Shown: positions 1 to 64,000, counted from the first letter of the stretch. The stretch: DNA of 64,000 nucleotides from Candidatus Rokuibacteriota bacterium (GCA_003220315.1 QHSA01000134.1:2759-66758); one strand, 5' to 3'. The notes: generated by a model not told the origin, from the letters alone. Numbers and translations: made by a program.

Positions 1-110
1 CCGGCGTCGACGAGGAAGCACTCGCCCTCGAGCGAGAGCAGCGTCGCAGGGCCGTGCCGTCGTGGGTTGGGCGGCGGGGAACCGGTGCCGAGGAGAATCG
101 CGCGTAGCAT
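1..110 (-). CDS. MBL-fold metallo-hydrolase (RNase Z/AtsA-like), N-terminal part only; runs off window start
   Basis: Manual translation from ATG at 110: MLRAILLGTGSPPPNPRRHGPATLLSLEGECFLVDAG, the typical LGTG...P....R.......L.D.G start of the family. Not in the ORF track. Confidence 0.75.
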   Translation of the reverse strand, partial: MLRAILLGTGSPPPNPRRHGPATLLSLEGECFLVDA

Positions 111-165
111 GGGGCTCCGTGAGGGGGAGCTACAGCGGATGTTAGCACGAGGCCGCGGCTCGCCC

Positions 166-1776
166 CTAGCGCCGCTTCTTCTTCGCGCGGAGGTCGATCA
201 CGTCCGGGCGGGAGCGTGGGTCCTCACCGCGCGGGAAGATCTGGGTCTTTTGCACCTTTTGGGTTCCGGTGGTCGGCAGGCCCGGGACGAAGAGGATCCA
301 GCCCGGCGCCTTGAAGTACGCGAGCCTGTCCATGCACCAGTCGACGAGCTGCTCGGCGAGCCCGTGGTCGGCCCGGGCGCCCGCCATCGGCACGACGCAG
401 GCCATCACCTCTTCTTCGCGGATCTCGTCCGGCACCGCGAGGACCGCGACCTGGGCCACGGCCTCGTGGGCCTGGAGGGCCGCCTCCACCTCGGCGGCGG
501 CGATGTTCTCGCCCGAGCGCCGGATGATGTTCTTCTTGCGGTCGACGAAATAGAGCATGCCGTCTTCGGCCTGCCGCACGACGTCGCCCGTGTGGAACCA
601 GCCGCCGCGCCACGCCTCCTGGGTCGCCTCCGGGTTCTTGAGGTAGCCCGAGAAGAATCCCCGTCGGGCGTCCGGGCCGGCGCAGCGCACGACGAGTTCG
701 CCCGCCGTCCCGCGCGGGACCTCGCGGTCACCCTCGTCCACCACCCGCGCCTCGAACTCCCCCCCGGGCCGGCCGAAGGCGCGCGTCGACGTCTGTCGCG
801 GATCGTGGCAGTCGCCGAAGATCCGCCCGGTCTCGGTCATGCCCCACACTTCGATCAGCGGGAACCCGAACCGCTTCTCGAAGACTTCGTGGAGCTGGGG
901 CTCGACGCCTGCGCCCAGCCCGAACCTCACGCGGTGCCGGGTCTCCTCGGGGACCCGCGGCTGGTTGAGCAGCAGCGGCGGAACCACCCCGAGGTAGTGG
1001 ATGACGGTCGCGCGCGTCGCCACCACGTCACGCCACCAGCGCGTGGGGCTGAAGCGCTCGGGGAGGATCAGGCCGTTCGCCGTCAAGATCACGCACGTCG
1101 CCGTCACCGCCTGGCAGTTCATGTGAAAGAGCGGGAGGGGGTTCAGGATCCGGTCCCGGCCTCGCTCGAAGGTGACGCGTCCGCCGAGATCCCGGTACCA
1201 GGCGCCGGCGTTCAGGTAGTAGAGGTTCGTGAGGACGCACCCCTTCGGCCGTCCCGTCGTCCCCGAGGTGTAGAGGAGGCTGCACTCGGTGTCGAGTGAC
1301 GGCCCGCCCGCCCGGGGCACCGGGCCAGGCTTCGGAAGCCTCGCGGGCATGGTCTCGACGTTCACGACGGGCAGAGGCTTCAGGCGCTCGCGCGCGACCG
1401 CGTCCAGGTCGGCGACACGGCTCGCGATCGAGACGGCGAGGTCGGCCTCGGAGTGGTCCATCTGGTAGAGCATCTCGTCGTGCCGATAGTCCGGGTTGAT
1501 CGGGACGATCCCGCACCCGAGGCTGTTGAGCGCCAGGTAGTGGAAGAAGAACTCCGGACGGTTCTCGAGCAAGAGCGCGACGCGGTGGCCGTGGCCGTAG
1601 CCCGCCGCGGCGTAGAGCTCCCGCATCCTCACGACCTCGGCTCGCGTGCGGGCGTACGTGAGCTCGACGCCGTCGGGATGGTACGCGCGCCCCGGGGCCG
1701 GCGGCACCACGAGGAAGGCGTTGTCGGGCGCCGTCGCGGCGGTCGCCATGAAGGCCTCGTAGACGGTGGTCGACAT
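166..1776 (-). CDS. ATP-dependent acyl-CoA ligase (CaiC-like, AMP-binding family)
   Basis: YTSGTTGRPKG, WGMTE, WFHTGD and RRSGENI motifs. Start trimmed to ATG 1776 (MSTTVYEAF), which has GAGGTG upstream. Confidence 0.85.
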   Translation of the reverse strand: MSTTVYEAFMATAATAPDNAFLVVPPAPGRAYHPDGVELTYARTRAEVVRMRELYAAAGYGHGHRVALLLENRPEFFFHYLALNSLGCGIVPINPDYRHDEMLYQMDHSEADLAVSIASRVADLDAVARERLKPLPVVNVETMPARLPKPGPVPRAGGPSLDTECSLLYTSGTTGRPKGCVLTNLYYLNAGAWYRDLGGRVTFERGRDRILNPLPLFHMNCQAVTATCVILTANGLILPERFSPTRWWRDVVATRATVIHYLGVVPPLLLNQPRVPEETRHRVRFGLGAGVEPQLHEVFEKRFGFPLIEVWGMTETGRIFGDCHDPRQTSTRAFGRPGGEFEARVVDEGDREVPRGTAGELVVRCAGPDARRGFFSGYLKNPEATQEAWRGGWFHTGDVVRQAEDGMLYFVDRKKNIIRRSGENIAAAEVEAALQAHEAVAQVAVLAVPDEIREEEVMACVVPMAGARADHGLAEQLVDWCMDRLAYFKAPGWILFVPGLPTTGTQKVQKTQIFPRGEDPRSRPDVIDLRAKKKRR

Positions 1777-1834
1777 CGTCACCTCACGCGCGAGCAGGGT
1801 CTCGCCTGCGCCAAGCGACCATCGCCACCCGGGC

Positions 1835-3457
1835 TCAGAAGAGGCCCACGATGTTGCCGTCGAGATCGATGTCGATCGACTCGGCGCCCGGCACTCTCGG
1901 GAGGCCGGGCATCGTGAGGATATCACCGGTGTAGGCGATGACGAATCCGGCCCCGGCCGCGAGCTTCGCCTCGCGGACGCTCACGGTGAAGCCCCGCGGC
2001 CTGCCGGGCTTCTTCGCGTCGTCCGAGAGCGAGTTCTGAGTCTTCGCCATGCACACGGCGAGTCGGCCGTAGCCCGCCGCCTGCCAGTGCTCGAGCTTCG
2101 TCGCCGCCGCGGGCATGAGCCGCACGCCGTCGGCGCCGTAGATCTCGGTGGCGATCGTCTCGATCTTCTTCTCGAGCGTCCAGTCGTCCTGATACAGGTA
2201 GCGGAACGCGGCGGGGTCGGCGGAGCGGACCGCATCGAGCACCGCCTGGGCCAGACCGGTGGCGCCCGCGCCGCCGAGCTCCCACGCACGCACCTCCTCG
2301 GCGCGGGCACCCATCGCGCGGCACGCCTCGAGGATCGCCGCGACCTCCGCGTCGGGGTCGGTCGCGAACCGGTTGAGCGCCACGACGGGCGCCAGGCCGA
2401 AGCGGCGTACGTTCTGGACGTGCTTCGCGAGATTCTCGAGCCCGTGAACCTTCACCGCGCGGACCGTCGCCACGACCACCGCGCAGGCAGGCGCCAGCCC
2501 GCCCGTCCGGCACTTGATGTCGACGAACTTCTCGGCGCCGAGGTCCGTCGCGAAGCCGGCCTCGGTGACGACGACCTCCGCCAGCTTGAGACCGAGGCGG
2601 GTGGCGATGAGGCTCGAGCAGCCGTGGGCGATGTTGCCGAAGGGCCCACCGTGGACGAGCGCCGGCGTCCCCTCGAGCGTCTGGACCAGGTTGGGCTTGA
2701 GCGCCTCCCTGACGAGGGCCGCCATCGCGCCCGCGGCGTGGAGCTGCCCGGCGCTCACGAGGTCGCCGCCCGCGGTCGCACCCACGACCACGCGCTCCGC
2801 ACGCGCCTTGAAGTCGCGGAGGTCCGTCGCCAGACAGAGGATCGCCATGAGCTCGGAGGCTTCGGTGATCTCGAAGCCACTCTCGCGCGGCACGCCGTGG
2901 GCGGGACCGCCCAGCCCGACGATGACGTTCCGGAGGGCGCGGTCGTTCATGTCCACGACGCGCTTCCAGAAAATCTTCCGTGAGTCGAGCGCGAGCGCGT
3001 CGCCCTGCACCAGGTGGTTATCGACCATCGCGGCCAGCAGGTTGTGGGCGGCTCCGACCGCATGGATGTCGCCGGTGAAGTGGAGGTTGATCTCCTCCAT
3101 CGGCGCGACCTGCGCGCGACCGCCGCCGGTCGCGCCACCCTTGGCGCCGAAGACCGGCCCGAGCGCGGGCTGGCGCAGCGCGACGATCGACCGCGAGCCG
3201 AGCTTGCGCAGGCCGTCGGCAAGACCGATCGCGATCGTCGACTTCCCCTCGCCCGCCGGCGTCGGCGTCATCGCCGTCACGAGCACGAGCGCGCCATCGG
3301 GCCGCACGCGAGACCGCTCGATCGCCTTCCAGCGAACCTTGGCCTTGTAGGTGCCGTAGGGCTCGAGATCGTCGGGGTCGAGGCCGAGCGTCTCGGCGAC
3401 CTGCTCGACCGGCCGGAGCTTGACCGCGCGGGCGATCTCCAGGTCTCGGGTGCCCAT
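1835..3457 (-). CDS. fhs: formate--tetrahydrofolate ligase
   Basis: TPAGEGKST, GAKGGATGGG, NLHFTGDIHA, HGGPFGNIAHG, EAGFATDLGAEKF and TMPGLP signatures. Confidence 0.95.
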   Translation of the reverse strand: MGTRDLEIARAVKLRPVEQVAETLGLDPDDLEPYGTYKAKVRWKAIERSRVRPDGALVLVTAMTPTPAGEGKSTIAIGLADGLRKLGSRSIVALRQPALGPVFGAKGGATGGGRAQVAPMEEINLHFTGDIHAVGAAHNLLAAMVDNHLVQGDALALDSRKIFWKRVVDMNDRALRNVIVGLGGPAHGVPRESGFEITEASELMAILCLATDLRDFKARAERVVVGATAGGDLVSAGQLHAAGAMAALVREALKPNLVQTLEGTPALVHGGPFGNIAHGCSSLIATRLGLKLAEVVVTEAGFATDLGAEKFVDIKCRTGGLAPACAVVVATVRAVKVHGLENLAKHVQNVRRFGLAPVVALNRFATDPDAEVAAILEACRAMGARAEEVRAWELGGAGATGLAQAVLDAVRSADPAAFRYLYQDDWTLEKKIETIATEIYGADGVRLMPAAATKLEHWQAAGYGRLAVCMAKTQNSLSDDAKKPGRPRGFTVSVREAKLAAGAGFVIAYTGDILTMPGLPRVPGAESIDIDLDGNIVGLF

Positions 3458-5533
3458 CTACTGGAGCGGGGGCCGCGAGGCCGCGGCAGATCGTGGGTGG
3501 CCTGAGAAAGGCGCGACCCGGCTCCGTAGTTCCAAGACCGATCGTTCGATCATTGTGGCTTCCTCCGTCGTGAGCGGTCGGATCCCGAAGCGGACCTGCT
3601 CGTACGCTGTCGTGAGCCGCGCGAGCGGCTCGGCGCACGGGGGGACCGCGGCCTCGACCCGCTGCGCAAACTCGCGCGCCGTCTCCCCGTCGCCCGGCCG
3701 GAGCCCGCGACGGGCGAGCGTCCGCAGCGCCCGCGCGTAAAAGGTCGGCAGGGCGGCGCGCGCGTCGGCGGCGCCACGACGGCGGGAGGCGAGGAGCACG
3801 GCGAGCAGCGCGACGAGCGCCGCCAGCATGACGAGCCCTCGGGGAAGGGCTCGCCACGCGCGGAGGTCGGGCGCCGAGAGACGCCAGGCGAGCGCCGCCT
3901 GATGGAGCCTGACGGCTGCCAGCACCTGGTCCTGAAGGCTCCAGCCGACGACGTAGCGGTACCAGCGTACCCGCAGCGCGTCCAGGTAGAGCGCCACCGC
4001 GGCGGGCGGCCCCCCGGGCTCGACGCTGCCGCGCGGCGAGGGATCGAAGGTCGCCCACGCGCCGTCCACGTACGCCTCGACCCAGGAGTGCGCGTCGAGG
4101 AGCCGAACGATGAAGTACCGGCCGTAGGGGTTCCACTCGCCCCGCTGGAACCCGTTCACCACACGCGCCGGAATGTCGAGCGACCGGAGCATGACCGCGA
4201 GCGCGGCGGCGAAGTACTCGCAGTTGCCCGACCGCTGGACGAAGAGGAACTCCTCCACCGGATCGAGTGTCGTCGTCCGTCGGAGCGCCAGCGAGTAGCG
4301 ATACCGGCCGGAAAGGTGCGCCGTCAGGACCGCCGCCGCTTCCCGCGCCCCGCGCGTGCCCGCCGTGACCTCGCGGGCCAGCGCCCGGACCGCGGCCGAC
4401 AGCGGCGGGAGCTGGAGAAACCGGGCGCGCGTTTCCCCGTCGAGCGGCTCGCCGGACCAGGAGGCGCCCGACTCGAGCTCGGACTGTGCGATATAGCGGA
4501 ACCGCGCGGCCGCGTTCTGCACGGAGACGCCGCCCGCGTCGTCGACGACGATCGCGTTGGCGCGCACCGAGAGGTGCAGCAGACGCGGCGCCGCGAAGAG
4601 GATGTCGGTGCCGAAGGGCTCGAGGTAGACCTCCTGGATGAGGACGGGCCCCATCGCCTGGAAACGTCCGAGCTCGAACTCCCCCGTCGGCGAGCGCCAG
4701 AGCTCCGACCGCTCGCGCCGCGCGACCGACCACGCGCGCCCGTCGTAGGTGTCGAGGGCGACCCCCCGCCACCGGAGGCCCGGGAGCCGGTCGGGCTCGC
4801 CCACCGCCTGCTCGGGGATGCGCACGCGCATGGCGATCGCGCCGTCAGTCTCGATCTGGCCGAACGAGCCGAGCTCCACGCGCTCGGAGAAGCCGGTGAC
4901 CATCCGGGGCGTGTGGGTCCGGAGCGTGAGGGCCGCCTGACCGATGCGCGGAATCACGAAGAAGAGCGCGCCCGTGATGGCGAGCGTCGCGACCGAGGCT
5001 CCGAGGGACAGCCCGAGGAGGTCTCGGCCGAGGCCCGCCACCGGCGCGTCGGGGCGGGCCGTCGCCCGCTCGGACTCGACGGCGATGTGGTAGAGCATCA
5101 GCATCCACGTGCCCGCCACGAGGAAGACGAGGAACACGAACAGGTAGCCGACTCCGAAGGTGAACGGCGCGGCGGCGACCAGCATGAAAAACGCGAGGAA
5201 CGCCACGTCGCGCAGATCGCGCACGGCGTTGCGCATCGCGAGGCGGTAGAGGAGCAGGAAGAGCAGCAGCCGCGCCAGGCCGTCGAGCATCGAGGCCGCG
5301 AGGTAGCCGAGGTCGACCGCCGACGCGAGCGCGGCGACGAGCACGAACCCGCGCGCGAGCCCCGGCACCGCGTTCACCCGGTCGCGGAGCGGCTCGTTCC
5401 ACCACGTCGCGAGGGCGGCGAGCGCGGCCGCCACGGTGCCCGCGTCGCTGACCAGCCCCGCGAGCTCGAGGGCCGCGAGGCCGTCGCACGCGAGGAGAAG
5501 CGTCGCGAGGCGGAGCGCCACGAAGTGCGACAC
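3458..5533 (-). CDS. DUF3488/transglutaminase-like membrane protein (TgpA family)
   Basis: N-terminal TM helices; catalytic triad motifs GNCEYFA, HSWVE and FDPSP; C-terminal DUF4129-like segment. GTG start. Confidence 0.88.
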   Translation of the reverse strand: MSHFVALRLATLLLACDGLAALELAGLVSDAGTVAAALAALATWWNEPLRDRVNAVPGLARGFVLVAALASAVDLGYLAASMLDGLARLLLFLLLYRLAMRNAVRDLRDVAFLAFFMLVAAAPFTFGVGYLFVFLVFLVAGTWMLMLYHIAVESERATARPDAPVAGLGRDLLGLSLGASVATLAITGALFFVIPRIGQAALTLRTHTPRMVTGFSERVELGSFGQIETDGAIAMRVRIPEQAVGEPDRLPGLRWRGVALDTYDGRAWSVARRERSELWRSPTGEFELGRFQAMGPVLIQEVYLEPFGTDILFAAPRLLHLSVRANAIVVDDAGGVSVQNAAARFRYIAQSELESGASWSGEPLDGETRARFLQLPPLSAAVRALAREVTAGTRGAREAAAVLTAHLSGRYRYSLALRRTTTLDPVEEFLFVQRSGNCEYFAAALAVMLRSLDIPARVVNGFQRGEWNPYGRYFIVRLLDAHSWVEAYVDGAWATFDPSPRGSVEPGGPPAAVALYLDALRVRWYRYVVGWSLQDQVLAAVRLHQAALAWRLSAPDLRAWRALPRGLVMLAALVALLAVLLASRRRGAADARAALPTFYARALRTLARRGLRPGDGETAREFAQRVEAAVPPCAEPLARLTTAYEQVRFGIRPLTTEEATMIERSVLELRSRVAPFSGHPRSAAASRPPLQ

Positions 5534-5535
5534 GC

Positions 5536-6540
5536 TCAGCCGAGCGGCACGCGGAGCTCGCGGAGCCGCGCGTCGGACGGGGGAGGGACGACCCGCGTCG
5601 GCTCGGCGGGAGCGCCGGGATCGAAGAGGGCGAGCGCGGCGAGGACGCGCGTGCGCTGCGCGAGCCCGCTGCCGAGCGGGACGTGGACGCCGGGTCCGAC
5701 CAGCTCGACGGCGGCGCCCTTCTCGAGGAGGTGAACGGCGAGCGACGCCGCCTCGGCGAGGCCGCGCTCGAGCCGCTCGGGATCGCCGCGCCCGGTCCCC
5801 TCGAGCACGAGCCGGGCGTCGAGCCCCGCGTCGGCCTCGAGCTCGCGCACCATCAACGCGGCGGACTTGGCGCTCGACCGCCAGTGGATGAGCCGGGGGT
5901 CGTCGCCGAACCGATACTCGCGCAGATTGTGGAGGCCATGCCCGCGGCCCCGACGAGGCGCGGGGGCGCCGCCGGTGCCGGCGAGCTCACGGCGCCGGTC
6001 GGCCGAGATCGGGCTCACGGCCGGGTAGACGAGAACCTCCGCGCTCGGCGGGAGCTGCGCCGCCTTGACGAACAGGCCGAACGGGAACCGCGTGGCGACC
6101 TTGAAGCCCGCGACCCGCCAGCGCCCCCGCGCCCGTGGGGTCTCCTGCCACGTGACGAGCCGCGCGCCGCCCCCTTCGAGCTTCGCGAGATACGCGCGAT
6201 GCCCTCCGCCCAAGACCTCGACGGTGATCGAGTAGGAGGTGCGCCAGCGCTTGCGGTTGACCACCCGGGCCGCGACGAGCGCGGCCTGTCCGGCGAAGAG
6301 CTCGGCGGGCAGGGCGGGCTCGACGCGCACTCGACGGATCGACTGCTCGGAGAGCACCCCCGACACGATGATCAGGCCGAGCAGCATCGAGACGAGGAGA
6401 TAGAAGAGATTGTTCCCGGTGTTGATGGCGGCGAATCCGAGGCCGAGCGCGGCGCCGAGGCACCACCAGCCGTCGCGCGTGGGCCAGAGCGTGCGTCGCG
6501 GCCACGCGAGCCACCAGCCGACCCGACGCCCAGATGTCAC
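5536..6540 (-). CDS. DUF58 domain protein
   Basis: AINTGNNL, TRFPFGLF and LREYRFGDDPRLIHWRSSAK motifs; sits between MoxR and TgpA genes. Confidence 0.9.
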   Translation of the reverse strand: MTSGRRVGWWLAWPRRTLWPTRDGWWCLGAALGLGFAAINTGNNLFYLLVSMLLGLIIVSGVLSEQSIRRVRVEPALPAELFAGQAALVAARVVNRKRWRTSYSITVEVLGGGHRAYLAKLEGGGARLVTWQETPRARGRWRVAGFKVATRFPFGLFVKAAQLPPSAEVLVYPAVSPISADRRRELAGTGGAPAPRRGRGHGLHNLREYRFGDDPRLIHWRSSAKSAALMVRELEADAGLDARLVLEGTGRGDPERLERGLAEAASLAVHLLEKGAAVELVGPGVHVPLGSGLAQRTRVLAALALFDPGAPAEPTRVVPPPSDARLRELRVPLG

Positions 6541-6544
6541 GCGG

Positions 6545-6709
6545 GAGTCACCGGGGATGGGTCGCCGGGCGGGGGGTAGCGAGACCCGTTCCCGCCGCGT
6601 CGAATGCGGACGTCACGGCGCCGCGATGGAGCCCAGCCACGACGGGTCATGCGCACGCGAGCCGCGTGGTCGAGCCGCCCCCCGCCCGGCGACCCATCCC
6701 CGGTGGCTC
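6545..6709. repeat. ~165-bp element bounded by a perfect 28-bp inverted repeat (MITE/REP-like)
   Basis: 6549-6576 caccggggatgggtcgccgggcgggggg is the exact reverse complement of 6678-6705. Inner 7-bp IR gacccgt (6583-6589) / acgggtc (6642-6648). Confidence 0.75.
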
Positions 6710-6717
6710 ACCGCGCG

Positions 6718-7659
6718 TCACCGCGGCACCGGGACTTCGTGGGCGATGGCGCGGATGACGGACTCGGCATCGACGCCGCCGTCGCGCGGCCGGCCGGTGG
6801 CGCCCCGCACGAGCACGCGGTGGGCGAGCGCCGGAACGGCGAGCGTCTTGACGTCGTCGGGCACGAGGTAGTCGCGGCCGTCGGCGAGCGCCCACGCGCG
6901 CGCCGCGCGGAGGAGCGCGAGCGCGCCGCGCGGACTCACGCCGAGCGGGAGGAGCGGCGACGCGCGCGTCGCCGCGACGAGCGTCATCACGTAATCGAGG
7001 ATCGGCTCCTCGGCGTGCACGCGCTCGGCCTCCGCCTGGAGGTGGAGCACCTCCTCGACGCCGAGCACCGGGACGAGCGCGTCCGCCGACGGCACACCGG
7101 TGCCGCGCAGGATCGTCTTCTCGTCGCCGCTCGCGGGGTAGCCGATCCGGATGCGCAAGAGGAACCGGTCGAGCTGCGATTCGGGCAACGGGTGCGTCCC
7201 CTCGTACTCGAGCGGGTTCTGAGTCGCGAGCACCATGAAGGGACGCGGCAACTGGTACGTCGAGTGGTCGAGCGACACCTGGGTTTCATTCATCGCTTCC
7301 AGCAGACTCGATTGGGTCTTCGGGGTGGTTCGATTGATCTCGTCGGCCAGGACGATGTTGGTGAAGAGGGGGCCCGGCTTGAAGACGAACGCGCTGCGCT
7401 CGGGCTGCCAGACCGAGACGCCGAGGATATCGGACGGGAGCATGTCGGAGGTGAACTGGATGCGCTGGAAGCCGGCGCCGATGGATCGCGCCAGCGCGGC
7501 GGCCAGCGTGGTCTTGCCGACGCCGGGCACGTCCTCGATCAGCAGGTGACCGCGCGCCACCAGGCCGATCACGGCGAGGCGCACCACCTCCGGCTTGCCG
7601 ACCAGGGCGCGGCCGACGTTCGTCTCCAACCGGCGGATCAGCTCGAGCGCACGGCCCAT
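6718..7659 (-). CDS. moxR: MoxR family AAA+ ATPase
   Basis: EDVPGVGKT, RIQFTSDMLPSD, DEINRTTPKTQSSLLEAM, ATQNP and LPESQLDRF motifs. Confidence 0.93.
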   Translation of the reverse strand: MGRALELIRRLETNVGRALVGKPEVVRLAVIGLVARGHLLIEDVPGVGKTTLAAALARSIGAGFQRIQFTSDMLPSDILGVSVWQPERSAFVFKPGPLFTNIVLADEINRTTPKTQSSLLEAMNETQVSLDHSTYQLPRPFMVLATQNPLEYEGTHPLPESQLDRFLLRIRIGYPASGDEKTILRGTGVPSADALVPVLGVEEVLHLQAEAERVHAEEPILDYVMTLVAATRASPLLPLGVSPRGALALLRAARAWALADGRDYLVPDDVKTLAVPALAHRVLVRGATGRPRDGGVDAESVIRAIAHEVPVPR

Positions 7660-7700
7660 GCTCCACTCATATCACCGGACGGAGCGTGCGCAAAGCGACG

Positions 7701-8351
7701 TCAGGACGGGCGCGCGAGGCGCGCCTCGGCCCGCTGGGCGAGCCGGGTCAGGGGAAAGCAGATGACGAAGTAGATGGCGGCCGTGACCGTATAGATCTCG
7801 AACGAGCGCAGCGTGCGCTCGATGGTCTCCTGCGCGGCCCGGGTGAGCTCGAAGACGCCGATGATCGCCGCCAGCGAGGTGTCCTTGATCAGAATCGTGC
7901 AGAGGCCGACGAAGGGCGGGATCATGCGGCGGACCGCCTGGGGGACGATCACGTGGCGCATCATGGGGACCCAGCCGAGGCCGAGCGAGCGCGCCGCCTC
8001 GACTTGGCCCGTCGGGATCGACTGGATGCCGCCCCGCACCACTTCGGCGGTGTTGACCATCATCCAGAGGCTCATCGCGAGGACGGCGGCGGGCAGGGTC
8101 GGGAGCCCGACTCCGATCGCCGGCAGCCCGAAGAAGATGAAGAACATCAGGAGCAGGAGCGGGACGGCGCGGACTACCTCGACGGCCCAGCCGATCCCCC
8201 TCCCGACCCCCCGCCATGGCACGAAGCGGAGCACGCCCAGGGTCAGCCCCGCCGCGGTGCCGAGCGCGATCACGGCGAGCGACAGGCCGACGGTGACGAG
8301 CGTGCCGCGGAGGAGGTACGGGAGGCTCTCGAGAACGACGCGGGCGCTCAT
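7701..8351 (-). CDS. polar amino acid ABC transporter permease
   Basis: RAVPLLL, EVVRGGIQSIPTGQVEAARSLGL (EAA motif) and KDTSLA. ATG 8351 overlaps the upstream stop. Confidence 0.9.
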   Translation of the reverse strand: MSARVVLESLPYLLRGTLVTVGLSLAVIALGTAAGLTLGVLRFVPWRGVGRGIGWAVEVVRAVPLLLLMFFIFFGLPAIGVGLPTLPAAVLAMSLWMMVNTAEVVRGGIQSIPTGQVEAARSLGLGWVPMMRHVIVPQAVRRMIPPFVGLCTILIKDTSLAAIIGVFELTRAAQETIERTLRSFEIYTVTAAIYFVICFPLTRLAQRAEARLARPS

Positions 8352-9025
8352 CGCGCCCGGGCCATCCTGCGCTCGGCCAGGTGGAGGGCGCGAGTCAGGG
8401 CCAGCACGAGCAGGACGTAGAGCAGGGCGGCGGCGCCGTAGATCTCGAAGGTGCGGAAGTTGTTGAAGGCAATGTCGTTGGCGACGAACATCAGCTCGAC
8501 CATGCCGATCGTCGAGACCAGCGACGAGTTCTTGACGAGCGAGACAAGGTTGTTGCCGAGGGCCGGGAACGCGATCCGGATCGCCTGGGGAACGATCACG
8601 AACCTCAGGGCGCCGAGCTCGGAGAGGCCGATCGAGCGCGCGGCCTCGTGCTGGCCCCGCGGCACCGCCTCGAGCCCCGCGCGGAAGATCTCGGCGTTGT
8701 ACGCCGCGGCATAGAGCACGAGGGCCGAGAGCCCCGACAGGAAGGGCGAGAGCCGCCACCCGAGCTGCGGCAGCCCGAAGTAGACGATGAAGATCTGGAT
8801 CAGGAGCGGGGTGTTACGGAAGACCTCCACGTACGCCCGCACGAGCGGGCGCGCGAGGCCGCCCCGCACCTCGGTGAGCGCCGCCAGGACGAGCCCCAGC
8901 GCGACCGCCACCACCATGGCCAGGGCCGAGACGAACACGGTGAACGCCGCGCCCTGGAGGAGGTAGGGCAGGCCCCGCCAGACGGCGGACCACGCGAACG
9001 AGTAGGCGGTCGGCCCGGCCGTCAC
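8348..9025 (-). CDS. polar amino acid ABC transporter permease
   Basis: FRNTPLLIQ, EIFRAGLEAVPRGQHEAARSIGL and KNSSL. GTG start at 9025. Confidence 0.9.
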   Translation of the reverse strand: MTAGPTAYSFAWSAVWRGLPYLLQGAAFTVFVSALAMVVAVALGLVLAALTEVRGGLARPLVRAYVEVFRNTPLLIQIFIVYFGLPQLGWRLSPFLSGLSALVLYAAAYNAEIFRAGLEAVPRGQHEAARSIGLSELGALRFVIVPQAIRIAFPALGNNLVSLVKNSSLVSTIGMVELMFVANDIAFNNFRTFEIYGAAALLYVLLVLALTRALHLAERRMARAR

Positions 9026-9828
9026 GGCTTGACGAGGTTCGCCTCCACGTCGGCGAAATACGTCTTCCAGAGCCGGTCGTAGGTCCCGTCCCTCCGCATC
9101 CGCGCGAGCTCCGCGTTCACCCACGTGATGAACGCGGTGTCGCCCTTGCGCACCGCGATGCCGTACGGACGCGGCACGAAGGGCTTGCCGACGACCTTGA
9201 GGTCCGGGTTCTCCTTGGCGAGGCTCAGGATGACGATGTCGTCGTGCACGTAGGCGTCGGCGCGCCCGCCCTTGACCGCCAGGACGGCCTCCGAGACCTT
9301 GCCGAACTTGACCCGGTCGGCCTTCGGCATGAGCTCGGCGACGTCCTTGTCCTGGATGGCGCCCTGGACCACGGCGACGGTCTTCCCCGCCATGTCCTCG
9401 AGCCCGCGGGCCGTCGAGGCCCTGGGCACGAGCAGCAGCGAGCCCGACAGGAAGTACGGCTCCGAGAACTCGACCACCTGACGGCGCTCGTCGGTGATCG
9501 TCACGGTCGCGATGATGATGTCGATCTTCCCCGACTGGAGGAAGGGGATGCGGTTGCCGGAGGTGACCGCGACCAGCTCGACCTGGTTCGCGTCGTTGAA
9601 GAGCGCCTGGGCGAAGCGGTGGGCGACGTCCACGTCGAAGCCGACGTTCCTCCCACTCGCGTCGATCGTCCCGAAGGGCGGGAAGTCGGTCTTCACGCCC
9701 GCGATGAGCTTCCCCCGCTTCTTCACGACCTCGAGCGTTGACTGCGCGTCGGCCGGCCCCGGTCCACCGAGCAGCAGGGCGAGCCCGACCGCCACGGCCG
9801 CAGCGAGTCCGCGTCGCGTCCGTTCCAT
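9022..9828 (-). CDS. polar amino acid ABC transporter substrate-binding protein (family 3)
   Basis: Signal peptide, DFPPFG, GFDVDVA and RIPFLQSGKID. ATG 9828 preceded by GGAGGAGGTG. Confidence 0.9.
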   Translation of the reverse strand: MERTRRGLAAAVAVGLALLLGGPGPADAQSTLEVVKKRGKLIAGVKTDFPPFGTIDASGRNVGFDVDVAHRFAQALFNDANQVELVAVTSGNRIPFLQSGKIDIIIATVTITDERRQVVEFSEPYFLSGSLLLVPRASTARGLEDMAGKTVAVVQGAIQDKDVAELMPKADRVKFGKVSEAVLAVKGGRADAYVHDDIVILSLAKENPDLKVVGKPFVPRPYGIAVRKGDTAFITWVNAELARMRRDGTYDRLWKTYFADVEANLVKP

Positions 9829-9863
9829 GAGCGGCACCTCCTCCGATGGCCGGTGGTGGAGCA

Positions 9864-12173
9864 TCACGCGACCCCGCCGCGCAGGAGCGACTCTGCGCGG
9901 ATCGGGAGTCGCGTCACGCGCACCCCGAGGCCGCGCACGGCGTCGGCGACGGCGTTGGCGATCGCAGCGGGGGCGCCGATCGTGCCCCCCTCGCCCATGC
10001 CCTTGACGCCCCCGGGCGTCACGGGCGAAGGCGTTTCCAGGTGCCAAATCTCGAGCGACGGCACGTCGTCCGCCTTCGGCAGCGCGTAGTCCATCAGCGT
10101 CGCCGTGAGGAGCTGGCCGTCGTCGCCGTAGACGACGCCTTCGAGCAGCGCCTCGCCGATCCCCTGGGCGACGGCGCCGTGGATCTGACCCTCGACGATC
10201 AGCGGGTTGATGACGGGGCCGCAGTCCTCGACGAGGGCGTAGCGCCTGAGTCGGACGCGCCCCGTCTCGCGATCGACCTCGACGACGGCGACGTGCACGG
10301 CGCCGGAGAACGTCGGCCCCGGCGGGTCGAAGTACACGGTGGCCTCGAGGCCCGGGGAGAGCCCGGCGGGAAGCCCGCCCGGCGGCGGCGCGTACGCGAG
10401 ACGCGTGACCTCGCTCAGCATCACCGCGCGATGGGGAGCGCCGCGCACCCACGCTCGCCCCTCCTCGAGCGTCACATCCGAGGGACTGGCCTCGAGGCAG
10501 TGGGCGGCGAGCGCCTGGAGCTTCTCCCTCACCCGCTCCGCCGCCACGGCCGCGCTGCCGAGCATCGAGACGGCGCCGCGGCTCCCAAAGGTCCCGCTCC
10601 CGCGCGGGGCGACGAGCGTATCGACCGCGAGCACGCGGACCGCGTCCATGGAGATGCCGAGGCGGTCGGCGACGAGCTGCGCGATCGTCGTCGCGTGGCC
10701 CTGGCCCTGCGACGGAAAGCTCGTCACGCAACTCACCGTCCCGTCCGCGCCCATCGTCACGGTCGCGGCCTCGATGCCGGGAACGTGGACCATCCCCCGC
10801 CGGCGGAACACGGCGGCGCCCATGCCGGTGTACTCCGTGTAGCACGCGACGCCGACGCCGACGAGACGGCCCGCGGCACGCGCCGCCGCCTGGTCGCGGC
10901 GGAGCCGGTCGTAGTCCACCGCGGCGAGGACCTGCTCGAGCGCCTTGGGGAAGTCGCCGCTGTCGTACGTCATCCCGCTCGCCGAGGTGAAGGGATACGC
11001 CTCGCGCGGGATCAGGTTGCGCCGGCGCACCTCGGCGGGGTCGAGGCCGAGGCGCTCGGCGACCATATCCAGGAGGCGCTCCATGACGAACGCGCCCATG
11101 GTCATCCCGACGCCGCGGTAGGCGCCGAGTGGCGGCTTGTGGGTCAGGACGGTGACGGCCTGGTACTCGTACGCGGGCGTGCGGTACGGGCCCGGCAGGA
11201 TCGCAGCACTCCCGAGTGGCTCGAGGGCGCCGGTGAGCGGGTAGATGTGGTACGCCCCGCCGTCGGACACCGCGCGCGCTCGGAGGCCACGGAGCACGCC
11301 GTCGGCCTCCGCGGCGACCTCGACCTCCATCCGTTGCGCGCGGGCGTGCGACCCCGCGGCGAGGCTCTCGCGACGCTCCTCGACCCACTTGACCGGGCGT
11401 CCGAGCACGCGCGCGGCCGCGGCGACCGCCACGTCCTCAGGAAAGACGTGCGTCTTGAGACCGAAGCCGCCTCCGACGTCGGGCGCGATGACCCGCACGC
11501 GGGTCTCGGGGAGGTCGAGCGCGGCGGCGAGCGCCGCGAGCATGATGGACGGCGTCTGGGTGGAGGCCCACACGGTGAGCGACTCGCCGTCCCAGTCGAC
11601 GAGGACACCGCGCGGCTCCAGGGGCGACGGGGCGCAGCGCCCGTGCTCGAACGTCTCGCGCAGCACCAGCGGCGCGCCCGCGAACGCGCCTTCGACGTCG
11701 CCCCGGCGGTGGTGGCGGCGAAAGAGGACGTGGTCGGCCGCGAGGGCGGCGTCGATCGACACGGTCGCCGGGAGTGGCTCGTACTCGACCCGGACGAGCT
11801 CACGCGCGTCGGCGGCGACCTGCGCGCTCGTCGCCACGACCGCGGCGACGGCCTCGCCGCAGAAGCACGCGCGGTCATCGGCGAGAACGGGCCACGCGGT
11901 CGGCGTGAACCCGTCGCCCTCGAGTCGAGGGTGGAGAGGCCGGGCGACCTGGCGCAGGTCGGCGGCCGTGAGCACCGCGAGGACGCCGTCGAGGCGGCGC
12001 GCGGCGCTCGGGTCCACCCGGCGAATCGCCGCGTGAGCGTGCGGGCTCCGCACGAACGCGAGCGACACCATCCGCGGGAGGACGATGTCGTCGAGGTAGC
12101 GGCCGCGGCCCCGCAAGAGGCGCGGGTCCTCGACGCGCTTGACGCGGGCGCCCGTCAGGCGGGGCCGGATCAC
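9864..12173 (-). CDS. xanthine dehydrogenase family molybdopterin-binding large subunit (CoxL/CutL-like)
   Basis: RVEDPRLLRGRGRY, GGGFGLK, AYRGVG loop, QGQGH, GQIHGAVAQG and KGMGE (catalytic Glu). Confidence 0.9.
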   Translation of the reverse strand: MIRPRLTGARVKRVEDPRLLRGRGRYLDDIVLPRMVSLAFVRSPHAHAAIRRVDPSAARRLDGVLAVLTAADLRQVARPLHPRLEGDGFTPTAWPVLADDRACFCGEAVAAVVATSAQVAADARELVRVEYEPLPATVSIDAALAADHVLFRRHHRRGDVEGAFAGAPLVLRETFEHGRCAPSPLEPRGVLVDWDGESLTVWASTQTPSIMLAALAAALDLPETRVRVIAPDVGGGFGLKTHVFPEDVAVAAAARVLGRPVKWVEERRESLAAGSHARAQRMEVEVAAEADGVLRGLRARAVSDGGAYHIYPLTGALEPLGSAAILPGPYRTPAYEYQAVTVLTHKPPLGAYRGVGMTMGAFVMERLLDMVAERLGLDPAEVRRRNLIPREAYPFTSASGMTYDSGDFPKALEQVLAAVDYDRLRRDQAAARAAGRLVGVGVACYTEYTGMGAAVFRRRGMVHVPGIEAATVTMGADGTVSCVTSFPSQGQGHATTIAQLVADRLGISMDAVRVLAVDTLVAPRGSGTFGSRGAVSMLGSAAVAAERVREKLQALAAHCLEASPSDVTLEEGRAWVRGAPHRAVMLSEVTRLAYAPPPGGLPAGLSPGLEATVYFDPPGPTFSGAVHVAVVEVDRETGRVRLRRYALVEDCGPVINPLIVEGQIHGAVAQGIGEALLEGVVYGDDGQLLTATLMDYALPKADDVPSLEIWHLETPSPVTPGGVKGMGEGGTIGAPAAIANAVADAVRGLGVRVTRLPIRAESLLRGGVA

Positions 12174-12176
12174 GGG

Positions 12177-13169
12177 CTACTGGCGGCCCCGGACCCGCGG
12201 CAGGACTTCGCCCGCGATCAGCTCGAGCTGCTCCATCCCCCAGTTGAGCGGGTTCAGCACGATCGTGTCCACGCCGCCGTCGAGCGCCTCGATCCGGGCG
12301 CTGATCCGCTCCGCCAGCTCCTTGGCTTCGCCGAGCAGGTAATGCGTCGTCCAGTACTCGAGGTCCATGCCCGAGAAGACCGAGAAGTGGGGAATCGCCG
12401 ACTCCGGCGGCTCACCGGGTCTGAGCACCCAGATGAAGTTCGAGTACACCCGCCCGATCTTCGTCGGGTCACGCCCGAGCTCACGGGCGAAGCGCTGCAC
12501 CTTCTCCCAGTCCCCCTTCACCATCGCGGGCGTCGCGGACGAATGCGGCACCCAGGTATCGGCGTACTTCGCGATGCGCCGGAGCACGGGGTCGATGTTC
12601 GTCACGGACTGGCCGTAGACCTTCTCGAACGGCTGCGAGCCGCCGCCGATCCAGATCGGCGGGTGCGGCCGCTGCACGGGCTTCGGATCGATCGTGAGGT
12701 CCCGGACGCGGTAGTATCTGCCCTCGTAGCTCACATGGTCGCCGGCCCAGAGCGCCTTGAGGAGCTCGATCGCCTCGTTCATCCGCGCGCCGCGCTCCCG
12801 GTAGGGCACGCCCATGAGCGCGAACTCCTCCGCGTGCCAACCGACGCCGATGCCAAGGATCGACCGCCCCCGCGAGAGGAGATCGAGCGTCGCCCACTCC
12901 TTGGCGAAGGAGACCGGGTTGCGAAGCGGCAACACCAGGACCATCGTGCCGAGGCGGAGGGTCCGGGTGACGCCCGCCAGGGCCCCGAGGAGCGCGATCG
13001 GCTCGAGCCACGTGCACGCGTACGCGGGCGGCGTCAGCAGGAGGTGGTCGATCGACACCGCGCAGTCGAAGCCGAGATCCTCCGCCCGGCGGAGGTACCG
13101 CCCCATCTCCTCGAGCGTCGCCGTGCGGGGTCCGAGGGCGAACGAGGGGATCCGGAGCCCGTGTCTCAT
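12177..13169 (-). CDS. LLM-class flavin/F420-dependent oxidoreductase
   Basis: GFDCAVSIDH, LGTMVLVLPLRNP, GIGVGW and KPVQRPHPPIWIGG. Confidence 0.85.
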   Translation of the reverse strand: MRHGLRIPSFALGPRTATLEEMGRYLRRAEDLGFDCAVSIDHLLLTPPAYACTWLEPIALLGALAGVTRTLRLGTMVLVLPLRNPVSFAKEWATLDLLSRGRSILGIGVGWHAEEFALMGVPYRERGARMNEAIELLKALWAGDHVSYEGRYYRVRDLTIDPKPVQRPHPPIWIGGGSQPFEKVYGQSVTNIDPVLRRIAKYADTWVPHSSATPAMVKGDWEKVQRFARELGRDPTKIGRVYSNFIWVLRPGEPPESAIPHFSVFSGMDLEYWTTHYLLGEAKELAERISARIEALDGGVDTIVLNPLNWGMEQLELIAGEVLPRVRGRQ

Positions 13170-13738
13170 CGGAGGCCGTCCTCTTTCTTGGCCTCGTCCT
13201 TCGTGAGGCCGCCCACCCTCGGGTGAGGCCGGCCGCCGTCCGTGACGGCGATCGCGAGCACGATCTCGTCGGCGCGCGGCGCGTCGTGGAGCCGTACCTC
13301 CATCGCGTCGTAGTGGGTGCGCACGAACGCCGCGTCCTTGAAGTGGAGCGGGACGTCGATCGTCGTGCCGGGGCCGCCGAGCTTCTTGGCCGAGGGGATG
13401 ATGGCCTTGCCCCCGCCGACCGCCGCGCGAAGGGGCGCGCCGAGCTTCGGATGAAGCAGCGCGGCGGCGTGCTCGTATTCACCGGCCTCGCCGACGACCG
13501 CGGCCTTCCCGTAGGACTCGGCGGGGGCGCCGAGGGCCTCCGTGGCCTTCTTCGCGAGCAGCGCCCCGAGCTCCTCCCCCGCGTCGACGAGCGGCGTGAG
13601 GTCCTCGACGAACTTCCCGGCGAACGGATTCTCGATGACCGCGACCGCCGCGACCTTCCGCACGGGACGCCTCGCGGCCCGCCCGCCGTCGGTCAGGATC
13701 TCCTCCACGACCGTGACGAGCTTCCGGATCTTCACCAT
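13166..13738 (-). CDS. DUF1185 ('amino acid synthesis') family protein
   Basis: IRKLVTVVEE, AAVAVIENPFAG, YGKAAVVG.AGEYEH, SAKKLGGPG and DAPRADEI. ATG 13738. Confidence 0.8.
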   Translation of the reverse strand: MVKIRKLVTVVEEILTDGGRAARRPVRKVAAVAVIENPFAGKFVEDLTPLVDAGEELGALLAKKATEALGAPAESYGKAAVVGEAGEYEHAAALLHPKLGAPLRAAVGGGKAIIPSAKKLGGPGTTIDVPLHFKDAAFVRTHYDAMEVRLHDAPRADEIVLAIAVTDGGRPHPRVGGLTKDEAKKEDGLR

Positions 13739-14979
13739 CGCGTCGAACCCTCCCCGTACCGGTGGAACACGAGACCGTCCAGGAGCTTGGGATAGAAGTG
13801 CGTGGACTTCTGTGGGAGGAGCTCGCCGCTCCGGACCACCGTCTGGAGCTCCTCCGGCGTGGTCGGCGCGATCAGGAAGGCGGCCTGGTACGCACCCGCG
13901 CGCGCCAGGCGGGTCGCCTCCCCCTGATCCGCCGTGTAGTCCACATGGGTCCTGGCGTCGAGCTTGGCGTCGGTGATCCCGAGGAGCGGCTTGAGGAGCC
14001 CCTCGTGGAGAATCGACACCGCGAGCTCGCGCCAGGCGCGCGACGTCCCGGGGGGCCACACAATGGTGTCGAACCCGTCGGGGCGCAGGGTGAGCACGGC
14101 GGCGGCGGACCTGGCGACGACACCGATCGTCCGGTTGGCCGGGCGGAAGTCGAGCGGGTCCGGCAGGGGCGCCACCTCGAACCATCGGCGCGCGGCCCCC
14201 ACGAGAGCGTCGAGATCGAAGCCCTCGACGTTGTGAACGAGCCGGTGGTTCGGGAAGATCGTGAGGCCCGGCGCCTCGAGCGCGAAGAACGCCATCAGCT
14301 TCCCTGCCGCCTCGGGGTGGCGCCGCGCATACTCGACGGCCGTCTCGTACCGGTGGTGCCCGTCGGCGATGAAGACCGGCCGCGGCTCCATCAGCTTCTG
14401 CACGCGCGCGACGCGTGCCTCGTCCGTGATCCGCCAGAGGCGGTGGAGCTCGCCCTGAAGGTCGCGCGCCTCGGCGATCGGCTCGCCCTCGGGCGCCGTG
14501 GCGCGCAGGAGCTCGCCCTCGGGGTCGCTCACCAGCATGAAGAGGAGCCCGAGGTCCGCGCGCGTCGCGGCGAGAAGGTCCAGCCGGTCCCGCTTCGGCC
14601 CCGCGTGGGTCCGCTCGTGCGGGAGCACGCGGCCGTGCGTGTACTCGCTCACTTCGCCCAGCGCGACGAACCCGCGCCGCGTGACCACCTGGCCGGCCAC
14701 ACGGTATGTCTGGGTGTAGGGGTAGATCGCGGGGCGCTCCTCGCGCCGCCAGACCCCGCGCGCCAGCCAGACGTCGAGGACCTCGCGCGCGCGGGCGTAC
14801 TTGTCGACACCCCGCTCGTCCCGGGCGAACGTCACGCGCACGATGTTCTCCGGGCTCATCGCATAGAGACGCTCCTGGCGTTCGGGGCTGATCTGGTCGT
14901 ACGGCGGCGCGACGACCGGCGACACATCGCGGCTCGCGCCGAGGGCGTAGCGGTAGCCGCGGAAAGGCTCGATGTGCAC
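13732..14979 (-). CDS. DUF1015 family protein
   Basis: PFRG, APPYDQIS, LPHERT, FIADGHHRYETA and LPQKSTHFYPKL motifs. Confidence 0.85.
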   Translation of the reverse strand: MHIEPFRGYRYALGASRDVSPVVAPPYDQISPERQERLYAMSPENIVRVTFARDERGVDKYARAREVLDVWLARGVWRREERPAIYPYTQTYRVAGQVVTRRGFVALGEVSEYTHGRVLPHERTHAGPKRDRLDLLAATRADLGLLFMLVSDPEGELLRATAPEGEPIAEARDLQGELHRLWRITDEARVARVQKLMEPRPVFIADGHHRYETAVEYARRHPEAAGKLMAFFALEAPGLTIFPNHRLVHNVEGFDLDALVGAARRWFEVAPLPDPLDFRPANRTIGVVARSAAAVLTLRPDGFDTIVWPPGTSRAWRELAVSILHEGLLKPLLGITDAKLDARTHVDYTADQGEATRLARAGAYQAAFLIAPTTPEELQTVVRSGELLPQKSTHFYPKLLDGLVFHRYGEGSTRW

Positions 14980-14981
14980 GC

Positions 14982-16157
14982 TCAGTGGCCTCCTCCCGCG
15001 GGCCCGTGCCCCTTGACGACCTCCGCGGCGCGCGCCGCGGGTGGCGTGTTGCGGCTCCGACCGACCGTGATCTTACCGTCGATCAGGACCATCGAGATCC
15101 CGGGGAGGTCGCCGGCCGCGAGCGCCGACAGCGCGTCCCGGCCGACCCCGCCGGTCGGCGCGTCGCAGATGACGAGGTCGGCCTCCCGGCCCTCCGCGAG
15201 CGTGCCCCTGCCGAGCCGGTAGACGCGCGCGGTGTTGCCCGTGGCGCACGCGACCGCTTCGGCCGGCGGCAGGCCGCCCACGGCCGCGAGCAGCGAGATC
15301 GTCCGCAGCACGCCCAGCGGGATGACGCCCGTGCCCGAGGGCGCGTCGTTGCCGACGATGATCCGGTGCGTGGCGCGCGCGGCGGTCGCGACGCGGAGCG
15401 TGTGGAGCGCGGTCTTCACGTTCCCGCACTGGACGATCTCGACGGCCATGTCGGTGGCGACGAGCCGCTCGATCTCGGCGGGCGCGAGCGAGGTGGTGCC
15501 GCCGTTGATGTGGCCGACGACGTCGGGGCTCGCCTCGAGGACGACGTCGGCGTCGATGGGGCTCGAGCCGGCGATCGAGGGGCCGCCCGTGTGGATCGTC
15601 ACCGTCATTCCGTGCGCCTTGGCCCAGCGGACCATCGGGGCCGCGTCCTTGCCGGTCTTGACCGAGCCGAGCCCGATCTCGCCGACGAGCGTCACGCCGG
15701 CGGCCGCCATCTCGGCGAAGTCCGACTCGACCATGCCGAGCTCGAGGATGGGCGCGCCCGCATGGACTTTCACCCCGCCGGGCCGGAAGTTCGCGTACGC
15801 CTTGGCGGCGACGATCGCGAGCGCCTTGAGCCCGACGATATCTTTCGGGCGCCCGGGCAGGTGCACCTCCCCCGCCGAGATCGCGGTCGTGACGCCGCCG
15901 TTCATCATCGAGTCGATGAAGTCGACCGTGCGCTGGCGCGGCGTGAAGTCGCCGAACACCGGGTGGACGTGGGAGTCGATGAGGCCCGGCAGCACCGTCG
16001 TCCCATGGGCGTCGATCACGGTGTCCGCGTCGTCGTCGAGCCCGCGGCCGAGCCCGACGATCGTTCCGTCCCGGATCACCAGCGAGTCGCCGTCCAGGAG
16101 CGGGCGCCGGATGTCCCCGCTCACGAGCTGGCCGATGTTTCGAATGAGCGTCTTCAT
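14982..16157 (-). CDS. enamidase-like amidohydrolase
   Basis: PGLIDSHVHPVFGDFTPRQ; binuclear-site residues HxH, GEIG, TIHTGG, GHINGG, GNDAPSG match the enamidase subfamily pattern. Confidence 0.8.
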   Translation of the reverse strand: MKTLIRNIGQLVSGDIRRPLLDGDSLVIRDGTIVGLGRGLDDDADTVIDAHGTTVLPGLIDSHVHPVFGDFTPRQRTVDFIDSMMNGGVTTAISAGEVHLPGRPKDIVGLKALAIVAAKAYANFRPGGVKVHAGAPILELGMVESDFAEMAAAGVTLVGEIGLGSVKTGKDAAPMVRWAKAHGMTVTIHTGGPSIAGSSPIDADVVLEASPDVVGHINGGTTSLAPAEIERLVATDMAVEIVQCGNVKTALHTLRVATAARATHRIIVGNDAPSGTGVIPLGVLRTISLLAAVGGLPPAEAVACATGNTARVYRLGRGTLAEGREADLVICDAPTGGVGRDALSALAAGDLPGISMVLIDGKITVGRSRNTPPAARAAEVVKGHGPAGGGH

Positions 16158-16843
16158 ACGCTGAGGTACGCCCTCCGGAGGGAGAGGTCCGCGTCCAGAC
16201 GCGCGAACGGCCCCTCGAACTTGATCTGCCCCTTCTCGATGATGTAGGCGCGGTCGGCGAGCCGCCGGGCGAACTTCACGTTCTGCTCCGACAGCAGAAT
16301 CGTCAGCCCGCTGCCCTTGAGGGCCGCGATGTTCTCCGCGAGCGCGCGCACGACCACCGGCGCGAGCCCCTCCGACGGCTCGTCGAGCAGCAGGAGCCGG
16401 GGGCAGGTCATCAGGGTCCGGGCGATCGTCAGCATCTGCTGCTCGCCACCCGAGAGGCTCGCGCCGCGCCGACCGGCGAGCTCTCGCAGCTTCGGGAAGA
16501 GCGCGAAGACGCGCTCGAGCGTCCAGGGACCGCCCGGCCGCTCACCGACCTCCAGGTTCTCGACCACCGTGAGGTCGCCGAAGATGCGTCGGTCCTCGGG
16601 CACGAGGCCGATGCCGGCACGGGAGATCTCGTGGGTCGGGAGCCCGCGCAGCGACCGTCCCGCGTACAGGATCTCGCCTCCCGTCACGTCCACGAGCCCG
16701 ACGATGGCCCGGAGCGTCGTCGTCTTGCCGGCGCCGTTCCGGCCGAGCAGCGAGACGACCTCCCCTTCCCGCGCCGCCAGGTCCACGCCGTACAGCACGT
16801 GACTCCGACCATAGTAGGCGTGGACCTGGCGGAGCTCCAGCAT
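16154..16843 (-). CDS. livF: branched-chain amino acid ABC transporter ATP-binding subunit
   Basis: GRNGAGKT, LSGGEQQ and LLDEPSEGLAP. ATG 16843 in a TGATG overlap (alternative GTG at 16855). Confidence 0.88.
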   Translation of the reverse strand: MLELRQVHAYYGRSHVLYGVDLAAREGEVVSLLGRNGAGKTTTLRAIVGLVDVTGGEILYAGRSLRGLPTHEISRAGIGLVPEDRRIFGDLTVVENLEVGERPGGPWTLERVFALFPKLRELAGRRGASLSGGEQQMLTIARTLMTCPRLLLLDEPSEGLAPVVVRALAENIAALKGSGLTILLSEQNVKFARRLADRAYIIEKGQIKFEGPFARLDADLSLRRAYLSV

Positions 16844-17601
16844 CACGTCGCCCACGCCGCCTCCCCCAGGTACACCGCCTGGACCTCCGGGTCGGCGCGC
16901 ACCGTGTCCGGCGCGCCCTCCGCGATGACGCGCCCCTGATGCAGCACCATGACGCGCTCCGCGACCGTGAAGACGACGTCCATGTCGTGTTCGGTGAAGA
17001 GCACCGTCAGTGTCCGCTCGCGCGCGATCGACGCGGTGAGCGCCATGAGCGCGCCCCGCTCCGCCGGGGCCATGCCGGCCGTCGGCTCGTCGAGCAGCAG
17101 GAGCTCGGGGTCGTTCGCGAGCGCGATCGCGAGCTCGAGCTTCTTGAGGTCGCCGTAGGCGAGGACGCCCGCCGGCCGCCCGGACTGCTCGGCCAGTCCG
17201 ACCTGCGCGAGGAGCGCCAGCGACCGCTCGACCTCGAGGCCGCCCGCCGGCCGTAGGAGCGCCCGGCTGCGTCTCGTGTGCGAGAGGCGGGCGACCTGCA
17301 CGTTCTCGAGCGCGCTGAGCGTGGCGAACGTCGCGGTGATCTGGAACGTGCGGCTCACGCCGCGCCGCCAGATCGCGTGCGGCGCGAGCCCCAGGATCTC
17401 CTCCCCGCGGTACGCGACCGCGCCGTCGTCGGCGCGGAGCAGGCCGGCCAGGATGTTGAAGAACGTCGACTTGCCGGCGCCGTTCGGGCCGATGAGCGCG
17501 CGGATCTCGCCGCGCGCCAGGTCGAAGCTCACGCCGTCGACCGCACGGACACCGCCGAACGCCTTACGGACGTCGACGACCCGGAGCAGCGGCTCAGGCA
17601 C
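16843..17601 (-). CDS. livG: branched-chain amino acid ABC transporter ATP-binding subunit
   Basis: GPNGAGKST, RTFQ, LAYGDLKKLE, LLDEPTAG and EHDM. GTG start at 17601. Confidence 0.88.
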   Translation of the reverse strand: MPEPLLRVVDVRKAFGGVRAVDGVSFDLARGEIRALIGPNGAGKSTFFNILAGLLRADDGAVAYRGEEILGLAPHAIWRRGVSRTFQITATFATLSALENVQVARLSHTRRSRALLRPAGGLEVERSLALLAQVGLAEQSGRPAGVLAYGDLKKLELAIALANDPELLLLDEPTAGMAPAERGALMALTASIARERTLTVLFTEHDMDVVFTVAERVMVLHQGRVIAEGAPDTVRADPEVQAVYLGEAAWAT

Positions 17602-19423
17602 GACGGTCTCCGACCACGCCAAGAATTCCGCGCGGGAAGGCCAGCACGAGCAGGATCAGGATGGCGCCGAGCACGAGCTGCCAGTACTCCGTGTACCTCG
17701 TCGCCACCGTGTCGAGGAGCTTGTAGATCGCCGCCCCCACTGGCGCGCCCGCCGGCGCCTGCACGCCGCCGAGCAGCACCATCACGAGCGGCTCCACCGA
17801 CATCGGCACCGCCAGGAGGTTGGGGAACACGCTGCCCTTCAGGAACGCGAACGTGCCCCCGGCGACGCCGCCGAAGAACCCCGCGACGACGAACGCCGTC
17901 CACTGGTGGAGCCGGATGTTGATCCCGACCGTCTCGGCGCGCCGGGCGTGGTCCCGGGCGGCCCGGAGCGTGAGGCCGAACGGCGCCCGCCCGATGCGCG
18001 CGAGGAGGGCGATCCCCCCGCCGCACGCGGTGAGCGCCAGGTAGTAGTAGGCGAGCGGTCCGGCGAGCCACGCGGCCGGCCAGATGCCGAGCAGGCCGTT
18101 GTCGCCGCCCGTGACGTCGTACCACTGGTGGACGATCGCGAAGGCGATCTGGGCAAAGGCGAGCGTGAGCATCGCGAAGTAGATGGACGACAGGCGCACG
18201 CAGAAGTAGCCGTAGAGGGCGGCGCCCACGGCGGCGGCCAGGGGCGCGGCGGCGAACGCGAGGAGCATCGGCGCCTTCGTCCACGTCACGAGCAGCGCCG
18301 CGCCGTAGGCGCCGAGGCCGAAGCTGGCGGCGTGGCCGAACGACACCATCCCGCCCGTGCCCATGAGGAGGTGGAGGCTCGCGGCGAACAGCGCGAAGGC
18401 GAGGATCTCCACGAGCACCCAGACGTGGAACGTCGGCAGAAAGGGCGGCACGGCGATCAGCGCGGCGAGGACGGCGGCCAGCCACCGTGGCGGGACGCGA
18501 ACGGTGCCCGCCGTGACGATCGCGCCCCCTGCGGTCCGCTGCTGGACCTCGGGCCGCCCGAGCAACCCCCACGGCCGCACGATCAGGACGACCGCCATCA
18601 CGACGAACGGCACCACGAGCGACGCCCGCGGGAGCACGAGGACGCCGAACGCGTCGATGACGCCGATGAGGGCCGCGGCGAGCAGCGCGCCGGGCACGGA
18701 ACCCATGCCGCCGACGACGACCACCACGAACGCCTCGGTGATGATCGACGCGTCCATCACGTTGGTCAGCGCCTGCCGCGGCACCTGGAGCGCCCCGCCG
18801 AGCCCCGCCAGGAACGAGCCCAGGACGAAGACGGAGGTGAAGAGGCGCGCCTGGTCGACGCCGAGCACGGCGACCATTTCTCGGTCCTGCGTCGCCGCGC
18901 GGATCAATACACCCCACCGGGTCCGGTAGAACAGCCACCAGAGGCCGGCCGCGACGAGCGGCCCCAGCCCGATCAGCGCGAGGTCGTACGTCGGGAAGAG
19001 CTGGCCGGCGATCTCCACCGAGCCGGCGAGTCCTGGCGCAGCCGGGCCCGTCAAGTTCTCGCTGCCCCAGAAGAGCTTCACCACGTCGGCGACGACCAGC
19101 ACCAGCGCGAACGTGAGGAGGAGCTGGTAGAGCTCGGGCGCCCGGTACACGCGTCGCAGGAGGGCCACCTCGACGCCGAGGCCGGCCAGGCCGACCGACG
19201 CCGCGGCCAGCAGCACGGCGACATAAAACGCGGCGGCGCCGAGGGGCAGGGTCGCGGCGAGCGTGTAGGTCAGGTACGCGGCGAGCATGTAGAAAGAGCC
19301 GTGGGCGAAGTTGACGATGCGGGTGACGCCGAAGATGAGCGAGAGCCCCGACGCGATGAGGAAGAGGACCATGGCGTGCGCCAGGCCCGACAGGAGCTGG
19401 ATCAGGACGAGCGACGGTGACAC
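17594..19423 (-). CDS. fused LivH-LivM branched-chain amino acid ABC permease
   Basis: N-half has GLSLIFG...NFAHG (LivH); C-half has GMVSFGHAA and LTLAFAQ (LivM); one ORF of 609 aa. Confidence 0.88.
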   Translation of the reverse strand: MSPSLVLIQLLSGLAHAMVLFLIASGLSLIFGVTRIVNFAHGSFYMLAAYLTYTLAATLPLGAAAFYVAVLLAAASVGLAGLGVEVALLRRVYRAPELYQLLLTFALVLVVADVVKLFWGSENLTGPAAPGLAGSVEIAGQLFPTYDLALIGLGPLVAAGLWWLFYRTRWGVLIRAATQDREMVAVLGVDQARLFTSVFVLGSFLAGLGGALQVPRQALTNVMDASIITEAFVVVVVGGMGSVPGALLAAALIGVIDAFGVLVLPRASLVVPFVVMAVVLIVRPWGLLGRPEVQQRTAGGAIVTAGTVRVPPRWLAAVLAALIAVPPFLPTFHVWVLVEILAFALFAASLHLLMGTGGMVSFGHAASFGLGAYGAALLVTWTKAPMLLAFAAAPLAAAVGAALYGYFCVRLSSIYFAMLTLAFAQIAFAIVHQWYDVTGGDNGLLGIWPAAWLAGPLAYYYLALTACGGGIALLARIGRAPFGLTLRAARDHARRAETVGINIRLHQWTAFVVAGFFGGVAGGTFAFLKGSVFPNLLAVPMSVEPLVMVLLGGVQAPAGAPVGAAIYKLLDTVATRYTEYWQLVLGAILILLVLAFPRGILGVVGDRRA

Positions 19424-20637
19424 TAATTCCCGACGCGCATCTTCTTCACCTCGTCATCGGACGGGAGCACGCGATCGCCCGGGATGTACTCGTAGTTGAC
19501 CATGATGCCGACACCGCGCTTGGCGTCGAGCTTGGTGGTGCCGACCCACGCGCCCATCGTCGACTGGCCGTCCGACGCCCGGAAGCTGATCGGCCCGATT
19601 GGCGTCTCGACCTTGAGCCCCCGGAACGCGGCGACGAGCTTGTCGGTGTCGGTCGAGCCCGCCTTCCGGATCGCCTCCGCGATGGAGAGGTACGTGATGT
19701 AGCCGACCAGCGAGCCGAGCACGGGGTTCTTATCCGTGCGCTTCGTGAACTTGGCGACGAACTCCTTGTGCGCGGGGAGCTGGAGGTCGTACCAGGGGTA
19801 ACCCGTCACGAGCATCCCCTCGGGCGCCTCGAGCTTGAGCGGATCGATGTACTCGGGCTCGCCGAGCAGGATGCCCACGACGAACATCTTCTTGAAGAGT
19901 CCGCGCTTGTCCGCCTCGCGGACGAACGCGATCCAGTCGCTCCCGAACAACGAGACGTAGAGCGCGTCGGGGCTCTCTCCGAGGATCGCGGTCACGAACT
20001 GGCTCGGCTCGATCTTGCCGAGCGTCGGCCAGTGCTCGCCGACGGTCTGCGCCTCGGGCCGCAGCTCCTTCAGCCGGTCTCGGAACGTCTCCCAGGCCCG
20101 TTTGCCGTATTCGTAGTTCGGCCCGATCGCCGCCCACTTCGTGTACTTGAGCTTCGCCGCCTTCTCCGCCAGCATGCGCCCCTGCTCGTAGGTGTTGGGA
20201 CGCACCCGGAAGACGTGATCGTGGCCCTTCGCCCACGTGAGCGCCTCGGTGAGCGGCTCCGCCGCGACGAAGAGGACCCGGTTCTGCTTGGCCCAGTCCG
20301 AGACCGCGAGACCGACGTTCGACAGGAACGTCCCCGAGATCAGCGCGACCTTCTCCGACGCCACCAGCTCCTGCGCGTGCTTCTGCGCCTCGGCGGGCTG
20401 GCCCTTGTCGTCGCGGAAGACGACCTCGAGCTTCCGGCCGAGCACGCCGCCCTTCGCGTTGACCTCCTCGACCGCCATCTCGACCGCCTGCCGGTACGGT
20501 CCGGTGAACGGGGCGCCGATGCCGCTGAACGAGTTGATCTCCCCGATCTTGATGGGCGCCTGCGCGGCGACAGGCGCGGCGAGCGCCGTGAGGAGCAGGA
20601 GAGTCCCGAGCGTGGCGGAGACACGGTGTCGTCTCAT
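19423..20637 (-). CDS. branched-chain amino acid ABC transporter substrate-binding protein (LivK/UrtA-like)
   Basis: Signal peptide, IKIG, GGVLGRKLEVVFRDD and TDTDKLVAA. ATG 20637 with GGAGAG upstream. Confidence 0.88.
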   Translation of the reverse strand: MRRHRVSATLGTLLLLTALAAPVAAQAPIKIGEINSFSGIGAPFTGPYRQAVEMAVEEVNAKGGVLGRKLEVVFRDDKGQPAEAQKHAQELVASEKVALISGTFLSNVGLAVSDWAKQNRVLFVAAEPLTEALTWAKGHDHVFRVRPNTYEQGRMLAEKAAKLKYTKWAAIGPNYEYGKRAWETFRDRLKELRPEAQTVGEHWPTLGKIEPSQFVTAILGESPDALYVSLFGSDWIAFVREADKRGLFKKMFVVGILLGEPEYIDPLKLEAPEGMLVTGYPWYDLQLPAHKEFVAKFTKRTDKNPVLGSLVGYITYLSIAEAIRKAGSTDTDKLVAAFRGLKVETPIGPISFRASDGQSTMGAWVGTTKLDAKRGVGIMVNYEYIPGDRVLPSDDEVKKMRVGN

Positions 20638-20730
20638 GGCGAGCCTCTCCATGGTGCGGGTAACTGTCGGACCAAAGCACGGCGAAGTCAAGCGCCGGAC
20701 CGGCAGTGCGAGCCGCCGGCGAGGCGAGTC

Positions 20731-23184
20731 TCAAGGAGCCGCGCCCTCCGCCGTGCCGACCGTTCCGACGACTGCGCCGCGCGCGTCGCGCACGAGCGCC
20801 ACGCAGGTGTCGATCTCGGCCCAGCCGCCCGCCTTCTTCCGGAACGTCGTCCGGTAACCCGGCACGCGCGTCTCGGCGCGGAGCCGGCGCATGAGCGCCC
20901 GCGCCTCGTCCATCCCGCCCTTGTAGAAGTCGCTGACGTGCCGCCCGAGGAGCTCCTTCGCCTCCCAACCGCAGACCTTCTCGGCCAACGCGCTGAAGTA
21001 GGTGATCCGCCCGTGGACGTCTGTCGTCAGCACGGTGTCGGCTCGATTCGCGACGACGGATCTCAGGAAATCGTGCGCATGGCTCGCCTCCTCGTGGAGC
21101 CGGGCGCCGGCCAGCGCCACCGCGGCCTGGTCGGCGAACGCCTCCGCAAGACGGATCTCCCGCGCGTCGAAGACGCGGCCCGCCCGGGCGCCGACGGCCA
21201 GGGCGCCGATGACCGTCCCCCGCGCGATCAGCGGGACCGCGAGCCCGGCGCGCACCGTCCCGAGCTCGATCCGGGCGCGCACCTCGGGCGTGTAGCCGAC
21301 GCGGGGATCGGCGAGAACGTCGGCCGAGAAGACGGCGCGCCGCTCCCGCATGGCGAGCTCGACCAGGCCCGTCCCGGGCGGCAGGTTCCAGTCGAACTCG
21401 TCTTCCTCGTTCGATCGGGCGACCGCGATCATCGCGCCGGAGCCCGGCTCGAGCTGGTAGAGCAGGGCGACGGTTGCGTCGAAGAGCTGTCGCACGCCGT
21501 CGGCGATCCGATGCGCGAGCGCGTCGCGATCGAGCGATCGGGCGAGCAGGCGGCTGACCTCGGCGAGCGTCCGGGTGGCCTCGGCGGCGCGCTTGGACTC
21601 GGTGATCTCCACCATGACGCCGTGCAGCCGGCGGACCACACCGTCATCGTCCGTGACGACGTGGACGAAGTCACTGAACCACACGACGCGGCCGTCGGCC
21701 GCGATCATCCGGTACTCGAGCTCGTGATCCTCGCGCGAGACGGGCTCGAGCCGCATCGTGAGGAAGCGCACGCGATCGTCGGGATGGAGGTGGCTGAGCC
21801 AGAAATCGCCCTCCGTGTACCAGCGCTCCACGGGATAGCCCAGGATCTTCTCGGCCGCGTGGCCCACGTAGATGGTGCGCCACGTCGCCGCGTCGACCTC
21901 CCAGACGATGGCGGTCAGGTCCTGCGCGAGGTTCCGCAAGCGTCGCTCGGAGTGGGCGGCGGCCGCCTGGGCGAGCGCCTTGCCCTGCTCGGTCTCGTGG
22001 AAGCGCCGCGCGTTCTCGAGCGCGAGCGCCGCCGTGGCGCCGAACCCCGTCAGAAGCCCCAGCTCCAGCTCCGAGAACTCCCGCTCCGTGCTCGACGCGA
22101 GCGACAGGGCGCCGAGCACCTCGCCGCGCGAGACGAGGGGCACCGCAACGACCGACTTGTGGCCCTCGACGGCCGCGCGCTCGCGGAGCCACGCCGGCAG
22201 GTCGACTCGCGGGTCGGTCGTGACGTCGCGCGCGGCGACCGGCCGGCACTCTTGGACCGCGAGCGCCGCGACGCTCGCCCCCGCCGGGATCATCCGCCCC
22301 GTCCACTGGGCGTCGCCGTGCTCGCCGGCGGTGGCCACGCAGAGGAGGTTGCCGGAGGTTCGGTCGAGCTCGAAGAAACAGGCGCGGTCGACGCGGAAGT
22401 GGTGCAGCACGGCGGTCACGACGCGCGCGGTCGCCTCCTCCAGGTCGAGGGTGCCGACCAGCTCGTGGCCGACGCGCGCGAGGGCGGTCGTGGCTTCCTC
22501 CGCTTGCTTTCGCTCGGTGATGTCGCGCACGATCATGAGGAGCTGCCGCTGGGCACCGCTCTCCACGGGGAGGGGGAGGAGCCGCGCCTCGTAGCGCTTT
22601 GCGCCCAGCGCAAACTCCGTCGACACGGGAGACGGCGCGTCGAGGAACTGGCGGAGCGCCGCCTCGAGCCTGAGCCCCGACGCCGACGGGAACACGTCCG
22701 CGATCTTCTTGCCCCGAGCCAGCTCGAGCGAGACGTCGAAGCTCCCGCCCGATCCGCCCTCGTAGGCGAGAACCCTTCCCTCGGTGTCGAGCCACACGTA
22801 GAGGTCGGGGAACGCGCGGAAGATGGCCTCGAGCTCGGCCTCGAGCCTCACCAGCTTGCTCGTCACGTCCCGCAGACGCGCGAAGTCGATGATCTGGGCG
22901 CCGCGCCGCGGACCCCGCGTCGCGTCGACGGCGTCGAGGGCGTCGCGACGTGTGGGGGAACCCGTCCCGAACATGACCCATTCGGGGGGAACCTCGAGGT
23001 CGCGTGCGAGCCGGGCGAGGTTGTCGTAGGTCGGGATCCGGTCGCCCAGCCAGGCATAGAGGTACTGGGGCCGGTAGTCTCTCTCGCTGCAGAACCGGCC
23101 CACGTCGGGTCGGCCGTCTTTCCAGTAACCGAGCGCCCTCAGGCGCTGCCTGACCCGCTGGCCGACCCCGGGGAAACGGCTCAT
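20731..23184 (-). CDS. HTH(XRE-like)-PAS-GAF-PAS-GAF-PAS multi-sensor protein with no kinase or cyclase domain
   Basis: N-term YLYAWL...PTYDNLARLARDLEVPPEWVMFG; PAC-like motifs RDITERK and VEITESKR; two GAFs (VVAVPLVSRGEVLGAL, LAVPLIARGTVIGAL); ends just after the last PAS. Confidence 0.75.
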   Translation of the reverse strand: MSRFPGVGQRVRQRLRALGYWKDGRPDVGRFCSERDYRPQYLYAWLGDRIPTYDNLARLARDLEVPPEWVMFGTGSPTRRDALDAVDATRGPRRGAQIIDFARLRDVTSKLVRLEAELEAIFRAFPDLYVWLDTEGRVLAYEGGSGGSFDVSLELARGKKIADVFPSASGLRLEAALRQFLDAPSPVSTEFALGAKRYEARLLPLPVESGAQRQLLMIVRDITERKQAEEATTALARVGHELVGTLDLEEATARVVTAVLHHFRVDRACFFELDRTSGNLLCVATAGEHGDAQWTGRMIPAGASVAALAVQECRPVAARDVTTDPRVDLPAWLRERAAVEGHKSVVAVPLVSRGEVLGALSLASSTEREFSELELGLLTGFGATAALALENARRFHETEQGKALAQAAAAHSERRLRNLAQDLTAIVWEVDAATWRTIYVGHAAEKILGYPVERWYTEGDFWLSHLHPDDRVRFLTMRLEPVSREDHELEYRMIAADGRVVWFSDFVHVVTDDDGVVRRLHGVMVEITESKRAAEATRTLAEVSRLLARSLDRDALAHRIADGVRQLFDATVALLYQLEPGSGAMIAVARSNEEDEFDWNLPPGTGLVELAMRERRAVFSADVLADPRVGYTPEVRARIELGTVRAGLAVPLIARGTVIGALAVGARAGRVFDAREIRLAEAFADQAAVALAGARLHEEASHAHDFLRSVVANRADTVLTTDVHGRITYFSALAEKVCGWEAKELLGRHVSDFYKGGMDEARALMRRLRAETRVPGYRTTFRKKAGGWAEIDTCVALVRDARGAVVGTVGTAEGAAP

Positions 23185-23206
23185 TCCACGCAGGTTCTAC
23201 CACAGA

Positions 23207-23224
23207 ATGTCTCACGTGAGACAT
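23207..23224. promoter_or_regulatory. perfect 18-bp palindrome ATGTCTCACGTGAGACAT, candidate operator
   Basis: Self-reverse-complementary; 22 bp upstream of the HTH-PAS/GAF start in a divergent intergenic region. Confidence 0.65.
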
Positions 23225-23368
23225 GAAAGCACTTTCGCCTGTGGGGGCTGGACTTAGTCGGCTTCCAGCACCTATGGGTCTAGGCGGTCGGGTCGGACGG
23301 CGTCAGTATGCGGCCTCGCGGGAATCGCGACGACGAAGTACACTTGGGCCACTCACGAGGAGGCGCCC

Positions 23369-23752
23369 ATGGAGGACGAGGTCCGAGTCGCCGCCACCAG
23401 GACAGGGGTCGCGCAAGTCTTCGACCTCCATGCGCTCAAGGCCTTCGCCCCGGACACGCGCGTCCGGAAGATGCTCTTCAAGACCGATCAGCTCTGGTCC
23501 GAGATCGCCTGCTACGAGCCGGGACAGTCCACCGTCATGCACACGCACCCCCGGGAGGAAGAGGCGATCTTCGTGCTCGAGGGCACGGCGAACATGAACA
23601 TCGCGGGCGAGGAGATCGTGGTACCCGCCGGGGCCATCGTGAAGTTTCCGAGCAACGTCCCCCACGACGTCCGCAACGTCCAGAACGCGCGCTGCGTGAT
23701 CATGTTCATCAAGGCGAACCCGAAGCTCCTGAGGCGGTCGTCCGATGGGTAA
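23369..23752 (+). CDS. cupin domain protein
   Basis: YEPGQSTVMHTHPREEEAIFVLEG and VPHDVRN; GAGGAGG RBS. Confidence 0.85.
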   Translation: MEDEVRVAATRTGVAQVFDLHALKAFAPDTRVRKMLFKTDQLWSEIACYEPGQSTVMHTHPREEEAIFVLEGTANMNIAGEEIVVPAGAIVKFPSNVPHDVRNVQNARCVIMFIKANPKLLRRSSDG

Positions 23753-24086
23753 CGTCGAGCGCTGCGACACGACGCTGCCGACCAACGAGATGATGTTCTA
23801 CGTCCGGCGCGACCCGGCGCTTCGGGCGCGATGGCTCACCGACCTCCCCGGGATCGCGAAGGAGTTCGGTCTGAGCCGCGCGGAGTACGAGGCGATCCGG
23901 GATCAGGACCCCAAGCGGCTCATGGACCTCGGTGTCCACCAGTATTACGTCCCCCAGATCCTGCGCCTCTTCTTCGGCGCCGCCCAGAACGCGAACGCGA
24001 GCGCCGCGCTCCAGTGCTACCGGCGCGCCTTTCCGGAGGAGACGGCGAAGGCAATGGCGCTGGAGACGCGACGGGAGGGGACCTAG
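23745..24086 (+). CDS. LigA-like small subunit of extradiol ring-cleavage dioxygenase
   Basis: DPALRARW...FGLSRAEYEAIRDQDPKRLMDLGVH pattern; directly upstream of a LigB gene. Confidence 0.7.
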   Translation: MGNVERCDTTLPTNEMMFYVRRDPALRARWLTDLPGIAKEFGLSRAEYEAIRDQDPKRLMDLGVHQYYVPQILRLFFGAAQNANASAALQCYRRAFPEETAKAMALETRREGT

Positions 24087-24089
24087 GCG

Positions 24090-24935
24090 ATGGCGCGGAT
24101 CGTCGCGGCGATGGCGATGACCCATTCTCCCGGACTCACCGGCTGGTTCACGCGCGCGCCCGAGGCGTACCAGCAGCTCGCCCTCGGCGCCACGGCGGAG
24201 ATGCGGCGACGCCTCGAGGCCGCGCGCCCTGACGCCCTGGTGATGTTCACCAACGACCACCTGCTCAACTGGCCGATCAACAACATCCCCGAGTACGCCG
24301 TCGGGATCGGCGAGGAGCATGTCGGCCCGGCCGACTGGTTCGACGAGTGGCTGGGCATGGAGAAGTACCGCGTCCCCGGCCATCCCGCGCTGGCCCGGTG
24401 GATCGTCAACGAGGGGGCGCGTCGGCGCCTCCAGTTCGCCTGGCTGCGCCGGATGCAGTTCGACGACGGGATCTCGGTGCCCACCCACTACCTGAACCCC
24501 GACGCGAGGTTCAGGCTCGTCCCGGTCGGCATGAACTGCACCGTGCCGCCGATCCCGACGCCGGAGCGGGCGTACCACGTCGGGTCCGTGCTCCGCGACG
24601 TGCTGCACGCGTACCCCGGCGACGATCGGATCGCCGTGATCGCGACGGGCGGGCTCTCGCACGAGCCGGGGGGTCCGCGCTACTTCTGGGTGGACGAGGA
24701 GTTCGACCGGTGGTTCCTCGACCTGCTCGCGAAAGGCGACCACGAGACGCTGCTCGCCGAGTGCACCCTCGAGCGCATGGAGGCGGCGGGCTCGGGCGGC
24801 ACCGCGGAGCTCCTCTCCTGGTTCCTCGTTCTCGCGATGACCCGCGGCCCGGCCGACGTGCTCGCCTACATGCCCGCGGTCGCCTGGCGCTCCGGCACGG
24901 GGATGGTCGCGTGGGGCGAGCTCGCCGGGGACTGA
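24090..24935 (+). CDS. LigB-family (class III) extradiol dioxygenase
   Basis: Fe ligands in MTHSPG, NDH and AELLSW; catalytic His in GGLSHE. Confidence 0.85.
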   Translation: MARIVAAMAMTHSPGLTGWFTRAPEAYQQLALGATAEMRRRLEAARPDALVMFTNDHLLNWPINNIPEYAVGIGEEHVGPADWFDEWLGMEKYRVPGHPALARWIVNEGARRRLQFAWLRRMQFDDGISVPTHYLNPDARFRLVPVGMNCTVPPIPTPERAYHVGSVLRDVLHAYPGDDRIAVIATGGLSHEPGGPRYFWVDEEFDRWFLDLLAKGDHETLLAECTLERMEAAGSGGTAELLSWFLVLAMTRGPADVLAYMPAVAWRSGTGMVAWGELAGD

Positions 24936-24961
24936 ACGCGCGCGAGCCCGCCGCCACGCCG

Positions 24962-25912
24962 ATGCCCACCACGCACACGCTGGATTGCGAGACGGTCCAC
25001 TACGAGTGGAATAACGCGCTCGTGCCGAGACTCGAGATCGAGCCGGGTGACACCGTCGTCTTCGACACGCGCGACTCCGCGGACGGCTACTACCGGCCCG
25101 CCTCGTCGCACGCCGATGTCCTCGCGCGGGGTCCGTTCCGCGGCCACCCGCTGACGGGGCCCGTTCGGGTCAACGGCGCGCGGCCCGGCGACGTGCTGGT
25201 GGTCGAGATCGTGGAGGTCCGGCCGCGGGCGTCCTTCGGCTGGACCGCGATCCGACCCGGGCGCGGTCTCCTCCCGGAGGCAGAGTTCGCCAAGCCATTC
25301 CTACAAATCTGGGATCTCGCCGATGGCACCCACGCGCGCATGGGACACGGCATCGCCGTGCCGATCGAGCCGTTCCCCGGCGTGATGGGCACGGCGCTCG
25401 ACGAGCCCGGCCGCCACAGCACCATGCCGCCGAGGAAGAACGGCGGCAACATGGACGTGAAACACCTCGTGGCCGGCACGACCCTCTACCTGCCGGTCTG
25501 GGTGGACGGTGCCCTGTTCAGCGTCGGCGACGCGCACGCGGCGCAGGGTGACGGCGAGGTGTGCGTGACCGCCGTCGAGATGGTGGCGAGGGTCACGCTC
25601 CGGTTCGACCTCCAGCCGAGACGCGCCCTGAAGGAGCCCCAGCTCCGGACGCGCGGGCCCCTCGCCGCCGGCACGAATCACGGACCGTTCTTCGCGACGA
25701 CGGCGCACGGTCCCGATCTCTTCGCCGCCGCGCAGCAGGCCGTCCGCTACATGATCGACCATCTCGTCACGGAGCGCGGGCTCTCGCGCGAGGAGGCGTA
25801 CATCCTCTCGAGCGTCGCCGTCGACCTCAAGATCAGCGAGATCGTGGACACCCCCAACTGGATCGTCTCCGCGTTCCTCCCCGAGTCCGTCTTCACCCAG
25901 CGGGCGCGATGA
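24962..25912 (+). CDS. acetamidase/formamidase family protein
   Basis: HPLTGPVRVNGARPGDVL, PFPGVMG, PPRKNGGNMD and GDAHAAQGDGEVC. Confidence 0.88.
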   Translation: MPTTHTLDCETVHYEWNNALVPRLEIEPGDTVVFDTRDSADGYYRPASSHADVLARGPFRGHPLTGPVRVNGARPGDVLVVEIVEVRPRASFGWTAIRPGRGLLPEAEFAKPFLQIWDLADGTHARMGHGIAVPIEPFPGVMGTALDEPGRHSTMPPRKNGGNMDVKHLVAGTTLYLPVWVDGALFSVGDAHAAQGDGEVCVTAVEMVARVTLRFDLQPRRALKEPQLRTRGPLAAGTNHGPFFATTAHGPDLFAAAQQAVRYMIDHLVTERGLSREEAYILSSVAVDLKISEIVDTPNWIVSAFLPESVFTQRAR

Positions 25913-26700
25913 CGCTCGATCGTCTCGACCACCTAGTGCTCACCGTCCGCGATCTCGACGCCACGTGCGACTTCTACCGCCGGGTCCTCGGCATGGAGCC
26001 GGTGAGGTTCGCGGCGGGCCGGCTCGCGCTGCGATTCGGATCGCAGAAGATCAACCTGCACCCGGCCGGGCCGGAGCTCGGGCTGAAGGCGGCGCGGCCG
26101 ACGCCAGGCTCGGGCGACCTCTGCTTCCTGACGGACGAGCCGCTCGAGGTCTGGGGCCGCCACCTCGAGGAGTGTCGGGTGCCCATCCTCGAGGGGCCGG
26201 TGGAGCGCACGGGCGCCCTCGGCCCGATCGAGTCGATCTACCTGCGCGACCCCGACGGCAACCTGCTCGAGATCGCCCGCCAGCTCGGGATGGCCGAGGA
26301 CGGGTTGGCGGAGCTCCGCGAGTGGCTCAGGCGCTGGCAGGCGTGCGTACGCGCGCGGGACTTCGAGGGCGGCCGGCGCCTGTGCGCACCCGAGCTGATC
26401 GCTTTCGGCACGGTCGCCGACTTCGTCGAGGGCGTGGACCGGGTCATGGAGGCGCAGTGGCGCCGCGTGTGGCCGAGCATTCGCGACTTCACGATTCGTA
26501 TCGATGAGGCACGCGGTGCGGTTCAGGGCGACGAGGCCTGGGTCGCGGCGCCCTGGGACACGCTCGGCGTGCGAGCCGACGGCACGACGTTCCCGCGGCC
26601 CGGGCGGCTCACGATCGCCTTCGCGCGGCGCGCGGGTCGCTGGCTCGCCGTGCACACCCACTTCTCGCTCACACCATCTGACTCTCGCGTGAACCCCTAG
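25909..26700 (+). CDS. VOC/glyoxalase domain fused to NTF2/SnoaL-like domain
   Basis: N-half LDHLVLTVRD...QKINLH...SIYLRDPDGNLLE; C-half ...GRLTIAF.R..GRWLAVHTHFS; no stop between. ATG 25909 overlaps the upstream TGA. Confidence 0.75.
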   Translation: MTLDRLDHLVLTVRDLDATCDFYRRVLGMEPVRFAAGRLALRFGSQKINLHPAGPELGLKAARPTPGSGDLCFLTDEPLEVWGRHLEECRVPILEGPVERTGALGPIESIYLRDPDGNLLEIARQLGMAEDGLAELREWLRRWQACVRARDFEGGRRLCAPELIAFGTVADFVEGVDRVMEAQWRRVWPSIRDFTIRIDEARGAVQGDEAWVAAPWDTLGVRADGTTFPRPGRLTIAFARRAGRWLAVHTHFSLTPSDSRVNP

Positions 26701-26722
26701 CGCACACCCGGAGGAGGGCGCG

Positions 26723-27559
26723 ATGCACATCGGCGTCTGCATGTTCAACACCGACTACGCGATCCGGATCGAGGAGCTGGCCCGCACGGCCGAGGAGCGC
26801 CGCTTCGAGTCCCTCTTCGTCCCCGAGCACACGCACATCCCCGCGAGCCGCCGCACGCCGTTCCCCAGCGGCGGCGAGCTGCCGCGCGAGTACGCTCACA
26901 CGCTCGATCCCTTCGTCGCGCTGGCCCACGCCGCGGCGGTCACGACCCGGATCCGGCTCGGCACGGGGATCTGCCTGATCATCGAGCGGGACACGATCAC
27001 GACCGCCAAGGAGGTGGCGAGCGTGGACTTCGTGTCGAACGGGCGCTTCCTGTTCGGGATCGGCGGGGGCTGGAACGTCGAGGAGATGGAGCACCACGGC
27101 ACCGACCCGAAGACGCGCTTCAAGCGGCTCGGTGAGCAGGTGCTCGCCATGAAGCAGATCTGGACGAAGGAGGCGGCCGAGTTTCACGGGAAGTTCGTGA
27201 GCTTCGACCCGATCTGGATGTGGCCGAAGCCCGTGCAGAAGCCCCACCCGCCGATCCTCCTCGGCGGCGAGAGTGGCCACACGCTGCAGCGGGTCGTGGA
27301 CTTCTGCGACGGCTGGTTCCCCCGCGGGCGCGCGGGCGACGTGATCTTCACGGGGCTCGCGGACCTCAGGGCGCGCGCGGCCCGCGCGGGGCGCGACATG
27401 AAGACGATCTCCGTCTCCGTCTTCGGCGCCAAGCCCGAGGCGGCCGCGCTCGACCGGCTCGAGGCGGCCGGCGTGACGCGCGCAATTCTCAGGTTGCCGT
27501 CGGAGCCGCGCGACCGGGTGCTGCCGCTCCTGGATCAGTACGCCAAGCTCGTCCGGTGA
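26723..27559 (+). CDS. LLM-class F420-dependent oxidoreductase (Rv2161c-like)
   Basis: FESLFVPEHTHIP, LDPFVALA, GIGGGWNVEEM and PKPVQKPHPPILLGG. Confidence 0.85.
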   Translation: MHIGVCMFNTDYAIRIEELARTAEERRFESLFVPEHTHIPASRRTPFPSGGELPREYAHTLDPFVALAHAAAVTTRIRLGTGICLIIERDTITTAKEVASVDFVSNGRFLFGIGGGWNVEEMEHHGTDPKTRFKRLGEQVLAMKQIWTKEAAEFHGKFVSFDPIWMWPKPVQKPHPPILLGGESGHTLQRVVDFCDGWFPRGRAGDVIFTGLADLRARAARAGRDMKTISVSVFGAKPEAAALDRLEAAGVTRAILRLPSEPRDRVLPLLDQYAKLVR

Positions 27560-27993
27560 GCCTGGACCTCCCGGCGTGGGCCGCCGAGCTCTTGCGCGAG
27601 AGCCGCGTCGCGCGGCTCGGCACGGCGGACCGCGCCGGGCGGCCGCTCGTGGTCCCGGTCTGCTACGCCTTCGACGGACGCGCCTGCTTCTCGGCGATCG
27701 ACGCGAAGCCCAAGCGTGTCGCTGGCCGTGACCTCCGACGCGTGCGCAACATCGAGCAGAATCCGCACGTGTCGCTCGTCGTAGACCGCTACGACGAGGA
27801 CTGGTCGCGGCTCGCCTGGGTGATCGTCGAGGGTCGGGCCGCCCTCGTGACCGAGGGGTCCGTGCGCGCGCTGGCCGTGGACCTCTTGCGAGCCAAGTAC
27901 GCGCAGTACCGCACCATGGGGCTCGACCGGGAGGGGGCGACGGTCATTCGAATCGCGCCCGAACGGGCGCTGGCCTGGAGGTACGCCAGCTAG
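27556..27993 (+). CDS. PPOX-class (pyridoxamine 5'-phosphate oxidase-like) F420-dependent protein
   Basis: VARLGTAD...PLVVPVCYA, IDAKPK, RVRNIEQNPHVSLVVDRYDEDWSRL and KYAQY. GTG 27556. Confidence 0.82.
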   Translation: MSLDLPAWAAELLRESRVARLGTADRAGRPLVVPVCYAFDGRACFSAIDAKPKRVAGRDLRRVRNIEQNPHVSLVVDRYDEDWSRLAWVIVEGRAALVTEGSVRALAVDLLRAKYAQYRTMGLDREGATVIRIAPERALAWRYAS

Positions 27994-29540
27994 CGCTTCT
28001 GATCCTGGAGCCCGTCCGGCGTCACCACCACGCCGGCCTGGCCTGCCTGCCGCATCTGATAGGGAAGCCCCAGCTTGTCGAGGACCGTCCGGAGCTCCGA
28101 CTCGCCATGGGCGTCGAGGAACTCGACGCTGATCACCGCGAGGTTGGAGACCTTGCCTTGGCTGTCCTGGAGCTGGACGACCTGCGCGTTCCGCTGATGA
28201 TCGTGGAAGTCGTAGATCGTGCACATCGGAAATTCGTGATGCAGGTACTCGCGCACCGAGGCGATCTTCGCCTCGGTGTCGTTCAGGAGGGGCTTCTCGG
28301 GGAATCTCCCGGTCTTCGTGTCGTCGAGCGGGGCCGTCTCGGGGAACTTCTCGATCTTCACGTCGTCGAGCGCGGGTTTCTCGAGAAACTGCCCGATCCT
28401 CACGTTGTCGAGTGCGGGCTTCTCGAGAAACGCCCCGACCTTCACGTTGTCAAGTGCGGGCTTCTCGAGAAACGCCCCGACCTTCGCGTCGTCGAGCGGG
28501 GTCTTCTCGAGGAACTTCCGCCACTGCGGCACCAGCTCGCCATTCGGCGGGAGCTTGACGACGTCGAGCAGCGCGCGCCGCATGGCGTCCGCGTGTCGCC
28601 CGGCGCCTCCGTTGTGGAAGGGTCCGACGTGCGCGCCTACGGGCTCCTTCTCGGGCTCTGGCGTCGGGCTCACTGGCCTTTCGTGCGCGGCGACGGGGAC
28701 AGGGTCGGCCGAGCGAGGGTCGAACGTGCCGGCGAGCTTCTCGAGGAACTTCCGCCATGCGGGGGTCATCTCGTGCTCGTCGTCCAGCCTGGCGTCGGCC
28801 GCCGGTGCTGCCGGCTGCGACACGGGCTCCCGGGACGGCATCGCGGGGGCCGGGGTCTCGGCGACCGGTGCACTCGAGGCAGCGGCCCACGCCGTGGACT
28901 CAGCCTGTCTGGGTGAGCCATGGGGCGCCTGCGTCTCGGGTGTCAGGAGGCCGAACCACCGGGACGGTTGCGCGGGCTCGGCGGCCGGACGCGACGCCGC
29001 GAGCGGCGCCGGGCGGCCGAAGACAACGGGGTCCGCGGGCGCGGCGGCGGCAGTCGCCGGCGGCGTGGCTCGCGCGGGCTCGGTTGCCGCCCAGTCGACG
29101 GGGTCGAGGTAGAATCCGGTCGCCTCGTTGACCTCGACGCACCGATACTCGAAGCAGTTCACGGCCGGGAAAGCCAGCAGCCTGATCTTTCTGAGGAACG
29201 ACTCGGGCAGGCGCTCGGCGATGAACACGACGCGCGGAGGCCAGCCACCGGCGCTGTCGCCCCCCGGCATCAGACGCCGGACGGACTCCGGATACTCGAG
29301 CGTCCACGCGTAGGCCTCGACCATCCTGAAGAGCATCGTGTCGTCGCCCGTGAAGCCGAGCGCGATGAGCGCCGGCGTCTTGCGTCGATCCACGCCGACG
29401 AGCTCGACTGTCGACCGGCCGAAGTTGACGGTGGTGGAGAGTACGCGGAAGCCAGGCTCCACCGCTTCAGCGTTTTCGGCGACAAGCGCCTGGAGCTGGG
29501 ACAGGTCCTTGACTTCGTGCTTCCTGAATGTCAGCTTCAT
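27990..29540 (-). CDS. hypothetical protein: degenerate PD-(D/E)xK-like N-domain, Pro/Ala linker, six 14-aa repeats, conserved-looking C-domain
   Basis: Long ORF from ATG 29540 (MKLTFRKHEV) with coding-like codon usage; a sigma54 promoter lies immediately upstream. Confidence 0.7.
   Translation of the reverse strand: MKLTFRKHEVKDLSQLQALVAENAEAVEPGFRVLSTTVNFGRSTVELVGVDRRKTPALIALGFTGDDTMLFRMVEAYAWTLEYPESVRRLMPGGDSAGGWPPRVVFIAERLPESFLRKIRLLAFPAVNCFEYRCVEVNEATGFYLDPVDWAATEPARATPPATAAAAPADPVVFGRPAPLAASRPAAEPAQPSRWFGLLTPETQAPHGSPRQAESTAWAAASSAPVAETPAPAMPSREPVSQPAAPAADARLDDEHEMTPAWRKFLEKLAGTFDPRSADPVPVAAHERPVSPTPEPEKEPVGAHVGPFHNGGAGRHADAMRRALLDVVKLPPNGELVPQWRKFLEKTPLDDAKVGAFLEKPALDNVKVGAFLEKPALDNVRIGQFLEKPALDDVKIEKFPETAPLDDTKTGRFPEKPLLNDTEAKIASVREYLHHEFPMCTIYDFHDHQRNAQVVQLQDSQGKVSNLAVISVEFLDAHGESELRTVLDKLGLPYQMRQAGQAGVVVTPDGLQDQKR
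28263..28514 (-). repeat. in-frame 42-bp x6 tandem repeat (FLEKPALDNVKVGA-type)
   Basis: Units: FLEKTPLDDAKVGA, FLEKPALDNVKVGA, FLEKPALDNVRIGQ, FLEKPALDDVKIEK, FPETAPLDDTKTGR, FPEKPLLNDTEAKI. Confidence 0.85.
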
Positions 29541-29554
29541 TCGGACACTGATCG

Positions 29555-29570
29555 AGCAACCGGTGTGCCA
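29555..29570 (-). promoter_or_regulatory. sigma54 (-24/-12) promoter
   Basis: Minus strand reads TGGCAC-ACCGG-TTGCT, a full match to TGGCAC-N5-TTGCW; ends 14 bp before ATG 29540. Confidence 0.75.
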
Positions 29571-29712
29571 GTGGCGGAGGCCCACTCCAGCCCGCCGAAT
29601 CAAGAGGTTAGGGCGGCGTGGACGCTCTGGACCCTGTCAGGGGCCGGCCACAGTGGCACACGCGAACACGACCGGCCGTCACGCGGGGTCGAGCGTAGTG
29701 ATCGGCCAGAAA

Positions 29713-29737
29713 TTGACCAGTGTTGACAGGCGGTCAA
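29713..29737. promoter_or_regulatory. nested inverted repeat (TTGACC-N13-GGTCAA containing TTGAC-N5-GTCAA), candidate enhancer (UAS)
   Basis: Sequence ttgaccagtgttgacaggcggtcaa; located ~95 and ~140 bp upstream of the two divergent sigma54 boxes. Confidence 0.5.
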
Positions 29738-29831
29738 AATCTAGGCATGTGGTCTCGTGCCTTGGTAGGAGGCAGGGTCTTAACGCGTTGATTCCAAGAG
29801 AAAAGAGGGATGAGGCCCCACTCAAGGACCG

Positions 29832-29847
29832 TGGCACCCGGATTGCT
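29832..29847 (+). promoter_or_regulatory. sigma54 (-24/-12) promoter
   Basis: TGGCAC-CCGGA-TTGCT (GG-N10-GC), upstream of the first GAF-GGDEF gene. Confidence 0.75.
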
Positions 29848-29901
29848 GGCTCTAGGGAATCTGATGGCACCGTCCGAGCCCACGGTGGACCGGCGTTGGG
29901 A

Positions 29902-30972
29902 ATGACGGCCACTGAAACCATGTCGCTTGCGATCAACCTCACCGAGGCGTTCCGTGACCTCGTGCAGATCGGCATCGCCCTCACGAGCGAGCGGGACCTC
30001 GCGACGCTGCTGCACCGGATCCTGACCGAGGCGCGTCGCTTCACGCGCGCCGAGGCGGGCACGCTCTTCCTTCGCGAGAAGGACGAGCTGCACTTCGCGG
30101 TCGTCCAGAACGACCGGCTCGCCCGACGGCTGGGCGACCCGGAGATGCAGCGTCTGTTGCAGTCCGAGCCCCTGAAGCTCTCCGAGCCGAGCTTGGCCGG
30201 CCACGTCGCGCTGATGGGCGAGATCGTCAACCTTCCCGACACCTACGCGATCCCGCCAGACCGACCCTACAGCTTCTATCCGCTCTTCGACGTCCGATGC
30301 GACTACAAGACCCGGTCGGCCCTCGTGGTGCCGCTCCAGGACCCGGCCGGGAACATCTTCGGGGTCCTCGAGCTCATCAACGCCCTCGACGAGAGCGGAC
30401 GCGTCGTACCGTTCGACGTCGAGTACGAGGGCCTCGTGCGCTCGCTCGCCTCGCAAGCCGCCGTCGCGATCCGAAACGCGCGGCTCGAGGACCTCTCGTT
30501 CAAGGACGCGTTGACGGATGTGTACAACCGGCGGTACTTCATCGTGCGCATCGAGGAGGAATCCCGGCGGCACCTGCGGTTCGCCGAGCCAGTGTCGCTC
30601 GTCTTGCTGGACCTCGATCGCTTCAAGGACGTGAACGACCGGTTCGGGCACCGCGCGGGCGACGAGGCGTTGCGCGAGGTCGCGCAGGTCCTGCTCAAGC
30701 ACTCGCGGAACTTTACCGTCGTCACCCGGTACGGGGGCGACGAGTTCGCGGTGCTCCTGGTCAACACGGGCAAGGACGGCGCGGTCGCGTACGGGGAGCG
30801 GATCCGCGAGGTCATCGCGGAGCACGCCTTCGCCCACGGCACCGTGACCGTCAGTCTGGGTGTCGCGAGCCTCCCGGAGGATGCCGCGAGCGGCGACGAC
30901 CTCGTGGTCGCCGCGGACAAGGCGATGTACGAGGCGAAGCGCCTGGGCCGGAATCGCGTCGTCGCGGTCTAG
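29902..30972 (+). CDS. GAF-GGDEF diguanylate cyclase (paralogue 1)
   Basis: GAF (DYKTRSALVVPL...GVLELIN), DLDRFKDVNDRFGH and RYGGDEF. Start 29902 or 29920. Confidence 0.92.
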   Translation: MTATETMSLAINLTEAFRDLVQIGIALTSERDLATLLHRILTEARRFTRAEAGTLFLREKDELHFAVVQNDRLARRLGDPEMQRLLQSEPLKLSEPSLAGHVALMGEIVNLPDTYAIPPDRPYSFYPLFDVRCDYKTRSALVVPLQDPAGNIFGVLELINALDESGRVVPFDVEYEGLVRSLASQAAVAIRNARLEDLSFKDALTDVYNRRYFIVRIEEESRRHLRFAEPVSLVLLDLDRFKDVNDRFGHRAGDEALREVAQVLLKHSRNFTVVTRYGGDEFAVLLVNTGKDGAVAYGERIREVIAEHAFAHGTVTVSLGVASLPEDAASGDDLVVAADKAMYEAKRLGRNRVVAV

Positions 30973-30998
30973 GCACTCTGGAACGTCGGGAGGCCACG

Positions 30999-32060
30999 CT
31001 GGCGCCACCGGAACCCCCAGCCATCGATCTCACCCAGGCCTTCAGAGAGCTGGTGCAGATCGGGATCACGCTGACCAGCGAGCGCGACCTGAGCGTCCTG
31101 CTGGAGCGGATTCTGACCGAGGCGCGTCGCTTCACGCGCGCCGAGGCCGGCACGCTGTTCCTCCGCGATGGTGAGCAGCTCCGCTTCGCCGTGGTCCAGA
31201 ACGACCGGCTGTCGGGGAAGCTCGGCACGGAGGAGATGCGGCGTCAGTTCGAGGAGCAGCCCCTCGACCTCCGCGAGATGAGCCTCGCCGGGCACGTCGC
31301 GCTCACGGGCGACATCCTGAACCTTCCCGAGCCCTACGCGATCCCGCCCGACCGGCCGTACAGCTTCGACGCGCGGGTGGACGCGCGCATGAACTACCGG
31401 ACCGAGTCCATCCTCGTGGTGCCGCTCCAGGGCCCCTCGGGGAACATCCTCGGCGTGCTCGAGCTGATCAACGCCCTTGACGGGGGTCGAGTGGTCCCCT
31501 TCGCCCCCCAGTACGAGCCCCTCGTGCGAGCGCTCGCCGCGCAGGCCGCCGTCGCGATCCGCAACGCGCGACTCGAGGACCTGTCGCTGAAGGACGCGCT
31601 GACGGACGTGTACAACCGTCGGTACTTCATGATTCGCCTGGAGGAGGAGTTCAAGCGCCACACGCGGTTCCGCGAGCCGCTGTCGCTGGTCATGCTCGAC
31701 GTCGACCACTTCAAAGAGGTCAACGACCGCTTCGGCCACCGGGCGGGTGACGAGGTGCTCCGCGGCATCGCCGCGCTCCTCCTGAGGCACTCGCGCAGCT
31801 TCAGCGTCGTCACCAGGTACGGAGGCGACGAGTTCGCCATCGTCCTCGTCAACACCCCCAAGGACGGCGCCCTGACGTACGCCGAGCGGATCCGGTCCGT
31901 CGTGGCGGAGTACGAGTTCCGCCACGGCATCGTCACCGTCAGTCTGGGCGCAGCCTCCTTGCCCGAGGACGGCGCCTGCGGCGACGACCTCGTCGTCGCC
32001 GCCGACAAGGCACTCTACGATGCGAAGCGGCTGGGACGGAATCGAGTCGCGCCGCTCTGA
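30999..32060 (+). CDS. GAF-GGDEF diguanylate cyclase (paralogue 2); probable CTG start
   Basis: DVDHFKEVNDRFGH and RYGGDEF; collinear with paralogue 1; GGAGG 5 nt before the in-frame CTG at 30999. Confidence 0.85.
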   Translation: MAPPEPPAIDLTQAFRELVQIGITLTSERDLSVLLERILTEARRFTRAEAGTLFLRDGEQLRFAVVQNDRLSGKLGTEEMRRQFEEQPLDLREMSLAGHVALTGDILNLPEPYAIPPDRPYSFDARVDARMNYRTESILVVPLQGPSGNILGVLELINALDGGRVVPFAPQYEPLVRALAAQAAVAIRNARLEDLSLKDALTDVYNRRYFMIRLEEEFKRHTRFREPLSLVMLDVDHFKEVNDRFGHRAGDEVLRGIAALLLRHSRSFSVVTRYGGDEFAIVLVNTPKDGALTYAERIRSVVAEYEFRHGIVTVSLGAASLPEDGACGDDLVVAADKALYDAKRLGRNRVAPL

Positions 32061-32068
32061 GCGGGGTC

Positions 32069-33112
32069 ATGGCTGACCTGACGCGACTCCTCGACGAGCT
32101 CCTCGAGATCGGGATCGCGCTCACGAGCGAGCGGGATCTCGGGGCGCTCCTCGAGCGCATCCTCTCGCAGGCCCGGCGCGTCACGCGTGCGGAGGCCGGC
32201 ACGGTGTTCCTGCGCGACGGCGACCACCTCCGCTTCGCGGTCGTCCAGAACGACTTCCTCGAGGCGCGGCTGGGCAAGCGCGAGATGGAACGACGGCTGC
32301 AGGCCGAGCCGATGCCGCTCGGCGAGCCGAGCCTGGCCGGCCACGTCGCCCAGACCGGGGAGCTCATCAACGTGAGCGACGCGTACGCGATCGTCGGGCA
32401 ACGGACCGTGGCGTTCAACAAGACGGTCGACGAGACGACCGACTACGCGACCCGCTCCGTCTTCGTCGTGCCGCTCCAGGACATCAACGGCAACATCGTG
32501 GGCGTGCTCGAGCTCCTCAACGCCCTGGGCGAGGACGGCTCGGTCGTCCCGTTCGACCCGGGGTACGAGAAGCTGGTCCGCGCCCTCGCCTCCCAGGCTG
32601 CCCTGGCGATCCGCAACGCGCGGCTCGAAGACCTGTCGTTCAAGGACCCGCTGACCGATCTGTTCAACCGGCGTTACTTCGCGCTCCGCCTCGACGAGGA
32701 GGCCAAACGCGCCGCGCGCTTCGGCCACCCCCTGTCGCTCGTCTACCTCGACCTCGACGACTTCAAGAAGCTGAACGAGGACAAGGGGCGGCCGGCGGGC
32801 GACGAGGTGCTCAGGGAGGTGGCGCGGCTCCTCGTGAAGCACTCGCGCAGCTTCACGATCGTGGCGCGCCGGGAGGGCGACGACTTCGCCGTGATCCTGG
32901 CGAACACGCCGAAGGCCGGCGCGATGAGCTATGCCGAGCGCATCCGGGGCGTCCTCGAGCAGCACCCGTTCCCGCCGGGCCCGGTCACGGCGAGCCTCGG
33001 CGTAGCGGCCTTCCCCGCCGACGCGGCCAGCGCCGAGGACCTCATGGCCCGGGCCGAGCAGGCGCTCACCGAGGGGAAATCGCGCGGCCGGAATCGCGTC
33101 GCGCAGCGCTGA
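32069..33112 (+). CDS. GAF-GGDEF protein (paralogue 3) with degenerate active site
   Basis: RREGDDF replaces RYGGDEF; NEDKGR replaces NDxxGH. Confidence 0.88.
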   Translation: MADLTRLLDELLEIGIALTSERDLGALLERILSQARRVTRAEAGTVFLRDGDHLRFAVVQNDFLEARLGKREMERRLQAEPMPLGEPSLAGHVAQTGELINVSDAYAIVGQRTVAFNKTVDETTDYATRSVFVVPLQDINGNIVGVLELLNALGEDGSVVPFDPGYEKLVRALASQAALAIRNARLEDLSFKDPLTDLFNRRYFALRLDEEAKRAARFGHPLSLVYLDLDDFKKLNEDKGRPAGDEVLREVARLLVKHSRSFTIVARREGDDFAVILANTPKAGAMSYAERIRGVLEQHPFPPGPVTASLGVAAFPADAASAEDLMARAEQALTEGKSRGRNRVAQR

Positions 33113-33139
33113 GCCTCTCGGTCGACCACGGTCCCCTTC

Positions 33140-34180
33140 TCAGACGCGCGCTTCCTCGCAGTAGAGCCCGAGCGCGCGGAGCGCCGGCTCGTCGTTGAAC
33201 TGGAAGAGAGCGGCCGGCGCAGACGGCGCCGCGTTCCGGTGCTCGACGAAGTGCCACGGCGGCGCCACGAACGTGTCACCGGCCTCCCACGCGAGCCGCG
33301 CGTCACCGATGCGCGACTCGCCGCGCCCCTCGAGCACGTGATAGACGGCGCTCGCCGTGCGGCGCGCGGCGGGCGTCGTCTCGCCCGGGCGGAGCCACTG
33401 GCACTCGCAGCCCATCGTCGGCAGTGGCGGCGCCCCGGTCCTTGGATTGACGTAGGCGAGCGCCACGGGCGCCCCCGCCGGCGCCGCGTCCGCCATGCTG
33501 GCGAGCGCGCGGCGCACGGTGGCCCAGGGCCACCGCACCTGCGGGTATCCGGTGTCCTCGTAACGCGACTGGCGCGGCACGAGCCCGGCCGCGGTGAACT
33601 CGTCCTGCGACGAGTCGACCGTGGTGGACGGCGGCGGCGCCGGTCGCATCTTCGACGCCCAGCTCGCGTCGACGCTGCGTACGAGCGGGAGGTCGAGACC
33701 GTCGAGCCACACGACCGGCCGGGACCCTTCGTGGCCGTGATCGTGCCAGCGCATCGGCGGCGTGATGATCAGGTCGCCCGGCTCCATCGCGCACCTGACG
33801 CCGTCCACGCTGGTGAAGGCGCCGTGCCCCTCGACGACCAGCCGGAGCGCCGCGGGCGTGTGGTGGTGGCTGGGCGCGGCCTCGCCGGGCAGGATGATTT
33901 GCAGCCCCGCGAAGAGGGTCGAGGTGACGGCGTACGCCCCGTCGAGGCCGGGGTTCTTCAAGACGAGCACGCGACGCTCCGCCTGCTCGATCGGTACAAG
34001 CCGTGCCGCCTCGAGCAGGAGCGGGCGGAGGTCCTGCCACCGCCAGCGGTGCGGCACCGCGGCCGTCACGCGCTCGTTCGGCAGGAGGACATGGAGGGCG
34101 GTCCAGAGCGGTCCCAGGGAGAGGGCGTCCAGCGCCTCCCTGAAGGGGGGCGGGAGGCTCGCGTCGCGTGTCGTCACCAT
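33140..34180 (-). CDS. gtdA: gentisate 1,2-dioxygenase-like bicupin
   Basis: ERRVLVLKNPG, TLFAGLQIILPGE..PSHHHTPAALR, WHDHG and WEAGDTFVAPPW. ATG 34180. Confidence 0.8.
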   Translation of the reverse strand: MVTTRDASLPPPFREALDALSLGPLWTALHVLLPNERVTAAVPHRWRWQDLRPLLLEAARLVPIEQAERRVLVLKNPGLDGAYAVTSTLFAGLQIILPGEAAPSHHHTPAALRLVVEGHGAFTSVDGVRCAMEPGDLIITPPMRWHDHGHEGSRPVVWLDGLDLPLVRSVDASWASKMRPAPPPSTTVDSSQDEFTAAGLVPRQSRYEDTGYPQVRWPWATVRRALASMADAAPAGAPVALAYVNPRTGAPPLPTMGCECQWLRPGETTPAARRTASAVYHVLEGRGESRIGDARLAWEAGDTFVAPPWHFVEHRNAAPSAPAALFQFNDEPALRALGLYCEEARV

Positions 34181-34229
34181 CGGAGTGGGACCGATGATAC
34201 CCGGCCACGCCACGAGCGGCGACGCCTTC

Positions 34230-34246
34230 TTGACATGTATACATCT
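34230..34246. promoter_or_regulatory. TTGACA box overlapping palindrome ATGTATACAT, candidate GntR operator
   Basis: ttgaca at 34230-34235; atgtatacat at 34235-34244 (acatgtatacatct, 1 mismatch over 14); lies between divergent gtdA and gntR. Confidence 0.6.
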
Positions 34247-34268
34247 CGTATGTAATCGTTCGCCGCCG

Positions 34269-34922
34269 ATGACGACGCGCGCGCGGGCCCGGACGTATCT
34301 GGCCGACACGGTCTACGCCGCGCTGCGCCAGGCCCTCCTCGACCGCGAGTTCGATCCGGGCGAGCCGCTCACCGAGCTCGAGCTCAGCCGGCGGTTCCGG
34401 GTGAGCCGGACGCCCGTCCGCGAGGCGCTCGCCAAGCTCGAGCGCGACCACCTCGTGCGCGTGGTCCCGAAGAAGGGCGCGTTCGTGCGCACGCTGTCGC
34501 ACGACGAGCTCCGCGACCTCTACGAGGTGCGCGAGGCGCTCGAGGCCTTGGCGGTCCGGCTCGGGGGGCCACGCGTGAGCCGCGAGGAGCTCGAGGGCTT
34601 CGAGGCGCGCTTCCGCGAGCTCCGGGCGCGTGGCTCCAGGGCCACCGCCACCGAGGTGCGCCCGCTTGGCGAGGAGCTCCACCAGTACCTGCTCAAGCGA
34701 GCCGAGAATGCGAAGCTCGTCGACGTCCTCGAGCACATGCGCGAGCAGGTCCGACCCGTCTGGACCATGGCCATCGTGGCGCCCCGGCGCGTCCAGGCGC
34801 TCGTCCGCGAGCACCTCGCGATCATCGACGCGCTCAAGCGGCGAGACGTGCGCCGCGCGGAGCGGCTGATGACGCTCCACGTACGGCGCGTCCGCGACGC
34901 GATCTTCCGGCTGGTCGACTGA
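34269..34922 (+). CDS. GntR family transcriptional regulator (FCD type)
   Basis: ELELSRRFRVSRTPVREAL HTH, LYEVREALE and EHLAIIDAL. Confidence 0.92.
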   Translation: MTTRARARTYLADTVYAALRQALLDREFDPGEPLTELELSRRFRVSRTPVREALAKLERDHLVRVVPKKGAFVRTLSHDELRDLYEVREALEALAVRLGGPRVSREELEGFEARFRELRARGSRATATEVRPLGEELHQYLLKRAENAKLVDVLEHMREQVRPVWTMAIVAPRRVQALVREHLAIIDALKRRDVRRAERLMTLHVRRVRDAIFRLVD

Positions 34923-35039
34923 GTGGCAGTGCGGACCTTAGAATACGCGGGGCCGCAGTGCGAGCCGCAGCCGCAGGCGAGGCGAGTCTGTGATCGAGCC
35001 CCCCGCCGTCCGAGGTGAGCCAATGAAAAGGAGCCTCCC

Positions 35040-35723
35040 ATGACCGCGCCGAGCCCGTTCCGTAAGGAGCTCGAGGCCGCCGTCAATGCCCGGCACAGCC
35101 GGCTGAACCCGTTCACCGAGAAGTGGGTGAAGGGCGAGCTGTCGCGCGCCCAGCTCGGCGCGTGGGCGGCACAGCACTACCAGTACGTGTCGCAGTTCCC
35201 GCGGTGGTGCGCCACCGTGTACGGCGAGTGCCCGGACCCGGACGCGCGCGACTTCCTGCTCGAGAACATCATCGAGGAGGAGTCGGGAACCAAGCACGTG
35301 GATCTCCTGATCCGCTTCGCCGAGGCGTGCGGCGTGAGCCGCGCCGAGGTCGAGACCGCGCGGCAGCTACCGACCACACGCGGGCTCACCGCCTGGTGCT
35401 ACGAGATGTCCCATCGGTCGTTCCACATCGCCGCGGCGGGGCTCCTGGTCGGCCTCGAGTCACAGGTGCCGGGCATCTACAGGCGCAACCTGCCGCCGCT
35501 CAAGACGCACTACGGCTTCACCGACCACGAGGTCGAGTTCTTCGCGATCCACATCGAGGCCGACGAGGTGCACGGCGAGCGCGGCTACGCGATCGTCGAG
35601 CGTCACGCGACGACCGCCGAGAAGAAGGCCGAGGCGATCGAGGCCGTGCGTCAGGCCACCCTGATGCGTTGGCAGTACATGACCGGGCTCCACCGCGCCT
35701 TCATCCTGAAGGAAGAGCCGTAG
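35040..35723 (+). CDS. heme-oxygenase-like diiron oxidase (TenA/PqqC/CADD superfamily)
   Basis: Diiron ligand motifs EEES.TKH, LESQ and HIEADEVH. Confidence 0.82.
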   Translation: MTAPSPFRKELEAAVNARHSRLNPFTEKWVKGELSRAQLGAWAAQHYQYVSQFPRWCATVYGECPDPDARDFLLENIIEEESGTKHVDLLIRFAEACGVSRAEVETARQLPTTRGLTAWCYEMSHRSFHIAAAGLLVGLESQVPGIYRRNLPPLKTHYGFTDHEVEFFAIHIEADEVHGERGYAIVERHATTAEKKAEAIEAVRQATLMRWQYMTGLHRAFILKEEP

Positions 35724-35769
35724 GCGAGTCGGTGATCGTGGCAGGGGGAGCCGCAGGCGAGGCGCGTCC

Positions 35770-36078
35770 ATGCCTCTGATCCGCGTGGCCCGCCTGGACG
35801 AGCTCCCGGCGGGCCAGCTCACGCGGGTGGAGGCGGGCGGCACGCGCATCGTCCTGGCCCGCGTCAAGGACGAGGTCTTCGCGTGCAACGATGTCTGCGC
35901 CCACCAGGGCGGCCCGCTGAGCGAGGGCAAGCTCTCCGGGGCGCGCCTCGCCTGCCCCTGGCACGGGTGGATGTACGACGTACGTACCGGTGAGTGCGTG
36001 CTACCCGGGCGCGGCCACCGCGTGGCGAGCTATCCGATCCGGATCGACGCGGGCGAGGTCTGGGTGGAGGTCCCCTGA
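35770..36078 (+). CDS. Rieske [2Fe-2S] ferredoxin
   Basis: CAHQG...CPWHG. Confidence 0.92.
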   Translation: MPLIRVARLDELPAGQLTRVEAGGTRIVLARVKDEVFACNDVCAHQGGPLSEGKLSGARLACPWHGWMYDVRTGECVLPGRGHRVASYPIRIDAGEVWVEVP

Positions 36079-36080
36079 CG

Positions 36081-36506
36081 ATGGCGCTCACGCAGAAACA
36101 CGCCCACGAGTGCATCCAGCGCGGATTCGCCAGGGCGCACGCCCTCGGCTTCAAGGTCGCCATCGCCGTCGTGGACGACGCGGGCCACCTCGTCGCGTGC
36201 GAGCGCATGGACGGCGCGCTCTGGGTCACGCCCGAGATCGCCCGGGCGAAGGCAAACGCCGCCGCCGCCTTCCGCACGACGACGCTCGAGCTCGAGGAGC
36301 GCTTCGGCAAGGGTCGCCAGCTCTTCGCGTCGAACGTCGCCATGCTCGGCGACTACGCGTTCGTCTTCGGCCGCGGCGCCGTGCCCATCGTCGAGGATGG
36401 GCAGATCGTCGGCGCCGTCGGCGTGAGCGGTGCGGTCCCCGCCGATAACGACCACACGATCGCCGACGAAGCCGCGGGACACCCCGAGCTTCCCAAGAGT
36501 CATTAG
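36081..36506 (+). CDS. GlcG/HbpS-like heme-binding protein (DUF336)
   Basis: AIAVVDDAGH....ERMDGA, IARAKA.AA and GAVGVSG.....DH. ATG 36081. Confidence 0.85.
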   Translation: MALTQKHAHECIQRGFARAHALGFKVAIAVVDDAGHLVACERMDGALWVTPEIARAKANAAAAFRTTTLELEERFGKGRQLFASNVAMLGDYAFVFGRGAVPIVEDGQIVGAVGVSGAVPADNDHTIADEAAGHPELPKSH

Positions 36507-36559
36507 GAGCGACCGGCGAGCGCCGGACTCCGCGAGCGGAGCCCCGGGCTCCTCCAGCA

Positions 36560-36614
36560 CGCCACCTTCGGTTGTTCCGGCCTCACGGTACCCGCTACAA
36601 TAGCCCCCCGTGAA
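36560..36614 (+). promoter_or_regulatory. promoter module (copy 1) ending in TACAAT-N8-GTG
   Basis: 46/55 ungapped identity to 41452-41506; TACAAT at 36596-36601. Confidence 0.6.
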
Positions 36615-36768
36615 GGTCGAGGTGGAGGTCTACCAGAACGAGGCGAAGGAGTGGGTAGCGACGGCCGTCGCCTACGACGTCACGGCGACGGGCCGCAGCG
36701 AGACGGAAGCTCTCGCGCGGGTCATGGAGGCCCTCGCGCGGCATTTCAAGGGTCGGCCCCGCCGATGA
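36610..36768 (+). CDS. small HicB-like protein (52 aa)
   Basis: MKVEVEVYQNEAKEWVATAVAYDVTATGRSETEALARVMEALARHFKGRPRR; the G.S..EAL.....AL pattern; ATGA overlap with the next gene. Not in the ORF track. Confidence 0.65.
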   Translation: MKVEVEVYQNEAKEWVATAVAYDVTATGRSETEALARVMEALARHFKGRPRR

Positions 36769-37949
36769 GGGGGGCGCTCGCCGGCCTCCGCGTCGTCGAC
36801 TGCTCCCGGCTGATCGCCGGCGGCGTGCTCGCGACCATCCTCGCCGACCACGGCGCGGACGTCGTCAAGGTCGAGAATCCGCGGGGCGGCGATCCGCTGC
36901 GCACCTGGCTCAAGGAGCGCGGCGAATTGTGGTGGAAGGTCTACGCGCGCGGGAAGCGCTCGATCACGCTCAATCTCGCCCACCCGCGCGGCCAGACTCT
37001 GCTCACGCGTCTGGTCAAGGACGCCGACGTCCTCGTCGAGAACTTCGTCCCGGGCACGCTCGAGAAGTGGGGGCTGGGCTGGGAGGTGCTCTCCGCCGAG
37101 AATCCGCGGCTGGTCCTCGCCCGCGTGTCGGGGTGGGGGCAGGACGGCCCCTACCGCGACCGTCCGGGTTTCGGCACGATGGTGGAGGCGATGAGCGGCT
37201 TCGCAGCCGCGACGGGGCCGGCGGACGGCCCGCCCACGCTGCCCTCGTTCCCGATGGCCGACATGGTCGCCGCGCTCGCGGGGGCCGCGGCGGTGCTCGC
37301 GGCGCTGCGTCATCGCGATCACGTCTCCGGTCGTGGGCAAGTCATCGACCTCTCCCTCTACGAGCCACTGCTCTCCCTCCTCGGGCCCATCGCCGCCGAG
37401 TACGCGCTCGACGGCACGATCCGGACACGCCACGGCAACCAGTCCGACAACGCGAGCCCCCGCGGCACCTACCGGACGCGCGACGGCAAGTGGATCGCGC
37501 TCTCGGCCTCGACGCCCGCCTCGGCCAGGGCCCTGTTCGACGGGCTCGGCCTCGCCGACCTGCTCGAGGATCCCCGGTTTTCGACCAACGACGCGCGGGT
37601 CGCCCACAACGACCTGGTCGACGCGGCGCTCGCGCGAGCGATCGGCGAGCGGACGCTCGACGAGATGCTCCACCGGTTCGAGACGCTGGACCTCACGGCG
37701 GCGCCCGTCTACGACATCGCGGACATCATCAAGGACCCGCACGTGGTCGCCCGCTCCATCCTCGTGGACGTCCCCGACGCCGACCTGGGCACCGTGCGCA
37801 TGACCGCGCCGACGCCCCGCCTCGCCGACACGCCCGCCTCGGTCCGCTGGGCCGGGCCGCCGCTCGGCGCCCACAACCATGACGTCTACACGTCGCTCGG
37901 GCTCGATGCGGCCGAGATCGACGAGCTCAAGCGTGCTGGGATCATCTAG
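36765..37949 (+). CDS. CaiB/BaiF family CoA transferase
   Basis: LADHGADVVKVE, DADVLVENFVPG, GWGQDGPY and DMVAAL (catalytic Asp). ATG 36765. Confidence 0.92.
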   Translation: MRGALAGLRVVDCSRLIAGGVLATILADHGADVVKVENPRGGDPLRTWLKERGELWWKVYARGKRSITLNLAHPRGQTLLTRLVKDADVLVENFVPGTLEKWGLGWEVLSAENPRLVLARVSGWGQDGPYRDRPGFGTMVEAMSGFAAATGPADGPPTLPSFPMADMVAALAGAAAVLAALRHRDHVSGRGQVIDLSLYEPLLSLLGPIAAEYALDGTIRTRHGNQSDNASPRGTYRTRDGKWIALSASTPASARALFDGLGLADLLEDPRFSTNDARVAHNDLVDAALARAIGERTLDEMLHRFETLDLTAAPVYDIADIIKDPHVVARSILVDVPDADLGTVRMTAPTPRLADTPASVRWAGPPLGAHNHDVYTSLGLDAAEIDELKRAGII

Positions 37950-37989
37950 CACGGTTCGACCGGGCCGCTCGCTCGTACCGATCGCCATC

Positions 37990-38829
37990 GTGCTCCTCGT
38001 CTCGCTCGCCTGGGGAGCCTCCGCCGGCGCGGCCGAGTACAAGGGGCCGCTGATCGACGCGCACTCGCACCTGCCGAACGCCAGGGCGATCGACGCCTAC
38101 GTGGAAGCGATGAAGCGACACAACGTCGTCAAGGTGGTGCTGCTCGGCGTCGGTGGCGTGCAGAAGGACGACCCGGCGTGGATCGCCGCCGCCGCACGCA
38201 AGTACCCGGACCGCGTCGTCGCGGCGCTCCCGCTCCCCGACCCGACCGACGACGGCGCGGCGGCGCGGCTCGACGCCGCACTCACGAAATCGCCCGCACG
38301 CGCGATCGGCGAGGTCCACCTGCGCCAGATGGGACGCCGGAATATCGACCGCGACCCGGGCGATCCTGCGTTCGGCAGGATCCTCGAGGTCGCCGCGGCG
38401 CGCGGCGTCCCCGTCGTCGTCCATTACGAGCTGACCGACGCGGCCGCCGCCGCGCTCGATCGCGCACTCGCCGCGCACCGGAAGGCGACGCTCGTCCTCG
38501 CCCATGCCGGCGAGGGGCCGCCCGCGCGCGTGGAAGGGCTGCTCGCGCGGAACCCGAACCTGATCGTCGATCTCTCCGGGATGCACTTTCAGCGCACGCC
38601 CGCGCTCGCGACCGAGACCGGCCCGCTCGACCCCGCGTGGAAGGCCCTGCTCGAAAAGATGCCCGACCGCTTTCTGATGGGAATCGACGTGTGGGCTCCG
38701 CGTCTCTTCGAGCCGGCCATGCTCGATCGGCTCTTCACGTGGACGCGCCGGATCCTCGGCGAGCTCGCGCCGGGCGTCGCCGAGCGGGTCGCCCACAGGA
38801 ACGCGGCCGCGCTCTTCCACGCGGAGTGA
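37990..38829 (+). CDS. amidohydrolase/TatD-like metal-dependent hydrolase with predicted signal peptide
   Basis: IDAHSHL, IGEVHL, VVHYE, LAHAG and GIDVW. Start uncertain (GTG 37990 chosen; the ORF track opens at 37879). Confidence 0.7.
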   Translation: MLLVSLAWGASAGAAEYKGPLIDAHSHLPNARAIDAYVEAMKRHNVVKVVLLGVGGVQKDDPAWIAAAARKYPDRVVAALPLPDPTDDGAAARLDAALTKSPARAIGEVHLRQMGRRNIDRDPGDPAFGRILEVAAARGVPVVVHYELTDAAAAALDRALAAHRKATLVLAHAGEGPPARVEGLLARNPNLIVDLSGMHFQRTPALATETGPLDPAWKALLEKMPDRFLMGIDVWAPRLFEPAMLDRLFTWTRRILGELAPGVAERVAHRNAAALFHAE

Positions 38830-39947
38830 GCGTGTTCCGCACGGCGCTCTGCGAGCTCCTCGCCATCGAGTATCCGATCGTCCAGTCGGGCATGGGGGGC
38901 GTCGCCGGGCCCGAGCTCGTGGCGGAGGTGTGCCGCGCCGGCGGCCTCGGCATCCTCGCCGGGCTCAACGTCCCGCCGGACGACCTGCGGAAGATGATCC
39001 GCGGCGTGCGCGGGCTGACCGACCGCCCGTTCGGAGTGAACCTCTGGCTGCACAAGGCACTCCGACCCCCGATCGACCCCGACACCGTGCCCGCGGAGAC
39101 GCTCGACGGCGCCCAGGCGATGCTCAATCGCTTCCGCGAGCGGCTCGGCATCCCGACGACGGCGACCAGCCCGGGTCGAGCGCCGGACCTCGTGGACGCC
39201 GCGGTCGCCGTCGTCCTCGAGGAGCGGCCGCCGGTGTTCTCGACGGCGCTCGGCTGGCTCGAGCCCAGGCTGGCCGAGGCGTGCCATCGGCGGGGGATCA
39301 AGGTCATGGCCATGGTCTCCACCGTGGACGACGCGCGGACCGCGGCGAGAGACGGCGCCGATGTGATCGTCGCCCAGGGGGCCGAGGCCGGTGGTCATCG
39401 CTCGGTGGATGGCAAGCCCGCGTCACCGGAGGCGACGACCGTGGGCCTCATGGCCCTCCTGCCCCAGGTCGTGGACGCGGTGCGTGTGCCCGTCGTGGCC
39501 GCGGGCGGCATCGCCGACGGCCGCGGCCTGGTCGCCGCCCTCGCCCTCGGCGCGAGCGGAGTGTTGCTGGGCACGCGCTTCGTGGCGACGCGGGAGTCGA
39601 TGGCCTCGGAGGTCTACAAGAAGCGCGTGCTCGAGAGCGAGAGCGGCGCGACCACGGTGACGGACGTCCTCACCGGCCTCTGGGCGCGGGCGCTCGCCAA
39701 CACCTTCACCCGGGAGTACACGGCGTCCGGCGCCCCGGTCTTGCCGCCGCTCGTGCAGCGGGGCGCCGCCAGCGACGTCTTCCTGGCCGCGCTCACGCAG
39801 GGTGACCCGGAGTACTCCGCGATGATGGCCGGCCAGTCGGTCGGCCTCATCCGCGACCTTCCCGGCGCGGGCGAGGTGGTGGAGACCGTCGTTCGCGAGG
39901 CGCGCGCCGTCCTGGACGCGCTCCCCCGGCGCGTGCGTCTCACGTAG
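38826..39947 (+). CDS. nitronate monooxygenase / NAD(P)H-dependent flavin oxidoreductase family
   Basis: PIVQSGMGG, PFGVNL, QGAEAGGH, VAAGGIADGRG and GTRFVAT. GTG 38826. Confidence 0.88.
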   Translation: MSVFRTALCELLAIEYPIVQSGMGGVAGPELVAEVCRAGGLGILAGLNVPPDDLRKMIRGVRGLTDRPFGVNLWLHKALRPPIDPDTVPAETLDGAQAMLNRFRERLGIPTTATSPGRAPDLVDAAVAVVLEERPPVFSTALGWLEPRLAEACHRRGIKVMAMVSTVDDARTAARDGADVIVAQGAEAGGHRSVDGKPASPEATTVGLMALLPQVVDAVRVPVVAAGGIADGRGLVAALALGASGVLLGTRFVATRESMASEVYKKRVLESESGATTVTDVLTGLWARALANTFTREYTASGAPVLPPLVQRGAASDVFLAALTQGDPEYSAMMAGQSVGLIRDLPGAGEVVETVVREARAVLDALPRRVRLT

Positions 39948-39960
39948 CGCCGCGTCGGGG

Positions 39961-40422
39961 TCACCGACGCTCGCGCGCGGGCGCCGGCGCCCCGCGACGC
40001 CGACGTCCGATGCGCACCGTGCTCCCGCCGACCCGCGTGGCGCAGTGCCGGCAGAAGTACTTCATCTCCACCGGGTGACCGCAGGCGTCGTGCACGAGCG
40101 CGCTCGAGCGGTGCACGTGGCGCGTTCCCCAGCTCGCGAGCGCGCCCACGACGACGCCGAGCTCGCGCCCGCGGTCGGTCAGCTCGTACTCGGCCCGGGG
40201 CGGGTGGGCCGAGTAGAAGCGCCGCGCGACGAGCCCGCGCTCCTCCAAGAGCTTCAGCCGGTCCGACAGGATGTTCGGCGCGATCCCCGTGAGGCTCCGC
40301 GCGAAGTCCGCGAAGCGCCGCGGCCCCGAGAGCAGGTCGCGCACGAGCAGGAGGGTCCAGCGGTCGCCGACCACCTCCAGCGACTTCGCCACCGGGCACG
40401 CCTGGCCGTAACGCTTCGGCAC
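39961..40422 (-). CDS. HxlR family winged-helix transcriptional regulator
   Basis: CPVAKSLEVVGDRWTLLLVRDL, LSDRLKLLE and EYELTDRG. Confidence 0.9.
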   Translation of the reverse strand: MPKRYGQACPVAKSLEVVGDRWTLLLVRDLLSGPRRFADFARSLTGIAPNILSDRLKLLEERGLVARRFYSAHPPRAEYELTDRGRELGVVVGALASWGTRHVHRSSALVHDACGHPVEMKYFCRHCATRVGGSTVRIGRRRRGAPAPARERR

Positions 40423-40441
40423 GGCCCGAGTCTAACAGAGC

Positions 40442-40469
40442 TTGACAGAAAAGCTAGTCACTATAAAAT
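40442..40469 (+). promoter_or_regulatory. sigma70-type promoter TTGACA-N16-TAAAAT
   Basis: ttgaca at 40442-40447 and taaaat at 40464-40469; divergent from the HxlR gene. Confidence 0.6.
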
Positions 40470-40489
40470 CACAAGCCACGGAGGACGTC

Positions 40490-40963
40490 ATGACCACGCT
40501 TCAAATCTTCGGCCTGCAGTTCCTGCTCAGCTTGGTCCTGTACACGCTCATCGCCCGCTGGCACGTGGCGCCACGGCTGGCGGCGCTGCCGCTCGCGTCG
40601 GCGTTGTCGCCGCTGCTCTTCCTCCACGCGTTTCGCCACCTGGGGATGGTGTTCCTCGTCCCGACCGTGGTGGGCTCCTCCCTCCCGCCCGCGTTCGCGG
40701 TCCCGGCCGCCTACGGCGACCTGCTCGCCGCGCTCCTGGCGCTCCTCGCGATCGTCGCGCTGCGGTCCCGGTGGCCGTTCGGGCTCCCGCTGGTCTGGCT
40801 CTTCAACGTCGTGGGGACCGTCGACCTCGTCAACGCGCTCGCCCAAGGCCTCCGGCTCGACGTGAGCCTGGGCGCGGCGTACTACATCCCGACGTTCGCG
40901 GTGCCGGCTCTCTTCGTCACGCACGCGATGATCTTCGCGATGCTCGTCCGACGCGCGCGTTGA
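40490..40963 (+). CDS. hypothetical integral membrane protein
   Basis: Four to five hydrophobic segments; LHAFRHLG and YGDLL motifs; GGAGG RBS before ATG 40490. Confidence 0.75.
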   Translation: MTTLQIFGLQFLLSLVLYTLIARWHVAPRLAALPLASALSPLLFLHAFRHLGMVFLVPTVVGSSLPPAFAVPAAYGDLLAALLALLAIVALRSRWPFGLPLVWLFNVVGTVDLVNALAQGLRLDVSLGAAYYIPTFAVPALFVTHAMIFAMLVRRAR

Positions 40964-40973
40964 GGAGCCCTCG

Positions 40974-41411
40974 ATGACGAAGATGCTCGACCTCATCCAC
41001 ATGATGCAGCGCGGGGAGATCGCGCCGCCGCCCGTCGCCGCGCTCATCGGCTTCACGCTCGCCTCCGTCGAGCCCGGCTGCGCCGTGGTCGAGTTCGAGG
41101 CGACTCCGCGCCACGCGAACCCGATGGGCACGCTCCACGGCGGCGTCCTCTGCGACATCGCCGACGCGGCGATGGGGATGGCCTGGGCGTCGACGCTCGA
41201 CGAGGGCGAGACGTTCACGACGCTCGAGCTCAAGATCAACTTCCTCAAGCCAGTCTGGACGGGGAAGCTCACCGCCACGGGCCGCGTCGTGCAGGGCGGC
41301 CGGACGATCGGCCTGGTCGAGTGCGACGTCGTGGACGAGAAGCGCCGGCTCGTGGCGCGGGCCAGCTCGACGGTCATGACGCTCCGGGGCGCGCAGGCGA
41401 CCGGCCGCTGA
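40974..41411 (+). CDS. PaaI family thioesterase
   Basis: HANPMGTLHGGVLCDIADAAMG and TTLELKINFLKP. Confidence 0.92.
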   Translation: MTKMLDLIHMMQRGEIAPPPVAALIGFTLASVEPGCAVVEFEATPRHANPMGTLHGGVLCDIADAAMGMAWASTLDEGETFTTLELKINFLKPVWTGKLTATGRVVQGGRTIGLVECDVVDEKRRLVARASSTVMTLRGAQATGR

Positions 41412-41451
41412 GCGGCCCGCACAGGCGGGTCGGAGCCACGCGTGTCTCGCT

Positions 41452-41506
41452 CGCCACCTTCCCCTGTTGCGGCCACGCGGACCCCGCTACAATATCCCCC
41501 CGTGAA
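41452..41506 (+). promoter_or_regulatory. promoter module (copy 2) ending in TACAAT-N8-GTG
   Basis: 46/55 identity to 36560-36614; TACAAT at 41488-41493. Confidence 0.6.
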
Positions 41507-42551
41507 ACTTGACATCGGCATGCTGACCCACGAGCTCACGTCCATTCCGAGCTACGCCCGCAAGGTCGAGGCGCTGGGGTACGACTGCCTCTGGTCCTCG
41601 GAGACGAAGCACGATCCGTTCCTGCCGCTTGCCGTCGCGGCCACGGTCACCTCGCAGCTCAAGCTCGGCACGGCGATCGCGGTCGCGTTTCCCCGGAGCC
41701 CGATGGTGCTCGCCCACCTCGCCTGGGATCTCCAACGGGCCTCCGGAGGCCGGTTCGTCCTCGGGCTCGGCACGCAGGTGAAGGGCCACAACGAGCGGCG
41801 CTTCTCGGTGAGGTTCGAGTCGCCCGGCCCCAAGATGCGCGAGATCGTGCTGGCCCTTCGCGCCATCTGGGACTGCTGGCAGAATGGGACCAGGCTCGAC
41901 TTCAAGGGCCGGTTCTACCGCTTCGACCTGATGACGCCGTTCTTCAACCCCGGACCCATCGAGCACCCGAGGATCCCCGTGTATGTCGCCGGCGTGAACC
42001 AGTACATGTGCCGGATCGCGGGCGAGGTGTGCGACGGCCTCCATGTCCACCCGTTCAACAGCCCGAAGTACCTGCGCGAGTACGTCCAGCCCGCCGTCAA
42101 CGACGGGCTTCACGCGACGGGCCGGAAGCGCGAGGACTTCGTCTACGCCACCTCGACGTTCGTGGTCGTCGGTGACACCGAGGAGGAGCTCGCGCAGCAC
42201 CGGCGCTCGGTGAAGGCGCAGATCGCCTTCTACGCCTCGACGCGCACCTACGAGCCCGTGCTCGCCGCCCATGGGTGGCAGGGCCTCACCCCCACGCTCC
42301 ACCGGAAGTCCGTCGAGGGGGACTGGAAGGGCATGGCCGACCTGATCACCGACGAGATGGTCGAGACGTTCGCCGTCACCGGAACGTACGCGACGATCGG
42401 GCGGAAGCTCAAGGAACGCTACGCGGGTCTCCTCGACCGCACGTCGCTCTACCAGCCCTGGGAACCCGGGCTCGACGACCCGCGCCTGGCCCGACTCGTC
42501 AACGAGTTCAACGGCGGGGAGACCGGCGGACAGGGGGGGCGACATGGCTGA
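41502..42551 (+). CDS. LLM-class F420-dependent oxidoreductase (MSMEG_2256-like)
   Basis: [34 protein letters not shown] and [14 protein letters not shown] 41502. Confidence 0.85.
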
Positions 42552-43785
42552 CCTGTACGATCTCGGCGAGCGACCGCCCGTCGGCGACGTGCCGACGCGC
42601 ATGCACGCGTACGTCGTGCGGCAGAACCGTTTCGGCCCGCCGCGCGAGGCGTGGCGGCGCGAGATCATCCCGACGCCGACCCTCGGCCCCGACGAAGTGC
42701 TGGTCTACGTGATGGCGTCGGGGATCAACTACAACAACGTCTGGGCGGCGCTGGGCGCGCCGCTCGACGTGATCGGCGAGCGCCAGAAGGCGGGCGAGCC
42801 CGAGGACTTCCACGCCGGCGGCAGCGACTGCTCCGGCATCGTCTGGGCCGTCGGCCGCGACGTCAAGAACGCGCGGGTCGGCGACGAGGTCGTCGTCCAC
42901 AGCGGCTGGTGGCGACCCGACGACCCGTGGGTGCGCTCCGGCCGGGACCCGATGCTCGCCGAATCGACGCGCATCTGGGGCTATCAGACCAACTATGGCA
43001 GCTACGGCCAGTTTGCCCGCTGCCAGGCCCATCAATGTGTTCCGAAGCCGAAGCGGCTGACCTGGGAGGCGGCGGGCTGCTTCCTCCTCTGCGGATCCAC
43101 GGCGTACCGGATGCTCATGGGCTGGCCGCCCCACGTCGTCGAGCGCGGGGATGTGGTTTTGATCTGGGGAGCGGCCGGCGGGCTCGGGAGCATGGCGCTC
43201 GAGATCACGCGCGCCGTCGGCGGCCGGGCGATCGCGGTCGTCTCCGACGAGGCGAAGCGGAAGTTCTGCGTCGATCACGGCGCCGCGGGCGTCGTCAACC
43301 GCGGCCAGTTCTCGCACTGGGGTCCCCTGCCCGATACCAAGGACGCTCGTGCCTACGGCGAGTGGGCGAAAGGCGCCCGTGCGTTCGGCAAGGCGCTCTG
43401 GGACGCGCTGGGCGACCGCGTAGGTCCGCGGATCGTCTTCGAGCACCCGGGCGAGGCGACGCTGCCGACCTCCGTATTCGTCTGCGCGACGGGCGGCATG
43501 GTCGTCATCTGCGCCGGCACCACCGGCTACAACGCCACGCTGGACCTGCGCTACCTCTGGATGCGCCAGAAGCGGTTCCAGGGGAGCCACCTCTCCAACG
43601 ACGCGCAGGCCGCCGCGGTCACGCGACTCGTCGCCGACGGCCAGGTGGACCCGTGCCTGTCGAAGACCTACGCCTTCGACGACATCCCCGAATGCCACCA
43701 GCTGATGCTCGAGAACAAGCACCCGTACGGGAACATGGCCGTCCTGGTGAACGCCCGGACATCCGGACAGGGCGCGTCGACGTGA
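42544..43785 (+). CDS. ccr: crotonyl-CoA carboxylase/reductase family enoyl-thioester reductase
   Basis: [46 protein letters not shown] and [14 protein letters not shown]. Confidence 0.88.
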
Positions 43786-43828
43786 GGGCGCTCGCCTTCA
43801 GGCAGTTCGGGAAGATCGTCCTCGCCGT

Positions 43829-44404
43829 GTGAGCCGCCCCGTGCCGCGCCGGGTGGCGACCCTCGCGCTCGCCGCGCTGGCCCTGGCGGCGCCACGCCTG
43901 GCCGCCGCTGACGAGGCGCTGTGGGCGCTCCTGCGCGCCGGCGGCCAGGTCATCGTCATGCGCCACGCGGCGACCGACCGCTCGCTCGGCGACCCGCCGG
44001 GCTTCCGCCTGGACGAGTGCTCCACCCAGCGCAACCTCTCTGAGGAGGGCCGCGCCCAGGCGCGCCGCGTGGGCGCCGCGTTCGCCGCGAGAGGAATCCC
44101 GATCGGGCGCGTGCTCTCGAGCCAGTGGTGTCGCTGCCTCGAGACCGCGCGCCTGGCCTTTGGGGGGGCCGCGCCCTGGCCGGCGCTCAACTCGTTCTTC
44201 CGCGACCGCACGCAAGAGGCCGAGCGGACCCGCGAGGTCCGCGCCCTCGTTTCCGGGCGCCCGGCGACGGGGACCTTGGTGCTCGTGACCCACCAGCTCA
44301 ACATCGGCGCCCTCACCGGCGTCCACCCCGCAGAGGGCGAGCTGGTCGTCCTCACGCCGCTCGGCCACGACCACTTCCGCGTCGCGGGTACAATGAGGCC
44401 ATGA
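43829..44404 (+). CDS. histidine phosphatase family protein, secreted
   Basis: Signal peptide, VMRHA, QRNLSEEGR, SSQWCRCLETA and LVTH. Confidence 0.82.
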   Translation: MSRPVPRRVATLALAALALAAPRLAAADEALWALLRAGGQVIVMRHAATDRSLGDPPGFRLDECSTQRNLSEEGRAQARRVGAAFAARGIPIGRVLSSQWCRCLETARLAFGGAAPWPALNSFFRDRTQEAERTREVRALVSGRPATGTLVLVTHQLNIGALTGVHPAEGELVVLTPLGHDHFRVAGTMRP

Positions 44405-45633
44405 AGACACTCGCCATCCTCGTCGGCGGGGGCCCGGCCCCCGGGATCAACGCGGTGATCGCGGCGGCGACGATCGAGGCGCGGAACCACGGCGCGCGCG
44501 TGCTCGGCTGCTACGACGGCTTCAAATGGCTCGTCGAGGGCGACATCGAGCACGTGACCGAGCTCACGATCAACGAGCTGTCGCGGATCCACTTCGACGG
44601 CGGCTCGATCATCCGCACCTCCCGCACGAACCCCGCGCGCACGCCCGACGGCCCCGGCCGGGTCGCCGAGACGCTCAAGCGCCTCGGCGTCGACTACCTC
44701 ATCACGATCGGCGGCGACGACACCGCCTTTGCGGCCTCGCGCGTCGCCCGCGCGCTGCCCGGCCTCGCCGTCGCGCACGTGCCGAAGACGATCGACAACG
44801 ACCTCCCGCTGCCGAGCGACATTGACACCTTTGGGTTCTCGACGGCCTGCAACCTCGGCAAGGACCTCGTCCGCAACCTGATGCAGGACGCCGCGACCAC
44901 GGAACGCTGGTTCTTCGTGACCGTCATGGGCCGGCGCGCGGGCCACCTCGCCCTCGGCATCGGCGGCGCCGCGGGCGCGACGCTCACCGTCGTCGCCGAG
45001 GAGTTCCCGGAGTCGAAGATCACCCTGGACCGCCTCGCCGACGTGCTCGAGGGCGCGATCATCAAGCGCCGCATGCACGGGCGCGACCACGGGGTCGCGA
45101 TCCTCTCGGAGGGGCTCGCCGAGAAGCTCGACCTCGAATCGCTCGGTCCCGTGGAGCGCGACCAGTACGGCAACGTCCGGCTGGCCGAGCTCGACCTGGG
45201 CCGCGTGCTCAAGGACCGGGTCGCCGCGCACCTGCGCGAGCGCACGGTGGACGTGACGATCGTCGCGAAGGATCTCGGGTACGAGCTCCGCTGCGCGCCG
45301 CCGGGCGCGCACGACATCCAGTACGCCCGGAGCCTCGGCTACTGGGCGACGCGCTTCCTGCTCGAGGGCGGCTCGAACGCGATGCTGACGATCCAGGCCG
45401 GGCGCCTCGTGCCGATCCCCTTCGGACTCCTGCTCGACCCGAAGACAGGCAAGGTCCGCGTGCGCTTCGTCGAGGTCGACTCGGAGATGTATCAGACGCT
45501 CTACGCGTACATGATCCGTCTCAAGCCGGAGGACTTCGACAACCCGGCGACCGTGGCGGCGCTCGCGAAGGCGGGCAATGTCAGCGAGAGCGAGTTCCTC
45601 AAGCGCTTCGCCCCCGTCGTCGGCCGCGCGTAG
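44401..45633 (+). CDS. pfp: pyrophosphate-dependent 6-phosphofructokinase
   Basis: GGGPAPGIN, IGGDDT (Asp indicates PPi donor), PKTIDND (Lys indicates PPi), VMGR and LGYELRC. Confidence 0.85.
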   Translation: MKTLAILVGGGPAPGINAVIAAATIEARNHGARVLGCYDGFKWLVEGDIEHVTELTINELSRIHFDGGSIIRTSRTNPARTPDGPGRVAETLKRLGVDYLITIGGDDTAFAASRVARALPGLAVAHVPKTIDNDLPLPSDIDTFGFSTACNLGKDLVRNLMQDAATTERWFFVTVMGRRAGHLALGIGGAAGATLTVVAEEFPESKITLDRLADVLEGAIIKRRMHGRDHGVAILSEGLAEKLDLESLGPVERDQYGNVRLAELDLGRVLKDRVAAHLRERTVDVTIVAKDLGYELRCAPPGAHDIQYARSLGYWATRFLLEGGSNAMLTIQAGRLVPIPFGLLLDPKTGKVRVRFVEVDSEMYQTLYAYMIRLKPEDFDNPATVAALAKAGNVSESEFLKRFAPVVGRA

Positions 45634-45655
45634 TCGCCGCGGGTGACCGTTGGGG

Positions 45656-45728
45656 TGTCGGCCGGGGGAGTCCGAGGGGGGCGTCGCCCTCCTCGGTCAA
45701 AGAGTGCGGCGCCGCTCCCCCCCCGACA
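45656..45728. repeat. GC-rich nested palindrome (REP-like element or bidirectional terminator)
   Basis: Inner 11-bp stem ccgaggggggc/gccctcctcgg (45672-45696) within an imperfect outer stem; between convergent pfp and NUDIX genes. Confidence 0.55.
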
Positions 45729-45729
45729 T

Positions 45730-46530
45730 CTAATAGTAGCCGGGATCCCCCGGCATCAGGACACGCCGCACCCCGCCCACCTCGAGCACGCGCGGTCGGA
45801 TCGTCTCGACCGAGCGTCCCGCGAGACGCCCGAGCGCCGCGGCGGCGGACGGCGCGCCCTCGAGGAGCATCAGGTTGCGGACGGTCGGGTTGCGCAGCGA
45901 GATCTCGCCCCGCGCCGCGGCGTCGATCGCCTCACGCGGCGAGAGCCAACGGACCGCGATGACTTCCTTGCCATCGACGGTCGCCTCCTGCCCCGCGGGC
46001 GCCTCGGCGGCGAAGAAGCGCGTGTCGAAGCGGAGGGGCGACTCTTCCGGTGTGATCCAGTGCGCGAAGTAGACGAGCCGATCCGTGGCGAGCGTCAACC
46101 CCTCGGTCCTGAGCATCGTCCAGAACGCCTGCTTGTCCGAGTGGCACGCGCGACGGTACGTCTCGACCCGTGTGGGATCGGGCCAGCGCGTGCCACGCGC
46201 GAGCAGGATCCCCACCTCCTCGAAGGTCTCGCGGATCGCGCCGATCCAGTAGGCGAGCGCGGTCTCTGGCGCGTGCGCCGTGCCCAGCATGCGGCTCATG
46301 TCCTGACGATCCAGACCGGCGCACCAGGTCGCGGCGTCGGCCGGGGCGTCGTCGGGCTCGATCTTTCCGCCCGGGAAGACGAAGTCACCCGCGGCGAACT
46401 TGCTGGCGCGGTGGCGCTGCATCAGGAGGACGTCGAATCCGCCCGCGGGGCGATCGCGCAGCAGGACGAGCGTCGCGGCGTGGGCCGGCGTGGCGGGCGG
46501 CGGTTTGACGGGCACGTCGTAGTGTGCCAC
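45730..46530 (-). CDS. NUDIX hydrolase
   Basis: FVFPGGKIEPDD...IRETFEEVGILL and HWITPEESPLRFDTRFF. Confidence 0.85.
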   Translation of the reverse strand: MAHYDVPVKPPPATPAHAATLVLLRDRPAGGFDVLLMQRHRASKFAAGDFVFPGGKIEPDDAPADAATWCAGLDRQDMSRMLGTAHAPETALAYWIGAIRETFEEVGILLARGTRWPDPTRVETYRRACHSDKQAFWTMLRTEGLTLATDRLVYFAHWITPEESPLRFDTRFFAAEAPAGQEATVDGKEVIAVRWLSPREAIDAAARGEISLRNPTVRNLMLLEGAPSAAAALGRLAGRSVETIRPRVLEVGGVRRVLMPGDPGYY

Positions 46531-46573
46531 GATGATCCGCCGCTGTCATTCGTCCCCAGGAGGACCGAGCCGA

Positions 46574-47038
46574 ATGGGCGCAGAAGCGCGTCTCAAAGAG
46601 AGGAACATCACGCTCCCGCAGCCGGCCACGCCGCTCGCGAACTACGTCGGGGCGGTGCGGGTCGGCAATCTAATGTTCGTCTCCGGCCACGGGCCGCTTC
46701 GGGTCGACGGCAAGCCCTCCGCGCGGGGCAAGGTCGGCCGGGAGCTCACGGTCGAGCAGGGCTACCAGGTCGCGCGCGAGGTCGGGCTCGCCCTGCTCGC
46801 GACGATCCGCGCGAGCGTCGGGAGCCTCGACCGGATCAAGCGCGTCGTCAAGGTGCTGGGCATGGTCAACTCGGCCGAGGGCTTCGGCGACCAGCCCCGC
46901 GTGGTCAACGGCTTCTCCGACCTCATGGTGGAGGTCTTCGGCGACGCGATCGGCAAGCACGCGCGCTCCGCGGTCGGCATGGCCGAGCTCCCGATGGGCA
47001 TCCCCGTCGAGATCGAGATGGTCCTCGAGGTCGAGTAG
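46574..47038 (+). CDS. RidA/YjgF family protein
   Basis: ANYVGAVRVG, VVNGFSDL and HARSAVG.AELP...PVEIE. ATG 46574. Confidence 0.88.
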   Translation: MGAEARLKERNITLPQPATPLANYVGAVRVGNLMFVSGHGPLRVDGKPSARGKVGRELTVEQGYQVAREVGLALLATIRASVGSLDRIKRVVKVLGMVNSAEGFGDQPRVVNGFSDLMVEVFGDAIGKHARSAVGMAELPMGIPVEIEMVLEVE

Positions 47039-47040
47039 CC

Positions 47041-48297
47041 ATCGGCCCGCATCACCTCGTCGAAGTCGCCGGCGTCCTCGTCTTCGGCGTCCTCTTCTAC
47101 TCGTACACCTATCGGTGGTTCGAGCCGGGAACCCCGGGGAACGGCCGCCGGCGCGCGCTGCTGAACGGCGCGGCCTTCGGCGGGCTCGCCGTGGTGCTCA
47201 TCACCGCGCGCGTCGAGACCCCCGAGGGCATCGACCTCGACGCGCACACGGTGCCCCTGGCGCTCATCACGCTCTTCGAGGGATGGCCGACGGCGCTCGT
47301 CGCCACGACCCTGCCCGCGGCATACCGCGTCTGGCTCGGCGGCAACGACGCGTGGGCGAGCCTGCTCTCGCTCGGCGCGGCCGCGGCGGCGGGCAGCCTC
47401 GCGCACGTCTGGGCGCGTCGCGACGGGGGCGTGCGCCCCCGCCACGCGCTCACGCTCAGCCTGGTCGTCTTCGTCACGACGTTCGCGAGCTTCGCCCTGC
47501 TCGGCCCTCGCGGCCTGACGCTGGTCGAGCGGGCCTGGCTCCCGCTCCTCGCCATCTCCGTCGTCGGCACCGGCGTCGTGGCTCGGCTGTTCGGCGACGT
47601 CGTGGAGCGCGCCGAGGCCGTCGACGCCCACGCGCGCTTCCGCGGCATCATCGACGAGGCCTCCGACGCGATCCGCATCGTCGACCCCGACACGCTCAAG
47701 ATCCTCGACGTGAACCGCCGGGACTGCGAGATCTCGGGCTACACGCGGGGCGCGCTGATCGGACGCGACGTGCGCCACTTCTGGCCTGACGAGCCCGACC
47801 TCCGCACGCGGCGGGAGGCGACGATCGCCGAGGCCCGGGACCACGGGTTCGCCCGCGCCTTCGGCACCCCCTACCGCCGCGCGACGGGCGAGCTCATCCG
47901 CGTGGACTCGACCCGTCGCATCGTCAACCACCACGGGCGCCGGTACGAGATCGTGATCTACCGCGAGTCGGTGGAGCGCGAGGCGGCCGAGACGGCGCAG
48001 CGGGAGGCCGCCGACCTGCGCGCCGTCGCGCTCCTGGCGAGCGCCGCGGCGCACGAGATCAACAACCCCCTCACCGTCGTCGTCGGCTCGCTCGAGCTGC
48101 TGGCGCGCCACCTCGGCAGCGATCAGCAGGAGCGCCGTTGGCTCGACCGGGCGAACGCCGCAGCGCAGCGCATCCGCGACATCGTCGCCCGCATGACGCG
48201 GATCACCCGCATCGAGCGGACGGACGCCCGCCCCGGGCTGCCGCCGATGCTGGACCTTCGCAAATCGAGTGACGTCGACTCACCGGAGGCCCCATGA
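47041..48297 (+). CDS. 5TM-LytS-type membrane sensor-PAS-HisKA protein lacking HATPase domain; start uncertain (possible ATC)
   Basis: DLDAHTVPLALITLFEGW..ALVA..LPAAYRVWLGG; PAS ILDVNRRDCEISGYTR; H-box AAHEINNPL; stop ~65 aa after the His. Confidence 0.7.
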   Translation: MGPHHLVEVAGVLVFGVLFYSYTYRWFEPGTPGNGRRRALLNGAAFGGLAVVLITARVETPEGIDLDAHTVPLALITLFEGWPTALVATTLPAAYRVWLGGNDAWASLLSLGAAAAAGSLAHVWARRDGGVRPRHALTLSLVVFVTTFASFALLGPRGLTLVERAWLPLLAISVVGTGVVARLFGDVVERAEAVDAHARFRGIIDEASDAIRIVDPDTLKILDVNRRDCEISGYTRGALIGRDVRHFWPDEPDLRTRREATIAEARDHGFARAFGTPYRRATGELIRVDSTRRIVNHHGRRYEIVIYRESVEREAAETAQREAADLRAVALLASAAAHEINNPLTVVVGSLELLARHLGSDQQERRWLDRANAAAQRIRDIVARMTRITRIERTDARPGLPPMLDLRKSSDVDSPEAP

Positions 48298-48446
48298 CCT
48301 CACTGCTCGACCTGCTCAGCACCCTCGTCTCGCTCGTCTTCCTCGCGATCATCGGGCTCGTCGCGGGAGTCGCGATCCCTGGGATGTTCTTCGGAGCGCT
48401 GACGCCGTGGCTCGACAAGCTCCTGCCCGTGCGCAAGAAGCGCTAA
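48294..48446 (+). CDS. small membrane protein (50 aa)
   Basis: MTSLLDLLSTLVSLVFLAIIGLVAGVAIPGMFFGALTPWLDKLLPVRKKR; GGAGG RBS; ATGA overlap with upstream gene. Not in the ORF track. Confidence 0.7.
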   Translation: MTSLLDLLSTLVSLVFLAIIGLVAGVAIPGMFFGALTPWLDKLLPVRKKR

Positions 48447-48449
48447 GGC

Positions 48450-49262
48450 TCAGCCGCGGAGGAGTGGGGGGATCGTGCGGAGCGCCTCCGCGATGCGCGG
48501 TCCGTGCCACGAGAAGGGCTTGCCGTCCACGAGGTGGATGCGCCCGTCGCGGACGGCGGGCACGTCGGCGTATCGCGCGAAGTCCTTCACGTGGACGCGG
48601 CGGAACCGGAACGGCTCGTCGGGCAGGAGGATCACCGCCGGCCGCCGCGCCGCGACCTCGTCGAGGGTGACCGTCGGGTAGCGCTCCGGACGATCGCCGA
48701 AAACGTTCCGCCCGCCGCAGACCGTCAACATGTCGTGGACGTACGTGTCGGACCCGACCGTCATGTACGGGTCCCGCCAGATCGCGTAGAACACCGCCAC
48801 CGGCGCCCGGGTCGCGGACGCGGCGCGCACGTCCTCGTAGAGGGGCTCGAGCTCGCGCAGGATCGCCGCGGCACGCACCCGCGTCCCGGTGACTTCCCCG
48901 AGCTCGCGGACGAGACGCAACCCGTCGGCCACGGTGCGCGGGTAGGTCACCCACACCGGGATCGCCCACGCGCGGAGCTGCTCGATGTGCTCGCGCACGT
49001 TCTCCTCGACGTTGGCGACGACGAGGTCGGGTCCGAGCGCACGGATCGCCTCGAGGTCCGGGGTCTTCTCGCCGCCGATCTTGGTCTTCGTCCGCGTGAC
49101 TTCGGCGGGCTCGCGGCAGTACACCGTGATGCCCACGAGCGCGTCGGCGAGCCCGAGCGCGCAGAGGGTCTCGGTCGTCGAGGGGATCAAGGAGACGATC
49201 CGGCGCGGCGCGCGGTCGGAGGCGAGCGGGACGCCGGAGGCGTCGACGAGCGCGGCGCTCAC
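48450..49262 (-). CDS. BtuF-like helical-backbone periplasmic binding protein
   Basis: RRIVSLIPSTTE, KIGGEKTPDLE, PDLVVANVEEN and VDGKPFSWHGPR. GTG 49262. Confidence 0.82.
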   Translation of the reverse strand: MSAALVDASGVPLASDRAPRRIVSLIPSTTETLCALGLADALVGITVYCREPAEVTRTKTKIGGEKTPDLEAIRALGPDLVVANVEENVREHIEQLRAWAIPVWVTYPRTVADGLRLVRELGEVTGTRVRAAAILRELEPLYEDVRAASATRAPVAVFYAIWRDPYMTVGSDTYVHDMLTVCGGRNVFGDRPERYPTVTLDEVAARRPAVILLPDEPFRFRRVHVKDFARYADVPAVRDGRIHLVDGKPFSWHGPRIAEALRTIPPLLRG

Positions 49263-49441
49263 GCGATCCGCCGGCTCCGGATGCGGTCGACGAGCGCCAG
49301 GGTCTCGCGCGTGCGCTCGGCGACCTCCGCGTCCCACTTCATGATCTCGTCGCGCGGCGCTTTGCGGTCGATGGCGTCTTCGAGGTTCGTCACCGCCACG
49401 CCGAACAGCTTCAGGACCCGTCGCGTTTCCTCGCTCGGCAT
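49259..49441 (-). CDS. small hypothetical protein (60 aa)
   Basis: MPSEETRRVLKLFGVAVTNLEDAIDRKAP...; AAGGAG RBS; GTGA overlap with the btuF-like gene. Confidence 0.65.
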   Translation of the reverse strand: MPSEETRRVLKLFGVAVTNLEDAIDRKAPRDEIMKWDAEVAERTRETLALVDRIRSRRIA

Positions 49442-49464
49442 CTCTTCGCTCCTTCGAGGCTCGC

Positions 49465-49833
49465 TCAGTCGAGGCGGAGCTCCGGCACGTCCCGCCAGCG
49501 CGGCTCGCCCTCGGGCTTGAAGTTCTTGGTGGTCACGAAGTGCATCCCGTGGTGGAGGTTCAGCTTGAACTTCCCGCCGCCGTATCGCGCGGCGATCCAC
49601 CCCGCCGGGTCTTCGAGGAACGGCGCCATCTCGGTCGCGGAGAGGCGCACGAGCCACTTGAACCGGATCGTGCCGGCGAACGGCTCCTGGACGCCGAGGG
49701 TCGCGGTGAATCCGGGCCAGACGCGCGCGAACTCCTCCAGGGTCTGTCGGCGTGACGGTCGCTCGACACCACGATTGATCAGGTTCCGCTTGAGGTACGG
49801 CTCGATCAGCTCCCAGCACCACGGGGCAATCAC
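49465..49833 (-). CDS. hypothetical protein (122 aa)
   Basis: Normal amino-acid composition, unlike neighbouring shadow ORFs; TG-A-TACACT -10 box 9 nt upstream of the GTG. Confidence 0.7.
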   Translation of the reverse strand: MIAPWCWELIEPYLKRNLINRGVERPSRRQTLEEFARVWPGFTATLGVQEPFAGTIRFKWLVRLSATEMAPFLEDPAGWIAARYGGGKFKLNLHHGMHFVTTKNFKPEGEPRWRDVPELRLD

Positions 49834-49858
49834 TACGGCCGGAGTGTATCATGAGCCC

Positions 49859-51592
49859 GTGAAGAACCTCGAGATCGCGCGCCTCTTCGACGAGATGGCG
49901 CGCCTCCTCGAAGTCCGAAACGAATCCGTCTTCCGTGTGCGCGCGTACGCGCGCGCGGCGCAGACGCTCGAAACGCTCGGCGAGAGCGTCGAGGCCGTCG
50001 CCGCGCGCGGCGAGCTCGCGCAACTCCCTGGGATCGGGCGCGAGCTCGCGGCGAAGATCGGGGAGTACCTGGCGACGGGTCGCCTCGCGCAGCTCGACGA
50101 GCTGCGCGGCGGCCTCCCGCCGACCTTCCTGACCCTCCTCGAGATCCGTGGCCTCGGTCCCAAGACCGCCAGGCTGCTCTACGACCGGCTCGGCGTGGAC
50201 TCCGTCTCGCGGCTCGAGGCGCTCGCTCGATCGGGCGAGATCCTCCGCGTGCCGGGCATCCGCGAGAAGACGCGCGAGAATCTTCTCAAGTCGATCGCCC
50301 TCTGGCAGGCCGGCCGCGCGCGCACGCCCCTCGCCCGGGCGCGCGAGATCGCGGCGCGCGTCGCCGAGGCGCTCGCGGCCCACGGCGGCGCCGACCGGAT
50401 CGAGGTCGCCGGCTCCCTCCGCCGGATGCGTGAGACCGTGAAAGACATCGACATCCTCGTGACCTCCACCGAGCCGGCACGCGTGATCGAGACGTTCGTC
50501 TCGCTTCCGTCGATCCTCGAGGTCTCCGCTCGGGGCGACACGAAGGCGTCGGTGCGCCACGCGGAGGGGCTCCGGATCGACCTGCGCGTCGTCGAGCCCG
50601 ACGCGTTCGGCGCCGCCCTCCAGTACTTCACGGGCTCGAAGGACCACAACGTGAGGCTCCGCGAGCTGGCGCGGCGCCAGGGGCTCTCCGTGAGCGAGTA
50701 CGGCGTCTTCGACGAGAAGACGGGCGTCCGCGTCGCCGGAAAAACCGAGGCGGAGGTGTACGGGGTCCTCGGGCTCCCGTATATTCCACCCGAGCTCCGG
50801 GAGAACGCGGGCGAGCTCGAGGCCGCGCGCGACGGGCGCCTGCCCGCGCTCGTGACACGGGCGGCGATCCGCGGCGACCTTCACGCGCACACGGACGCCT
50901 CCGACGGTCACCATTCCTTGGAGCACCTCATCGAGGCGGCCCAGGCGCGCGGTTACGAGTACGTCATCGTCTCCGACCACTCGAAGTCCGCGACCGTGGC
51001 CCGCGGCCTGGGCGCCGACGAGCTGCGGGCGCAGATCGCGAGGATCCGGGCGCTTCAGCCCCGCTACCGGATCCGGATCCTGGCGGGCAGCGAGTGCGAC
51101 GTCCTTGGCGACGGCACGCTCGACTTCCCCGACGACACCTTGAGGGAGCTCGACCTGGTCCTCGCCGCGGTCCACTCCCGCTTCAAGCAGGCGCGGCTCG
51201 AGATGACGGCGCGCATCGTCCGCGCGCTCGCGAACCCGTACGTCAACATCCTCGCGCACCCGACCGGGCGCTTGCTCGGCGCGCGCGAGCCGTACGACGT
51301 GGACCTCGACGCCGTGTTCGAGGCCGCCCGCGCGCACAACAAAGCGGTCGAGATCAACGCGTCGCCCGAGCGGCTCGACCTCAACGACATCCACGCGCGG
51401 CGAGCGGCGGGGCTCGGCGTGCCGGTGGCGATCTCGACCGACACCCACTGGCTCGCGAACCTCGACAACCTCGAGCTGGGCCTCGGCATCGCCCGGCGCG
51501 CGTGGATCGGCCCCGCGCAGGTCGTCAACGCGCTGCCGCTCGCCGACCTCCTCACGTGGGCGCACCGGGGGAGGCCGGGTGCGCGCGAGTGA
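49859..51592 (+). CDS. polX: DNA polymerase X / PHP-domain 3'-5' exonuclease
   Basis: LPGIG HhH, GSLRR, KDIDIL, YFTGSKDHN and PPELRE; PHP motifs DLHAHT, SDHS, AHPTGR and TDTH. GTG 49859. Confidence 0.93.
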   Translation: MKNLEIARLFDEMARLLEVRNESVFRVRAYARAAQTLETLGESVEAVAARGELAQLPGIGRELAAKIGEYLATGRLAQLDELRGGLPPTFLTLLEIRGLGPKTARLLYDRLGVDSVSRLEALARSGEILRVPGIREKTRENLLKSIALWQAGRARTPLARAREIAARVAEALAAHGGADRIEVAGSLRRMRETVKDIDILVTSTEPARVIETFVSLPSILEVSARGDTKASVRHAEGLRIDLRVVEPDAFGAALQYFTGSKDHNVRLRELARRQGLSVSEYGVFDEKTGVRVAGKTEAEVYGVLGLPYIPPELRENAGELEAARDGRLPALVTRAAIRGDLHAHTDASDGHHSLEHLIEAAQARGYEYVIVSDHSKSATVARGLGADELRAQIARIRALQPRYRIRILAGSECDVLGDGTLDFPDDTLRELDLVLAAVHSRFKQARLEMTARIVRALANPYVNILAHPTGRLLGAREPYDVDLDAVFEAARAHNKAVEINASPERLDLNDIHARRAAGLGVPVAISTDTHWLANLDNLELGLGIARRAWIGPAQVVNALPLADLLTWAHRGRPGARE

Positions 51593-52322
51593 CAAGCAGG
51601 AGATTCGCGAGCGCGTCTGGGCGCTCCTGACCGCGCGCCGCGTCGCGCGCTTCCCGCTGCCGCTCGCGGACCGGATCCCCAACTTCGCGGGCGCCGAGCG
51701 CGCGGCGGAGCGGCTCGCCGAGACTCCCGAGTGGAAGGCCGCGACGCGTCTCAAGTGCAATCCCGACGCGGCCCAGCGCCCCGTGAGGCTCCGAGCATTG
51801 CGTGAGGGCAAGCTCGTCTTCATGGCCGTGCCGCGCCTTCGCGAGGAGCGGTGCTTCCTCCGCCTCGACCCGGCGAAGCTCGGTCATCGGGTCGCCGAGG
51901 CCGCCACGATCGCCGGCGCCGCCAGGCTCGGCGCGCCCGTGCCGCCGGAGTCGCTCGGCGCGATCGACCTCGTGATCGTCGGCAGCGTGGCGGTGAGCCC
52001 GGACGGCGCGCGCGTCGGCAAGGGCGGCGGGTACAGCGACCTCGAGTTCGCCCTGGCCCGCGAGCTCGGCGCGGTCGGCGAGGACACGCCCGTGGCGACA
52101 ACGGTCCACGAACTCCAGATGCTCGACGAGCCACTCCCGATGACGGACCATGACGTTCCGCTCGACCTGATCGCGACGCCCGAGCGGGTGACCCGCACAC
52201 GGCGCACGCTCCCGAAGCCGAAGGGAATCCGCTGGGAGGAGCTCTCCCCGGCGCAGCTCGCCGCGATGCCGGTTCTCGCGCGGCTCCGGCGCCGGCGGGG
52301 CGGTCCGCGGCCGGTGGCGTGA
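51579..52322 (+). CDS. 5-formyltetrahydrofolate cyclo-ligase family (MTHFSD/archaeal type)
   Basis: RIPNFAGAE, KCNPDAAQRPVR, GSVAV...GARVGKGGGYSDLE and HDVPLD. Confidence 0.85.
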   Translation: MRASDKQEIRERVWALLTARRVARFPLPLADRIPNFAGAERAAERLAETPEWKAATRLKCNPDAAQRPVRLRALREGKLVFMAVPRLREERCFLRLDPAKLGHRVAEAATIAGAARLGAPVPPESLGAIDLVIVGSVAVSPDGARVGKGGGYSDLEFALARELGAVGEDTPVATTVHELQMLDEPLPMTDHDVPLDLIATPERVTRTRRTLPKPKGIRWEELSPAQLAAMPVLARLRRRRGGPRPVA

Positions 52323-52352
52323 GGCACATCGCGCACATGAGGCACATCGCGC
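52320..52352 (+). repeat. 15-bp direct repeat x2 (TGAGGCACATCGCGC, period 18), candidate regulator site
   Basis: Exact copies at 52320-52334 and 52338-52352, 1 bp before TTGACA. Confidence 0.7.
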
Positions 52353-52353
52353 C

Positions 52354-52382
52354 TTGACAACCCTGTGAGGTAGGCGTAGGGT
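52354..52382 (+). promoter_or_regulatory. sigma70-type promoter TTGACA-N17-TAGGGT
   Basis: ttgaca at 52354-52359 and tagggt at 52377-52382. Confidence 0.55.
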
Positions 52383-52575
52383 TGCCCCGCTTCGCAAGCT
52401 TTGCGGTCGTTAGCGATGAGGAGTGATGCCGGTGGCTCGGGATGGCGAGCAACCTCTGCGGGTCGTCGCTGCCGACGCGGATCGCTGGCGCGGCCCGTGT
52501 CTGCGTAGCCCTCCCATTCCTCGGGTGCGCGGCCAAGACCACGTGCTCTCTCCAACGACAGGCCGGAGGACACCC

Positions 52576-54348
52576 ATGAAACATTGGACCGACCTCTTCA
52601 AGTTGGTGGTTGCGTTGCTCACGCTGGCCGTCCTGTTGCCCGCACCGGCCGCCCTGGCCGGGTCCTCGGCGGACGAGATCAAGAACTGCCCTGACCAGAA
52701 CTGGTGCGCCTACCATCGCACGGTGGATACCGCGTGGCGGCACAGCCCGCTGACCCAGGTCAACACCACGAATGTGAAGCGGCTGCGCCCGGTCTGGATC
52801 TTCCAGCCCGGCGACCCGCGGATGGGCCTTCACAGCACGCCGCTGGTGATCGACGGCAATATGTACGTGTCCACGAACCCGTCGACGGTCTGGAAGCTCA
52901 ACGCGACGACGGGTGAGCGGATCTGGGCGTACGTCCCCAAGATGGACGACGCGATCGTGTCCCGCTCGTTCTTCGGCCACACCCGCGGCCTGGCGATCGG
53001 CGACGGGCGCGTGTACATGGGGCTCGCCGACGGCCGTCTGGTCGCCCTCGATGAGGGGACCGGCAAGGTCATCTGGGACCGGCAAATCGTGAACTCCAAG
53101 AAGGACACCGCCGGCTTCAGCGGGGCGGCGACCTTCGTGAACGCCAACCTGCTCGTCATGGGGCAGAACGGCGGCGAGTATCCGGTCGAGGGAAAGATCT
53201 TCGGGATCAACCCCAAGACCGGCGACATCAAATGGATCTTCTACACGACGGGGCGGGACGATCCGAAGGCCCTGGCGACCTGGAAGGGCGACTCCTGGAA
53301 GTATGGCGGCGGCGGATCCTGGCAGCCGGGGTCGATCGACTACGAGAACAATCAGATCATCATCGGGGTCGGGAACCCGAATCCGGACTACGACTACTGC
53401 GGCGAAAAGTGCCTGGACCCGAACGCCGACGGCTGGCGACCCGGCGGGAACCTCTACACCTCGTCGACGGTCGCCCTCGACCTCAACACCGGTAAGCTGA
53501 ACTGGTTCTTCCAGGAAGCACCGGCCGATCCCTACGACTACGACGCGTCCCCGGGTGAGTACGTCCTGTTCGATGACTCGCAGAAGGGAAAGCTCGTGCT
53601 GCATCCAGGGAAGAACGGGTTCAACCACGTGCACGACCGGAAGACGGGCAAACCCCTCAACGTCTACCCGGACATGAAGTCGTTCAACTGGACGACCGGG
53701 TTCAACCTGGAGACGGGCAAGTGGGAGAACATGCTGTGGCCGAAGGCAGGGGTGAAGACCCTGGTCTGCCCCGCCATTGATGGGGGGCATAGCTGGAACG
53801 CCGGGGCGTACAGCCCCCAGACGAAGCTCTTCTATCGCATCGCCAACGAGTGGTGCATGGACCTGACCGTCTCCCCGAAGGGCGGGGGAACGACGATCAC
53901 AGCGGGATCCGAGAGTCGCATCACCGAGCCCTTCGCGCAGGCGTTCATGAGCGCCGAATGGGTGGGCGCGAACCCGCCAGGCGACACCGCCCACGGCCGC
54001 CTGACGGCCCGTGATCCCGTGAGCGGGAAGATCGCCTGGGAGAAGCGGTACGACCTGATTCCGCACTCCGCGCTCCTGTCCACCGCCGGCGGGCTGGTCT
54101 TCGTGGGGACCATCGACGGCTTCGTCGAGGCGCTCGACGCCAAGACGGGCGACAGGCTGTGGCGGTTCAACAACGGCACCTCCCACAACGGAGGGATCGT
54201 CTCGTACTCGGTTGGAGGGAAGCAGTACATCGCGGTGGCGACGGGCCACGGTTCCTACGTCGGGAGGGCCCTCGCCGACCACTACCACAAGGACAAGTTG
54301 CTCAACTTCAAGGAGAGCGCCGCGGTCGTGGTCTTCTCGCTCGACTGA
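52576..54348 (+). CDS. secreted PQQ-dependent dehydrogenase (methanol/ethanol/glucose dehydrogenase superfamily), atypical
   Basis: Signal peptide; RHSPLTQVNTTNV.RL..VW, STPLVIDG, GGEY, GGGSW, GNP, YDYD and VCPAIDGGHSW; GGAGG RBS. Confidence 0.9.
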   Translation: MKHWTDLFKLVVALLTLAVLLPAPAALAGSSADEIKNCPDQNWCAYHRTVDTAWRHSPLTQVNTTNVKRLRPVWIFQPGDPRMGLHSTPLVIDGNMYVSTNPSTVWKLNATTGERIWAYVPKMDDAIVSRSFFGHTRGLAIGDGRVYMGLADGRLVALDEGTGKVIWDRQIVNSKKDTAGFSGAATFVNANLLVMGQNGGEYPVEGKIFGINPKTGDIKWIFYTTGRDDPKALATWKGDSWKYGGGGSWQPGSIDYENNQIIIGVGNPNPDYDYCGEKCLDPNADGWRPGGNLYTSSTVALDLNTGKLNWFFQEAPADPYDYDASPGEYVLFDDSQKGKLVLHPGKNGFNHVHDRKTGKPLNVYPDMKSFNWTTGFNLETGKWENMLWPKAGVKTLVCPAIDGGHSWNAGAYSPQTKLFYRIANEWCMDLTVSPKGGGTTITAGSESRITEPFAQAFMSAEWVGANPPGDTAHGRLTARDPVSGKIAWEKRYDLIPHSALLSTAGGLVFVGTIDGFVEALDAKTGDRLWRFNNGTSHNGGIVSYSVGGKQYIAVATGHGSYVGRALADHYHKDKLLNFKESAAVVVFSLD

Positions 54349-54453
54349 GATGTACGCGCGAGGTGGGACAGGGGCGTGCTCCCTTGTCCCACCTGACCTT
54401 CCTCCGCCCACCAAGGCGCGGGCCTCGTCCCCGACGACCGAGGACAACCAGCG

Positions 54454-54891
54454 ATGACGCTCAACCTGGGCACGCGGCGAGTGCGTTGTCTCGCCCTCGT
54501 CCTCGCGCTCTGCGGGGTCGTCGGCGTCGTGGCGGCGGGGGCGCAGATGACCGGCCCGCCGTCCGAGGAGAAGCGGTCCCCCAAACCTCAGAGTTCTGCG
54601 ACCAACCCGGTCTCAGGCCAGCCCGAGGCGATCGACGCCGGACGCAAGCTCTACGTCATCTGGTGCGTTCAGTGCCACGGCCCCAAGGCGGACGGCGTGT
54701 CGCGATTCGGCAAGTACGCGGCGGACCTGCGCGTCTTCTGGCGGGGCTACGGCGAATTCGTCACGATTGTGAAGAACGGACGGGTCGACCGGCAAATGCC
54801 GCCGTGGAAGGAAGTCCTGGACGATGCCAAGATCGCGCAACTCGGCGCCTTTCTCGAGACCCTCGCCGAAGAAGGCGCGAACTGGAAGTAG
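54454..54891 (+). CDS. periplasmic class I c-type cytochrome
   Basis: Signal peptide, CVQCHG heme motif, distal Met in QMPPW. Confidence 0.88.
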   Translation: MTLNLGTRRVRCLALVLALCGVVGVVAAGAQMTGPPSEEKRSPKPQSSATNPVSGQPEAIDAGRKLYVIWCVQCHGPKADGVSRFGKYAADLRVFWRGYGEFVTIVKNGRVDRQMPPWKEVLDDAKIAQLGAFLETLAEEGANWK

Positions 54892-54892
54892 C

Positions 54893-55291
54893 ATGAGGGC
54901 TCCTTCGGCCGTGATCCTGGTGGTCGGCGTCGTTGTGGGGCTCGCCCACGCCGGCGAATATCTGCAGACGCTGAAGGAGGGCTCCTGGGTGTGCACCACA
55001 CCCGAAACCTACGACCTCGCGATCGCGGAAGCGCGAAAGCCCAACAGCAATCTGGAGGACCTGAAAGAGCGCTTCGTCGCGGAGAAGCTGTGCATCTACG
55101 CCGACGCGGAGTTTGTCGAGAAGATGATGGTCCCCTTCGCCAAGGTCCTCGAGCGTCAAGGCGCCAAAGTGAAGGTGACGTTCACCGTGCAGTTCCGCAA
55201 GCGCCTCGCGATCCTGCACAGACAGGTTTCGCGCGTGACGTTCGTCGGATGGACGGACGCGAGTAACCTCGAAGACAAGGAGATCCTCTAG
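54893..55291 (+). CDS. secreted hypothetical protein (132 aa, two Cys)
   Basis: Signal peptide ending in AHA; starts 1 bp after the cytochrome stop. Confidence 0.7.
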   Translation: MRAPSAVILVVGVVVGLAHAGEYLQTLKEGSWVCTTPETYDLAIAEARKPNSNLEDLKERFVAEKLCIYADAEFVEKMMVPFAKVLERQGAKVKVTFTVQFRKRLAILHRQVSRVTFVGWTDASNLEDKEIL

Positions 55292-55316
55292 AGCGTCCGC
55301 GGCGGCGCGGCGCGCC

Positions 55317-55901
55317 TCAGGTCTGACTCGGGTCGAGCCAGGCGCGCGGGACGGCCGGGGCGTGCCACGCGGCGAACCGGTCGAGGAGCTCGGGCGCGCT
55401 CCTCCCGACGAGGAGCAGCGCGGCGTATTCCGCCCGCACGAAGCCCTCCCGGACGGCGTGGCCGAGCATCCGCTCGAGCCCGTCCCAGTAGCCCTCGACG
55501 TTGAGCACGCCGACGGGCTTCCGGTGGATCCCGAGCTGCGTCCACGTCAGGACCTCGAGCGTCTCTTCGAGGGTGCCGAGGCCGCCGGGAAGCGCGACGA
55601 ACCCGTCGGAGAGCCGGGCCATCGTCGCCTTCCGCTCGTGCATCGAGCCCACCACCCTGAGCTCCGTGAGCCCGGTGTGGGCGAGCTCGCGCGTGGCGAG
55701 TGGTCCCGGGATCACGCCGATCACCTCGCCGCCCTCGGCGAGGGCCGTGTCGGCGAGCACGCCCATGAGGCCCACCGAGCCGCCGCCGTAGACGAGCCCG
55801 AGCCCGCGCGTGGCGAGCTCCCGGCCGAGCGCGCGCGCCGCGTCGCGATAGGCGGGGCGCGCGCCCTCGGCCGAGCCGCAGAAGACGCAGATCCGCCTCA
55901 T
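55317..55901 (-). CDS. LOG family phosphoribohydrolase (TIGR00730-like)
   Basis: ICVFCGS, LVYGGGSVGLMG, MHERKA and PGGLGTLEE. Confidence 0.92.
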   Translation of the reverse strand: MRRICVFCGSAEGARPAYRDAARALGRELATRGLGLVYGGGSVGLMGVLADTALAEGGEVIGVIPGPLATRELAHTGLTELRVVGSMHERKATMARLSDGFVALPGGLGTLEETLEVLTWTQLGIHRKPVGVLNVEGYWDGLERMLGHAVREGFVRAEYAALLLVGRSAPELLDRFAAWHAPAVPRAWLDPSQT

Positions 55902-55908
55902 CCGGCGT

Positions 55909-56772
55909 TCATCCCCGGAGCGACACCACGAACTCCGCCGAGAGCGTCCCGCGATAGACCTCCTCCACCGGCCCCTCGAGGCGGAGCGACCAGTCGGGCC
56001 GGACCTCGATCACGAGCTCGCCGCCCGGCATGCGCACCCGCACGCGCCCCCAGTCGCACAACCCGTTCTTCACGGCGGCGGATGCGGCGCCGCAGGACGA
56101 CGAGCCGGACGCCAGCGTGAACCCCGCGCCCCGCTCCCAGATGAGGATGTCGAGCGTGTCGCGCGCGCGGGGGCGCGCGAACTGGACGTTCGTCCGGTTG
56201 GGGAAGGCCGGATGGGTCTCGATGAGTGGCCCGAGCCGGCGGCACTCGGCGTCGTCCAGGCGGTCGACGAATGTCACGCAGTGCGGGTTGCCGACGGAGA
56301 CGGCGGTCACGCGGAGCGTGGTGCCGTCCGCGAGCTGGAGCGGGACGCCGACGACCTCGCGGTCGGGTCCGTTCATCGGGATCTCCGGCGCGCGGAACGT
56401 GGCGCGGCCCATCTCGACCGTCACGAAGTTCACCCGCCCGTCCCGGACGTGGCACTGGCACTCGACGAGGCCGCCCTTCGTCTCCACCGTGAAGGTCGGC
56501 GTCTTCGCCCGCCCGTGATCCCAGAGGTACTTCGCGAAGATCCGGAGGCCGTTGCCCGACTTCTCCGCCTCGCTGCCGTCGGGGTTGAAGATGCGGAGAC
56601 CGAAGTCGGCGCGCGTGCTGGGCACGAGCAGGAGGATCCCGTCGGAGCCGACCCCCCAGTTCCGGTCGCAGATCTTCTGGATCGCGCGGGTGGACAACGG
56701 CTCGTGCAGATCCGCCTGGTCGACGACGACGTAGTCGTTGCCGAGCCCGTGGCCCTTCGCGAAGGGGATCAT
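55909..56772 (-). CDS. dapF: diaminopimelate epimerase family protein with both catalytic Cys replaced by Ser
   Basis: KGHGLGNDY, GVGSDG, IFNPDGSEAEKSGNG, VGNPH, RTNVQF, WERGAG.TLASGS and MPGG. Confidence 0.7.
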   Translation of the reverse strand: MIPFAKGHGLGNDYVVVDQADLHEPLSTRAIQKICDRNWGVGSDGILLLVPSTRADFGLRIFNPDGSEAEKSGNGLRIFAKYLWDHGRAKTPTFTVETKGGLVECQCHVRDGRVNFVTVEMGRATFRAPEIPMNGPDREVVGVPLQLADGTTLRVTAVSVGNPHCVTFVDRLDDAECRRLGPLIETHPAFPNRTNVQFARPRARDTLDILIWERGAGFTLASGSSSCGAASAAVKNGLCDWGRVRVRMPGGELVIEVRPDWSLRLEGPVEEVYRGTLSAEFVVSLRG

Positions 56773-57932
56773 GCGCGGCCGAGCTCCACCCGCCGCCCAT
56801 TCTCAGCGGACACGTACCCCGCGTAGATCACCTCGACGACCTCTCGCGCGAGCAGCGCGCCCGCCAGCGGCTCGCGCCGCTCGCGGATTGCGTCCACGAA
56901 GTCGGCGAGCTCTTGCGGGTAGCCCCGCATCCAGTCCTCCTCGGGGCTCGGGAACTGCCAGCCGGCCTTGGTCTCGACCTTCTCCGTGATGTACTCGTCG
57001 CCCCAGACGGCGCCGTCGGGGGCGTACGCCGCCACGGTGGTGTTCGGATTGATGTTGGCGTGGATCACGCCGTTCGTCAGGTACGCGGTGACGACGTTTC
57101 GGACGCCGCCGAGGGTGGTGTCGTTGGAATGGACGGTCGCCTTCGTGCCGTCCTCGAAGGTGATCACCGCGACCGCCCAGTCTTCGACGTCCTCCGCCTT
57201 CGTCGCCAGGTAGCGCCTCTCCTGCGCGACCGTGGGAAGCCTGGTGAGCTGGGCGACGTCGGCCAGGACGGTCCGCGCCCGGATGGGGCGCCCGTGTCGC
57301 CGGAGACCCTCGGAGTGCTTGAGGTGGAGGACGACGCCCACGGGATGCGAGCCCATCCGGAGCAGCGAGCCCCCGCCCGAGGTCCGCCAGCGGGCCGCGT
57401 ACGCGGCGTGGGAGCCCCCGTGGCTCTCCTCCGCGCGGAGCTCCAGGATCGCGCCGCCCGACGCGTCGAGCAGCCGGCGAAGCTTGGCGACCGGCGGCGC
57501 GTAGACGAAGTCCTCCGCGTAGCAGAGCGTCACGCCGGCACTCGTGACGGCGTCGAGCACGGCGTCCGAGTTGCGGAGCGCCGCGGCGCGCATCGCCTCG
57601 CGCGGCTCCGTCGCCTCGCAGAAGGCACCCGTCAGCGGCTTCTCGACGATGACGTGCTTGCCGGCGCGCGCCGCCGCGATGGCGACCTCGTGGTGGGTGT
57701 CGGTCGTCGAGCAGATGTCGACGACGTCCACGTGCGGCGACGCGCAGAGCTCGCGGTAGTCGGTGAACACGCGCGCCACGGCGTGATGCTTGGCGAAGGC
57801 CTCGGCCTGGGAGCGCGTGCGGGCGCACACGGCTGCGAGCTCGACTTTGGAGCCCACGAGCGGCCGGTAATTGACGGCGTGGAGCTCGGCGGCGAAGCGC
57901 GCCCCGACGATCCCGATGCGCAAGAGGGTCAT
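56769..57932 (-). CDS. Gfo/Idh/MocA family oxidoreductase
   Basis: IGIVGA, AGKHVIVEKP and GGGSLLRMGSH. ATG 57932. Confidence 0.88.
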   Translation of the reverse strand: MTLLRIGIVGARFAAELHAVNYRPLVGSKVELAAVCARTRSQAEAFAKHHAVARVFTDYRELCASPHVDVVDICSTTDTHHEVAIAAARAGKHVIVEKPLTGAFCEATEPREAMRAAALRNSDAVLDAVTSAGVTLCYAEDFVYAPPVAKLRRLLDASGGAILELRAEESHGGSHAAYAARWRTSGGGSLLRMGSHPVGVVLHLKHSEGLRRHGRPIRARTVLADVAQLTRLPTVAQERRYLATKAEDVEDWAVAVITFEDGTKATVHSNDTTLGGVRNVVTAYLTNGVIHANINPNTTVAAYAPDGAVWGDEYITEKVETKAGWQFPSPEEDWMRGYPQELADFVDAIRERREPLAGALLAREVVEVIYAGYVSAENGRRVELGRA

Positions 57933-57937
57933 GGTAG

Positions 57938-58129
57938 CGGGGCCCGCGAGGCCGGGGCACTCGGTGGGTGGCCTGAGACAAGGCGCGCCCCGGTGACGTT
58001 CGTCATATCGCTCCTCATTCCACCGGGGCCCGCGAGGCCGGGGCACTCGGTGGGTGGCCTGAGACAAGGCGCGCCCCGGTGACGTTCGTCATATCGCTCC
58101 TCATTCCACCGGGGCCCGCGAGGCCGGGG
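57938..58129. repeat. perfect 86-bp tandem repeat, 2.2 copies
   Basis: Unit starts cggggcccgcgaggccgggg at 57938, 58024 and 58110; the two full units are identical. Confidence 0.9.
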
Positions 58130-58949
58130 TCGACTGGCCGGCGAGGGGTGCGCTCTTCGTCCTGAGCCAGTCGCCCATCCGCTGGCCCGCGGAGCGCACG
58201 TCGCACGGCAGGCGGTGACGCCACTTCCGAGCGAAGCGCGCGAGCGCCGCGTCCCGCATGGCGAGGTCGGCGCGCTCCTGCGCGGGGTCCCGGGCGAAGT
58301 CGCGCGTGCGGGTCCGCCCGCCGTGGTGGCGGAACGGTGCCAGGACCACGAGGCAGCGCCGGCCGCGCTCCAGGACCGCGAGCGAGAGGTCGCGGTCGTG
58401 GCCGTGATAGAAGCCATAGCCCTCGTCGAAGCCGCCCACGGTCTCCATGAGGTCGCGGGGCAGGCACATGCAGACCGAGTCGACGAAGGCCACGTCCTCC
58501 CGCGGCGCCCGAACCGTCGGCGCGGGCAGGAGGCTCGAGACGATCGTCCGGCCTACCGCGCGACCGTCGGCGCGCAGCCGCTTGGCGCCGTACACGCCGG
58601 CGAGCCCCGCGCGGGGCTCGGCGAGCGCCTCGAGCAGTCGCGCCAGCCACGCGGGCTCGGAGAGCTCCGTGTCGTTGTGGAGGAAGCAGAGGACCTCGGT
58701 GTCGGCGAGCCGCCAGGCGCGGTTGAGCGCGGCGATGACGCCGTCGTTGGCGGGGCTCCGCGCGAAGGTCAACGGGTACGGATAGGGGAAACGCGCGAAA
58801 AACTCCGTCGTCCCGTCGGTGGAGCCGTTGTCCATGACGACCAGCCGGAACGGCTCGGTCGTGGCGCGGAGGCTCTCGAGACACGCGCGCGTGTCCTCGA
58901 GCCCGTTGAAGACGCACATCACGAGGCTCACGCGCGGCGCGGCGCGCAC
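58101..58949 (-). CDS. glycosyltransferase family 2
   Basis: VMDNGSTDG, FLHNDT, GGFDEGY and DRDLSL. Confidence 0.85.
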   Translation of the reverse strand: MRAAPRVSLVMCVFNGLEDTRACLESLRATTEPFRLVVMDNGSTDGTTEFFARFPYPYPLTFARSPANDGVIAALNRAWRLADTEVLCFLHNDTELSEPAWLARLLEALAEPRAGLAGVYGAKRLRADGRAVGRTIVSSLLPAPTVRAPREDVAFVDSVCMCLPRDLMETVGGFDEGYGFYHGHDRDLSLAVLERGRRCLVVLAPFRHHGGRTRTRDFARDPAQERADLAMRDAALARFARKWRHRLPCDVRSAGQRMGDWLRTKSAPLAGQSTPASRAPVE

Positions 58950-58956
58950 GGCCTCC

Positions 58957-60087
58957 CTAGCGGCGGTCGATCGGAACGTACGTGGCGTGGGTCGGGCCGG
59001 TGTATTCCGCGCGCGGCCGGATCAGCCGGTTGTTGGCGTGCTGCTCCATGACGTGCGCGGCCCACCCGGCGACGCGGCTGATCGCGAAGATCGGCGTGAA
59101 CTGGTCCGTCGGGATCCCCATCGACTTGTACGCGGCGCCCGAGTAGAGATCGACGTTCGGGTAGATGTGCTTGTCCTCGGTGACGACGCGGGCCACCGTG
59201 TTGAGGATCTCGACGTAGCTCGTGTTGCCCGCCTGCCGGCCGAGCTCGGTCGCCAGCCGGCGCAGGTGCTTGGCCCGCGGGTCCTCGACGCGATACACGC
59301 GGTGGCCGAACCCCATGACCCGCGCCTTGTCGGCGAGCGCCTTCCGAATCCACGCCTCGGCCCGCGCCGGCGACTTGATTTCTTCGACCATCCGCATCAC
59401 TTGCTCGTTGGCGCCGCCGTGGAGCGGCCCCTTGAGGGCGCCGATCGCCGACGTGATCGCCGAGTGCAGGTCGGACATGGTCGCCGCCGTCACGCGTGCG
59501 GCGAACGTGGAGGCGTTGAACTCGTGGTCAGCGTGCAGGATGAGAGCGACGTCGAATGTCTTCACCTCAAGCGGCGTCGGCCTGCCCCCGCGCAGCATCG
59601 CGAGGCAGTTGGCGGCGAGCGACAGCTTCGGATTCGGCGCGACGAGCGGCTTGCCGCGGCGGATCCGCTCCCACGCGGCGACGAGCGTCGGCATCTGCGC
59701 CGTGAGCCGCACCGCCTTGCGCGCCGTCGCCTCGCGCGAGTTGTCGGTCGCGTCGGGGTCGAAGGCCGAGAGGGCCGACACGCCGGTGCGCAGCACCTCC
59801 ATCGGCGTGGTCTTCTTCGGGAGCGCGCGGAGCAGGGCGAGGAGCCCGGGCGGGAGCTTCCGCGTCGCGGTGGCGGTGAGCGCCTTGACGTGCGCGTCGA
59901 GCTCCTTGCGGCTCGGCAGCGAGCCGTGCCACAGGAGGTAGACCACCTCCTCGAACGAGGAGTGCTCGACGAGGTCGTTGACGTCGTAGCCGCGGTAGAC
60001 CAGCCGGCCTTCCCGCCCGTCGATGAAGCAGATGTCCGACGTCGAGACGACGACGTCCTCGAGGCCGCCTTTGGCTTCGCTGCTCAT
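58957..60087 (-). CDS. gltA: citrate synthase (citrate/2-methylcitrate synthase family)
   Basis: GRLVYRGY, HADHEFNASTF, GPLHGGAN, MGFGHRVY and PNVD. ATG 60087 with GAGGGGAG upstream. Confidence 0.9.
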   Translation of the reverse strand: MSSEAKGGLEDVVVSTSDICFIDGREGRLVYRGYDVNDLVEHSSFEEVVYLLWHGSLPSRKELDAHVKALTATATRKLPPGLLALLRALPKKTTPMEVLRTGVSALSAFDPDATDNSREATARKAVRLTAQMPTLVAAWERIRRGKPLVAPNPKLSLAANCLAMLRGGRPTPLEVKTFDVALILHADHEFNASTFAARVTAATMSDLHSAITSAIGALKGPLHGGANEQVMRMVEEIKSPARAEAWIRKALADKARVMGFGHRVYRVEDPRAKHLRRLATELGRQAGNTSYVEILNTVARVVTEDKHIYPNVDLYSGAAYKSMGIPTDQFTPIFAISRVAGWAAHVMEQHANNRLIRPRAEYTGPTHATYVPIDRR

Positions 60088-60162
60088 GGGGCTCCCCTCG
60101 CCGCCGCGTGGTGAGAACGGTTTGCTTTTATCATACGTTGCCAGGCGCTTCAAGCGACGGGC

Positions 60163-60975
60163 ATGAACTTCTACGACCGCCATCCGATCAGCGAGCAGCA
60201 GGTGCTCGCCGCCGTCGCCCGGCGGCGCGGCGGTGACCTCTCGCGGCTCACTCCCGACGATCTCTTCGAGTTCGACCAGGACCACTACGGTGGCCTCAAG
60301 GCCGTGGATGACGTGGCGAGGCGGGCCGGTATCACCGCGGCGAGCCGCGTTCTCGACGTCTGCGCGGGCCTGGCCGGTCCCGCGCGCTTCCTGGCGAGCC
60401 GACGCGGCTGCCGGGTTCTGGCGCTCGAGCTCCACGCCGGCCGGGCCGCCGGCGCCGCGCGGCTCAATCGCCTGGTCGGGCTCGACGGCCTGGTCTCGGT
60501 CGTGCGGGGCGACGCGACCGCCCTTCCGTTCCGCGACGGGAGCTTCGACGCGTGCGTGAGCCAGGAGGCGCTGCTGCACGTCGACGACAAGCTCGCGGTG
60601 CTGGCGGGGTGCCGTCGCATCCTCGTCCCGGGCGGGCGCTTCGTCTTCACGGACTGGATCGCCCGCGCGACCCTCGGCGAGCGGGAGCGCGCGCGCCTCG
60701 CGGAGTGGATGGCCGCGACGACTCTCCAGTCCTTGGACGGCTACCGTGCGCTCCTCGGGCGGGCCGGCTTCGTCCGGGTCGAGACGGAGGATCTCTCCGA
60801 CGAATGGCGGCCGCTCGTGAAGGCGCGGCTCGCGACCTTCCGGGCGACGGGCATGGACACCGCCGCGCGCCTGGGCGAGGCGCGCGTCCGCGAGTACGAG
60901 CAGCTCTATGCGTTCTTCGTCGGGCTGGTCGAGGACGGCAAGCTCGGCGGCGGCCGCCTCAGCGGAAGCGCTTGA
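60163..60975 (+). CDS. class I SAM-dependent methyltransferase
   Basis: DQDHYGG, VLDVCAGLAGPAR, GDATALPF and LVPGGRF. Confidence 0.85.
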   Translation: MNFYDRHPISEQQVLAAVARRRGGDLSRLTPDDLFEFDQDHYGGLKAVDDVARRAGITAASRVLDVCAGLAGPARFLASRRGCRVLALELHAGRAAGAARLNRLVGLDGLVSVVRGDATALPFRDGSFDACVSQEALLHVDDKLAVLAGCRRILVPGGRFVFTDWIARATLGERERARLAEWMAATTLQSLDGYRALLGRAGFVRVETEDLSDEWRPLVKARLATFRATGMDTAARLGEARVREYEQLYAFFVGLVEDGKLGGGRLSGSA

Positions 60976-62575
60976 GGAGTTCCCGGAGCCCGGTCTCGAG
61001 CGTCTTCGTGGTCGGCGCGACCCTGATGGAGGGCGACGCCGCCGTGCCCGTCACCTTCGCGGTCACCTCACCGCGCCCGTGGTTGACGACCATGTCCAGG
61101 TTCATGCGGCCGCTGGCGAGCCGGTACTCGCCCGCCACCGCGACCCTCATGACCCGGCTCGCGTACAAGAGGTCGCGCGTCTTCACGACGCCGTTCGCGA
61201 TCTGGTAGGTGCCCGTGATCGAGTCGAATTCGACCGGCGAGGTGAACAGCGACGCCGGCACGTCCGCGCTCAGCATGGACGAGACGGCGCCGCCGACCCG
61301 CACCACGCCGCCGATGAGCGCGAGGGCCTGCCGGCCAACGACACGTCCCCGCCCGATGCGGAGCTGGCCCGCGCCCGACAGCGTGTTCGCGAGATCGGCG
61401 GGGTCGAACGCGAGCGCGCCCGTGAGGTCGAGCGGCCCGGCGACCGCGTAGCCGAGGCACAGAAAATCGACCAGCACCGTTTCGAGCGGCAGCGCCTTGA
61501 GGGCGAGGTCGTCGAGCGCGACGCGCGCGCCGTGGTCGAGCGTCACCGTCAGGCCCGTCGAGATCGTCCCGGTTCCGACGCTCGTCGTCAGCGCGCGACT
61601 TCTCAGGCGCCCGTCCTGCCAGGACGCGTCGGCGAGCCGGAGCGTGCCGAGGGCGAGGGTCCGCCCCTTGGGCTCGGGGCACGCGCGCACGGTCTCCGTG
61701 ATCCTGGGACTCGCGAGCTCCAGGGTGCCCGCGGCCGTCGGCGCCCCGAGGGTCCCGCCGACCGTGAGCGTCGCGCTCACGGCGCCGCTCACCGACGTGC
61801 CAGCGCCCGCACCGAGCGCGACCAGCGCGGCGACGTCCCGTCCCTCCACCGTCACGAGCGCGCTCAGGGGTGCTTCCGCGAGGCTCCGCGCGCCGTTCGT
61901 CGCGAGGCGCCCCTCGGCGATCCTCACGGCGAGGTCGCCCGGCTGGAGCCGCGCACCGCCTTCGAAGCGGAGCGTGGCGCCGCCGGCCGTCAGCGTCAGG
62001 TCGACGTCCTCGGCACGATAGCGCGTGAGCGCGCGCGCGCCACCCCGGGTCACGTACGTGACGGTCCCCTTCTCGATCCGGACGCTCGACGCGAGGGTCG
62101 CCGCCCCCGCCCCGCCGCCGCCCGCGCCGGCGGCGCCGCCGCGCCCGGCGCGCGCGGCCACCCGCGGATCCGCGCCGGGGCCGAGGCTCGCGATGTTCAG
62201 CTGACCGTCCGGGTTCCGGATGAGGGTGATGGCGGGCCGCGTGAGCGTGAGAGCACCGAACTCGATGCGCCCCCAGAGCAGGGGCCGCACCCGGAGCGTG
62301 AGTCGGCCCGTGTCGAGCTTGACGAACGGCGCCGTCCCGAAGTGGGGATCCTCACCGATCTCGAGCGCGTACAGCTCGACGGCGGGCCACGGGAAGACGG
62401 CAGCGGAGATCGACGCGAACTTGACGGGACGGCCGAGCGCCTGCGAGGCGCCGGACGCGATCAGGGTCTGCATGCGCGGGGTGTCCACCGCGAACGGGAC
62501 CGCGACCAGCGCGACGAGCGCCAGAACGGCGACGACCACGAGGACGACCACGGTCCACTTGAGGGGGCGCTTCAC
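60959..62575 (-). CDS. AsmA family protein
   Basis: N-terminal TM anchor, LGRPV, RNPDGQLNI and C-terminal AsmA2-like FDSITG...NG. GTG 62575. Confidence 0.75.
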   Translation of the reverse strand: MKRPLKWTVVVLVVVAVLALVALVAVPFAVDTPRMQTLIASGASQALGRPVKFASISAAVFPWPAVELYALEIGEDPHFGTAPFVKLDTGRLTLRVRPLLWGRIEFGALTLTRPAITLIRNPDGQLNIASLGPGADPRVAARAGRGGAAGAGGGGAGAATLASSVRIEKGTVTYVTRGGARALTRYRAEDVDLTLTAGGATLRFEGGARLQPGDLAVRIAEGRLATNGARSLAEAPLSALVTVEGRDVAALVALGAGAGTSVSGAVSATLTVGGTLGAPTAAGTLELASPRITETVRACPEPKGRTLALGTLRLADASWQDGRLRSRALTTSVGTGTISTGLTVTLDHGARVALDDLALKALPLETVLVDFLCLGYAVAGPLDLTGALAFDPADLANTLSGAGQLRIGRGRVVGRQALALIGGVVRVGGAVSSMLSADVPASLFTSPVEFDSITGTYQIANGVVKTRDLLYASRVMRVAVAGEYRLASGRMNLDMVVNHGRGEVTAKVTGTAASPSIRVAPTTKTLETGLRELLKRFR

Positions 62576-64000
62576 CGCGTGCGGAGCTCTCTCTTGAGGA
62601 TCTTCCCCGTCGGGTTCTTGGGGAGCGCGCCGAGGAACTCGATCGTCTCGGGGACCTTGTAGGCCGCGACCGCCTCGCGGCAGACCTGCTGGAGCTCCTC
62701 CGGCGTGACGCGCCGGCCCTCCTGCAGCACGACGAACGCCTTCACGGCCTCCCCGCGCAGCGGGTCGGGGACGCCAACGACCGCGGCCTCCCGCACCGCC
62801 TCGTGACGGAAGAGCACCTCCTCGACCTCGCGTGGGAAGACCTTGAAGCCCGCGACGTTGATCATGTCCTTCACGCGGTCGACGAGGAAATAGTAGCCGT
62901 CCGGGTCGCGATACCCGATGTCGCCCGAGTGGAGCCACCCGTCCCGGATCGCCTCGGCGGTCGCCTGGGGGTTGCCGAAGTAGCCTTTCATGACGTTCGG
63001 CCCCTTGATGAGGATCTCCCCGAGCTCCCCGTCGGCCACCTCGCGGCCCTCACCGTCCACGACCTTCATCTCGACGTTCTCGATCGGCGTGCCGACCGAG
63101 CCCACACGCACGTCGACGTCGTGGTTCCAAGCGGCGAAGGGCGAGCACTCGGTGAGCCCGTACCCCTGCGTGATCCGCCGCCCGTAGCGCTCGGACCAGC
63201 GCCGTTCGACGTCCAGGGGCAGAGTCGCCGCGGCCGAGAAGAAGAGCCGGATCGAGGCGAAGTCGAGCGTCCGCTCCGTCGCGAGGAACACGATGTACAT
63301 CGCCGGGACGCCGTAGAAGAGCGTGATCCGGTGACGGACGACCGCCTCACGGAACGCGTCGGGGACGAACCGGGGATGGATCACGAGCTGGGCCCCCGCG
63401 GTGACCAGGGCATTCATGATGAAGTTCTGACCGAAACAGTGGAACATCGGCACCGCGCAGAGACCGCGGTCGTCCGCCGTCAGCCCGAGGTGATGGACCG
63501 TGGCGTAGGCGTTCGACACGATGTTCGCGTGCGTGAGCATCACGCCCTTCGGGCGGCCGGTCGTCGCCGAGGTATAGAGGATGGCCGCCGTCTCGTCGCG
63601 GTCGCGGTCGAGGGCGTGCACGGGCTTGGCGCTCTCGAGGGATGCCAGGTCCTCGGCGTGGAGCACGCGACGCACCGACGGCATGCGGTCGCGCGGCGGC
63701 AGGCTCGCCGCGACCGCCGCCGCCGTGACGATCGCCTTCGGCGTGGCGTCGCCGACGATGTAGGCGATCTCGTCGGGGGCGTAGGTGACGTTCAGCGAGA
63801 GCGGGACCACGCCGAGCTTCTGGGCGGCGTAGTAGGCCAGAACGAACTCGGCGGAGTTGGGAAGGTGCAGGCCGATCCGGTCGCCCGGGACCAAGCCGAG
63901 GTGGACCAGGCGGCCGGCGAGGACCGAGCACGCAGCGTCGAGATCGCGGTAGGCCCACGTGCGGTCGCCGACGACGAGCGCCGTCCGATCCGCGTGGTCG
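62572..64000 (-). CDS. long-chain-fatty-acid--CoA ligase; 5' end outside window
   Basis: YTSATTGRPKG, GYGLTE, WLHSGD, DRVKDMINVAG and PKNPTGK; frame stays open to 64000. Confidence 0.88.
   Translation of the reverse strand, partial: DHADRTALVVGDRTWAYRDLDAACSVLAGRLVHLGLVPGDRIGLHLPNSAEFVLAYYAAQKLGVVPLSLNVTYAPDEIAYIVGDATPKAIVTAAAVAASLPPRDRMPSVRRVLHAEDLASLESAKPVHALDRDRDETAAILYTSATTGRPKGVMLTHANIVSNAYATVHHLGLTADDRGLCAVPMFHCFGQNFIMNALVTAGAQLVIHPRFVPDAFREAVVRHRITLFYGVPAMYIVFLATERTLDFASIRLFFSAAATLPLDVERRWSERYGRRITQGYGLTECSPFAAWNHDVDVRVGSVGTPIENVEMKVVDGEGREVADGELGEILIKGPNVMKGYFGNPQATAEAIRDGWLHSGDIGYRDPDGYYFLVDRVKDMINVAGFKVFPREVEEVLFRHEAVREAAVVGVPDPLRGEAVKAFVVLQEGRRVTPEELQQVCREAVAAYKVPETIEFLGALPKNPTGKILKRELRTR

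Follow-up and report, generated by a model that had tools for sequence, protein, structure and literature searches.

A conserved PQQ dehydrogenase variant of uncultured bacteria, linked to its own cytochrome c and a small secreted partner, with possible rare-earth dependence

A 64,000-nucleotide stretch of DNA from Candidatus Rokuibacteriota bacterium (GCA_003220315.1 QHSA01000134.1:2759-66758; hereafter the window) carries on its plus strand, between positions 52576 and 55291, the genes of a secreted PQQ-dependent quinoprotein dehydrogenase, a mono-haem cytochrome c and a small secreted protein, here called s1. The dehydrogenase is a real, uncharacterised variant of the PQQ dehydrogenases, and belongs to a clade so far found only in uncultured bacteria, in which the metal ligands are essentially invariant. 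We consider it likely that the three genes form one periplasmic oxidation module, with a dedicated cytochrome c and s1 as an accessory protein, and this module probably oxidises an alcohol or a sugar.

The dehydrogenase gene (52576-54348, plus strand) encodes 590 amino acids folding into an eight-bladed beta-propeller, as indicated by Pfam, by matches to solved structures and by an AlphaFold model. The observation is not due to chance, since the Pfam PQQ model (PF01011) scores 219.6 bits against a cut-off of 26.7 (E 1.1e-64) and hundreds of conserved homologues exist. The top solved relative is PedH (6zcv, E 1e-75), which is also the best structural match of the model (pLDDT 84.1, pTM 0.87; TM 0.82-0.86 with PedH, and 0.79-0.86 over 30 solved PQQ dehydrogenases), identity to solved structures having a ceiling of approximately 32-37%. 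The dehydrogenase is a secreted protein without a membrane anchor: its N-terminus is only signal-like (approximately residues 1-28, judged by eye), the N-terminal multi-helix membrane domain of the TIGR03074 type is absent from the 590 residues, and there is no fused C-terminal haem c domain, the chain stopping at residue 590 without a CxxCH motif. It stays below the curated threshold of each of the three NCBIfam quinoprotein models, i.e. TIGR03075 for the methanol/ethanol family (413.7 bits against 480, with 387-398 bits for three further clade members and 770 for XoxF5), TIGR04528 for acido-empty-quinoprotein group A (the second-best NCBIfam match, 295.9 bits against 650), and TIGR03074 for membrane-bound glucose/quinate/shikimate dehydrogenases (144.4 bits against 832.65). 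Automated names of the homologues include 'alcohol dehydrogenase (cytochrome c)', 'methanol/ethanol family' and 'PQQ-binding-like repeat protein'.

Active-site residues were assigned by alignment, and their equivalences cross-checked against published residue numbers. The loop ADPYDYDASP (residues 317-326, 53524-53553) contains the pair D321-Y-D323 (53536-53544), that is, the catalytic base and metal ligand followed by the extra Asp that marks lanthanide enzymes. A preliminary description of the window had placed the catalytic Asp at 53536-53538 with a second Asp at +2, and translation puts D321 (codon GAC) exactly there and D323 at 53542-53544. These residues align with D323/D325 of PedH and D318/D320 of XoxF5, whereas the Ca-dependent ExaA has D316/S318; both are present in 80/80 genome loci, and D323 in 54/55 cluster representatives. 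The other metal ligands are Glu201 (in GGEYPVEG, 53176-53178; PedH E199, ExaA E179), kept in 55/55 and 77/78 clade members, and Asn267 (in GVGNP, 53374-53376; PedH N281, ExaA N266), kept in all 80 loci. W249 and R137 align with the stacking Trp (W263) and the PQQ-carboxylate Arg (R137) of PedH, and the stacking Trp404 of the E. coli glucose dehydrogenase Gcd also aligns with W249. Altogether, E201, N267, D321, D323, W249, R137 and K346 are conserved in 77-80 of the 80 species-level genomes.

The loop SFFGHTRG (residues 131-138, 52966-52989) does stand in place of the vicinal Cys-Cys ring, as had been proposed from the motif: S131/F132 align with the Cys-Cys pairs of PedH (C131/C132), ExaA (C105/C106) and XoxF5 (C124/C125), the clade consensus R-S-F-F-x-H-[TS]-R-G is invariant (including R130, F133, H135 and R137), and a Cys occurs in the equivalent loop of no clade member. 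The Arg beside the PQQ C4/C5 carbonyls (Arg331 of methanol dehydrogenase, MDH) is replaced by Lys346 (53611-53613, in HPGKNGF, GKNGF being residues 345-349), which is invariant in the clade and aligns with PedH R350, ExaA R344 and XoxF5 R345, in line with the substitution first read from GKNGF. In Gcd, the same position is Lys493 and D466-M-D468 aligns with D321-x-D323, which bears out the caveat attached to the preliminary description that glucose dehydrogenases can carry D-x-D. Several PQQ-contact or pocket residues are replaced as well, and invariantly so (PedH K416 by H405, N417 by S406, W493 by H497 and W554 by H558), so that the geometry of PQQ binding cannot be assumed identical to that of MDH or alcohol dehydrogenases (ADH). 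Y272 aligns with PedH Trp285 and is followed by a clade-specific insertion of approximately 12 residues relative to PedH, starting with C275-G-E-K-C279 (53398-53412), both Cys being kept in 80/80 loci; a further pair, C398-C427, aligns with C408 and C437 of XoxF5. Taken singly, every atypical residue state is common among other uncharacterised PQQ dehydrogenases, and large surveys report D-x-D in most environmental PQQ dehydrogenases (PMC11996626). What sets the clade apart is therefore the combination of residues, together with the C-x3-C insertion and its conserved partner gene.

Sequence identity is 62-91% within the clade and at most 42% to anything outside it. In a neighbour-joining (NJ) tree that included no MxaF or ExaF sequence, its members are monophyletic (100/100 bootstraps), with PedH, ExaA, XoxF5, a K. 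vulgare quinoprotein and Gcd all outside; with these references, the dehydrogenase nests in no characterised clade and is not placed inside XoxF or PedH/ExaF. Identity to the window dehydrogenase is 31% for XoxF5 and 24% for Gcd, the most distant reference aligned. D-x-D, the lack of Cys-Cys and the Lys are kept throughout the clade. The earlier suggestion of a new soluble quinoprotein clade is upheld by these bootstraps, by secretion and by the scores below the three NCBIfam cut-offs. A superclade (99/100 bootstraps) joins the clade to sister sequences that are likewise uncharacterised, namely the Rhodococcus qingshengii plasmid protein WP_064073807.1 and P0196, P0197 and P0201 (38-42% identity to the clade). 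These share the absence of Cys-Cys, the Lys at the Arg position and, in most, D-x-D, but have neither the C-x3-C pair nor the RSFFxH loop, some of them carrying a shorter insertion at the C-x3-C site without the Cys. The one sister context read, that of the Rhodococcus plasmid, has a cytochrome c downstream as in the clade, but there the downstream partner is a substrate-binding-protein homologue instead of s1.

The cytochrome c (CVQCH) and secreted 132-residue protein initially reported behind the dehydrogenase correspond to open reading frames at 54454-54891 and 54893-55291, both on the plus strand. The former, a separate frame 105 nt 3' of the dehydrogenase, encodes a secreted mono-haem class I cytochrome c of 145 residues with C71-VQ-C74-H75 and axial Met115 (Pfam Cytochrome_CBB3, E 1.3e-11), which among solved structures comes closest to the haem domains of CcoP and of the quinohaemoprotein ADH IIG (1yiq, E 2.3e-5). 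It follows the dehydrogenase in 72/80 loci, its haem motif (CxxCH) and Met are at least 95% conserved, and it is the presumed electron acceptor of the dehydrogenase. It is neither a cytochrome cL/XoxG (MoxG model 19.6 bits, cut-off 147.8) nor a PedF (27.7 bits, cut-off 122). s1 starts 2 nt past the cytochrome stop codon, has a signal-like N-terminus and conserved residues C34, C67, P81 and G119-W120-T121, and lies 3' of the cytochrome in 69/80 loci, occupying at the module the place of a XoxJ/PedG-type periplasmic binding-protein gene, of which there is none. It has no significant Pfam or NCBIfam family, its model (pLDDT 78.6, pTM 0.66) no PDB fold match at E <= 0.001, and every search run found it unrelated to MxaI, MxaJ and MxaD; its presumed role in the module is read from gene linkage. 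Orphan second copies of the dehydrogenase in Entotheonella have neither cytochrome nor s1.

Within the dehydrogenase-cytochrome spacer, a perfect 14-bp stem-loop (54361-54394, plus strand; MFE -48.3 kcal/mol, z -2.48) without a T-run may act as an mRNA processing or stability element. The three genes have a lower overall GC (0.647, 0.669 and 0.614) than the flanks (0.69-0.75). The codon style had been described as less GC-extreme, which holds for this overall value and, slightly, for the GC3 of the cytochrome and small gene (0.85), but not for that of the dehydrogenase (0.91), the same as in the flanks (0.91-0.96). Codon positions 1 and 2 account for the drop, which therefore reflects amino-acid composition and not codon choice, and the hint of foreign origin drawn from codon style is not retained.

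The 80 genome loci recovered all come from metagenome-assembled genomes (MAGs), of Rokubacteria (the source of the window), Entotheonella, Alphaproteobacteria, Burkholderiales and SAR324. A MoxR/DUF58/VWA/VWA/TPR cluster lies near the module in 29/80 loci (Alphaproteobacteria, Entotheonella and Burkholderiaceae), with none beside the window locus; its proteins match MoxR AAA_3, DUF58, BatA/BatB VWA and BatC TPR, and their top scores are with Bat (BatA/B/C) models, not Mxa-specific ones. In a Thalassobaculaceae MAG, the orthologue is directly preceded by pqqB, pqqC, pqqD and pqqE, and in another alphaproteobacterial MAG pqqBCDE adjoins it on the opposite strand (2/80 loci), an indirect indication of PQQ as the cofactor; the 64-kb window holds no pqq genes or operon. 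No consistent substrate clue emerges from the gene neighbours across the loci read: the repeated presence of FAD-oxidase, GMC oxidoreductase and MR/MLE genes is confined to one alphaproteobacterial subgroup. The window also holds formate-THF ligase and 5-formyl-THF cyclo-ligase genes, the MTHFS adjacency being common only to two close relatives.

The module resembles several known systems without matching any of them. PedH/ExaF-type enzymes (6zcv, 6zcw) and PedE/ExaA (1flg) are likewise soluble periplasmic eight-bladed propellers with a separate soluble cytochrome c acceptor, and PedH has the same Glu/Asn/Asp ligands and the extra +2 Asp; however, PedH and ExaA share only approximately 32-37% identity with the module dehydrogenase and lie outside its clade, PedH has Cys-Cys, Arg, W285, K416, W493 and W554 where the module has no Cys-Cys, Lys, Y272, H405, H497 and H558, and PedH lacks the 12-residue C-x3-C insertion, as the Ped system lacks a counterpart of s1. 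XoxF (XoxF5 of Ruegeria; 6dam, 4mae) shares D-x-D, the periplasmic site and a cytochrome c acceptor, but XoxF5 is only 31% identical and outside the clade, and the module has no Cys-Cys, Arg, XoxJ or cL/XoxG-family cytochrome. The MxaFI system has accessory proteins resembling those of the cluster found in 29/80 relatives, which are presumably of the same kinds as MxaR, MxaS, MxaC and MxaL, needed for metal insertion into MDH, but the module has no MxaI-like small subunit. Type II quinohaemoprotein ADHs (ADH IIB/IIG; 1kv9, 1yiq, 1kb0) match the propeller at E 1e-61 to 1e-71, many of them also with Lys at the Arg position (QAPKNGF sequences), and would share the expected route from dehydrogenase to haem c; their haem domain is, however, fused C-terminally and their Cys-Cys ring kept, whereas the module has a separate cytochrome gene. 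Finally, Gcd shares with the dehydrogenase Lys493, D466-x-D468, Trp404 and the lack of a vicinal disulfide, but has an N-terminal membrane domain and reduces ubiquinone rather than cytochrome c.

We give nearly an even chance to lanthanide dependence of the dehydrogenase, in which Asp323 would give a trivalent rare-earth ion its additional carboxylate, as happens in XoxF, PedH and ExaF, and there would be little or no activity with Ca2+. The alignment of D323 with PedH D325 and XoxF5 D320 and with a Ser in ExaA, the conservation of all four ligands (E, N, D, D), and the fact that PedH, the best sequence and structure match, is a lanthanide enzyme all point in this direction. Mutagenesis found the +2 Asp essential in lanthanide enzymes (bioRxiv 10.1101/2020.02.25.964783), and D-x-D is treated in surveys as diagnostic of lanthanide use, which for glucose dehydrogenases is a prediction without biochemical test (PMC11996626). 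Against such dependence, the clade belongs to none of the XoxF and PedH clades, and no lanmodulin-like or lanthanide-uptake gene adjoins the module in the loci read. The linked MoxR/VWA cluster moreover recalls mxaRSACKL, which serves the Ca-dependent MxaFI. Because Gcd, which works with Mg/Ca, has the same D-x-D and Lys, rare-earth dependence is possible but unproven. A Ca2+/Mg2+ enzyme with a glucose-dehydrogenase-like active site, soluble and cytochrome-linked, acting on sugars or polyols rather than volatile alcohols, is also plausible, at a probability somewhat below even. It would account for the correspondence of K346 with Gcd K493, for the missing Cys-Cys and the D-x-D common to Gcd, and for the invariant polar or His residues (H405, H497, H558 and Y272) replacing the Trp/Lys of the ADH pocket; a Bat/Mxa-like chaperone cluster is linked, and the alphaproteobacterial subgroup with a GMC oxidoreductase and its TAT small subunit, an FAD oxidase and an MR/MLE enolase fits sugar-acid metabolism. 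These sugar-type neighbours are nevertheless lineage-specific, Gcd is the farthest reference at 24% identity, and the membrane glucose dehydrogenase model gives 144 bits against 414 for the methanol/ethanol model. In our estimate, the metal would be a lanthanide with slightly less, and Ca or Mg with slightly more, than an even chance.

It is improbable that the protein is a plain XoxF-type methanol dehydrogenase supporting methylotrophy, the label that soil metagenomics has given to PQQ enzymes of Rokubacteria. The automated homologue names evoke this function, as do the formate-THF ligase and 5-formyl-THF cyclo-ligase genes of the window, and Rokubacterial PQQ 'MDH' proteins are present in a soil proteome, where they were described as a distinct branch (PMC5103831). 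However, the motifs of the clade were not found in the MDH alignment file of that study, the Rokubacterial proteome match quoted there has a different gene context, and the MTHFS adjacency is confined to two close relatives. XoxF5 is also excluded from the clade, TIGR03075 scores (387-414 bits) stay below the cut-off that XoxF5 far exceeds, Cys-Cys, Arg and the pocket Trp residues are missing, and the cytochrome is not of the cL/XoxG type, nor is there a XoxJ. A non-catalytic, cofactor-less propeller ('empty quinoprotein') serving binding or assembly is very improbable: the second-best NCBIfam match to acido-empty-quinoprotein group A, the substituted PQQ-contact positions and a window without pqq genes would suit it, but that match reaches 296 bits for a cut-off of 650, and the clade is invariant at the catalytic Asp, at every metal ligand, at the stacking Trp and at Arg137. 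A dedicated cytochrome c moreover accompanies the enzyme in 72/80 loci, and two loci have pqqBCDE next to it.

In the periplasmic oxidation module that we favor, PQQ would be held over Trp249 and a metal ion bound by Glu201, Asn267, Asp321 and Asp323, with Asp321 acting as the base in the oxidation of a substrate of hydroxyl or aldehyde type and Lys346, in the usual Arg position, lying next to the quinone carbonyls. Reduced PQQ would then release its electrons singly to the module's own mono-haem cytochrome c, which would hand them on to the respiratory chain. s1 may be a clade-specific accessory subunit, or an assembly or docking factor, and the C-x3-C insertion is predicted beside the entrance of the active site. 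In many relatives, the MoxR/DUF58/VWA/VWA/TPR chaperone cluster probably aids the insertion of the metal or cofactor.

PQQ dehydrogenases pass electrons from alcohols, aldehydes and sugars directly into the respiratory chain and are, to our knowledge, the only enzymes known to use rare-earth metals. The present clade is conserved at 62-91% across several phyla, in abundant uncultured lineages from soil, groundwater, sponge symbioses and the sea, and none of its members has been studied. The clade puts two textbook assumptions to the test, namely that cytochrome c cannot receive electrons without the Cys-Cys ring, and that the +2 Asp suffices as a marker of lanthanide use. The orphan protein s1, conserved as a partner of the enzyme, would add a component to the quinoprotein systems known so far, and many metagenomes could be better interpreted in functional terms once the substrate and metal are identified. 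More speculatively, and in our view rather unlikely, the clade may represent a new rare-earth quinoprotein class with no vicinal disulfide, a C-x3-C loop and a His-rich pocket, which needs s1, a small subunit of orphan fold, for coupling to its own cytochrome c; if so, uncultured Rokubacteria, Entotheonella, SAR324, and marine and soil Alpha- and Betaproteobacteria would share a widespread entry point into respiration.

Positions 52576-55291 of the window hold three co-directional open reading frames on the + strand: a 590-aa dehydrogenase (52576-54348; Pfam PQQ, E 1.1e-64), a 145-aa cytochrome c (54454-54891; Pfam Cytochrome_CBB3, E 1.3e-11), and a 132-aa secreted partner protein, hereafter s1 (54893-55291), whose ATG lies 2 nt past the cytochrome stop codon. 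All three proteins carry hydrophobic, signal-like N-terminal segments, as judged by eye. Translation of these frames bore out every motif position of the preliminary description: ADPYDYDASP corresponds to residues 317-326 of the dehydrogenase, with the GAC codon for D321 at 53536-53538 and D323 at 53542-53544, SFFGHTRG to residues 131-138 (52966-52989), the lysine of GKNGF is K346 (53611-53613), and CVQCH is found in the second protein. A 105-nt spacer (folding energy -48.3 kcal/mol, z -2.48) separates the dehydrogenase stop from the start of the cytochrome gene and contains a stem-loop at 54361-54394 (+), with a perfect 14-bp GC-rich stem and a 6-nt loop and no T-run after it. This element may act in mRNA stability or processing and so set the dehydrogenase:cytochrome ratio.

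The dehydrogenase belongs to a sharply delimited clade. Among 5.8 billion proteins searched, more than 120 clusters proved 69-100% identical to it, none bearing a name more informative than 'alcohol dehydrogenase (cytochrome c)' or 'PQQ-dependent dehydrogenase', while the next full-length relatives in a library clustered at 50% identity (P0196, P0197, P0201 and P0202) are just 38-42% identical, followed by a continuum at about 35% that includes membrane-anchored and haem-fused forms. The best plasmid match, at 42% identity, is encoded on Rhodococcus qingshengii plasmid NZ_CP054209 (locus L086, 8875-13120); it belongs to a sister clade, and no homologue from a cultured organism came closer. Its gene is followed by those for a cytochrome c, a substrate-binding-protein homologue and a protein annotated as 'TonB-dependent receptor', a set typical of the Gram-negative periplasm, yet found on an actinobacterial plasmid.

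In a neighbour-joining tree (131 sequences, 528 columns, 100 bootstraps) with PedH, ExaA, XoxF5, the K. vulgare enzyme and Gcd as references, the clade was monophyletic in 100/100 bootstraps, and formed a superclade with its sister sequences in 99/100. Nesting inside a characterised clade was not seen for any reference placed in this tree, since all five fell outside and the scores against curated models lay below cut-off: the window protein reached 414 bits against the NCBI methanol/ethanol model (cut-off 480; three other clade members 387-398, XoxF5 770), 296 bits against the 'acido-empty-quinoprotein' model (cut-off 650), and 144 bits against the membrane-GDH model (cut-off 833). An AlphaFold model of the dehydrogenase (55 homologues; mean pLDDT 84.1, pTM 0.87) superposes on 30 solved PQQ dehydrogenases, with TM-scores of 0.82-0.86 to PedH (32% identity) and 0.79-0.84 to XoxF, MDH, ExaA and quinohaemoproteins; none of these 30 structures was closer than PedH, and the MDH structures are at most 26-28% identical in the superposition.

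Residue equivalences were drawn from an alignment with PedH and ExaA (sequences taken from HMMER alignments), XoxF5 (a PGAP-named protein from a Ruegeria plasmid), the Ketogulonicigenium quinoprotein and E. coli Gcd, which reproduces the published numbering of ExaA (C105/C106, E179, D316, R344), Gcd (W404, D466, K493) and PedH (E199, D323, D325). The Cys-Cys columns are occupied by S131 and F132; the three canonical metal ligands are predicted to be E201, N267 (in GVGNP) and D321, and D323 provides the extra aspartate found in PedH and XoxF5, where ExaA has serine. The predicted PQQ-stacking tryptophan is W249, the conserved PQQ-carboxylate arginine R137, and K346 replaces the arginine of MDH and ADH, being equivalent to Gcd K493. 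Two other assignments were discarded: Asn292 (GGNLY) as metal ligand, because the published numbering gives N267 in GxGNP, and the tryptophan of 'PWN' as the stacking residue, which would have implied that the stacking tryptophan is lost, whereas it is retained as W249. Relative to PedH, the aligned pocket shows five fixed changes (W285 to Y272, K416 to H405, N417 to S406, W493 to H497 and W554 to H558), the first of which puts a tyrosine in place of a PedH entrance residue. An insertion of about 12 residues follows Y272, starting Y-C275-G-E-K-C279. Around His135, the loop alignment is ambiguous and does not establish equivalence with Gcd His262.

Taken singly, these features are widespread: in a motif table of 117 non-clade relatives, absence of the Cys pair is common among uncharacterised PQQ dehydrogenases, as is lysine at the arginine position, and D-x-D is especially common, in line with a survey in which 61% of marine PQQ dehydrogenases carried the lanthanide motif (PMC11996626). 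It is the fixed combination that is specific to the clade: R130-S-F-F-x-H135-[TS]-R137-G, GGEYP[VI]E205G, PNPDY272D[YF]C275-x3-C279, DPYD321YD323 and HPGK346NGF. Across species-level genomes, N267, C275, C279, D321, D323 and W249 were present in 80/80 sequences, E201 in 77/78, K346 in 78/78 and H135 in 76/76.

Scanning a single genome for each GTDB species yielded 80 loci, all in metagenome-assembled genomes (MAGs) and none in a cultured host, hence the lack of biochemistry on the clade. Hosts include Candidatus Rokuibacteriota, with matches of up to 91% identity that mark the window itself as Rokubacterial, Entotheonella and Tectimicrobiota, many Alphaproteobacteria (Rhodospirillaceae, Thalassobaculaceae, Geminicoccaceae), Burkholderiales, SAR324 and Gammaproteobacteria, as well as single Chloroflexia and actinobacterial bins. 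Identity between phyla is 70-75%, which suggests that the gene either spread horizontally in the past or is very strongly constrained. No paper describing the clade came up in the literature searches. Four clade-motif strings were absent from the supplementary files searched of a soil proteogenomics paper (PMC5103831), including its MDH alignment; the Rokubacterial proteome match quoted there has a different gene context, and this paper gave no expression evidence for the clade.

The codon style of the module was described at the outset as less GC-extreme than that of its flanks. Total GC is indeed lower (0.61-0.67 in the three genes versus 0.69-0.75 in neighbours), but the description does not hold for codon choice in the dehydrogenase, whose GC3 of 0.91 is at the level of the flanks (0.91-0.96); the cytochrome and s1 are at 0.85. 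The lower GC lies in GC1 and GC2 and thus reflects amino-acid composition. Recent horizontal acquisition, as the codon style might have implied, is therefore not retained, composition of the module genes against their flanks giving no sign of it.

By tblastn with reference neighbours, a cytochrome c was found downstream of the dehydrogenase in 72 of the 80 loci and s1 downstream of the cytochrome in 69, the exceptions being mostly truncated contigs or second 'orphan' copies in Entotheonella that lack both partners. Two Entotheonella chromosomes carry two clade copies each (L039 and L046 on OX639990.1; L083 and L047 on OZ244252.1), one with cytochrome, s1, a second small secreted protein (s2) and a Bat-like cluster, the other without partner. 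The cytochrome is of the mono-haem class I type, with C71-x-x-C74-H75 and Met115 conserved at 95% or more in 70 orthologues; its nearest solved relatives are CcoP haem domains (E 1.3e-14), there is a further match to the haem domain of quinohaemoprotein ADH IIG (1yiq, E 2.3e-5), and according to NCBIfam profiles it is not in the cL/MoxG or PedF families. For s1, there was no NCBIfam match and no significant Pfam match (a single one at E 0.0096, below the gathering score). A word-based search returned 74 proteins, of which the sole one with a taxonomic label is Rokubacterial, and divergent orthologues are still recognisable in other phyla, with C34, C67, P81 and G119-W120-T121 conserved at 95% or more. 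The s1 model (pLDDT 78.6, pTM 0.66) shows a small alpha/beta domain containing a long antiparallel sheet, for which the fold search gave no PDB match at E <= 0.001, so that no function could be transferred.

Beyond this core, s2 (about 145 aa, no family) follows in 31/80 loci, and in 29/80, from several phyla, the module adjoins a divergent chaperone-type cluster encoding a MoxR AAA_3 ATPase, DUF58, DUF4381, BatA-like and BatB-like VWA proteins and a BatC-like TPR protein. These are the kinds of protein to which MxaR, MxaS, MxaC and MxaL belong, required for metal loading of methanol dehydrogenase. Two MAGs carry pqqB, pqqC, pqqD and pqqE beside the dehydrogenase gene, directly upstream of it in a member of the Thalassobaculaceae and on the opposite strand in another alphaproteobacterium; in these genomes (L002/L040 and L014), a DUF1800 and DUF1501 pair sits between s1 and s2. 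All-against-all clustering of neighbouring ORFs in the 80 loci, a result contaminated by shadow ORFs of high-GC DNA, otherwise revealed just lineage-specific neighbours, and no substrate was therefore inferred from them. An alphaproteobacterial subgroup (L057-L068, L076, L082) carries, about 1-8 kb upstream of the dehydrogenase, a divergent set comprising an FAD-linked oxidase, a GMC oxidoreductase with a TAT-signal small subunit, and an MR/MLE-type enolase, a lineage-specific association that may hint at sugar-acid metabolism.

Within the window, neither s2 (absent throughout), nor a MoxR/VWA cluster, nor a pqqBCDE set accompanies the module. The sole MoxR gene (6718-7659, -) was rejected as its chaperone, being part of a separate three-gene set (3458-7659) with DUF58 (5536-6540, -) and a TgpA-type transglutaminase (3458-5533, -). 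The window also holds a formate-tetrahydrofolate ligase gene (1835-3457, -). Two tblastn matches were likewise discarded as pqq operon genes: the weak PqqC-like match at 35040-35723 is a Haem_oxygenase_2/TENA-PqqC-superfamily protein, encoded beside an HbpS-like haem-degrading protein (35040-36506, +), and the PqqD-like match at 30914-31168 has no family match. Elsewhere, about 1 kb separates two GAF-GGDEF diguanylate cyclase genes that are paralogues of each other (29338-30972, +, and 32069-33112, +). The module flanks are housekeeping genes (PolX, 5-formyl-THF cyclo-ligase, LOG, DapF, citrate synthase), with synteny limited to two close Rokubacterial MAGs; the 5-formyl-THF cyclo-ligase (51579-52322, +), ending about 250 nt upstream of the dehydrogenase, is shared in this position by just those two (L006, L065).

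The best-supported mechanism is that of a periplasmic dehydrogenase which would bind PQQ and a metal and pass electrons to its own cytochrome c, with s1 as a putative clade-specific accessory subunit or maturation/docking factor and, in many genomes, the MoxR/VWA chaperone set probably serving cofactor or metal loading. The analysis shows the fold, the set of ligands, their conservation and the linkage of the genes; that cofactors occupy the site, the path of the electrons, what s1 does and the substrate are inferred from these. As to the metal, the lanthanide raised by the preliminary description is given a little under an even chance: Asp323 is fully conserved and the ligand set is PedH-like, but D-x-D also occurs in glucose dehydrogenases, as had been pointed out, and Gcd (D466-M-D468) combines it with the same lysine in a Mg/Ca enzyme, a precedent favouring a divalent metal, as does linkage to Mxa-like chaperones. 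Because the pocket is His-rich and less aromatic, and sugar-acid-type neighbours occur in one subgroup, there is a weak hint that the substrate is polar (a sugar, a polyol or an acid) and not methanol.

The observation thus stands, and its original interpretation is essentially right. Rather than a system of a new kind, the module is a well-defined, widespread and unstudied variation on the pairing of quinoprotein dehydrogenase and cytochrome c, in which the active site is remodelled and a new conserved partner, s1, is added.
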